Assembly (NCBI GenBank): GCA_030167145.1
Contig: CP126532.1
Coordinates: 1,590,001-1,622,000 of the forward strand
Origin: Ktedonobacterales bacterium
GTDB lineage: Bacteria > Chloroflexota > Ktedonobacteria > Ktedonobacterales > JADMIN01
Length of the DNA: 32,000 bases
Reading direction: 5' to 3'
Shown here: piece by piece, positions 1 through 32,000 of the stretch
How positions within the stretch are numbered: position 1 is the stretch's first letter
How the letters are laid out: every line of letters begins with the position of its first letter
Program-made: the position numbers and the translations under genes
Notes under the pieces: model-generated
Seen by the model: only the letters and a program-made list of their open reading frames with translations
Told to the model about the DNA's origin: nothing
Database searches by the model: none

Positions 1-396
1 CATGGGCTGCCAGCGGATAATAGTAAGCTGAGTGCGGCGTCGCGCGTCTTCACTGCGCTCGCGGAGCCGGGCGCGCCCGCGCAATTGCCAATGCCGGGGC
101 AGCAGCCGAATATCGTGGAAGGCAGCATCGTCGCCCCTGGCTCGCACCAGTTGCCCGCGCCACAAGTTGGCGTACCACACCCAGCGACACCAGGAGAGGT
201 GTTGCAGCGCATTCCCGCGCCGCACCCGAAGCACAAAGCGCCGGAACGGTTCGGTATCTACCTGGCGATCTTCGCCGTCTTCGCGCTCTTCGCGACCATC
301 GCCGCCTGCGCCGCGCTCTACCTGATTCTCGCCGATGTGGTGAATAGCCTGCACCTGACGGGGATGCTCGCGGGGCTGCCGCTGCTTCTGAGGTAG
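1..396 (+). CDS. Hypothetical Pro-rich protein with C-terminal transmembrane helix (5' end probably outside window)
   Basis: Frame 1 is open from nt 1 to TAG 394-396, so the track ATG at 85 may be internal. The N part is Pro/Gln-rich (PAPQVGVPHPATPGEV), followed by hydrophobic FGIYLAIFAVFALFATIAACAALYLIL. No family recognised. Confidence 0.45.
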   Translation, partial: HGLPADNSKLSAASRVFTALAEPGAPAQLPMPGQQPNIVEGSIVAPGSHQLPAPQVGVPHPATPGEVLQRIPAPHPKHKAPERFGIYLAIFAVFALFATIAACAALYLILADVVNSLHLTGMLAGLPLLLR

Positions 397-406
397 AGAA
401 GTACAG

Positions 407-1471
407 ATGGGCTTCTTGTCTGCCACATCATATTTGGTACTCGGCCTCTATCTCTACTCTCTGGGCCGCATCGGCTATGCTGCCTTCAAAGAGATGCGCA
501 TGGGCCGGGGGCAACTGCGCGCGGTGAAGCTCAGCCCGACGAGTCTCGCGGATTGGACACGCTCGCTGCATACCTTGCAAGTGCTCAACCCAGAGCATGA
601 TGCCGAGCCAGCACTGTGCCAGGAGTTGAGCCTCAATTGGATGCATGTGACTGGCAGCATGCACGTATCCGCGGCGTGGGGCGCGATTCTGGCATGCCTC
701 GTCTCTATACCAGTCGCGCTGCTGACGGCATTGCCGTTGCTGGGCACGACTGGCCCCCTGCCCACCTTCACTTTGCTGCTGGTGGGAGTAACCAACGTGC
801 TCTTGCTCGATGCGTTACGCACCTTGTTTGGAGCAATTCTTGGTTACACCGCTGGCTATCTGCGCGGCCTGTCGCGCCTGGAGCCATTCCCCAGCCAGAA
901 GTCCGCGACCCCTGAAATCGCAACGCCGCACGTGAGCGATTATCGCGCGTCAGCGTTGGGGCTAGCGCCGGTGGCGATGCTCGTATTAGCGGTGGGAATC
1001 GCGGGCGTCTACGCTCCGTTTGGACTGTTGCCAGCAAGCGGAAATGTCATCTTCGCGCCACTGGAATCTGTCCAGAATGCCATGTTGGGCGTCTCGCTGA
1101 TATTCGCTGTGCTGGTGGTGATCGCAGGTGAGATAGCCATCCATCGGGTTGCGGTCTCCAGCCGTCGCCTCTTCATCTGGAGTCTGCCCATCGCGCAGCG
1201 CGCCGATGAGAAGTGGCGCGCGCTGGCTATCGGTAATCTGTTTGCCGCTGAGATACAGATGGCAGGTACGTTGCTGATCGCGCCTGCGCTGCTCATATTG
1301 CTCGTGCGCGTGTCAGGGTTATCGGGCACACAACTCATTGTGGTACTGTTCGCCTACTTCATCCTGACGATGCTGTCCACATCACTCGCGCGGGGTATTC
1401 TGAAGATGCACGGCAGGCTGGGTGGGCGGCTCACCGGCTGGCCTGCACGGAAACGCGGGCGCGCGGCATAG
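407..1471 (+). CDS. Hypothetical polytopic membrane protein
   Basis: 354-aa ORF starting 10 nt after the upstream stop, with purine-rich GAGGTAGAGAAG before the ATG. Many hydrophobic segments (LVLGLYLYSLG, ILACLVSIPVALLTALPLL, LLLVGVTNVLLL, VSLIFAVLVVIAGEIAI, LIVVLFAYFILTML). No family motif recognised. Confidence 0.6.
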   Translation: MGFLSATSYLVLGLYLYSLGRIGYAAFKEMRMGRGQLRAVKLSPTSLADWTRSLHTLQVLNPEHDAEPALCQELSLNWMHVTGSMHVSAAWGAILACLVSIPVALLTALPLLGTTGPLPTFTLLLVGVTNVLLLDALRTLFGAILGYTAGYLRGLSRLEPFPSQKSATPEIATPHVSDYRASALGLAPVAMLVLAVGIAGVYAPFGLLPASGNVIFAPLESVQNAMLGVSLIFAVLVVIAGEIAIHRVAVSSRRLFIWSLPIAQRADEKWRALAIGNLFAAEIQMAGTLLIAPALLILLVRVSGLSGTQLIVVLFAYFILTMLSTSLARGILKMHGRLGGRLTGWPARKRGRAA

Positions 1472-1492
1472 CACTGCGGGGAAGTCGAGCGG

Positions 1493-2512
1493 ATGGAAGA
1501 TACAGCCACAGCCTTTTTTGTAGCCATCATCATCGCGCTGTTCGTGATCTATGGCGTCGGCATCGCGTGGTTTGCATACGATCTGCGCCGCCCACTGAGC
1601 AATCATACCTTCCGGCGCTATCTCAAGAAGCTGGGGCTGCGAGACACTCTGGCGCAAGTCGGCAACCCGGAGACTCGCGAGTTGGAAACGCTCGTCACTG
1701 CCTGGCGGCGCGCGCATCATCGGATTTCCATAGGTGCGGGCATAGGCGGGCTGAGCTTCATGCTCTGCTCTTTGTCCATCGCGCTGACTCTACCCGTCTC
1801 AAACGTTGGATTGCTACCAGTGGCTTTCGCCCGCACTATACTGACCATTTACGTCTGTGTGTCCACAGGTTTCATTGGTTTGTCGATTGGCAGGGCCATT
1901 GCGACACACGCCGTGCTTCGCGCTATGCCACCAGTAGAGAGACGCGAGCCTGTGGAGATAACCCAACCGCCGATCATGAGCAACCCCAGGTCGCTATGGA
2001 AGCGATGGCTGTGGATGATACCTCTCATGGGCAGCGGTATCATCACACTGGTCGCCTCCGGAACCCTCATTATCGCTACGCACACTACTCAGAGCGAATG
2101 GGGTATGGTTGTCCCCTACGTCGCGCTGTTTTGGGTATTGTTCCTGGCGCTAATTTTTGTATGTTTCCTGGAACGACGAGAACTTCGCTCCATTGTCCAG
2201 CTTACGGGCAGTTTACATGCCTACGCTCCGCACTTGCCAACGGAGGCGACCAGCAAACTCATGAAGGCAATCGGTATGCTCGTTGTGGGCGCTGGGTCGG
2301 TTATGGTGGTGCCCTCGCTAGAGTTTACCCTGATTATCTTCGTGATTATGATACAACCGGCCTTTCGTTTATCACCGGAATTTGGGTTACTGGCTTTCAC
2401 TATCATCGTCTTGTTGTGGATGGTCGCAACTGTTTGTGGGTACTTGTTTCAATCTTCTGCTCTACCTCAAGCTCAGCCGAATGCCCCCGCTGCTAATGGT
2501 CCTGCTGTATAG
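1493..2512 (+). CDS. Hypothetical polytopic membrane protein
   Basis: 339-aa ORF starting 21 nt after the previous stop. N-terminal TM (FFVAIIIALFVIYGVGIAWFAY), a polar linker, then at least 6 hydrophobic segments. The layout resembles the 407-1471 product. No family recognised. Confidence 0.6.
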   Translation: MEDTATAFFVAIIIALFVIYGVGIAWFAYDLRRPLSNHTFRRYLKKLGLRDTLAQVGNPETRELETLVTAWRRAHHRISIGAGIGGLSFMLCSLSIALTLPVSNVGLLPVAFARTILTIYVCVSTGFIGLSIGRAIATHAVLRAMPPVERREPVEITQPPIMSNPRSLWKRWLWMIPLMGSGIITLVASGTLIIATHTTQSEWGMVVPYVALFWVLFLALIFVCFLERRELRSIVQLTGSLHAYAPHLPTEATSKLMKAIGMLVVGAGSVMVVPSLEFTLIIFVIMIQPAFRLSPEFGLLAFTIIVLLWMVATVCGYLFQSSALPQAQPNAPAANGPAV

Positions 2513-2626
2513 GCGTGGGCGGCTCATCCCCCCGCCATCTTGCCGAGGATGATCTCGCGCTGCTTGCGGGCCATGCCAATGTCCATGAGCGGGGTAGGCG
2601 TCACTTTCTGAGTTGTATGATACGTG

Positions 2627-2926
2627 CTATGGCAGCTTGGCCGCCAGGACATCAACCTGCTCGACGGTGGGCGGCTGCGCGAATAGTTCGGAGGCTCGCG
2701 CCTTCAGTGCATCGGCGACGCGGCCAGTGATGTGCGCTTGTCGTCCCGCGTCATTGGGGAAGGCATCGAAAATGCCGAAGGTGGAGGGTCCGAGGCGAAT
2801 CGCGAACCATGCGATGGTTGCTGGCTCATCCTCGACGACTGGCAGCGCGTCGCGAAGAAACGCTTCGACATCGGCCTCTTTGCCGGGTTTCGCCTCCAGC
2901 CGGAGGAGCAATCCTACCGTAACCAT
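2627..2926 (-). CDS. ABM-domain (antibiotic biosynthesis monooxygenase / YgiN-like) protein
   Basis: Track start 2944 trimmed to ATG 2926, which has AAGGAG 7 nt upstream. VTVGLLLRLEAKPGKEADVEAFL...IAWFAIRLGPSTFGIFDAF...DAGRQAH fits the small ferredoxin-like ABM pattern. Confidence 0.72.
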   Translation of the reverse strand: MVTVGLLLRLEAKPGKEADVEAFLRDALPVVEDEPATIAWFAIRLGPSTFGIFDAFPNDAGRQAHITGRVADALKARASELFAQPPTVEQVDVLAAKLP

Positions 2927-3055
2927 CGTTCGTCTCCTTGTCATATGCGCAGTAATGTCTTCAGCGATGATAGCGTGACCGGACCAGATCGCGCACGGAA
3001 TTCAAGCGGCGCAGGTTATGGAGACGCGAATGTGTGCCTACACAGAGTGCCGTGC

Positions 3056-3586
3056 TTAACGTTGCAGTTCCGCGAGCAGGCGCTGGCCCTGCGGCCAGGG
3101 ACCGTAGCCCGCATCGGCGTTGATGTGCCCAGCGAGGCCGAGGGTGACGAAGCGGCTGCCCCAGGCGGTGGCAAACTGTTCGCTGCGGGCGAACGAACAG
3201 TAGGTGTCGTTGGCGCTGGCGACGAGGATGCTGGGGAACGGCAGCGGCGCGAGCGGGACAGGCGCGAAGGTCGCGAAAAGCGCGGCGAATTCGGGTTGCT
3301 CGATGTCCGCCGGTGCGACGAGCAGCGCGCCACGGATGGGCCGGGCATGCGCGGCGGCCCAGTGGGCGATGGTGACGCAGCCGAGGCTATGCGCGACGAG
3401 CACCGGCGGCGCTTCCGCCGCCGCGATGGCGGCATCGAGCGCGGCGACCCACTCCGCGCGGACTGGAGCGTCCCAGTCGCGCTGCTGCACGCGCCGGTAC
3501 TCCGGATGGTCACGCTCCCAGTGGCTCTGCCAGTGGTCGGAGTCAGAATTGAGATAGCCGGGGAGGATGAGGATAGGAGATGGCAC
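3056..3586 (-). CDS. YdeN/RBBP9-type serine hydrolase (alpha/beta fold)
   Basis: The track ORF (to 3736) overlaps dxs. The conserved N-terminus ILILPGYLNSDSDHWQSHW starts just after an in-frame GTG at 3586, giving a TAAcGTG junction with the dxs stop. Triad candidates are Ser in VAHSLGC, Asp in ASANDTYC and His in LAGHIN. Confidence 0.8.
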   Translation of the reverse strand: MPSPILILPGYLNSDSDHWQSHWERDHPEYRRVQQRDWDAPVRAEWVAALDAAIAAAEAPPVLVAHSLGCVTIAHWAAAHARPIRGALLVAPADIEQPEFAALFATFAPVPLAPLPFPSILVASANDTYCSFARSEQFATAWGSRFVTLGLAGHINADAGYGPWPQGQRLLAELQR

Positions 3587-3587
3587 G

Positions 3588-5552
3588 TTAGCGCGTCGTC
3601 TCTTTCGTCGTCCCCTTCGCCGGTTTGCTGACGGGGTAGCCGCTGTGCGTGCCTGGACGCACCAGTTCGCGGACAACGTCTTTGATGTGGCCGGAGGTGA
3701 GACCGTAGAGTTCGCGCAGGATGGCGGGTGTGCCATGCTCGACGAAGGTGTCAGGCAGGCCGATGACCTTCAGCCGCACATCATGCAGGCCGCGCGCATG
3801 GAGTAGCTCGGCGACGGCGCTGCCGAAGCCAGTGGCGGCCATGCCGTCCTCGACGGTGACGAGCGTCTTGGTGGCGCGGGCCAGACGCAGGATCAACTCT
3901 TCGTCTAGCGGCTTGGCCCAGCGCGCATTGACGGCGACGGCGCAGATGTTATCTTCGGCGGCAAGTTCTTGCGCGGCCTGAAGCGCGGGGGCGACCATAT
4001 TACCGAAGCCCAGGATGGCGCACTCGGCATGCTTGATCTCGGCTTCGGGGGTGAGGAGTTCGGCCTTGCCAACGGGCAGCTTCTTGAATTCAGTCTCCAT
4101 CTCGACGCCCAGGCCGTTGCCGCGTGGGTAGCGTAGCGCGACAGGTCCATCGAGGCAGAGCGCAGTGTAGAGCATGTGGCGCAGTTCGTTCTCGTCCTTC
4201 GGGGCCAGCACCTTCATGTTGGGCATCATCCGCATGAAGCCGACATCGAAGACGCCGTGCTGCGTGTGGCCATCTTCGCCGACGATGCCCGCGCGGTCCA
4301 TCGGGAAGACGACGTGCAGGTTTTGCACACAGACATCGTGGATCACCTGGTCGAAGGCGCGCTGCATGAAGGTGGAGTAGATCGCGGCGACGGGCTTCAT
4401 GTGCTCGCAGGCGAGGCCTGCCGCGAAGGTGACGGCGTGCTGCTCGGCGATGCCGACATCGAAGTAGCGGTCAGGGTAGGCTTTCTGGAACTTGTTGAGC
4501 GAAGTGCCTTCGGCCATGGCGGCGGTGATGCCGACGATAGTGCGGTCGCGCTCGGCCAGTTCGACCAGCGCATCGGCGAAGACATCCTGATACTTCGGCG
4601 GCTCGCCAGACTTCTTCTTCATCTCGCCGGTGACGGGGTCGTAGGCGCCAGGGCCGTGGAACTTGGTGGGGTCGGCTTCGGCGAAGGACGCCCCACGCCC
4701 CTTCTGGGTGATGACCTGCACCATGATTGGGCCGTGCAGTTCCCCGGCCATACGGAAGACGTCAACCATCTGCTGGGTATCGTGGCCGTCGAAGGGGCCA
4801 AGGAAGGTGAAACCAAGTTCCTCGAAGATCACGCCGCTCCTGCTAGGCAACACGAATTCTTTGGCGCTACGGGCGGAGCGTTCGGCGACGCCTTTGGCGA
4901 GGCTGCCGCCGGGCATGTGGTCCAGCGTGTGGCCAAGGGCTTCGCGAAGCTGGCGATAATGCTTGTCGGCGCGGATTTTACCGAGGTAGGCGTGGAGCGC
5001 GCCGACGTTATCGGAGATGCTCTTGTCATTGTCGTTGAGGACGATGATGAGGTCTTTCTGCATCGCGCCCGCGTTGTTGATCGCTTCGAGGGCCATGCCG
5101 CCGGTGAGCGCGCCATCGCCGATGATGGCGACGACCTTATAGTGCTTGCCCTGCAAGTCGCGGGCGGCGGCCATGCCCAGCGCGGCGGAGATGGAGGTGC
5201 TGGCGTGGCTCGCGCCAAAGGCGTCGTATTCGCTCTCGTCGCGGCGCAGATAGCCAGAGATGCCGCCAAGCTGCTTGATGGTGCGGAAGCGGTCGCGGCG
5301 TCCGGTGACGAGTTTGTGCGGATAGGCCTGGTGGCCAATGTCCCAGACGAGCTTGTCATAGGGGGTGTCGAAGGCAATGTGCAGAGCCAGAGTAAGCTCG
5401 ACGGTGCCAAGGTTCGGGGCGAGATGACCGCCGCGCAGCGCAACCGTCTCAATGATCTCCTGGCGAAGCTCGGTGGCAAGCTCGGTAAGCTGCGCGGGGG
5501 TGAGCTTCTTCAGTTGCGCGGGGCTATCAATGGTATCAAGAATACGTGTCAC
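3588..5552 (-). CDS. dxs: 1-deoxy-D-xylulose-5-phosphate synthase
   Basis: 654 aa with full-length Dxs pattern: GGHLAPNLGTVELTLALH, DIGHQAYPHKLVTGRR, TPP-binding IGDGALTGGMALEAINNAG, C-terminal transketolase-like domains. GTG start with AGGAG upstream. Confidence 0.97.
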   Translation of the reverse strand: MTRILDTIDSPAQLKKLTPAQLTELATELRQEIIETVALRGGHLAPNLGTVELTLALHIAFDTPYDKLVWDIGHQAYPHKLVTGRRDRFRTIKQLGGISGYLRRDESEYDAFGASHASTSISAALGMAAARDLQGKHYKVVAIIGDGALTGGMALEAINNAGAMQKDLIIVLNDNDKSISDNVGALHAYLGKIRADKHYRQLREALGHTLDHMPGGSLAKGVAERSARSAKEFVLPSRSGVIFEELGFTFLGPFDGHDTQQMVDVFRMAGELHGPIMVQVITQKGRGASFAEADPTKFHGPGAYDPVTGEMKKKSGEPPKYQDVFADALVELAERDRTIVGITAAMAEGTSLNKFQKAYPDRYFDVGIAEQHAVTFAAGLACEHMKPVAAIYSTFMQRAFDQVIHDVCVQNLHVVFPMDRAGIVGEDGHTQHGVFDVGFMRMMPNMKVLAPKDENELRHMLYTALCLDGPVALRYPRGNGLGVEMETEFKKLPVGKAELLTPEAEIKHAECAILGFGNMVAPALQAAQELAAEDNICAVAVNARWAKPLDEELILRLARATKTLVTVEDGMAATGFGSAVAELLHARGLHDVRLKVIGLPDTFVEHGTPAILRELYGLTSGHIKDVVRELVRPGTHSGYPVSKPAKGTTKETTR

Positions 5553-5810
5553 GGTGGTCTCTCTTCTCCTGCTTCAACTTCAGGCGTTACGCAACGCTGG
5601 CGACACTCGCGCGCACGGGGGCGCGGTCGAGTCTTTTGGCATGGACGCTACGCGACGCTGAGTGTCGTCCGCCTGGAAGGAAAGCGCGCCTCTGGCGCAA
5701 CGTCTCCCCCACAAGAATAGAGCATGCGCGTCCGGTTCTCCGGTCACGAGCACACTCCTTTATGCACTCATCTACACATCACATAAAGTGGTCTGCTACT
5801 AACTGCCACG

Positions 5811-5839
5811 ATTATAGGACATGCCGATAATGTCAACAA
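5811..5839 (-). promoter_or_regulatory. Candidate sigma70-type promoter upstream of dxs (TTGTTG-17 nt-TATAAT)
   Basis: On the minus strand, -35 TTGTTG lies at 5839-5834 and -10 TATAAT at 5816-5811, followed by CGTGGC. This implies a ~250-nt leader before the dxs GTG at 5552. Confidence 0.4.
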
Positions 5840-6005
5840 CTATTCTCGCACGTGCCGTCGCGTACATATGTGCGCGGCCAAAGCGCACTCACGTGCAAGC
5901 TGGCGATAGCGCATGGACTGTGCCACGCGACAGCGTTCCTTTCTGATCTCTTATGATGTCTGCCAGAATACGATTGGCGCGATCATAAAGTGACGAGTGG
6001 ATACG

Positions 6006-6383
6006 CTAGAGCATCCATGAAGCGCCGGAAGATGCCTTTACTTCCTGCTCCAACTGCGCGCTGGCGTGGGTAACGATCAGGTCTATGAACTTGTTGGGGC
6101 TGCGCCAGCGCGTGGTCTCTTTGTTCGGGTCGTAATTCCTGATGGCGACGATGCTCTTCAGGTCTGAGAGGGTCATCTGCCGCAGGCGTGTGCGCAGGGC
6201 TTCTTCACCGCCAGCGTCGAGCAGGTCTACCACGTCGAGGGCGTCGCCCGCGCCGAAGACGCTGAGGATGCCGCTTTCGGCCAGCGCCACGCGCACGCGC
6301 TCGGCGACGGAGGTGTTGGTTTTCGCGGCCTCCGCAATCTGGGTGAAGATGTCGGTCAAATGCTCAAGATCGCCTGCCTGCAT
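6006..6383 (-). CDS. Hypothetical small acidic protein
   Basis: Track start 6515 trimmed to ATG 6383 (MQAGDLEHL...) with AAAGAGAG upstream. The product looks globular (LSDLKSIVAIRNYDPNKETTRWRSPNKFIDLIV). No family recognised, and the start is uncertain. Confidence 0.5.
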   Translation of the reverse strand: MQAGDLEHLTDIFTQIAEAAKTNTSVAERVRVALAESGILSVFGAGDALDVVDLLDAGGEEALRTRLRQMTLSDLKSIVAIRNYDPNKETTRWRSPNKFIDLIVTHASAQLEQEVKASSGASWML

Positions 6384-6569
6384 CTTGCGCTCTCTTTCGC
6401 ACGGTTTGTACGTTCTGAAAATAAGTTCATGTTCGCTCTGGGCACTCTGGGCAACAGAACTACAACGGTTGAATATGCCGGTTGGCATTGTACCGGCAGG
6501 CGCGCGAAGTCGCAAGTTTTCGGGAAATATTGGGGATATGCGGTGGCTAGCGCCGCGCGCGGAACACCG

Positions 6570-7067
6570 TCACGAGGTCTGCCCGGTATAGCGGAGGCGA
6601 AGGAGCACCCAAACGACGGCGATGGCGATCATCAGATAGCCGAAGATGAGGCCGGTAATCGCCATGCCGTTGCCGCGCGAGACGCCAGTGCGCGGGATGC
6701 GCGCGAGCGAGACGTGGCCGAGCACGACGGCGACGGCAGCGATGGCGGTGGAGAGCAGCGGCCAGCCATCGGAGATGGGGCTGGAGCAGAGAAATGGCAG
6801 CGAGACGATGCCCGCGATCATCGAGAGCAGCGGGAGCTGGCTGACGCCCTTCTCCACGCGGTCGGTAAACTGGTAGCTGAGCATCGGGGTCGCCTGCGCC
6901 CACGGCTGCGGCACGTTCGCCGGATATTGTATGGGGTACTGCGGCGGATATTGCGCGGGATACTGCGGCTGTTGCGGATACTGCGCGGGCACGGTCGGCG
7001 GCAGTGTCTCAGGCGGTGATGCGGGCTGCGGCGGTAGGGAAGGGTCGTTGGGATAGGGGTAGGTCAT
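6570..7067 (-). CDS. Pro/Gln/Tyr-rich membrane protein, DUF4190-like C-terminal two-TM domain
   Basis: Start taken at ATG 7067 (MTYPYPNDP). QYP-type repeats are followed by LPLLSMIAGIVSLPF...AIAAVAVVLGHVSLARI...GNGMAITGLIFGYLMIAIAVV. This resembles the DUF4190 pattern, recalled from memory and not searched. Confidence 0.6.
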   Translation of the reverse strand: MTYPYPNDPSLPPQPASPPETLPPTVPAQYPQQPQYPAQYPPQYPIQYPANVPQPWAQATPMLSYQFTDRVEKGVSQLPLLSMIAGIVSLPFLCSSPISDGWPLLSTAIAAVAVVLGHVSLARIPRTGVSRGNGMAITGLIFGYLMIAIAVVWVLLRLRYTGQTS

Positions 7068-7109
7068 GTGCTGCTGCTCCCATCTGAAGCGGATGCCCAC
7101 AAGCGGGAC

Positions 7110-7124
7110 GCCACGATTATAGCA
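7110..7124 (-). promoter_or_regulatory. Candidate extended -10 promoter (TGcTATAATCGTGGC) for the 6570-7067 gene
   Basis: The minus strand reads TGC-TATAAT-CGTGGC, with TATAAT at 7121-7116, about 50 nt upstream of ATG 7067. The same TATAATCGTGGC 12-mer occurs upstream of dxs. Confidence 0.4.
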
Positions 7125-7249
7125 TGACAGCCGTTTGTGATGTGTATGCCGATTTGCGCTTGTGACCCATCGCGCGCCATGGTATTGGAAATGCTAACCG
7201 TTGCCAGTTCTGGTCACTCGTCTGGCTAAGCCCAGCAGGAGGCGCATCT

Positions 7250-8464
7250 ATGACACCGCAACCCATCTCGCGTCGCGTGGCGGCATTGCGCGCGGCAACG
7301 CCCGTGCTCGAATTTCTACTGGCGTCGCCGCAGGTGCAGCGCCAGAACGAGCCGGAGGTAGCAAACTTTCTCTTCGGCAACCCGCAGGAGATGCCGCTGC
7401 CGGGATTCGTGGAGGCGTTGCAACGGTGGAGTGTGCCGCAGGATAAGGATTGGTTTGCCTACAAGCACAACGATCCCAAGGCGCAGGCGGTGGTAGCGGA
7501 GGTGCTGCGCGAGCGGCGCGGTGTGGCATTCGAGCCGGAAGACATTTTCCTCACTAATGGCGCGTTCGGTGCGCTGGCCGTGGCATTGGGCGCGGTGGTG
7601 GATGCGGGCGACGAGGTGATCTTCATTACGCCGCCCTGGTTCTTCTATGAGCCGCTGATCGTTGGCGCTGGCGGTGTGCCGGTGCGCGTGAAGATTGATC
7701 CGGCAACATTCGATCTGGATGTAGACGCTATCGCCGCCGCCTGCACACCGCGCACTCGTGCGATCATCGTGAACTCACCGAACAACCCGACGGGCAAACT
7801 GTATTCGCGGGAGACATTGCAACGGCTAGGGGCTGTGCTGGCGGAAGCGTCGCGCCGCAATGGGCGTCCAATCTATCTGCTCTCCGATGAGGCCTATTCG
7901 CGGATTCTCTTCGATGGCCGCGCATACATCAGCCCTACTGAGTTCTACTCCCATGCGTTCCTGCTCTATACCTATGGCAAGACGCTGCTGACGCCGGGGC
8001 AGCGTCTTGGCTATATCGCCATACCGCCAGCGATGCCAGATCGCGACGCGGTGCGTGAGGCGGTGGCGCTGTCGCAGCTCGTTACCAGCTATGCGGTGGC
8101 GAATGCGCTGCTGCAACACGCGCTGGCGGATATCGAGGCGCTTTCGATAGACATCGCGCACCTGCAAGCCAGGCGCGACCGGATGGTGGCGGCGCTGCGT
8201 GACATCGGCTATCAGGCGCATGTGCCGGAGGGGACGTTCTACCTGCTGCCGCAGTCGCCCTGGGCGGATGATCGCGCATTCGCCGATCTGCTGCTGGCGC
8301 ACGATATCCTCGTCTTGCCAGGGACGTGGGTCGAGATGCCGGGCTACTTCCGTATCTCGCTGACGGCCAACGACGCGATGATCGAACGTTCGCTGGCGGG
8401 ATTTGCGGCAGCGCGCGAGCATGCGATACGGCATGAGGCGGTTGCGTCGGGCAGCCCAGACTAA
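7250..8464 (+). CDS. Class I/II PLP-dependent aminotransferase
   Basis: 404 aa with AGGAGG 8 nt upstream of the ATG. Motifs: IIVNSPNNPTGK, DEAYSRI, YGKTLLTPGQRLGY (PLP lysine region), FRISLTAN. Confidence 0.9.
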   Translation: MTPQPISRRVAALRAATPVLEFLLASPQVQRQNEPEVANFLFGNPQEMPLPGFVEALQRWSVPQDKDWFAYKHNDPKAQAVVAEVLRERRGVAFEPEDIFLTNGAFGALAVALGAVVDAGDEVIFITPPWFFYEPLIVGAGGVPVRVKIDPATFDLDVDAIAAACTPRTRAIIVNSPNNPTGKLYSRETLQRLGAVLAEASRRNGRPIYLLSDEAYSRILFDGRAYISPTEFYSHAFLLYTYGKTLLTPGQRLGYIAIPPAMPDRDAVREAVALSQLVTSYAVANALLQHALADIEALSIDIAHLQARRDRMVAALRDIGYQAHVPEGTFYLLPQSPWADDRAFADLLLAHDILVLPGTWVEMPGYFRISLTANDAMIERSLAGFAAAREHAIRHEAVASGSPD

Positions 8465-8480
8465 AGGCGCGCTCTGGTCG

Positions 8481-10691
<2,211 letters not shown>

Positions 10692-10706
10692 TCACAGATG
10701 CGCGGG

Positions 10707-10715
10707 ATGATACCA
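10707..10715 (-). promoter_or_regulatory. Candidate extended -10 element TGGTATCAT upstream of ligA
   Basis: Minus-strand TGgTATCAT about 73 nt upstream of the ligA ATG. A near-identical TGGTATCGT lies about 66 nt upstream of the VWA gene (27613-27621). Confidence 0.3.
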
Positions 10716-10745
10716 GCCTATTCTATTTCGGCCACGCCGGAACGG

Positions 10746-11711
10746 CTATCCGCCAGTGGCGGGCTGGCGCACGCGCAGCCGCCCCGGCAGGATGCGCGCG
10801 TCGAAGCGGTCGGCGGAGATGACTTCGCCGTCGAGATGGGCATGGATGGGCTGTTTGGCGAGCATCGTCACACGCTGGACGCGCATGCGCTTGACCTCTG
10901 GCTCATTGAGGTGCTTGCCCTTTTCGATCAGCGGCAGCAGGCGAAAGGCGCGCAGTTGTGAGGGCTTCCAGATCATGCAGAGGTCGAAAAAACCGTCGTG
11001 CGGGTCGGCGTCGGGATTGATGCGGAAGCCGCCGCCGTAGGTGGGGCCGATGCTGACCGCCGCCAGCGCGAAGACGCGGCTGACCACCGGCTCGCCGTAT
11101 GGCTCAACGGTGAGTTCGGGGCAGCGGTTGTAGTGGAAGAACAACTCAGTCAGGCTGGCGGTCCAGTAGAGTGTTTGGCCGCGCATCAGTGGCAGTTTCT
11201 TGAGGTGTTCCGCCGCCGCCGCGATGTTAGCATCAATACCGACGCCCAGCGAATTCAGGAAGTAGCGCTCGTTGACCTGCCCCACGTCCATCGCGACGGC
11301 GGGAGCGGTCAGCGCGGCTTCCAGCGCGGCGAGCGGCTCTTTGGGCAGGCGCAGTGTCTGGTAGGCGTAGTCGTTGCCGGTGCCTGCTGGGACGATGCCC
11401 AGCGCGACATCGCGCCCGGAGGCAAGGATGCCGTTGGCGACCTCGGCGACCGTGCCATCGCCGCCGACGGCGACGACATCGCGCCCTGCCAGCGCCGCTT
11501 CGCGCGCAAGCCGCTCGCCGTCGCGCGGCCCCGCCGTCAATGCCAGATCCGCGCGCCCGCCCGCGATGCTGCGCTCGATCAGCGCACGCAACTGCTTCGC
11601 CCGCCCACGTGCGCCCGCCGGATTGAGGATCACCAGCGGCGGCGGCGCGTCATGCTGCGACGGCGTTGACATGCTCGATGGCGCGCTGACAACTGTGCCC
11701 GACTCGCCCAT
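10746..11711 (-). CDS. Diacylglycerol-kinase-family lipid kinase (YegS/BmrU type)
   Basis: Track start 11942 trimmed to ATG 11711 (GGAGGA 6 nt upstream). LVILNPAGARGRA, VVAVGGDGTVAEVANG and GIVPAGTGNDYA match the DAGK catalytic-domain signature. Confidence 0.88.
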   Translation of the reverse strand: MGESGTVVSAPSSMSTPSQHDAPPPLVILNPAGARGRAKQLRALIERSIAGGRADLALTAGPRDGERLAREAALAGRDVVAVGGDGTVAEVANGILASGRDVALGIVPAGTGNDYAYQTLRLPKEPLAALEAALTAPAVAMDVGQVNERYFLNSLGVGIDANIAAAAEHLKKLPLMRGQTLYWTASLTELFFHYNRCPELTVEPYGEPVVSRVFALAAVSIGPTYGGGFRINPDADPHDGFFDLCMIWKPSQLRAFRLLPLIEKGKHLNEPEVKRMRVQRVTMLAKQPIHAHLDGEVISADRFDARILPGRLRVRQPATGG

Positions 11712-11801
11712 AGCTGATCCTCCTCGGAGCGCGCCTCGCTCTGCGCTCGACAACGTTTGTAGTATCGCGTGGCGGCCCGCGGTGAACGCCCATCCACGCC
11801 A

Positions 11802-11853
11802 ATGTTGCGGACAGTATACAGGAGACCACAACAGGGCGCTATCCCAGCAATGG
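11802..11853 (-). promoter_or_regulatory. Conserved promoter-like module, copy 1 (upstream of lipid kinase gene)
   Basis: The minus strand reads CCaTTGCtggGATAGCGCCCTG-N13-TATACTGtCCGCAACAT. Both conserved blocks recur at 12366-12418. Confidence 0.45.
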
Positions 11854-11964
11854 CGCAGCAGCGCGTGAGCACGTGGCAAGTCCGCGCCGTATATCCCAGT
11901 AGAAACGGAAGCGAGCAGCATGGAGTTCGGATGGCACGGCATGTCGAAAGGGTGAGGAGTATGT

Positions 11965-12105
11965 ATGAAGGCACTTTGGAGGCATCAACCATTCTTGCGC
12001 GCACAGCGTCTTCGCCGTCGCGGCGCGCTATTGCCCTTTGTGCCCTCGGTGCTGTTGGTGGGGTGCGGGCAGCGAGTGCTGTATCCACACCCGCCGCCCG
12101 CATAA
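11965..12105 (+). CDS. Candidate small lipoprotein ORF (46 aa), not in the ORF track
   Basis: GAGGAG lies 5 nt upstream of ATG 11965. My hand translation is MKALWRHQPFLRAQRLRRRGALLPFVPSVLLVGCGQRVLYPHPPPA, with stop TAA at 12103-12105. It has a basic n-region, a hydrophobic core and an L-V-G-C lipobox. It fits the gap between neighbouring genes without overlapping either. Confidence 0.3.
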   Translation: MKALWRHQPFLRAQRLRRRGALLPFVPSVLLVGCGQRVLYPHPPPA

Positions 12106-12116
12106 ATGTTCGGGTA

Positions 12117-12326
12117 TCAGCCCCAGGTCCATTCAGTCTTGGGCCCGGGGCGGCCCTGAGCCTCCGCCTGTCGCTTCTCCCGAATGTCTGCCACCAACGC
12201 GGCGCATAGATCTACGCACTCGTTGCAGATATCGGCCAATGATCCGCGAATGATGATCTCTACTTGATCTTCGGTCTTGCTGCAAAAGTCGCAACGGACC
12301 TCCTTGTGTTTTGTACGCGCTTCCAT
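12117..12326 (-). CDS. Standalone ClpX-type C4 zinc-finger (ZBD) protein
   Basis: 69 aa. CDFCSKTEDQVEIIIRGSLADICNECVDLC matches the ClpX N-terminal zinc-binding domain (CxxC-x18-CxxC). No AAA+ module follows. GGAGG lies 9 nt upstream of the ATG. Confidence 0.75.
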   Translation of the reverse strand: MEARTKHKEVRCDFCSKTEDQVEIIIRGSLADICNECVDLCAALVADIREKRQAEAQGRPGPKTEWTWG

Positions 12327-12365
12327 GTCGGCTTACCTCCAGTGGCTACGCATTGACTATCGCCT

Positions 12366-12418
12366 ATGTTGCGGTCAGTATAGTACTGCCGTGTGGCAGG
12401 GCGCTATCTCGGCAACGG
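12366..12418 (-). promoter_or_regulatory. Conserved promoter-like module, copy 2 (upstream of ClpX-ZBD gene)
   Basis: The minus strand reads CCgTTGCcgaGATAGCGCCCTG-N14-TATACTGaCCGCAACAT. TATACT (12382-12377) lies about 51 nt upstream of ATG 12326. Confidence 0.45.
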
Positions 12419-12534
12419 TGTAGAGCGCCAGCGTCCTCGCTTGACGTGGCAGCCAGCCGTGTGGTGTGTTTTGAGCTCATGAGATGGCTTGCGCCGATGT
12501 GATGCTGAGGTTTGGGTGCGGGAGAAGATAGACG

Positions 12535-13089
12535 ATGGACGACGCGCGATTGGTGCGTATCAGCAAGTATCTCAGCAAGCATCTGCGCCACCAGCCCCAG
12601 AGCCTCGGCCTGACACTTGAGCCGGGCGGCTGGGTATCGGTGGAGACGCTGTTAGCTGCCTCCGCCGCACATGGCATGCCGTTCACCCGCGATGAACTGG
12701 ACGAGGTGGTGGCGCGCAACAATAAACAGCGCTTCTCCTTCGACGCCAGTGGCGAGCGCATCCGCGCCAACCAGGGCCATAGCGTTGAGGTGGATCTGCA
12801 ACTTGAGCCGCGCATCCCGCCAGAGGTGTTGTATCATGGCACCGGCGCGACTGCCGTTCCCGCCATCCTCCAGCAAGGGCTGCTGAAGATGCGCCGCCAC
12901 CATGTGCATCTCTCGCCGGATGTGGCGACCGCGCGAACGGTTGGGCGGCGGCATGGCGCACCGCGCGTCTTCGCGGTGCTGGCGGGCGCGATGAGCCGCG
13001 ATGGATGCACGTTTTACCGCGCGGAAAATGGCGTCTGGCTCGTAGATGCGGTCTCGCCGCGCTATCTGCGGCTGCTGGAAAACACATGA
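12535..13089 (+). CDS. kptA: RNA 2'-phosphotransferase (Tpt1/KptA family)
   Basis: 184 aa. ISKYLSKHLRH, GGWVSVETLL, KQRFSF...RIRANQGHS, LYHGT and HHVHLS match the Tpt1/KptA signature. Confidence 0.92.
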   Translation: MDDARLVRISKYLSKHLRHQPQSLGLTLEPGGWVSVETLLAASAAHGMPFTRDELDEVVARNNKQRFSFDASGERIRANQGHSVEVDLQLEPRIPPEVLYHGTGATAVPAILQQGLLKMRRHHVHLSPDVATARTVGRRHGAPRVFAVLAGAMSRDGCTFYRAENGVWLVDAVSPRYLRLLENT

Positions 13090-13104
13090 CAGACAAGGTG
13101 CGCT

Positions 13105-13764
13105 ATGAGCTTGCTCCTGGATCATAAGCCGCTGGTCGTCGGTGTGGCGGGTGGCACTGGCGCGGGCAAAACCACCGTCGCGCACGCCATCATGGAGGCC
13201 GTCGGGTTGGAGCGCGTGGCGGTGCTGCCGGAAGACGCCTACTATCGCGAGTATCGCCATCTTTCTGAGGGTGAGCGCACCGAAATCAACTGGGATCACC
13301 CCGACGCCATCGAAGTGGATCTGCTGCTGGATCATCTGCGCGCGCTGCTCGCGGGCCAGCCCATCGCGCGCCCCGTCTACGACTTCGCCGCGTATGCCCG
13401 CGCGCCCGAAACCATACCCGTGCAACCCCGGCCCGTAGTGCTCTTGGAAGGCATTCTCATTTATGTTGACCCGCGTGTGCGCGCCCTCTGTGACGTGAAA
13501 GTGTTCGTGGATACCGACGCCGATCTGCGCTTCATTCGTCGGCTGCGGCGCGACGTGACCGAGCGAGGACGCACGATGGAGAGCGTCGTCGGCCAGTATC
13601 TCGCGACTGTGCGCCCGATGCATGTGGCGTTCGTCGAGCCGACCAAGCGTTTCGCCGACATCATCGTACCCGAAGGCGGCGAGAATCAGGTGGCTATCGA
13701 GTTGCTGCGTTCGGCGATGCTGCATTCACTGGCGCAGCGCACAGATCCCCCTGACGCGCGCTAA
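13105..13764 (+). CDS. udk: Uridine kinase
   Basis: 219 aa starting 15 nt after the kptA stop. P-loop GVAGGTGAGKTT, WDHPDAIEVDLLLDHL, LLEGILI and DTDADLRFIRRLRRDVTERGR. Confidence 0.95.
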   Translation: MSLLLDHKPLVVGVAGGTGAGKTTVAHAIMEAVGLERVAVLPEDAYYREYRHLSEGERTEINWDHPDAIEVDLLLDHLRALLAGQPIARPVYDFAAYARAPETIPVQPRPVVLLEGILIYVDPRVRALCDVKVFVDTDADLRFIRRLRRDVTERGRTMESVVGQYLATVRPMHVAFVEPTKRFADIIVPEGGENQVAIELLRSAMLHSLAQRTDPPDAR

Positions 13765-13775
13765 CCCACCCATGT

Positions 13776-13790
13776 TATACTTTGCCGCAA
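13776..13790 (+). promoter_or_regulatory. Candidate -10 region TATACT-ttg-CCGCAA upstream of the aldehyde dehydrogenase gene
   Basis: TATACT (13776-13781) and CCGCAA (13785-13790) lie about 70 nt upstream of ATG 13850. The same TATACT-N2/3-CCGCAA arrangement is found in the two minus-strand modules at 11.8 and 12.4 kb. Confidence 0.35.
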
Positions 13791-13849
13791 GAAATGTGAG
13801 TCTCGCCTCAACAACGTGACGCTGGTGTTTCCCAATGGAGGTATGCGCT

Positions 13850-15601
13850 ATGGCCGTCGCCGACCGTCCTGGTTCTCCACAGTTCCCCGCTATCGCTGGC
13901 GCTATCGCGCCTACCAGCCACGAGGCGATAGACGCGGCTATCGAAACGCTACAGCAGCGCAAAGACGCCTGGCTCGCCGTCTCGGTCGCGGAGCGCATCG
14001 CCCTGGTGGACCGGCTCATCACCGATAACTGGGTCATCGCGGATCGCTGGGTAGCCGCGTGCCTGAAGGCGAAGGATATCGCGCCGGATTCACCGATGCG
14101 CGGCGAGGAGTGGGCCACTGGCCCCTACACGCTGCTGCTGACGTTGCGCCAGATGCGCCAGTCGCTGGTAGACATCCAGCGCACGGGCAAGCCGAAGATT
14201 CCCGGTACCGTCACCACGCGCCCCGACGGGCAGGTGGTGGCGCGCGTCTTTCCGCAGAACGGCTACGATAAGCTCTTCTACACTGGCGTGACCGCTGATG
14301 TCTGGATGCAGCCAGGTGTCACCAAAGACAATCTCGCCGAGAACCAAGCGGTAATCTATTCCAAAAAGCCCGCCAGCCGCGTCGCTCTAGTGCTGGGCGC
14401 AGGCAATGTTTCCAGTATCGGACCGCTGGACCTGCTCTATAAACTGCTGGTCGAAGATCAGGTAGTGATCTTCAAGAGCAATCCGGTCAACGCCTATCTG
14501 GGTCCGCTGATGGAAGAGAGCTTCCGCGCGCTAATCGAGCCGGGCTACCTGCGCATCGTCCACGGTGGCGCGGAGGAGGGCGCGTATCTGTGTAACCATC
14601 CCGACGTGGACGAGATTCACATCACCGGCTCGGATAAGACCTTCGATGCCATCGTCTTTGGCCCTGGGCCAGAAGGCGCGGCGCGCAAAGCCGCGAATAC
14701 GCCGCTACTGAACAAGCGCATCACCGGCGAACTGGGCAACGTTAGCCCGGTGATCGTGGTTCCTGGCCCGTGGAGCGCCAGCGACCTCGACTATCAGGCG
14801 GCGCATCTGGTCTCGATGCTGACCAATAACGCGGGATTCAACTGCAACGCCACACGCGTTATCATCCAGCATGCGGGCTGGGGCAAGCGCGACGATCTGC
14901 TGCGTCGCATGCGCGCAGTGCTGCGCACTGTGCCGCCACGCGCGGCGTACTATCCCGGCGCGCGGGCGCGGCAAGAGAGCTTCGTCGCGGCGCACCCCGA
15001 CGCCGAACTCTACGGCACGCCCACCGCTGGCGATCAACTGCCGTGGACGCTGATCTCTGGCGTCAATCCCGCGAACACCGATGACATCTGTTTCACCACC
15101 GAGGCGTTCTGCAGCCTCTTCTCCGAAACGGCGCTAGAGGCCGCCAGCCCCGCTGAGTTCCTCGACCGAGCGGTGGCGTTTGCCAACGATTCGCTCTGGG
15201 GCACGCTGAACGTCACGATTCTGATTCACCCGAAGACGCTCAAAGATCCCGCCGTCGCCGCCGCATACGAGCGAGCCATCGCCAGCCTGCGCTATGGCAC
15301 GGTCGGCGTCAACTACTGGGCAGGCACCAACTTCGTGCTTGGCGTCACGACGTGGGGCGCATTCCCGGGGCATCCGCTCAACGATATTCAGTCGGGCAAC
15401 GATGTAGTGCATAACTCGCTGATGTTCGCTCGCCCGCAGAAGACCGTGCTGCACGCGCCGTTCCGCTCGACGCCCATCCCGCCGTGGTTCGTAACGCGGG
15501 CCACGGCGGGCGCGAAGGTGTTCCCGAAGCTCGCCGCGTTCGAGGCGCACCCATCGTCCGCAAAGGTGCCGGGCATCGTCGCGGCAGCCCTGGGCATGTG
15601 A
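13850..15601 (+). CDS. Aldehyde dehydrogenase superfamily protein
   Basis: Start moved to ATG 13850 (GGAGG 8 nt upstream). ALDH features: FKSNPVN, ITGSDKTF, GELGNVSP (catalytic Glu region), NAGFNCNATR (catalytic Cys region). Substrate unknown. Confidence 0.88.
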   Translation: MAVADRPGSPQFPAIAGAIAPTSHEAIDAAIETLQQRKDAWLAVSVAERIALVDRLITDNWVIADRWVAACLKAKDIAPDSPMRGEEWATGPYTLLLTLRQMRQSLVDIQRTGKPKIPGTVTTRPDGQVVARVFPQNGYDKLFYTGVTADVWMQPGVTKDNLAENQAVIYSKKPASRVALVLGAGNVSSIGPLDLLYKLLVEDQVVIFKSNPVNAYLGPLMEESFRALIEPGYLRIVHGGAEEGAYLCNHPDVDEIHITGSDKTFDAIVFGPGPEGAARKAANTPLLNKRITGELGNVSPVIVVPGPWSASDLDYQAAHLVSMLTNNAGFNCNATRVIIQHAGWGKRDDLLRRMRAVLRTVPPRAAYYPGARARQESFVAAHPDAELYGTPTAGDQLPWTLISGVNPANTDDICFTTEAFCSLFSETALEAASPAEFLDRAVAFANDSLWGTLNVTILIHPKTLKDPAVAAAYERAIASLRYGTVGVNYWAGTNFVLGVTTWGAFPGHPLNDIQSGNDVVHNSLMFARPQKTVLHAPFRSTPIPPWFVTRATAGAKVFPKLAAFEAHPSSAKVPGIVAAALGM

Positions 15602-15619
15602 GGGGCGCGCTGCCTATGC

Positions 15620-16606
15620 TCAGGCGACGCCGAAGCTAAGGCCAAGCTGGCGCAGCCAGGTGCGATAGGCGATGGCGACGCGGTCGGAGCGCAGATGCAG
15701 TTCGGCCTGCAAGTCGAGCGGCAGCAATTCTGGCCGCTGCGACTCCACGACCACGCGATCTTCCTCGAAGATGCGCAGGATGCGCGGGGAATAGATGGTC
15801 TTGAGCGCGGCGCTATCGGTAATCTCATCTGTTTGGGCAGCCGCGATGATGAACCATCCAGTGCTGTCCAGTTCGTCGTGCGGGGTGATGGCCAGCATCA
15901 GGCCAAAACTGCCCTCACCTACCGACTTGCTAAAGTGGGCGGTGAGTGGCCGGTAGGCATGATAGGTGTAGTGGACCAACCCCGCCGTGCCGCCGAAGGG
16001 GTCGGGCTGATAGACTTCGATGGGGTCAGACTCCACGCCGTCTGGCCCGATGCGTACCTGGAAGTCGCCGATTTCGGGATGTTCGGGATCGCCCAGTACG
16101 CCCGCATGGACGTATGGGAAGTGCGCCGCATCAAGGAAATTTTCGACCAGGCGCGGGCCATGCGCCTGCACGTGCCGTGCTGGCTCGCAGACCGCCGTGA
16201 CGAATTCTGGCTGGGCATCTTCGGGGAACGGCGGGATGTCGTTCGCTGGCTCGCCCAGGCACACCCAGAGCAGGCCGTAGCGCTCCTGAAGCTGGTAGCG
16301 CTTCACCCTGGCCTTGACTGGCGGCGTCTGGCTGGGGTGCGCGGGCATGTGGACACACGCGCCCTCCTGGTTATAGGTCCACCCATGATAGGGGCAGCGC
16401 AGGCAATCATCCACGATTTTGCCGAGCGAGAGCTTCGCGCCACGGTGGACGCAGAGATCACGCCAGGCGTGATACTGGCCATCCATCTTCCACAATACCA
16501 GGTCTTCGCCGAGCAGGCGCACACTCAGAATAGGCTGCTCGTCGAATTGATCGGGCGTTGCGACGGGATGCCAGTCGTTGACCAGTACGGGATCGTTCCT
16601 CAACAT
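15620..16606 (-). CDS. Rieske [2Fe-2S] non-heme-iron oxygenase (VanA/PAO-like alpha subunit)
   Basis: Track start trimmed to ATG 16606 (GGGGAG upstream; MLRNDPVLVNDWHPV). Rieske CVHRGAKL...CPYHGWTY (CxH...CxxH) and mononuclear iron site NFLDAAHFPYVH. Confidence 0.88.
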   Translation of the reverse strand: MLRNDPVLVNDWHPVATPDQFDEQPILSVRLLGEDLVLWKMDGQYHAWRDLCVHRGAKLSLGKIVDDCLRCPYHGWTYNQEGACVHMPAHPSQTPPVKARVKRYQLQERYGLLWVCLGEPANDIPPFPEDAQPEFVTAVCEPARHVQAHGPRLVENFLDAAHFPYVHAGVLGDPEHPEIGDFQVRIGPDGVESDPIEVYQPDPFGGTAGLVHYTYHAYRPLTAHFSKSVGEGSFGLMLAITPHDELDSTGWFIIAAAQTDEITDSAALKTIYSPRILRIFEEDRVVVESQRPELLPLDLQAELHLRSDRVAIAYRTWLRQLGLSFGVA

Positions 16607-16722
16607 CGCAAGACTCCCCTTCCAGGCGCTCGTGCGGTGGATAGAGACGATCAATGCTGGTGCGCGTCGGGCTACCACCACCGCAGGGAGCCGCCGCGCG
16701 GATGTGTCGTGTGCCGGGAATG

Positions 16723-18288
16723 CTAGCGCGCTACATCGGGCATGGTGCGTTCCACTGCTCGCAGGACGCGCTCAGAACGAATGAGTATCGCCAGGGTTTC
16801 GATATCCGGAGTGGTCTCGCGGTCGTGGTCTAAAAACGCCACCCGCTCGCGCACGATGTCGTAGGCCGCGTGGGTGGCCTGCCCCAGCCGGGCGGGTCCA
16901 TCAGGGCGCAGGTCAATGGCCTGGGCAGCGGTAAGCAACTCGATGGCGATGATGTGGCGCACGTTCTCCACGATCTCCAGCGCGTGGCGAGCGGCGTTTG
17001 CGCCCATACTAACGTGGTCTTCCTGATTGGCGCACGAGGGAACGGAGTCCACGCTATCGGGATGCGCCAGCGTTTTGTTATCAGAGACGAGCGCGGCGGC
17101 GGTGTACTGCGGCATCATCAGGCCGCTATCCAGCCCGCTGGATGGGGCAAGCATGGCGGGCAGGCCGTTGCTGAGTTCCGGGGTAAGCAGGCGGAAGGTG
17201 CGCCGCTCGGAGATGTTGCCCACCGAAGAGAGCGCGATGCCCAGGAAATCCAGCCACATGCTCGGCCCCTGCCCGTGAAAGTTGCCGCCAGAGACCTTGA
17301 ACGCCTCGTTCGTATCCGCGAAGATCAGCGGATTGTCCGACGCAGCATTGAGCGCCGAGGTGAAGCGCTCGCGGAGGAAGGTGATGGTGTCACGCGCCGG
17401 GCCGAGCACGTGGGGCGTGCAGCGCAAGCTATACGGGTCTTGCACGCGCTCCGGATCCGAATCAATGAACTGGCTGCCCTGCAGGAGCGCGCGCAGGTTG
17501 GCGGCGGTCGTGACCTGGCCTGGCTGTCGGTTGGCCTCGTGCAGCGCGGGATGCAGCGCCTCGGAGAGTCCGCAGAGCGCCTCGAAGCTGAGCGCGGCGG
17601 CGATTTCCGCATGCGCAATGAGGACTTCGGCGTCGTGCAGGGCCAGCGCACCCGCCGCGACCATCAGCGTGGTGCCGTTGGTGAGCGCGAGACCTTCTTT
17701 CGCTTCCGGGACGACACGCTCCAAGCCAGCGCGCGCCATCGCATCCGCGCCGCTCATCAGCTCGCCCTGATAATACGCCTGCCCACTGAAGCCGCCATCC
17801 TCGCTTTCGTCACGGGTCAACACCACCGCGATATGCGCCAGCGGAGCAAGATCGCCGCTCGCGCCGAGCGAGCCTTTACGCGGCACCCAGGGTGTGACAC
17901 CGCGATTCAGCATCTCGATCAGCAATCCGGCGACCTGCGGACGGATGCCAGAGTTGCCGGGCGCGAACATATTCGCACGAATGAGCATCATCGCGCGGAC
18001 GACTTCGATGGGCAGCGGCTCGCCGACACCGACGAGGCAGGTGAGGATGAGATTGCGTGACAACTGCCGCGCTTGATCGGGCGCGATACGCACCCGCGCC
18101 AATGAGCCGAAGCCGGTGTTGACGCCATAGACCACCTTGCTGTCGCTCGCGATCACGCCGGCGATCCACTGGCGGCTGGTCTCCATGCGTGCGACGACTT
18201 CGGGCGAATACGGCGCGACCTGCTCCGCGTGGCGGGCGACGGCAACGACATCCGCGATGGAGAGTTCGCTACCTGTAAGTTGGAGCAT
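16723..18288 (-). CDS. MIO-dependent aromatic amino acid/histidine ammonia-lyase family enzyme (substrate uncertain)
   Basis: 521 aa. MIO triad in GSLGASGDLAPLAHIA (ASG encoded at 17854-17862), plus YGVNTGFG, LTNGT, QDPYSLRC, GGNFHGQ and SANQEDHVSM. The selectivity pair is Thr83-Cys84 (18037-18042), not the Ser-His of HAL. Confidence 0.92.
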   Translation of the reverse strand: MLQLTGSELSIADVVAVARHAEQVAPYSPEVVARMETSRQWIAGVIASDSKVVYGVNTGFGSLARVRIAPDQARQLSRNLILTCLVGVGEPLPIEVVRAMMLIRANMFAPGNSGIRPQVAGLLIEMLNRGVTPWVPRKGSLGASGDLAPLAHIAVVLTRDESEDGGFSGQAYYQGELMSGADAMARAGLERVVPEAKEGLALTNGTTLMVAAGALALHDAEVLIAHAEIAAALSFEALCGLSEALHPALHEANRQPGQVTTAANLRALLQGSQFIDSDPERVQDPYSLRCTPHVLGPARDTITFLRERFTSALNAASDNPLIFADTNEAFKVSGGNFHGQGPSMWLDFLGIALSSVGNISERRTFRLLTPELSNGLPAMLAPSSGLDSGLMMPQYTAAALVSDNKTLAHPDSVDSVPSCANQEDHVSMGANAARHALEIVENVRHIIAIELLTAAQAIDLRPDGPARLGQATHAAYDIVRERVAFLDHDRETTPDIETLAILIRSERVLRAVERTMPDVAR

Positions 18289-18587
18289 ATGGCGGCATCC
18301 CTTTCAGTTACTATGCGATCAGGTCGTTCGCGAGAGCGCGCTGTCGCGCTGAACGTACTTTGCATTGTGAGACATCACGGGCGCACCCAGCAATTCAGGA
18401 TGTGCCCAGGCTTATCCAAACCTGTGCATACCTGTGCAGGCGTCGTGGGTCAGCGTTGCCACCGCCGCTGGGAAGCAGGCGCGCTATGCCCCGGTGCGGA
18501 ATGCTACAATACGCCACATATCCTGACATGCGCGCGCGACGCTTGCTGCGCGGTCCGCATTCCTGGTGGTGTGGTAGAGACCAATAT

Positions 18588-19106
18588 ATGGCATCTGACA
18601 ACGCAAACGAAAAAGATGAGCCGCATAGCGAGTACCAGCGCGACGGCGGCGACGAGGGCGACGGGGGCGAAACGCCGCCACTGGAGCGTGTGCGTTTCGG
18701 CCTGGGCAAAGAACTGTGCCTGTACGATGATGCGCTCGTCGTGAACCTGCGCGAGCAACACGAAGAAACGCGCTACACTCTCGACAACATTCGGCGGCTG
18801 GCGCTGGTGCCAGGAGAACATACGCCCAGCAAACTCGTGCTGATGTTTGAGCTGGACGATGGCAATGTGGTGATCGCTGCCGAGGGCATGACCAACGTGC
18901 GCGGTTTCCGCAAACTGCTGGCGAAGCTCCAGGAGATGCGCCCAGAAATTGAGCTTGACCCACCGAATATGGACGAGGAGTTGCGCCAGGCGCTGGTGAT
19001 TCGGGGCCGCTACTCGCTGGGCTGTTATGGGCTTGTGTTCGGTTCATGTATCCTGCTCTTGATCGTGTATTTTGCTGTCGCCGCTCTTGGCCACTTTGCG
19101 CGGTGA
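18588..19106 (+). CDS. Hypothetical protein with acidic N-terminus and C-terminal TM anchor
   Basis: Track start 18360 trimmed to ATG 18588 (MASDNANEKDEPHSEY). Central globular part, then C-terminal hydrophobic LGCYGLVFGSCILLLIVYFAVAALG. No family recognised, and the start is uncertain. Confidence 0.5.
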   Translation: MASDNANEKDEPHSEYQRDGGDEGDGGETPPLERVRFGLGKELCLYDDALVVNLREQHEETRYTLDNIRRLALVPGEHTPSKLVLMFELDDGNVVIAAEGMTNVRGFRKLLAKLQEMRPEIELDPPNMDEELRQALVIRGRYSLGCYGLVFGSCILLLIVYFAVAALGHFAR

Positions 19107-19153
19107 TGGTTCGTGAATGGTTCCTGCGACCCTCTCGCCATAATCGTCGGCCT

Positions 19154-19162
19154 ATGATACAA
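19154..19162 (+). promoter_or_regulatory. Candidate extended -10 promoter TGaTACAAT
   Basis: TG at 19154-19155 and TACAAT at 19157-19162, preceded by CATAATCGTCGGC (19139-19151), which resembles the TATAATCGTGGC motif. It lies about 320 nt upstream of the regulator GTG at 19486. Confidence 0.3.
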
Positions 19163-19485
19163 TCGGAACCGCGCCCGCGTCCTACCCCATTCGCCGGCTC
19201 GCGGGCCAGTAACAGAGCGCTACGGTGATGCTCAGTAATATCGGCGCATGGGCACAGATTATGCCGCCCCGCACTGATCTGGGTGTTGTTACAGGCCAGC
19301 TTTCAGCCAGGCACATCCGGCGGGCATCTCCGAGGTCCACGGCTACGCGCATGTACGTGACGTAGCCGCACGCGATAATCCATGCGATGATCGAACAGTA
19401 CACCTGACCGAAGAGCGCAATCGCGCATCGGTGTTTCCCGTGCGAAGCTCCTCATGGAGGCGCAAGCCACAAAGGAGTACCCAGG

Positions 19486-22400
19486 GTGATCGCCACAACG
19501 CGACCAAACCGGCAAACCAGCGTATCGGTTTCCGCCTGGAAGTTCGAGGCGCCACGGCTGCCCGATGCGCTGCTGCCACGGCCCCATTTGACGGACCGGC
19601 TTGAGCGCTGCCTCGGACGGAAGCGTGCCAGCGGCGATGTGTTCTTGCTCAGCGCGCCCGCAGGCTATGGCAAGACGACGGCGCTGGCACAATGGGCGAA
19701 GCGGACGCCGATGCCTGTCGTCTGGTATCACCTGGATGCCAGCGATGATGATCTGGTGATCTTCCTGAGTGGTCTCATGGAGGCGCTGCGTGCGCGTCTG
19801 CCGCAGAGCGAGTGGGAGGTGGAGCGGCTGCTCACGCGGACGCATCGAGGGGCGCTCTCGGCGCTGGATGCGCGCCGGGCCACCGCGCTGTTGATTCGCG
19901 ATATCGCGCGCAATGTGCAGAAGCCGCTGGCGCTGGCGCTGACGGGCATCTCTGAGTTGAGCGAGAATAGCGCCGCGCAGGCGACACTCAATACTTTGCT
20001 GGCGCGCCCTGCCGACCATCTGCGTCTGGTGATCGAAGCGCGAGAGGTTCCGCGCATTCGTGTGGCGCAACTGCTGACGCAACACCGACTTGATGGTATG
20101 GGAGCCGATGATCTGTGCCTGCGCGACGACGAGTTGGAGGCGCTGCTGGACCTGATCGGCATCTCCGCCGATGCCAACTACATCGAGTCGCTGCGTGCGT
20201 TGAGTGGTGGATGGATTACTGGGGTACTGCTGGCTACGGGAGGGTTGCTGCCGAGCTTTCTGCCAGCGGGAGCAGCGGATTTCGACCGCGAGCGGGTCAT
20301 CGAGTATCTGGCGGCGGAGGTGCTGGAGCAGCTTCCGGCAGAGTTGTATGGTTTCGCACGGGAAGCCGCCGTGTTGAGCGCGATGACTGCGCCGCTCTGC
20401 GATGACCTGCTGGGTATGAGTGAGGCCCGCGAGTACCTCAGCGCGCTTGAGCGGCGCACAGGCTTCGTGACGCGCATCGGGCGGCGTCCGCAAGAACCCA
20501 TATACCGTTTCCAGCCATTGCTGCGCCAGGCGTTGCTCGAGCGGATGGACGAGGAGCCGGGGGGGCCGAAGCGCCGCTGTACACTGCATGCGCGTGCCGG
20601 GGAGTTGCTCGAAGCGCTGGGTGATTACGAAGAAGCGGTGCGGCAATATGCCGAGGCGGAGCGCTTTGACCGTGTCCTCGCTCTGATCGAGGCCAGGCGC
20701 AGTTCGCTGTTGCGCGCGGGCAGAGGCGCAACGCTGGTACGCTGGCTGGATCTGTTGCCCGAAGCGGTGCGCGCCGACCACCCCGATCTGCATGTGCTCG
20801 TGGCTGAACTCTACCGCCAGACGGGACGCATTGCCGAGGCAGAGGCGGCCAACGCGCGGGCGTGCGCGCTGATCTTGCCGGATGCCAAGGCGCATCCCAC
20901 GCTGGCGGCGCGGGCGCTCTACATGCGGGCTGTGCTGGCGTCCACGCACAATGACTATGCCGCCGCACGGGAAGATTGCGAGGCGGCGCTACGCTACGCG
21001 CCGCTGGACGCCGATGAACTGCGGGTGCAGATTGGCTTCCAGATTGCCAGCATCCTGGGCGGGGCGGATCCCATCGCGGCGCTGGCGGAATTGAGTAGCA
21101 TCGAAGAGCGGTGCGCGCGCCTGCGCGACCTGTGGGCGCTGGCCCGGTTGCACTATCTGCGCTCTGGCCTGCTGATGACGCGCGGCGTGTATCGTGAGGC
21201 AGAGCAAGCCGCATTGGCGTCGTTGCGCTACGCGCAAGAGGGCAACGATGAGGTGGATGCGATCATCAGCCGCTTGAATCTGGGCGCGATCAAGAATCTT
21301 CAGCGGCAGCCAGCGGCAGCGCGGGAACACTTTGAGATTGCCAGCGCCCAGGCCGAAGCGGCAGGCTACGCGCTGGGCCGTGTGTATGCGCTGATGAACC
21401 TTGCCGAACTGGAATTGAACACGGGGCAGATCGAGCGCGCGGTTGAGGTATATGCGGTGGCTCAGGCTGCCGCCGATGAGGCCGGCGATACGCACCTGTG
21501 TACGGTCATTGCGTGGGGCATGGGCTATGCGCTGACGCTGCTGGGGCGCGCCGATGAGGCTTGCCAATTGCTGACGGATCGGATGGAGGCCAGCGACGCG
21601 GGTATGCGCGTGGAGGGTTGGACCGCGCTGATGACGGCGCGCGGATTCGCGCAACAGCGCGCGGGTGATGTCGCGTCGGCGATCATGTCGTTCGAGCAGG
21701 CAATCGCGCGGGCAGAGGCGGGCGGAGCCGCGACCAAGGTGGCTATCGCACGACTGCATCTGGCCGCCGCATTGCTGACGCAGCGCGACAAGAGCGGCGC
21801 AGCGGTGGCGCTGGGTGCGGCGCTGGATGGCATCGCCGGGCCGGAGGGCGTGCCACAGGTGAGTTTCGAGGCGCGCCAACTGCCAGAGTTGCGCCCGCTG
21901 CTGAGCAAGTCGCGCCACCCCGCTGCCGTAGCATTGCTGACTGAGCTTGCGCCTGATGCGGAGGCCGCAACGCAGGTGCTCGCCGGTCGCACGTCTGGCG
22001 CTGAGGTCTCCGCAATGGGAGCCTTGCGCGTCTTTGCGCTGGGTGAGGCGCGGGTCTTCGCTGGCACAAACCGGATCACCCGCTGGCGCATGCCACATGC
22101 GCGTGAACTGCTCTACTTCTTGCTGGACCGGGGTGAGCCGATGCGCAAGGAGGTGATTCTCGAAACGTTCTGGCCGGATAAAGACCCGGAGAGTACCGAT
22201 AACACCTTCAGGCAGGCGCGCTTCCGCCTGAAGCAGGCCTTGGGGCAGGAATGCCTGGTGCAGGAGGGCGGGCGCTGGCGGCTGACGGTGGACTGCTGGT
22301 ATGACGTGCATGAGTTCGAGCGGCTGGCGACCGAAGGCGAGCGGCTGGCGACCGAAGGGCAGCTTGCCGCTGCCGTTACCGCGCTGAAACAGGCGCTGAC

Positions 22401-22773
22401 CTATTGGACCGGCGATTTTCTGGATGACCTGTATTCCGATTGGGTGGTCGAGCGGCGCGACACCTTGCGGCGGCGCTATCTGGCAAGCCTGGACCTGCTC
22501 GCCGATCTGGAGGCGCGGCTGGGCCAGCACGAAGATGCCGCGCAACGCTACTTTCTGATCCTCGAAGCCGAACCCTATCGCGAGAGCGCACATCGCGGCC
22601 TGATGCGCTATTATCAGCGGCGCGGCGAGTTGACCCAGGCCGTACAGCAGTTCGCGCGCTGCTACACGGTGATTAAGCAGGAAGTGGGGGCTGCGCCATC
22701 GCGCGAGACGGTCCAGTTGTATCAGACGATCCGCTCGCGGCTGGACGGCAAAGGCGTGGCTGTGCGTGCGTGA
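19486..22773 (+). CDS. STAND-type (MalT-like) NTPase / TPR regulator with C-terminal SARP module (OmpR-type wHTH + BTAD)
   Basis: GTG start with AAGGAG 8 nt upstream. Walker A LLSAPAGYGKTT (about 19654-19680), a long TPR-like helical repeat region, then from about 22021 LRVFALGEARVF...RELLYFLLDRGEPMRKEVILETFWP (wHTH) and YWTGDFLDDLYSDWVVERRDTLRRRYL...AHRGLMRYYQRRGELTQAVQQF (BTAD). Confidence 0.9.
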   Translation: MIATTRPNRQTSVSVSAWKFEAPRLPDALLPRPHLTDRLERCLGRKRASGDVFLLSAPAGYGKTTALAQWAKRTPMPVVWYHLDASDDDLVIFLSGLMEALRARLPQSEWEVERLLTRTHRGALSALDARRATALLIRDIARNVQKPLALALTGISELSENSAAQATLNTLLARPADHLRLVIEAREVPRIRVAQLLTQHRLDGMGADDLCLRDDELEALLDLIGISADANYIESLRALSGGWITGVLLATGGLLPSFLPAGAADFDRERVIEYLAAEVLEQLPAELYGFAREAAVLSAMTAPLCDDLLGMSEAREYLSALERRTGFVTRIGRRPQEPIYRFQPLLRQALLERMDEEPGGPKRRCTLHARAGELLEALGDYEEAVRQYAEAERFDRVLALIEARRSSLLRAGRGATLVRWLDLLPEAVRADHPDLHVLVAELYRQTGRIAEAEAANARACALILPDAKAHPTLAARALYMRAVLASTHNDYAAAREDCEAALRYAPLDADELRVQIGFQIASILGGADPIAALAELSSIEERCARLRDLWALARLHYLRSGLLMTRGVYREAEQAALASLRYAQEGNDEVDAIISRLNLGAIKNLQRQPAAAREHFEIASAQAEAAGYALGRVYALMNLAELELNTGQIERAVEVYAVAQAAADEAGDTHLCTVIAWGMGYALTLLGRADEACQLLTDRMEASDAGMRVEGWTALMTARGFAQQRAGDVASAIMSFEQAIARAEAGGAATKVAIARLHLAAALLTQRDKSGAAVALGAALDGIAGPEGVPQVSFEARQLPELRPLLSKSRHPAAVALLTELAPDAEAATQVLAGRTSGAEVSAMGALRVFALGEARVFAGTNRITRWRMPHARELLYFLLDRGEPMRKEVILETFWPDKDPESTDNTFRQARFRLKQALGQECLVQEGGRWRLTVDCWYDVHEFERLATEGERLATEGQLAAAVTALKQALTYWTGDFLDDLYSDWVVERRDTLRRRYLASLDLLADLEARLGQHEDAAQRYFLILEAEPYRESAHRGLMRYYQRRGELTQAVQQFARCYTVIKQEVGAAPSRETVQLYQTIRSRLDGKGVAVRA
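22318..22359 (+). repeat. In-frame 21-bp tandem duplication (ERLATEG x2) inside the regulator gene
   Basis: GAGCGGCTGGCGACCGAAGGC (22318-22338) is followed directly by GAGCGGCTGGCGACCGAAGGG (22339-22359), 20 of 21 identical and codon-aligned. Confidence 0.95.
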
Positions 22774-22798
22774 CGGGCAGATGTCGCATGTGGCATGG

Positions 22799-23479
22799 CT
22801 ATTCGTCTGGCGCGTCTTCATCCCTATCGGTTCCATCCGCGCCGTGCGTTTCTTCCCAGAGCTGGCGCGTGACGGTGCGGGCGACGGTATAGCTGAAGCC
22901 GCGCCGAAGTAGGAATTGTCCGAGCTTGGTGCGGAATGCTTCATAGTCGAGGTTAGCGAGGGCGCGCAGCCGCTGACGACCAGCGGCGAGGGCCAGCTCT
23001 TCATCCTGGTCGGGGTCAGTTGCCGCTGCAACGGTCTCGCGGTCCACGCCGCGCTGGCGTAGCTCCTGGCCGAGGGCGCGGGCAGAGCGGGGGCTGAAAC
23101 GTTCGCGGTTCTCCACCCAGAAGGCGGCGAAGTCCTGGTCGTTGAGCATGTTGAGGTCGGCAAGGCGGGTGAGGACACGCTCGACGGCATCGGCGTCTGG
23201 TGGCGGGGTGTTGCGGCGCGGGGCCAGCAAACGGCGGCGCACTTCGGCGCGGCTGCGTGGGCGCGGCGCGAGGAAGCGTAGGGCGGCGTCGAAGAGTTTG
23301 CGCTCATCCTCATTCGCTTGCAGCCGTTCCACTGCCGCTTCATCTACTTCATCGCCGACGGCTATTCCTTCGGCGACGAGCAACGCGCCGTCCAGCGCGA
23401 AGGCGAAGCGGCCATCGAGATACAGGTTGTAGCGGCCCGGACGCCGCTCCTGGGGCTCCAATGCGGTGATCTTTGCCAT
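22799..23479 (-). CDS. recX: RecX family regulatory protein
   Basis: 226 aa. KITALEPQERRPGRYNLYLDGRFAFAL, FLAPRPRSRAEVRRRL, LNDQDFAAFWVENR and the repeated three-helix pattern with LLRRGFSYTVA are typical of RecX. Confidence 0.88.
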   Translation of the reverse strand: MAKITALEPQERRPGRYNLYLDGRFAFALDGALLVAEGIAVGDEVDEAAVERLQANEDERKLFDAALRFLAPRPRSRAEVRRRLLAPRRNTPPPDADAVERVLTRLADLNMLNDQDFAAFWVENRERFSPRSARALGQELRQRGVDRETVAAATDPDQDEELALAAGRQRLRALANLDYEAFRTKLGQFLLRRGFSYTVARTVTRQLWEETHGADGTDRDEDAPDE

Positions 23480-23516
23480 AGGCCACTATTCTCCGTGCAT
23501 GAGATGAATGCGGTAG

Positions 23517-24428
23517 TCAGCGCCGCTGGACGCGCGTGAGCAGGCGATAGAGGCGCTTGGCGAGAGGCGTGAGCAGCGGGATGGTAAGGATGCGGCCAGC
23601 CAGGGCGGCGCGAATCAGGCGGAGCCAAGTGAGCAGGCTGATGAGGCCGAAGAGCGCGCCGAGGACAAGGATAGCCAGCCCAGCCACGACGTTGAAGCGC
23701 AGGTCCGGGGTGATGCTGCCCGCGCCGATCAGCACGAGCCAGAAGGCGATCTGGGCGAGGAGCAGCGCGGCGAAGAAGATGAGGGCGAGCGCGGCGTGCG
23801 CGCGGATGAAGTGGTTGCGCCGCTCGCGAATGAGCAGCACGAGGGCGGGCACGATGGGAAAGGCATATGCGAGCGCGGCCAGCACACGTGGGTTATGCTG
23901 GCGGCCTGGATGCGGGGCCATATGCTGGCTGCTGGCGGGCGCAGGGGCAGGCGATGGCGCGGCGGCGTGCGTGCGCGTTGGGGCGACGGGCGCGGACATA
24001 GGGGGTGCTGGCGGCGTGGGGGCAATGCGAGGTGTCGGTTTGGCTGATGGCTTTGCCGCGGATGCTTTGGGTGCTGCTGTGTTCGCTGTGGTGGGGCCAG
24101 GATAGACACCGGTGTATTTGGGGCGCGGTGGGGCAGCCGGGCGTGAGGCGCTGGCGCTGGATTGGCGGGACGCGGACGGCGTGGTGGGACGGGATGTGCT
24201 GGCGTTGCCTTGTGGAGACACGGGTGGTGTGGGCAATGTTAACGTCGCGGGCTGCGGCTCTGGCTGGCTCAGTTCCAGCGGCGGCTGGGTGGGAAGCTGA
24301 GCGGACGGCTGAGCGGACGATTGGGCGCGCGAGTGGTTGGCGTTGCGTTGGGGTGTAGCCTGGCGCGCACTACGGGTAGTGCGGCGGCGTGGGTTGCTGG
24401 AGTGGTGGCGCTGCGTACCGCTCGGCAT
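23517..24428 (-). CDS. Pro/Ser/Ala-rich membrane protein with DUF4870-like C-terminal domain
   Basis: ATG 24428 has AGGAG just upstream and overlaps the upstream gene by 59 nt. About 170 aa of low complexity, then LAALAYAFPIVPALVLLIRERRNHFIRAHAALALIFFAALLL plus further TM segments. The DUF4870-like ER-N-F-R-HA motif is recalled from memory. Confidence 0.6.
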   Translation of the reverse strand: MPSGTQRHHSSNPRRRTTRSARQATPQRNANHSRAQSSAQPSAQLPTQPPLELSQPEPQPATLTLPTPPVSPQGNASTSRPTTPSASRQSSASASRPAAPPRPKYTGVYPGPTTANTAAPKASAAKPSAKPTPRIAPTPPAPPMSAPVAPTRTHAAAPSPAPAPASSQHMAPHPGRQHNPRVLAALAYAFPIVPALVLLIRERRNHFIRAHAALALIFFAALLLAQIAFWLVLIGAGSITPDLRFNVVAGLAILVLGALFGLISLLTWLRLIRAALAGRILTIPLLTPLAKRLYRLLTRVQRR

Positions 24429-25140
24429 AAGCTCCTACAATCGGCAGATGGAGATAATGGCCGGTCCAGGCGGCGATCATCGCAAAGAGCCAGATACCGG
24501 GAATGACCAGAATGCCCGCAATCCACGCAAGTCCGTTGCCAAGCGTGCCAAAGAAGGTCCAGTGGGTGGCGGTGGTGAGATCGAGGCAGAGCGCCCGCAG
24601 GATATAGACGAGCACGCCGAAGACGGTGAGCACGCTGGTGAGCAAGACGGACTGCATGGCGTGGAAGCGGACGTAGCGGTTGGTGCGTTCGTTGAAGTAG
24701 ACGAGCAGACCGGAGAGCCACCAGAAGAGGTAGCTGGCACCGGCGGCGGTGTTGGCGGTGAAGGTGATGGTGGTCGGACCCCAGGATTGCGCGACCTGCC
24801 AGGGGACGTGGGTGCGGATGGGTGACGGCGCGGCTAGCGGCGGTGCGGCTAGCGGTGGCGACGGCATGCGGGGCATGGCGCGGTTCGGCAACCAGGGCGC
24901 GGACATGGGCGGCGGTGGCGGGGTGGCATCCTGCAGGGTGCGCGCGTTCGGATCATTCGCCACGCTGGCGGATTGCACTGGGCCGCTGAGGCGCTCCGCG
25001 TGGGGGCGGGCGTCGAAGACGGTCTCTTGCGCGTCGGGCGAGGCTTCGTCGGAGACGAATGCGCTGTGCCCGCTGTCACTCTGGCTATTGGTTGGTTTCA
25101 GTTCCATTGCTCCGCCCCCTCCCTGAACACTGCCCATCAT
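24370..25140 (-). CDS. Pro-rich membrane protein with DUF4870-like C-terminal domain
   Basis: Start is ambiguous: GTG 25161, ATG 25140 or 25137 directly after AAGGAGG, or ATG 25107. C-terminal GASYLFWWLSGLLVYFNERTNRYVRFHAMQSVLLTSVL plus 2-3 further TM segments. Paralogous in layout to 23517-24428. Confidence 0.6.
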   Translation of the reverse strand: MMGSVQGGGGAMELKPTNSQSDSGHSAFVSDEASPDAQETVFDARPHAERLSGPVQSASVANDPNARTLQDATPPPPPMSAPWLPNRAMPRMPSPPLAAPPLAAPSPIRTHVPWQVAQSWGPTTITFTANTAAGASYLFWWLSGLLVYFNERTNRYVRFHAMQSVLLTSVLTVFGVLVYILRALCLDLTTATHWTFFGTLGNGLAWIAGILVIPGIWLFAMIAAWTGHYLHLPIVGAYAERYAAPPLQQPTPPHYP

Positions 25141-25167
25141 CCTCCTTAGACGAGCGACCACTGGCGT

Positions 25168-26031
25168 TTAGCCACCAACATAGCGCAAGTATTCATCGGC
25201 GAGTGCGCTGAACTGCTTGTGGGGGCCGTTGCCGCCGAATTTCTGGCGCAGCGATGGCATTGGCTCTTCGACATCGGCTGCCTCGGCGACCTCCACCGCT
25301 TCGGTGATGATGGTGTTGAAGATCGGCGGATGGATGCCGGGGATGGCGTCGCGGCGCATGCTGATGACGGTCTGCTTGTGCAGGCGGCTGGTGGGGCGAT
25401 AGCGCGAGACGACGATGCCCAGGCCGAAGATTTCGTGCTGAGCGCGCAGGGCGAAGTCGGCCATGCGGTCGAGCACGAGGGGAACGCCGAGAGTGGAGAG
25501 GATGTCGGGCACCACGGGGATCAGGAAGTAGCGGCTGATGGCGATGCCGTTGAGGGTGATGACGCCCAGGTTTGGCGGGCAGTCTATCAGCACGTGGTCG
25601 TAGTGCGGAAGCACATCGCGCAGGGCTTCGCGCAGGGCATAGACAGGCCCGGAGCGGAAGGTGTCCAGGTCGGCGATTTTGGTGATTTTATCCTGGATGC
25701 GATGCAGGCGAATGCTCGCGGGGAGCAGATCCAGGCCAGGGACGCCGCCCGCGACATTGGAGACGCGGGTCATGATGGCTTCTTGGGCGGAGAAGAGACG
25801 GGTGTTGTCAAGCTGATCTTTGAAGAGTTGATAGAGTGTTTGCCCGCTCTGATCGCGCTCACGCCAGCGGCGCTCTGTGACCATGGCAATGGTGGCGTTG
25901 GTTTGTGGGTCCAGGTCAATGACGAGGACACGTTTGGAGTGTTCGCCCGCCAGATAGTGCGCCAGCGCGACGGTGAGTGTGGTCTTGCCTACGCCGCCCT
26001 TGAGGTTGATGATGCTCGTTACGACTGCCAT
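25168..26031 (-). CDS. ParA/MinD-family (deviant Walker A) ATPase, orphan
   Basis: Start taken at ATG 26031 (MAVVTSIINLKGGVGKTT); the track start is GTG 26070. KGGVGKTT, VLVIDLDPQTNAT and VLIDCPPNLG match ParA/Soj. No ParB-like gene is recognisable nearby. Confidence 0.88.
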   Translation of the reverse strand: MAVVTSIINLKGGVGKTTLTVALAHYLAGEHSKRVLVIDLDPQTNATIAMVTERRWRERDQSGQTLYQLFKDQLDNTRLFSAQEAIMTRVSNVAGGVPGLDLLPASIRLHRIQDKITKIADLDTFRSGPVYALREALRDVLPHYDHVLIDCPPNLGVITLNGIAISRYFLIPVVPDILSTLGVPLVLDRMADFALRAQHEIFGLGIVVSRYRPTSRLHKQTVISMRRDAIPGIHPPIFNTIITEAVEVAEAADVEEPMPSLRQKFGGNGPHKQFSALADEYLRYVGG

Positions 26032-26140
26032 CCCCCGCAACCCTCCAGTATAACGGGTTTCCCCGCTCACGTTCTCTATGCTATGTCGGTCAGGATACGT
26101 GCTCTACATGTATAACGTCTACCTCGACATTGAGTACAGT

Positions 26141-27547
26141 TCATCCTACCGAAGATGCGCGCTGGTGTCCAGTCTGTGGGACTTGCGCGGCTTTGGGCAG
26201 CCCACGGATGGGGGTGCGCTGATCGTCTATGTCCTCGAGCGCGCGGCCCAGGGCGAAGAGGTTATCCAGGTTGTTGGCGGGCAGGAAATCATCAATGTAG
26301 GGCAGGGCGGCACGCATGCCCGCGGTGACGGGGCGGTAGTCGTCTTGCCCCAGCAGCGGATTGAGCCAGATGAGCCGGTGGCAGTTGCGTTGCAGGCGGG
26401 CCATTTCTTCGCCAAGGATGCGCACATCGCCGCGATCCCAGCCGTCGCTGATGATGAGGACGACAGCGCCACGCCCCAGCACGCGCCGCGCCCAGCGGAA
26501 GTTGAAGGTGCGGAGCGAGTCGCCGATGCGAGTGCCGCCGGACCAATCTTGCACGGTGCGGGTGACGTCGCGGATGGCTTCGTCTACGTCGCGGCGGGCG
26601 AGTTGGCGGGTGATGCGGGTGAGGCGCGTGCCAAAGACGAAGGTTTCGACGTTGCCGAGGCCGTTGGCGACGGTGTGGGTGAAATGGAGTAGCAGCCGCG
26701 AGTAGAGGCTCATGGAGCCGCTGATGTCGCAGATGATGACGAGTGGGCGCGGCTTGCGGCGGATGGTGCGGCGGGCGAGTTCGACTGGCTCGCCAGCGGT
26801 ACGCAGGCTACGGCGGAAGGTGCGGCGGAGATCGAGGCGTTTGCCGTGGCGAGCGGGGCGGAGCCGCCGGGTGTTGCGTTCGCCGAGGCGCCAGCGCTTG
26901 CGTTCCATCAGTTCGCGCGCTTCTTGCAGTTCGTCCCAGGTGAATTCTTCGAAGTCTTTGTGGCGCAGCACTTCGTCGTGGCTGAAGGTATGGGAGCGGT
27001 CGCTGTCGTCGGCGTTGTCGTCGCGTTTGCTGCGGCGGGCTTCGGCGAGCCGCGAGGCGGGGTGGCGCTGATGTTCGTTGAGGCGCGTGCCAGCGCGCTT
27101 GTGGGTGTGCTGGTCGTCGGGTGGCTTGCGATGGGCGGGCAGGGCGAGTGGACGGCCACGGCGGGCGTTTTCGGGTTCAGGACGATTGCCGCCGTCTTTG
27201 CCGCTGCTTTGGGGTTGCCAGAAATAGGCGAAGGCGGCGTCGAAGATGGCTTCTTGCTCGTGCTTGGAGACGAGAGAGACTTTGAGGAAGGTGTAGAACT
27301 CGTCGCGGCGGCCCACATCTATTAGCGGGAGGCTGTGGGCAACTTCGACGACACGACCGGGTCCGACATCTAGCCCCAGCTCCCAGAGAAGCCGGGCGAA
27401 ATCTACGATGCGAGCGAGAAGGAGTTCGCCCTGGGCACGGTCGAGCGCGGTGAGGGGCCGCGCGTCCGCGAGGCGGGCAGCAGTGGTGGTGGCTGGCTCG
27501 CTATCGGGTGGCATGCTGGGCTGCGTTGCTGGATGGTCGTTGGTCAT
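26141..27547 (-). CDS. CoxE-type von Willebrand factor A (VWA) domain protein
   Basis: 468 aa. CoxE-like middle region (FSHDEVLRHKDFEEFTWDELQEA...RRLRPARHGKRLDLRRTFRRSLRTAGEP) and a VWA domain with MIDAS VIICDISGSMS, GGTRIG, VVLIISDGWDRG, IWLNPLLG. GGAG lies 6 nt upstream of the ATG. Confidence 0.9.
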   Translation of the reverse strand: MTNDHPATQPSMPPDSEPATTTAARLADARPLTALDRAQGELLLARIVDFARLLWELGLDVGPGRVVEVAHSLPLIDVGRRDEFYTFLKVSLVSKHEQEAIFDAAFAYFWQPQSSGKDGGNRPEPENARRGRPLALPAHRKPPDDQHTHKRAGTRLNEHQRHPASRLAEARRSKRDDNADDSDRSHTFSHDEVLRHKDFEEFTWDELQEARELMERKRWRLGERNTRRLRPARHGKRLDLRRTFRRSLRTAGEPVELARRTIRRKPRPLVIICDISGSMSLYSRLLLHFTHTVANGLGNVETFVFGTRLTRITRQLARRDVDEAIRDVTRTVQDWSGGTRIGDSLRTFNFRWARRVLGRGAVVLIISDGWDRGDVRILGEEMARLQRNCHRLIWLNPLLGQDDYRPVTAGMRAALPYIDDFLPANNLDNLFALGRALEDIDDQRTPIRGLPKAAQVPQTGHQRASSVG

Positions 27548-27612
27548 GCGGACTCCGGCTGGGATTGCGATTGGGCGGTGGCGCGGGCAGAGCGGCGTGC
27601 CACACCGGCTTC

Positions 27613-27621
27613 ACGATACCA
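27613..27621 (-). promoter_or_regulatory. Candidate extended -10 element TGGTATCGT upstream of the VWA gene
   Basis: Minus-strand TGgTATCGT about 66 nt upstream of ATG 27547, inside a 178-nt intergenic gap. Confidence 0.3.
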
Positions 27622-27725
27622 CCCACGCCATGCGGAAGGGAAGGGCGCAGATGGAACGAGTGGCACGGTGCGGGGGACAGATGCAGTCAGATGGGGGCAG
27701 GAGTTGTTGGAAGGCGGCAACGTGC

Positions 27726-28826
27726 TTAGGGGGATTTGGCGTGCGGTGGTAGGGGGACGGTGACGGAGACGGGCAGCGGCGCGGAGGGGTCATCCCATTC
27801 GGCGCGCTGGGTCAGGCGGATGAGCAGGACGAACATGGCGAGGTCGAGCAGGAGCATGAGTTGGGCGTCTATGAGGGAGGTGCGGAGGAAGAGGATGGGC
27901 GCGAGGAGCATGAAGTAGGTGATGACGCCGCTGGCTAGGGCGAGGCGCTGGGGGGCGCCCCAGGGTGCGAGGGTGGACCACTGGCGGATACGAATGGTGA
28001 GGGCAATGACGAGGGCGAGGAGTAGCGCGATGGGGATGAGGGCAAGAGGAATGAGGACGGGGAGAAGCCAGACGATGATGAAGACGGCGAGGGTGGCGCC
28101 AAAGCCGATGAGGCGCAACTGCCAGAGATGCGGGGCGGCGCGCAGGGCAGGGCGAGGCGCGGGCAGGCGCAGGCGGTGGCTGAGGATGATGAGCGCGACC
28201 ATGAGCAGGGCAGCGCCAAGGTAGGGGATGGCGGGCGGGTGGGGATAGCTCTTGTCTTTCGTATGGAAGCCCCAGGAGATTGCGCCCAGGATGGAGACGG
28301 CGGCGAGGAGGAGGAAGAAGAGCAGGACGCCGCCGGTGCGGAGCCAGGGGCGGCTGGCGACGCGAGGGAAGAGGGTGTCTACGATGACGATGGGAATGGC
28401 GATGCTGACGACAGCGTGGAAGATGGTGAGTTCACCGGCCCAGAGCCAGTTGACGCCCCAGGCGCGGCCATAGACGCCGAGCAGACCAACGCCAGCCTGG
28501 GGGTTGAACCAGGTGTTGGTGATGAGGGCTTCTTCGAGGATGCCGTAGGCCGCGCCGAGGAGGAAGAGGCTGAACCAGGGGAGCTGGCGGCGGCGGACGA
28601 TCTCGCGGATGAGGATGGCGCCGGAGCCGTAGAGGGCGGCAGCCAGGGGGAAGCTGATGGGGTCGAGGATGATTTTGGTGGGCGGGGTGGAGGTGGAGAA
28701 GATTTCGCCGAGAATGGGCGCGAGCAGGAAGAGGGTGAGCGCGGCGGGCCAGACGCTGGCCGAGGCTCGACGCTGCCGTGCGGAGGTGGGCGCGGCGGTG
28801 AGCGGTGGGTTGGGCGTCGGGTACAT
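27726..28826 (-). CDS. Hypothetical polytopic membrane protein
   Basis: Track start (TTG 28913) trimmed to ATG 28826 (GAGGAG 10 nt upstream; MYPTPNPP). At least 8 hydrophobic segments, with conserved-looking YGSGAILIREIVRR and GAAYGILEEALITNTWF. No family recognised. Confidence 0.6.
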   Translation of the reverse strand: MYPTPNPPLTAAPTSARQRRASASVWPAALTLFLLAPILGEIFSTSTPPTKIILDPISFPLAAALYGSGAILIREIVRRRQLPWFSLFLLGAAYGILEEALITNTWFNPQAGVGLLGVYGRAWGVNWLWAGELTIFHAVVSIAIPIVIVDTLFPRVASRPWLRTGGVLLFFLLLAAVSILGAISWGFHTKDKSYPHPPAIPYLGAALLMVALIILSHRLRLPAPRPALRAAPHLWQLRLIGFGATLAVFIIVWLLPVLIPLALIPIALLLALVIALTIRIRQWSTLAPWGAPQRLALASGVITYFMLLAPILFLRTSLIDAQLMLLLDLAMFVLLIRLTQRAEWDDPSAPLPVSVTVPLPPHAKSP

Positions 28827-28879
28827 GTGCCAGGCTCTCCTCGTTGGCTGATGTCTGGGTGGATGATGATGCGCGTGTG

Positions 28880-28913
28880 CTTGTAGCATGGCGATGTTGG
28901 GCGATGCTGTCAA
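28880..28913 (-). promoter_or_regulatory. Candidate promoter of the membrane-protein gene (perfect -35 TTGACA)
   Basis: Minus-strand TTGACA at 28913-28908. The -10 options are CATGCT with a 17-nt spacer (28890-28885) or TGcTACAAG (28885-28880). The TTG that the track used as a start codon is part of this -35 hexamer. Confidence 0.35.
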
Positions 28914-28980
28914 GCCTTTTGTGCGGATTGTGGATTGATTGGTTTGGATTTGGGCGAGCGGACGGTTGAAATCGCGCAGA

Positions 28981-29000
28981 GGGCGAGGCAGGCCTCGCCC
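28981..29000 (-). terminator. GC-rich hairpin about 80 nt downstream of the repeat-ORF stop (weak terminator candidate)
   Basis: GGGCGAGG-CAGG-CCTCGCCC forms a perfect 8-bp stem with a 4-nt loop. The downstream minus-strand tail TCTGCGCGATTTC is only weakly U-rich. Confidence 0.3.
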
Positions 29001-29079
29001 CTACACATGCTGTGGGTTGGGAGTCGGGGCAGGTTCAAAGGTAGGTTGGAAAAGTGCGTCAAGGCTGGAGCGCAGGCGA

Positions 29080-30684
29080 TCAGGCGCTGCGCTTGCGGCG
29101 GGTGGCGGTGGCTGATGGGGCGGGTGACTCGCTGCCCCAGAGTGAGGTTTGGGTGGGAGTGGCCGGAGTGGCCGGAGTGGCCGGTTTTTGATGACGGCGG
29201 ACAGGAATGTCCGCCCCACCGGGTGCAGTGGCCGGAGTGGCCGGTTTGCGCGGTTGGGTGGGGGTGGGTGACGGGAGATGGCGGGAAGTGACGGAAGATT
29301 TTTCGCCGTTTTCGCCGCGAATCGCAGTGGCCGGAGTTGCCGATTTGGCCGGAGTGGCCGTTGTGGCGGCTGCCGGAGTTGCCGATTCTGCCGATTTGCG
29401 CGAAGGGGTGTGGGGAGATGACCGGAATCGGCTGGAGGTGTCGGGAGAATTTTCGCCGTTTTCGCCGCGAATTCGCCGATGTGGAGGTGCCGGAGTTGCC
29501 GATTCTGCCGATTTTTGAGTTTGCGCGCTGAGCACGGTGGGTGATGTGGCTGGTTCTCGGCCTGAAGCGCTGGGGGTAATCCCTCTCGTACGACTTCGGC
29601 GCTGGGTGGGACGGGCGGAAGATTTTTCGCCGTTTTCGCCGCGAATCGCAGAGATCGCAGTGGCTGATGCGGCAGGAGTTGCAGTTGGCGATTTCACCTT
29701 TGTTGAAGTGGCCGCTGTGGCCGCAGTTGGCAATTCGGGAGAGTTGGTTGGAGTTGCCGATTTTGCCGATTTTGCCGATTTTCGCGCACTGGCAGACAGG
29801 AATGTCTGCTCTACCGGAGTGGCCGATTTGGCCGGTTTTTGATGTTGGATGGTGCGCGGGTTGGGCGGTAGAGCAGCCTCTCGGCCTGAAGGACGCAGGT
29901 AATCCCGTTTGCGCGCGGATTGTGGTGGGCGAGCAGTGTCGGACGCTGCTGGAGTGGCCGTTTTCGCTGTTTTCGCCGTCGTTTGGGGCGCCATAGGAGT
30001 GGCCGGAGTGGCCGATTTGGCCGGTTTTGCAGTTGGCGGTGTGGCTGGAGTCACAGTTGCCGATTTTGCCGATTTTGCAGTTACCGGAATGGCCGTAGTT
30101 GCAGTGACATGAGTTGCCGATTTTGCCGATTTCGGGGTGGCGGGAGTGGCGGGAGTTGCCGATTTTGCCGAATGCACAGCGGCCGATTTGGGCGATTTTG
30201 TTGTTGTGGCTGGGACGGTGGTACGGCGGGTGGGAAGGCGGTCGGGTTGTTCGGCGTCTGGGGTGAGCCAGCCAGAGACGCGCTTGATGGGGTCGCCTGC
30301 GGCGATGCCGATGAGGAAGTAGTGCGGCTTGAGGTGGTCGTTTGGCTCAAGGCGCAGAGTGGGAATCGGTGGGGCGATGGGGGCGGCGAGGTGGTTGCCG
30401 TTTTTGCCGTTTTTGGCGCGTTGGTGGCGCATGGAGCTGTCGGTGGCGCTGGGGTCGGTGGCATGCGCGCGGCGGGTGCGGCGGCGCGGAGGTGTGTTGC
30501 TCTCATTGGCGGCTCCGTTGCCAGAAAGCGTGGGGAGCGCTGAGGCGAGGAGGGTAGGATGTAGCTCGCAGGTGGTTGGCTCGTAGCCGGTGCGGTCGCG
30601 GTAGCGCTGGGCGGCGTTGGCGATTTTCAGGGCGATGGGGCGGCGAATATCGTCGTCGTACCAGAGCAATCCAGAGATAATCAT
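29080..30684 (-). CDS. Hypothetical protein: non-repetitive N-terminal domain plus long basic Lys/Ser/Ala/Thr/Pro repeat tail
   Basis: ATG 30684. N-terminal MIISGLLWYDDDIRRPIALKIANAAQRYRDRTGYEPTTCELHP and LRLEPNDHLKPHYFLIGIAAGDPIKRVSGWL look globular. From about residue 150 there are KSA(K/E)SATP and IRGENGEKSS repeats encoded by the nucleotide repeat tract. The coding status of the tail is uncertain. Confidence 0.5.
   Translation of the reverse strand: MIISGLLWYDDDIRRPIALKIANAAQRYRDRTGYEPTTCELHPTLLASALPTLSGNGAANESNTPPRRRTRRAHATDPSATDSSMRHQRAKNGKNGNHLAAPIAPPIPTLRLEPNDHLKPHYFLIGIAAGDPIKRVSGWLTPDAEQPDRLPTRRTTVPATTTKSPKSAAVHSAKSATPATPATPKSAKSATHVTATTAIPVTAKSAKSATVTPATPPTAKPAKSATPATPMAPQTTAKTAKTATPAASDTARPPQSARKRDYLRPSGREAALPPNPRTIQHQKPAKSATPVEQTFLSASARKSAKSAKSATPTNSPELPTAATAATSTKVKSPTATPAASATAISAIRGENGEKSSARPTQRRSRTRGITPSASGREPATSPTVLSAQTQKSAESATPAPPHRRIRGENGENSPDTSSRFRSSPHTPSRKSAESATPAAATTATPAKSATPATAIRGENGEKSSVTSRHLPSPTPTQPRKPATPATAPGGADIPVRRHQKPATPATPATPTQTSLWGSESPAPSATATRRKRSA
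29196..29215. repeat. Hairpin motif copy 1: GGCGGACA-GGAA-TGTCCGCC
   Basis: Perfect 8-bp stem with a GGAA loop on the + strand (UUCC on the mRNA-sense strand). Confidence 0.85.
29791..29810. repeat. Hairpin motif copy 2: GGCAGACA-GGAA-TGTCTGCT
   Basis: Same hairpin, with G:C changed to A:T at stem position 4 and G:T at the outermost pair. The loop is identical. Confidence 0.85.
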
Positions 30685-31077
30685 GGGACTGTATCCTGCC
30701 GTTCGGTGATGGATTCGGATGGGCGCGCTATTTAGAACTTCCGTTCAATGGACTGTAATCCGGTTGTGGGGTGGTGTCAAGGGCGCTGCTCAAGATTGGC
30801 GACGAGTTTTGGGGCTGGCTAGTAGCGATGGGCGAGGGGGGTGGGACTTCGGGGTGCGGGGAGAGAGTGGAGCGAGCAGATGGGAATGGGCAGGATGGAG
30901 GGTGGACAGCGGAGGGTGGACAGTGGAGGGAGATGATGAGGTGGACATGGGACGGGGGAGTGGAATACGCTGGGGGGCAAGGAGATGCGGTGTCGCCACG
31001 TAGCATACGACGCGAGAGATGGGGCGTTAGGATGCTGTGCGGAGGTGGCGGAACGGCGCTGGCGAAGCTCGCCGAAG

Positions 31078-31115
31078 CTCAGCATAGGGGAGCATTCGGC
31101 ATGTATTATGCTGAG
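31078..31115 (+). promoter_or_regulatory. Perfect 9-bp inverted repeat CTCAGCATA-N20-TATGCTGAG upstream of the PAS sensor gene
   Basis: Arms at 31078-31086 and 31107-31115. The spacer contains GGGGAG (31087-31092) and ATG 31101. Candidate operator or 5' stem-loop. Confidence 0.4.
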
Positions 31116-31216
31116 ATCTATGCCCCGACTGGCCATGTGGAAATCGGGCTGGTAGTGTGCCAGACGAACGAGCGACACCAGGTTGCAACACGCGAAAGCG
31201 GGGGGCGAGAAGCGGC

Positions 31217-32000
31217 ATGGATGAGACAGACGATGCTCAGATAGTAGTTGAGACATGCCATCTAGCTGGTGGGATGGCAGGGGGGACTGAGCAGCACGGT
31301 AGCAATGGAGTGGGGCCATTGGACGCAGAGGCGCGCGCACGGCGAGCGGAAGAGCAGCTTGAGGCGTTTTGGAATCGGTATCAGGCGCTGGCGCAGACGT
31401 TGGCGCAGATTCTGTGGACGACTCCGGCTGATGGTCTGGTGGATGATATGCCGATGTGGCGGGCGTTCACGGGGCAGAGTGTGGAGCAGGTACGGGGATG
31501 GAACTGGCTGGAGGCGGTTCACCCGGAGGATCGGGCGCGAGTGAAGCGTTTGTGGAAGCGTGCGGTGATGACGGCGACGCAGACGAACCTGGAGTATCGT
31601 GTGCGGCGGCGCGATGGGGAATATCGGTGGTTTCTGGATCGTGGGACGCCGGTGCTGGAGGCTGATGGGCGCGTGCGCGAGTGGATTGGCTTTTGTACGG
31701 ATATTACGGAGCATAAGCAGGCGGAAGAAGAGCGGGCGCGGCTGTTGATGCGCGAGCAGGTGGCGCGGATGGAGGCGGAGGAGGCGCGGACAGCGGCGGC
31801 GATAGGCGAGCGTGAGTCGGAGGCAGTGTTCGAGGCGATGACGGATGGGGTGGTGGTGCTGGATCGGGTGGGGCAGATCATCCGCATGAATCGTGCGGGA
31901 ATCAAGCTGGTGGGGCTGGATACGCTGGCCAATCCGGGGGCGGACTTTTATGAGTTGCCGGTGGCGGAACGCGCGGCGCGCATTGAGATGCGGGATGCGC
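31217..32000 (+). CDS. PAS-domain sensor protein (probable histidine kinase or other signalling protein), 3' end outside window
   Basis: This frame is not in the track because it has no stop before the window end. It is open from 31115, with ATG 31217 (alternative ATG 31274). My translation gives LWTTPADGLVDDMPMWRAFTGQSVEQVRGWNWLEAVHPEDRARV...EYRVRRRDGEYRWFLDRGTPVLEADGRVREWIGFCTDITEHKQAEE (PAS), a coiled-coil linker, then a second PAS start (EAVFEAMTDGVVVLDRVGQIIRMNRAG). Confidence 0.8.
   Translation, partial: MDETDDAQIVVETCHLAGGMAGGTEQHGSNGVGPLDAEARARRAEEQLEAFWNRYQALAQTLAQILWTTPADGLVDDMPMWRAFTGQSVEQVRGWNWLEAVHPEDRARVKRLWKRAVMTATQTNLEYRVRRRDGEYRWFLDRGTPVLEADGRVREWIGFCTDITEHKQAEEERARLLMREQVARMEAEEARTAAAIGERESEAVFEAMTDGVVVLDRVGQIIRMNRAGIKLVGLDTLANPGADFYELPVAERAARIEMRDA

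Follow-up and report, generated by a model that had tools for sequence, protein, structure and literature searches.

A histidine ammonia-lyase homologue lacking His83 is paired with a Rieske oxygenase in Ktedonobacterales: a tentative aerobic route for N-methylhistidine

RESULTS

Genes at the locus and identity of the lyase

The window analyzed in this study is a 32,000-nt stretch from the genome of a soil-type Chloroflexota bacterium (Ktedonobacterales), the minus strand of which encodes a 521-aa MIO-dependent ammonia-lyase (16723..18288) and, 116 nt downstream, a 328-aa Rieske non-haem iron oxygenase (15620..16606) that starts with an ATG behind a ribosome-binding-like GGGGAG. TIGR01225, PDB matches, an AlphaFold/Foldseek comparison and a lyase tree place the former in the His83-less (X-Cys) clade of the histidine ammonia-lyase (HAL) family; Pfam (Rieske and VanA_C domains) and PDB matches place the latter in the GxtA/SxtT/NdmA subfamily, and we propose that it is an N-demethylase. 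An atypical aldehyde dehydrogenase (ALDH) gene on the plus strand (13835..15601) converges on the Rieske gene with the two stops (15601 and 15620) 18 nt apart, an arrangement already recognized in an earlier reading of the locus from its letters (hereafter the sequence-only reading). The ALDH is 588 aa long and matches PF00171 only weakly, and in four genomes of genus g22 its counterpart carries one TAG within the match. A scan for promoters and terminators found nothing.

Residues 53-124 of the lyase align without a gap to residues 52-123 of P. putida HAL, and Thr83-Cys84 (18037..18042, minus strand, read 18042-18037) fall on Ser82-His83; the same offsets lead to H89/L90 of R. sphaeroides TAL, an established selectivity site (PMC9002059), and to positions 107/108 of Anabaena PAL. 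The non-canonical pair reported by the sequence-only reading is thus confirmed in position. Conservation, however, extends to one residue of the two: in a set of 120 homologues with 66-100% identity to the lyase, 118 of the 119 sequences covering the site have Cys84, whereas position 83 is occupied by T, N, L, A, S, Q or V. Thr83 was therefore discarded as a signature residue, and the mark of the clade is the loss of His83 rather than Thr-Cys. In the same homologue set the catalytic residues Y54, A143-S144-G145 (the MIO-forming triad, 17854..17862, minus strand, unchanged throughout), N204, Q283, Y286, R289, N319, F337 and E423 (17020..17022, minus strand, itself invariant) are invariant or nearly so, which bears out the earlier statement that all catalytic hallmarks of an MIO lyase are intact.

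Compared with HutH (P. putida 1B8F/1GKM; T. acidophilum 7TQR; TIGR01225), the lyase has the same fold and MIO triad and holds equivalents of Tyr53, Asn195, Gln277, Tyr280, Arg283, Asn313, Phe329, Met382 and Glu414, but it differs in His83 to Cys, Ser82 to Thr, a Cys for the Ser before ANQED, NFHG followed by QG instead of [QE]P, and in being a paralogue coupled to a Rieske gene. Met391, which we take to be the counterpart of HAL Met382, the other proposed zinc ligand, is invariant in the 120 homologues. The third substitution, Cys419 (17032..17034, minus strand), presumably lies in the pocket, as judged by PAL/TAL structures, and constitutes a second pocket change. It occurs in 7/7 members of the Rieske-linked subclade described below, in 19/32 lyases linked to a variant urocanase, in 0/20 linked to an ordinary urocanase and in 2/123 His-type lyases; 28 of the 30 best matches to the lyase carry Thr-Cys in combination with Cys419.

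The lyase passes the hutH cut-offs (TIGR01225, 580 vs 539 bits; PRK09367, 599 vs 524 bits) and falls below those for PAL (262/519, bits/cut-off), FlxA TAL (308/700) and BagA (266/1000). The PF00221 features (Ala-Ser-Gly triad, catalytic Tyr, helical fold) are present, and two PAL/TAL features are absent, the pair being Thr-Cys and not Phe-Leu or His-Leu, and Glu423 standing where PAL and TAL carry Gln at the HAL Glu414 site. An aminomutase, which the sequence-only reading had entertained, is not supported, given scores under all three PAM/TAM cut-offs (396/800, 375/501 and 191/1250 bits), a score over the hutH cut-off and the HAL-type Glu423. In GkHAL, E411D abolished activity and H82L abolished activity on histidine (PMC11432326). 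The top PDB matches are HALs, as are the top Foldseek matches (TM ~0.87) of the AlphaFold model (pLDDT 89, with loop 415-423 of low confidence), and the closest named homologues (79-88%) are from Ktedonobacterales. By sequence, then, the lyase belongs to the HAL family and is predicted to work like HutH; filing it as plain HutH is nevertheless unsuitable because the His83 feature is absent. No N(tau)-methylhistidine ammonia-lyase model was present among its NCBIfam matches, and a search of the literature, in which few subscription journals were covered, returned no paper on a Cys variant.

The lyase and Rieske genes form a conserved two-gene unit

The lyase clade is rare, being found in 4/61 relatives and 2/401 genomes of the phylum, and an orthologue of the Rieske protein (75-78% identity) occurs in exactly the same genomes, always adjacent to and directly downstream of the lyase. 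In the relatives the two genes overlap or almost touch, and the pair recurs at three further assembly loci (L114, L115 and L170). The linked Rieske orthologues form one clade of their own, and a single member of the Rieske-linked lyase subclade (L172) has no adjoining Rieske gene. The pair is a real, conserved two-gene unit, and the adjacency noted in the sequence-only reading is a lasting one.

The ALDH does not share this history. It is present in 50/61 relatives, lies on contigs other than that of the lyase unit in G014 and G016, and stands beside the lyase at no other locus examined; the cassette therefore merely neighbors an ALDH gene in this window, and the ALDH was dropped as a pathway member, contrary to the earlier proposal that it performs a third step. 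Neither a transporter nor a reductase is part of the unit. The suggested check for a reductase partner accordingly found none adjacent, although an unlinked FAD/NAD/Fer2 reductase gene lies at C1:3.69 Mb of the host; each of the four module genomes has a homologue of it, but so do 41/61 relatives.

The Rieske protein has the CxH...CxxH cluster motif and a His/His/Asp iron site. The sequence-only reading called it VanA/PAO-like; its closest solved relatives proved instead to be GxtA (5e-69) and SxtT (4e-65), which outrank NdmA (5e-45) and NdmB (1e-34). It shares the Rieske and mononuclear-iron motifs and full-length similarity with NdmA/NdmB (6ICK, 6ICL) and GxtA/SxtT (6WNC, 6WN3), and departs from them in a divergent substrate-binding half, in the absence of an adjacent NdmD-like reductase and in its coupling to an MIO lyase. 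Rieske relatives that occur without a lyase have GNAT genes upstream, their neighborhoods gave no clue to substrate, and no clade lyase was found in the one such genome that was searched; conversely, five genomes with hut-clustered clade lyases held no Rieske homologue. A literature search that covered few subscription journals yielded no report in which an MIO lyase is connected with a Rieske demethylase. As a separate observation, the genes after a 53% Rieske paralogue encode an amidohydrolase and a cytosine/purine permease in two genomes that belong to a single genus (L291:7352-11198, and L295), and a methylated nucleobase is a possible substrate for this paralogue.

Ordinary hut genes of the host

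The window contains no hutU or hutI, as the sequence-only reading had remarked. This absence carries no weight, since the host's own ordinary hutH, hutU and hutI are scattered (C1:5.06, 3.26 and 4.60 Mb, respectively), and the lack of nearby hut genes was set aside as evidence on substrate. A Ser-His HAL and one ordinary HutU are encoded in the host (G000) and in two pair-bearing relatives (G014 and G016); the window lyase is thus a paralogue, the host having an ordinary Ser-His HAL as well. Searches of G000 and G016 for a variant HutU returned none, and the single urocanase of the host is an ordinary one and not a dedicated methylurocanate hydratase. In G010, which is 75% complete, neither a Ser-His HAL nor an ordinary urocanase was seen.

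Descent and gene neighborhoods of the His83-less clade

A tree of 129 lyases was built by a quick IQ-TREE analysis (SH-aLRT support only, midpoint rooting, one third of the Ser-His rows included). In it, the proteins that lack His83 and contain NFHG[QEAG]G fall into a single clade of 79 rows (SH-aLRT 98), which is embedded in the Ser-His HALs. Within this clade the Thr-Cys proteins linked to a Rieske gene make up a subclade (SH-aLRT 99), with a Gln-Cys/Asn-Cys group as sister. Phylogenetic placement, which the sequence-only reading had named as a check on its non-histidine lyase, thus speaks against that idea. Most other clade members reside in clusters with hutU, hutI and FtcD genes, and the substrate is for that reason probably an imidazole amino acid and not Phe or Tyr. 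The earlier preference for a substrate outside the histidine family had been made conditional on hut genes not being conserved partners of the same variant elsewhere; such partners were largely found, for X-Cys relatives that include Thr-Cys proteins (L153 and L035), and the preference could not be sustained.

The clusters are of two kinds. Kind A combines an ordinary urocanase, with all substrate motifs kept, and a HutI whose metal-binding His is followed by Gln; the Gln-Cys/Asn-Cys sister group is accompanied by both, and by descent the window lyase is closest to this kind. Four MAGs of unstated completeness (G432, G434, G436 and G438) yielded no PF00221 gene other than the clade member, which lies next to ordinary HutU. 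Kind A lyases probably deaminate histidine, so that Cys84 would be compatible with histidine as a substrate. Asn-Cys lyases at six loci (L152, L206, L208, L212, L213 and L216) are divergently paired with another ALDH, of 541 aa.

Kind B, to which many anaerobic clade members belong, contains a variant urocanase with rewritten substrate motifs (QYTA, RDNLD, NPTFESE) and retained catalytic Asp and Arg, together with a HutI that, wherever the motif could be read, has Ala at the site after the metal-binding His where solved HutI structures have Glu or Gln. The variant urocanase adjoins 32 lyases without His83 (Cys, Asp or Asn; several phyla), which are distributed over at least four tree branches, and only one Ser-His lyase, a second lyase gene in locus L231; ordinary urocanases adjoin 40 His-type lyases. 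The FtcD genes of these clusters imply an unsubstituted C2 in the substrate. Ser-His lyases also occur in G437, G441, G442 and G443, and ordinary urocanases in G433, G437 and G443, which makes kind B an add-on route. MttB, MtmB-like or corrinoid genes stand beside 5/21 kind B, 0/13 kind A and 1/67 His-type loci; the difference between 5/21 and 1/67 (Fisher p 0.003) is overstated since kin are not independent, and with the same non-independence that between kinds B and A is not significant (p 0.13). Because three enzymes each lose a ring-contacting side chain, FtcD needs a free C2-H and methyl-transfer genes lie nearby, we infer that the kind B clusters fit a ring-N-methylated histidine as substrate. 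The variant urocanase was not found in the 400 Bacillales and 401 Chloroflexota genomes sampled, in a search that had a control, and it scores far below the cut-offs of the thiourocanate hydratase models NF058530 and NF058531 (612/930 and 644/880 bits). A paper search covering few subscription journals returned nothing on a methyl-urocanate hydratase.

The variant cluster merits description in its own right. At L195:2985-4718 and some 30 further loci (among them L035, L039, L042, L066, L071, L090, L105 and L176-L178), a His83-less lyase, the variant urocanase (motifs QYTA, EMCPCHD, RDNLD, NPTFESE and QANYS), a HutI with HxDAY, FtcD and sometimes MttB/MtmB occur together in Chloroflexota, Fusobacteriota, Bacillota, Actinomycetota and others, and the cluster is a candidate methylhistidine pathway. 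At L071:1171-4922 (G443) the variant urocanase is present twice in tandem, with a TAA inside one match; the same genome has five PF00221 genes, two of them without the ASG triad. Ser-His lyases with ANKED in place of ANQED were seen at L166/L334 (G437 C1:1309842-1314460) and L281, and that of G437 adjoins a corrinoid protein and an MtmB-like gene.

DISCUSSION

A possible methylhistidine lyase and Rieske demethylase

The account that we favor, with middling confidence, is that the two-gene unit deaminates N-methylhistidine to N-methylurocanate, N-demethylates the latter and leaves the remainder to ordinary HutU. The substrate would be a histidine methylated on a ring nitrogen, with N(tau)-methylhistidine as the likeliest form, a preference over N(pi) that leans on published precedent and on HAL models. 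The MIO lyase would remove ammonia by ordinary HAL chemistry, the smaller Cys in place of His83 and the Ser-to-Cys change at 419 providing space for the N-methyl group. The Rieske oxygenase would then hydroxylate the N-methyl group in the manner of NdmA acting on caffeine, with electrons from an unlinked reductase, yielding formaldehyde and plain urocanate that could enter the host's HutU/HutI route.

Several lines of evidence point this way: the co-occurrence and adjacency of lyase and Rieske genes across genomes; the Ser-His HAL and ordinary HutU in G000, G014 and G016, with no variant HutU in G000 or G016; the nesting of the clade in HALs and mostly in hut-type clusters; the variant urocanase and Ala-type HutI beside His83-less lyases, and the MttB/MtmB/corrinoid neighbors of variant-cluster lyases; and the presence of Cys419 both in the Rieske-linked subclade and among variant-linked lyases, against its absence from the ordinary-HutU group. 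In addition, bicyclic, N-rich ring systems serve as substrates of the closest solved Rieske enzymes, of which NdmA and NdmB are N-demethylases (PMC12445004), and a bacterial N(tau)-methylhistidine pathway is on record (Beliaeva et al. 2022, PMID 35758414, as cited in PMC11432326). Given Cys419, a spare copy beside HAL and an oxygenase in the place that B12 methyltransferases or a dedicated hydratase take in anaerobic relatives, lyase to N-demethylase to HutU is the simplest reading. It is weakened by the Gln-Cys/Asn-Cys sister group with ordinary HutU and the sole-lyase members of four MAGs, by the nature of the best Rieske matches (GxtA and SxtT are C-H hydroxylases, not demethylases), by L172 and its missing Rieske gene, by B12 methyltransferases that also stand beside a Ser-His lyase (G437) and a lyase fragment (G433), by 400 Bacillales genomes in which no variant urocanase was found, and by a unit that has no transporter or reductase.

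The same sister group, with its Gln-type HutI, and the sole-lyase MAGs lend some weight to a fairly unlikely alternative in which the lyase is a second HAL, Cys84 replacing His83 as metal or hydrogen-bond partner, and the Rieske enzyme either converts a methylated histidine to histidine beforehand by demethylation or is unrelated. The score above the hutH cut-off and the invariant Met391 agree with it; a Ser-His HAL already present in the host, the fixation of Thr-Cys plus Cys419 in nearly all best matches while Cys419 is missing from every ordinary-HutU-linked member, and the loss of histidine activity in GkHAL H82L (PMC11432326), though Leu is not Cys, do not.

That GxtA and SxtT outscore NdmA, and that the C-terminal domain of the Rieske protein is too divergent for substrate assignment, would also suit a different substrate, a small N-heterocyclic amino acid or a histidine modified in another way, whose acrylate product would be hydroxylated on ring or side chain after the fashion of GxtA and SxtT, in catabolism or toward a specialized metabolite, and S-Me-THD-like genes do lie near two clade loci (L178 and L240). 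We consider this improbable: no conserved biosynthetic or tailoring genes surround the pair, and the FtcD and methyltransferase neighbors of the relatives better match an N-methyl group. Still less probable is a scheme resembling the sequence-only reading, in which a Phe/Tyr/DOPA-type or methoxylated aryl-alanine is deaminated, the Rieske enzyme performs O-demethylation or hydroxylation and the ALDH oxidizes the product, or in which the lyase is an aminomutase. A few HAL-like enzymes accept aryl-alanines, and the loss of His83 makes a more apolar pocket. Positions 137/138 are known to steer selectivity (PMC9002059), and the Rieske protein has a VanA_C domain. Against these points stand scores far under the PAL/TAL/PAM/TAM cut-offs, the HAL-type Glu423, the nesting of the lyase in a clade tied to hut clusters, the unlinked ALDH and the lack of genes for a CoA-ligase or for ring cleavage next to the Rieske-linked loci.

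Comparison with known routes and significance

The N(tau)-methylhistidine pathway of Beliaeva et al. (PMID 35758414) would share its substrate and first step with our proposal; it reportedly includes a dedicated hydratase, of which none was found here, where the oxygenase would instead remove the methyl group. Ergothioneine-type catabolism (ergothionase 6S7J) is likewise a HAL/HutU-derived route for a modified histidine; ergothionase, however, lacks the MIO triad, whereas the window lyase retains ASG and Phe337 and scores 228 bits against 6S7J versus 338-378 bits against HALs.

Actin, myosin and anserine are sources from which methylhistidines are released, and to our knowledge only one bacterial route for them has been characterized, that of Beliaeva, Atac and Seebeck (2022), which reportedly retains the methyl group at the step of a dedicated hydratase and has glutamate and N-methylformamide as end products. 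We tentatively suggest, at somewhat less than even confidence, that the His83-to-Cys lyase and the Rieske N-demethylase form an aerobic N-methylhistidine route into the ordinary Hut pathway, an O2-dependent counterpart of the wider variant cluster. If this is true, it would be a second, oxygenase-based bacterial methylhistidine route, with a new MIO lyase selectivity code (X-Cys combined with Cys419) as well as a new Rieske enzyme for N-demethylation; we know of no other Rieske N-demethylase for a monocyclic imidazole. Even if the lyase takes histidine, the clade would show that His83 is dispensable, which would weaken substrate prediction from a two-residue code and affect many proteins now annotated hutH.

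Other features of the window

Three further genes and a compositional feature of the window were recorded. Positions 19486-22773 encode a regulator of 1095 aa that has a MalT-like ATPase at its N terminus and a SARP/AfsR-like domain at its C terminus, and a CoxE-like VWA gene lies at 26141-27547. An ORF at 29080-30684 (minus strand) contains many tandem repeats of 9-24 nt and has no Pfam match, and GC skew reaches +0.3 to +0.4 across 24000-32000.

Follow-up and report, generated by a model that had tools for sequence, protein, structure and literature searches.

The gene and its N-terminal domain

The window, a 32,000-nt stretch of contig CP126532.1 from a Ktedonobacterales bacterium, contained on its minus strand an open reading frame at 29080–30684, which was taken from the list of open reading frames and encoded a protein of 534 amino acids. 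The protein was composed of an N-terminal 'GLLWYDDD' domain and a disordered polycationic tail of approximately 390 residues. The start codon lined up with the orthologue starts in the alignment. A candidate sigma-70-like promoter, TTGACA-17-TACAGT (30752–30780, minus strand), was located ~68 nt upstream of the ATG and was assigned by its consensus match only, at 10 of 12 positions.

The N-terminal domain had 129 representative relatives at E ≤ 1e-3 (cluster representatives, more than 120 of them in Chloroflexota), and relatives were present at 37 genomic loci. The first half of the domain (residues 1–52; 30529–30684, minus strand) was defined by the alignment and by AlphaFold2 pLDDT values above 90. 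The second half (residues 108–140; 30265–30363, minus strand), which was defined in the same way, contained strands b3 and b4 ('LRLEPNDHLKPHYFLIGI'). The two halves were separated by a lineage-specific loop insertion (residues 53–107; 30364–30528, minus strand), which was missing in 27 of 27 aligned relatives and was predicted to be disordered, with pLDDT values of 50–57. Over the whole model, pLDDT was above 90 for residues 1–50 and 110–140. Residues W8, Y9, D10, D11, D12, K20, and C39 were invariant across the 28-sequence alignment. The domain is a small alpha/beta fold with an invariant WYDDD motif, and it gave no match in Pfam, NCBIfam, or the PDB.

The nearest relatives shared 45–50% identity in the N-terminal domain, and no closer orthologue was found; the exact protein was not found in a collection of 15 billion proteins. 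Some Ktedonobacterales (L006, L009, and L018) and Anaerolineae had short relatives consisting of the domain alone. The Ktedonobacterales orthologues were flanked by greA and purB, and the Anaerolineae relatives were encoded beside holA and ftsK. Judged from the relatives, the structural model, the aligned start codon, and the promoter-like site, ORF 29080–30684 appears to be a true gene, whose protein belongs to a so far uncharacterised family of Chloroflexota.

Composition and terminal motifs of the tail

The tail (residues 141–534; 29083–30264, minus strand) was of low complexity. From residue 161 on, Ala, Thr, Pro, and Ser accounted for 63% of the sequence, and the net charge was about +40. 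The tails of the long relatives were all positively charged, with net charges from +17 to +63. Between orthologues, the tails could not be aligned with each other apart from two terminal motifs. The first was QTSLWG (residues 512–517; 29134–29151, minus strand), a short beta-clamp-binding-like motif that contained the sole tryptophan of the tail. The pattern Q..LW was found in 16 of the 22 long-tailed relatives, in 15 of which its tryptophan was also the only one of the tail, and the QxxLW motif was not present in the short Anaerolineae proteins. The second was the basic C-terminus RRKRSA-COOH (29083–29100, minus strand); an ending of the type [RK]..[RK]..[ST]A was shared by 18 of the 22.

The QxxLW motif and the basic C-terminus were kept at the far end of tails that are otherwise unalignable, which argues that the whole tail is translated in the frame of ORF 29080–30684 and that this frame is under protein-level selection. 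Judged from the comparison of orthologues, selection would target the composition of the tail, its reading frame, and the two terminal motifs, and not its internal sequence. The conserved C-terminal motifs speak against the suggestion of the sequence-only reading that the frame merely happens to stay open.

Set against nine genes of the window taken as reference, codon usage in the tail was strongly shifted towards rare codons: AAA was used at 93% versus 36%, ACT at 52% versus 11%, GCA at 32% versus 11%, GAA at 77% versus 38%, and CAA at 82% versus 31%. The coding strand of the tail contained just 12.8% T, and for this reason other frames were largely open as well. Over the 393 tail codons, the sense +1 frame had no stop, the other sense frame had four, and the antisense frames had 11, 6, and 6. 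The JGI gene calls for this genome omitted ORF 29080–30684, and three small antisense ORFs were called there instead. These properties would be expected if the long ORF were nonfunctional, either as a decayed or spurious frame left open by a T-poor strand or because the N-terminal domain alone is made, as in the domain-only relatives. However, the atypical codons by themselves account for the failure of the gene caller, and the retention of QxxLW and the basic C-terminus in most long relatives needs translation of the whole tail. A nonfunctional frame is therefore considered very unlikely.

Repeat vocabulary of the tail

The tail DNA was a mosaic of short units (29147–30210, minus strand) that kept a single frame. 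Its components were two 9-nt units, AAATCGGCA/C (KSA) and GCCACTCCG (ATP), together with a 16-nt word, CGGCMRAAWCGGCMAC. TRF identified the 9-nt tandem units TTGCCGATT (KSA), GGAGTGGCC (ATP), and TTTTCGCCG (GEN/GEK), and the 16-nt word CGGCARAAWCGGCAAC itself had an internal 9-nt period. Across 29140–30210, the repeats greatly exceeded chance, in agreement with the mosaic described from the sequence alone: AAATCGGCMRMWYY had 11 matches versus 0.02 expected, GGCGAAAACGGCGAAAA had three exact copies and one copy at one mismatch versus 0.02 expected, and a hairpin motif had two copies versus 0.01 expected. Repeated 12-mers covered 42% of the tail DNA. The copies were on one strand only and, within the window, were restricted to ORF 29080–30684. 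The 18-nt hairpin element is palindromic, the dominant 16-nt word consists of a directly repeated 9-nt unit, and a search of the region for inverted repeats found none. For the tail elements, neither a link to a transposase nor target-site duplications nor terminal inverted repeats were seen.

The repeats were almost entirely in phase with the ORF. Exact repeat pairs were in frame in 56 of 57 cases at ≥12 nt and in all 33 cases at ≥14 nt, and the spacings within repeat families were nearly all multiples of 3 or 9. The three higher-order units with ATTCGCGGCGAAAACGGCGAAAA (IRGENGEK), located at 29274–29363, 29424–29513, and 29598–29687 on the minus strand, shared one frame at spacings of 150 and 174 nt, as had been noted earlier. 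Out-of-frame reuse of the repeats is the exception, although three motif families of the tail were read in two frames, and in each of them the earlier description proved accurate. In the first family, the core of the IRGENGEK unit reads FAAKTAKN when shifted by one base, and a fourth, degenerate copy, matched at 29961–29977 within GGCGAAAACAGCGAAAA (29958–29978, minus strand), was read as TAKTAKTA; this is a unit of the KSA type that looks like the GENGEK word taken in a different frame. In the second, the module GGGATTACC-N6-CTTCAGGCCGAGA (29879–29906, minus strand; KRDYLRPSGRE) was read with GGGATTACC as RDY, whereas the module GGGATTACC-N7-CTTCAGGCCGAGA (29555–29583, minus strand; RGITPSASGRE) was read with GGGATTACC as GIT. 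The difference was due to the spacer to CTTCAGGCCGAGA, 6 nt in one and 7 nt in the other, so that the first half of the latter module was frame-shifted.

The third family was the hairpin. Copy 1, GCGGACA-TTCC-TGTCCGC (29197–29214, minus strand), was read as ADIPVR(R) and had a folding energy of −20.1 kcal/mol with its flanks. Copy 2, GCAGACA-TTCC-TGTCTGC (29792–29809, minus strand), was read as QTFLSA(S) in a different frame, since the two copies were 595 nt apart, which is 1 modulo 3. At the phase-shifted hairpin, an upstream indel of +4 nt was compensated by a downstream one of −1 nt. One more element copy, CGGCAAAAACGGCAAC at 30394–30409, was located inside the loop of the N-terminal domain, where it was read as AKNGKNGN; this copy had been overlooked in the sequence-only reading.

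The tail words may also be functional DNA or RNA elements in place, bound by a factor that has CGGCARAAWCGGCAAC as its target or, as structured hairpins, acting on mRNA stability or translation, under dual selection with the coding sequence. The two in-ORF hairpins differed at one base pair, G-C in copy 1 and A-T in copy 2, and they folded better than shuffled sequences, with z-scores of −3.5 and −2.2. At the same pair, 20 further hairpin copies from viral contigs had 10 A-T, 4 G-C, 6 G-T, and no A/C combinations, but the absence of A/C was not significant, as about two were expected. The GGGATTACC modules showed no folding. The window had no Rfam match at the gathering threshold, and at 28700–30800 just one chance match (E = 5) appeared, with no Rfam family otherwise matched even at E ≤ 10. 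In addition, the in-frame spacing and the C-terminal motifs can be explained without a function at the DNA level.

Beyond the stop codon, a G+C-rich hairpin, GGGGCGAGGCCTGCCTCGCCC (28981–29001, minus strand), was found ~80 nt past the stop, with a folding energy of −22.3 kcal/mol with its flanks, and looked REP-like or terminator-like. The words GCTCGCCCA and CCACAATCCGC (28923–28959, minus strand) were 17 nt apart there and contiguous in the tail at 29915–29934, which was weakly above chance. The local alignment of the post-stop sequence with the tail scored no higher than shuffles, whereas just one control segment out of 226 contained two collinear shared words of ≥9 nt. The claimed continuation of the mosaic past the stop codon is thus marginal at most.

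Occurrence of the tail words elsewhere

Outside this genome, the 16-nt word CGGCARAAWCGGCAAC and the hairpin GCRGACATTCCTGTCYGC were found again in arrays between genes, both in Ktedonobacterales genomes and in metagenome contigs. Intergenic copies of the tail words were found in L004, L005, L047, L065, L067, L080, and L110, including three in L005 at 7 kb from its orthologue. Five metagenome contigs contained arrays of 2–5 copies between Pfam-supported genes, with the common flanks ATTC-core-CGCC. In other genomes, the words adjoined genes for Hsp20, holA, a helicase, and an amidohydrolase. The loop word CGGCAAAAACGGCAAC was also present in the intergenic arrays of L047 and L067, and a copy identical to hairpin copy 2 was intergenic at L004:1893. 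The hairpin occurred as well in contigs L168 and L169, the latter with seven copies, four of which were ≤50 nt from the end of a plus-strand ORF. A further 115 single-copy metagenome matches to the 16-mer were treated as chance because of their random flanks and mixed G+C content. Searches of the literature gave nothing relevant on the hairpin sequence or on Ktedonobacter repeats.

Among the orthologues, the tails of L003 and L005 shared tail words with this genome. Repeated 12-mers covered 42% of this tail, 23% of that of L005, and 21% of that of L003, and at most 11% of 12 others; at the DNA level, 3 of 15 orthologue tails were repeat-rich. Enrichment of the peptide motif [KE][ST]A[TI] was limited to 4 of 23 tails, and the three genomes with DNA available shared the words that encode it, CGGCA(A/G)AA(T/A)CGGCAAC. 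The motif A-[KE]-[ST]-A-T-P, considered as a family-wide protein motif, was rejected, as it was enriched in just 4 of 23 tails.

In the same 5.07-Mb contig, P0104 (WIG60216.1), about 1460 protein accession numbers away, carried the tail vocabulary in all three sense frames, as judged from its protein sequence. The peptide RKRDYPRPSGRE of the module at 29879–29906 recurred in it, and it was the only match in a homology search with the tail in its real frame. The same search with the five non-coding tail frames, used as a decoy for spurious ORFs over other arrays, gave zero matches. In the ~37 kb of this genome that was read, the tail words occurred in ORF 29080–30684 alone, and dispersal within this genome is therefore indicated by the P0104 protein sequence. 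Outside the tail, the GENGEK-type and GGGATTACC-type modules were seen just as peptides in P0104.

The claim of conservation at the nucleotide level made in the sequence-only reading was borne out, not by the argument it gave but by the words shared with the intergenic arrays, the tails of L003 and L005, and P0104. The 16-nt word was identical between genomes in which the conserved domain was just 38–45% identical, and in the five intergenic arrays with examined neighbouring ORFs (L005, L047, L065, L067, and L080) it was oriented like the ORF read as downstream, ~80–800 nt before its start. Both observations are in line with functional elements in place. Identical 16-nt words despite a conserved-domain identity of only about 40% could also point to selection on the DNA or RNA word as such. 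On the other side, 12 of 15 orthologues lacked such repeats. Functional elements in place are considered an unlikely explanation of the tail.

The distribution also bears on an iteron-like or parS-type centromere platform for an orphan ParA, which had been proposed earlier. A gene of the ParA/MinD family (AAA_31, CbiA) was located at 25168–26070 on the minus strand, ~3 kb downstream, and iterons and certain plasmid centromeres typically contain direct repeats in arrays. However, two genes stand between it and the array, one for an AF_0692-like membrane protein and one for a VWA CoxE protein, and none of the nearby ORFs that were scanned was recognised as a ParB. The neighbourhood was not conserved, as the orthologues had the flanking genes given above, and the tail words were found at many loci without ParA. 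The array was coding and in frame, unlike a non-coding array with conserved linkage to parAB or an initiator gene. A role as a ParA platform is thus highly improbable.

Proposed origin of the tail

We consider it probable that the disordered polycationic tail was seeded by lineage-wide dispersed repeats and was enlarged through segmental duplication and frame-preserving slippage of 9 nt. This reading draws on the homology, the frame statistics, the codon bias, the shared DNA words, and the intergenic copies, all of which were observed. The tail DNA would have been assembled from short dispersed repeats in this lineage; at least two further Ktedonobacterales genomes would have acquired theirs in the same way, whether independently or through common ancestry. 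The stock of repeats would have comprised the 16-nt word CGGCARAAWCGGCAAC and the hairpin GGCRGACATTCCTGTCYGCC, and the GENGEK-type and GGGATTACC-type modules may have come from the same stock. As to the order of events, we infer that the elements entered the tail rather than left it. Amplification would have occurred by 9-nt replication slippage together with segmental duplications of 150–324 nt, and only events that preserved the downstream frame would have survived. Such survival would account for the nearly uniform phase of the copies and for the compensating indels beside the few shifted ones. Of the two options offered earlier, that of a low-complexity tail which evolves rapidly through slippage was essentially right; in support of it, the terminal motifs are conserved and almost all repeats are in frame. 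A phase-variable contingency locus was rejected, because slippage of 9-nt units alters the length of the tail and leaves its frame unchanged.

A different reading of the shared words was also weighed, in which CGGCARAAWCGGCAAC and the GGCRGACATTCCTGTCYGCC hairpin are lineage-wide functional cis-elements that form intergenic arrays and are recognised as DNA or RNA by a dedicated factor, and the tail of this protein, which may be tethered to the replisome or the nucleoid, repeatedly captures them as coding sequence. This is distinctly unlikely as the full account.

Comparison with known systems

The Rickettsia palindromic elements (RPEs) are dispersed short repeats, also intergenic, that are translated in frame where the protein tolerates them (PMC10969869). 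Like these and MITE-like repeats, the tail words were intergenic as well as in frame within an ORF, and one of the elements was a palindromic hairpin. One copy, at 30394–30409, occupied a loop at the surface of the folded N-terminal domain. As is found for intragenic dispersed repeats, the element was present at several unrelated sites, including intergenic ones, and it was present or absent among orthologues and caused no frame break in the ORF. In contrast to RPEs, which are about 100–150 bp long, the tail units were just 16–30 nt, and the main tail word was a direct 9-nt repeat and not a palindrome. In addition, the tail copies did not amount to a single insertion but appear to have been amplified locally by slippage, and they covered 42% of a 1.2-kb tail.

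Low-complexity basic tails are known from nucleoid proteins, such as the KPAA repeats of the histone H1-like AlgP and the PAKK tail of mycobacterial HupB. The tail resembled these as a long, Ala/Pro/Lys-rich cationic and presumably disordered C-terminal extension of a small folded domain, variable in length and sequence. The H1/AlgP resemblance noted in the sequence-only reading therefore held for composition and net charge (+40) and not for homology, as no Pfam or NCBIfam match was obtained. The units of this tail were KSA(K/E)SATP, ATP, and GENGEK; the tail was Thr/Ser-rich, with Arg about as frequent as Lys. It carried conserved QxxLW and C-terminal motifs, which are not known from the AlgP and HupB tails, and its DNA binding is putative.

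REP/BIME palindromes and the cyanobacterial STRR sequences are short repeats that are extragenic by definition. The tail words were similar to them as lineage-wide short repeats clustered in intergenic spacers, uniformly oriented with respect to the genes beside them and occasionally combined with G+C-rich hairpins, here in L005 and L067. They differed in being extensively coding, and no RAYT-type transposase was identified.

The QTSLWG motif resembled the beta sliding-clamp-binding motifs of the QL[SD]LF type, as a Q-x-x-L-W-G sequence that lies in disordered sequence close to the C-terminal end and was conserved among relatives. ImuB has a functional clamp motif, 352-QLPLWG-357, with the Q..LWG pattern (PMC10421592). 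A conserved Q-x-x-L-[FW] in a disordered segment, which is characteristic of clamp-binding proteins, was thus present in the family, as a resemblance of pattern only. By analogy, and speculatively, the tail might bind nucleic acid, with QxxLW as a tether to the sliding clamp or to another partner.

Biological implications

A conserved gene was missed by the gene caller because its tail is repeat DNA with atypical codons, and antisense mini-ORFs were called instead; similar genes in other repeat-rich genomes are likely to have been missed too. The locus provides an example, at the level of sequence, of a disordered tail that would have been built and remodelled from the dispersed short repeats of its genome. 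It is also an example of tail evolution in which selection appears to be confined to the frame, the charge, and two terminal motifs. The WYDDD family is an uncharacterised family with a conserved clamp-binding-like motif and with neighbours related to replication and segregation. The intergenic repeats of Ktedonobacterales constitute an undescribed repeat family, which is now directly searchable. If the cis-element reading were true, the locus would be both a protein tail and an array of cis-elements, and it would represent a live case of intergenic repeats becoming coding.

Domain architecture and conservation of the tail

The ORF at 29080–30684 (minus strand) ran from ATG to stop and encoded 534 aa, comprising an N-terminal WYDDD domain and a disordered basic tail (residues 141–534). 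The domain was formed by the first ~50 residues and residues 108–140, and its relatives were found at 37 loci in Ktedonobacterales, Anaerolineae and other Chloroflexota and in 129 cluster representatives at E ≤ 1e-3. Residues W8, Y9, D10, D11, D12, K20, and C39 were invariant in a 28-sequence alignment. AlphaFold2 predicted a confident β-α-β-α-(loop)-β-β fold from a 55-sequence alignment, with pLDDT >90 outside the loop. The ORF product and its domain had no match in Pfam, NCBIfam, PHROG, PDB sequences, or PDB folds. The loop insertion (30364–30528, minus strand; 55 disordered residues) was without counterpart in the 27 aligned relatives and carried the dispersed word CGGCAAAAACGGCAAC at 30394–30409, read as AKNGKNGN. 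The Anaerolineae proteins were composed of the domain alone (70–100 aa), and those of Ktedonobacterales usually of the domain and a tail of 200–500 aa.

The tails of the relatives were unalignable, yet three features were common to them. The net charge ranged from +17 to +63; Q-x-x-L-W was present in 16/22 tails, and in 15 of those 16 its tryptophan was the only one in the tail; and a basic C-terminus, ...[RK]x[ST]A, was present in 18/22. The corresponding segments here were QTSLWG (residues 512–517) and the terminal RRKRSA. The persistence of these motifs at the far end of tails that otherwise vary freely shows, on comparative grounds, translation of the entire tail in this frame. A spurious ORF was contradicted by these conserved C-terminal motifs, and the ORF is a real gene. 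A promoter-like site, TTGACA-17-TACAGT, was located 68 nt upstream. The orthologue at L014:10001–11219 was split into two overlapping ORFs of 305 and 201 aa, both of which clustered with the family; this arrangement points to a tail frameshift, either real or an assembly error.

Codon usage of the tail was far from that of nine reference genes of the window: Lys AAA, 93% versus 36%; Thr ACT, 52% versus 11%; Ala GCA, 32% versus 11%; Glu GAA, 77% versus 38%; and Gln CAA, 82% versus 31%. The ORF was absent from the JGI annotation of the source contig (3300045419 Ga0494333_323, 5.07 Mb), probably because of this atypical codon use; the contig was recognised by its exact match to the VWA protein encoded nearby, WIG58757.1 of a Ktedonobacterales MAG. 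Three small plus-strand ORFs were called inside it instead (29361–29531, 29606–29842, and 29954–30112; 56, 78, and 52 aa), and a further one upstream (~31101–31244, plus strand, 47 aa). These mini-ORF calls probably arose artefactually from the repeat DNA.

Repeats and reading frame

Many perfect 9-nt tandems were found at 29156–30156 by Tandem Repeats Finder; their units, in plus-strand spelling, were TTGCCGATT, GGAGTGGCC, and TTTTCGCCG, read in the ORF as KSA, ATP, and GEN/GEK, respectively. Repeat-family analysis gave a 33-nt family of 16 copies, three higher-order units of 90 nt at spacings of 150 and 174 nt, and segmental repeats of 78–96 nt at spacings of 150 and 324 nt. Within the 32-kb window, AAATCGGCMRMWYY (11 matches versus 0.02 expected), GGCGAAAACGGCGAAAA (three exact copies and one with a single mismatch versus 0.02), and the hairpin GCRGACATTCCTGTCYGC (2 versus 0.01) were confined to the ORF.

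The sequence-only reading had proposed that some motifs are read in different frames, and this was borne out. An offset of 595 nt (1 mod 3) separated the hairpin copies (29197–29214 and 29792–29809, minus strand), which were read as ADIPVRR and QTFLSAS; by direct reading, copy 1 was 4 nt longer upstream and 1 nt shorter downstream than copy 2. A spacer of 6 or 7 nt between GGGATTACC and CTTCAGGCCGAGA placed the former in the RDY or the GIT frame, respectively, and the degenerate fourth copy resembling the three IRGENGEK-coding units was indeed read as TAKTAKTA. These out-of-frame copies are exceptions, since exact repeat pairs were in frame in 56/57 cases at ≥12 nt and 33/33 at ≥14 nt. The IRGENGEK DNA shifted by one base reads FAAKTAKN, so the GENGEK and AKTAK/KSAKSA units may be related through a phase shift. 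Other frames were open, as had been noted (the sense +1 frame had 0 stops in 393 codons); this says little because T makes up only 12.8% of the coding strand. The suggested continuation of the mosaic past the stop was marginal: local alignment was no better than shuffles, and two collinear shared words of ≥9 nt were seen in only 1/226 control segments.

At 28981–29001 (minus strand), ~80 nt past the stop, lay a stable hairpin, GGGGCGAGGCCTGCCTCGCCC, of −22.3 kcal/mol (folded with its flanks; z = −3.4) that was not followed by a T-run. Locus L001 had a comparable sequence, gaggcgaggcttgcctcgcctc, at ~14600.

The same words in other genomes and in spacers

Repeated 12-mers covered 42% of the tail here, 23% and 21% in the Ktedonobacterales orthologues L005 and L003, and ≤11% in 12 other orthologues; the repeat load is thus lineage-specific. 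The peptide pattern [KE][ST]A[TI] was enriched in just 4/23 tails. In all three genomes with available DNA, it was encoded by the same words, CGGCA(A/G)AA(T/A)CGGCAAC, and the conserved domains of these three proteins shared only ~40% identity. The L003 copies also bore the prefix ATTCCGGCA.

In L005, an amidohydrolase gene and a GNAT gene 7 kb away from the orthologue were separated by a spacer with three more copies of CGGCAGAATCGGCAAC. A scan of metagenome contigs gave five with arrays of 2–5 copies and the common flanks (tcag)ATTC-core-CGCC, located in spacers adjoining Hsp20, holA, HAD-hydrolase, and DEAD-helicase genes. Their spacings were frequently non-multiples of three, and they contained variants such as ATTCCGGCAAAAACGGCAACCG, comparable to the window word CGGCAAAAACGGCAAC. 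A further 115 single matches were attributed to chance, given their random flanks. Peptides of the tail also recurred in a second protein of the window's own 5.07-Mb contig, P0104 (WIG60216.1, OJF49_002964), ~1460 protein accession numbers away. It contained GRTFLSAS, RKSAESAT, RGENGEN, AKSAKSAT, KNRPNRPL, KIGRIGN, and RKRDYPRPSGRE, the tail vocabulary in all three sense frames.

The hairpin was found with identical sequence, GGGCAGACATTCCTGTCTGCC, in the galK–greA spacer of locus L004. In the form GGCRGACAGGAATGTCYGCCCCACC it was multi-copy in several IMG/VR contigs (L169 at 3378–9544, L160, L165–L168, and L172; G+C 0.55–0.70) with the common flank GGTGGGG. Of the seven copies in L169, four lay no more than 50 nt from a plus-strand ORF end, and two preceded a possible ribosome-binding site with an ATG. 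The hairpin family seems to be widespread, intercistronic, and as yet undescribed.

G+C-rich palindromes of the kind CCCCTCTCC..GGGAGAGGGGCTGGGGGTGAGG were common in Ktedonobacterales spacers (L005:18530–18620, L067:870–1140, L002:2585–2720, L004:11604 and 13109, and L010:10765). In L005 and L067 the palindrome was placed between two CGGCAGAATCGGCAAC copies, which suggests composite elements, and the L003 tail seems to hold one such palindrome in frame ('TGEGLGEEVHPSGN'). At L065:967–1326 (minus strand), the array spacings were 42, 42, 72, and 51 nt, all multiples of 3, with an open 120-codon frame reading ...IPAESATASASNSQIPAESAT... and including MAHKFAAESAT; a similar 'MSHVFAAKTAT' lay immediately upstream of the array in L047. 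An array of this type might represent a small gene.

The nucleotide-level signal proposed earlier is real, as seen in the skewed codon use and the same words in other genomes, including spacers. A less likely alternative is that the array is cis-acting at its present position; in its favour are identical words across divergent genomes, the sense orientation of the word to the presumed downstream ORF in the five intergenic arrays with examined neighbours, and paired changes in the hairpin. No Rfam family matched, the pairing statistics of the hairpin were weak, and the repeats were missing from most orthologues.

Gene neighbourhood and possible function

A co-directional cluster (23517–28826, minus strand; Pfam and JGI calls) was located downstream of the ORF. 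In transcription order, it encoded an AF_0692-like membrane protein (PF27245), a VWA CoxE-like protein (WIG58757.1), a ParA/MinD-family ATPase (AAA_31), and two ORFs with only weak Pfam matches, to membrane-protein families (WzyE, TIC20); RecX followed further on (JGI calls). No ParB was recognised in this cluster, and the proposal of a ParA centromere array failed on context and synteny. In Ktedonobacterales the order was greA, the WYDDD gene, purB, and two trkA genes. Gene order around the stand-alone WYDDD gene was conserved in the Anaerolineae loci (L020–L037), with an ftsK/spoIIIE motor gene and an unknown ~137-aa gene before it and, on the opposite strand after it, holA (DNA polymerase III delta) and a DUF6391 gene.

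Plus-strand GC skew was strongly positive (0.11–0.42) over 20000–32000, where the scanned ORFs (20989–30684) were on the minus strand. An unusual excess of C and shortage of G on the coding strand thus extend over 12 kb and are not confined to the tail.

[quoted passage not shown] Our best guess, held with low confidence, is a nucleoid-associated or replisome-associated adaptor.

Proposed origin of the repeat-rich tail

The only requirements on a disordered, tolerant tail may be its frame, its charge, and the pair of terminal motifs. Such a tail would have taken up the dispersed short repeats of the lineage, which would then have been amplified by 9-nt slippage and segmental duplication of 150–324 nt. 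Frame-breaking events would have been purged, which would explain both the near-perfect phasing of the repeats and the compensating indels bracketing the rare phase-shifted modules. We infer that transfer was from intergenic arrays to the tail. The closest known parallel is genes into which Rickettsia palindromic elements and other MITEs have been inserted in frame (PMC10969869). In contrast to these, the tail units are far shorter, mostly non-palindromic, and without transposition hallmarks, and they have expanded locally to dominate the 1.2-kb tail. The locus defines a gene missing from the annotation, together with a domain family not yet characterised and a repeat family not yet described.
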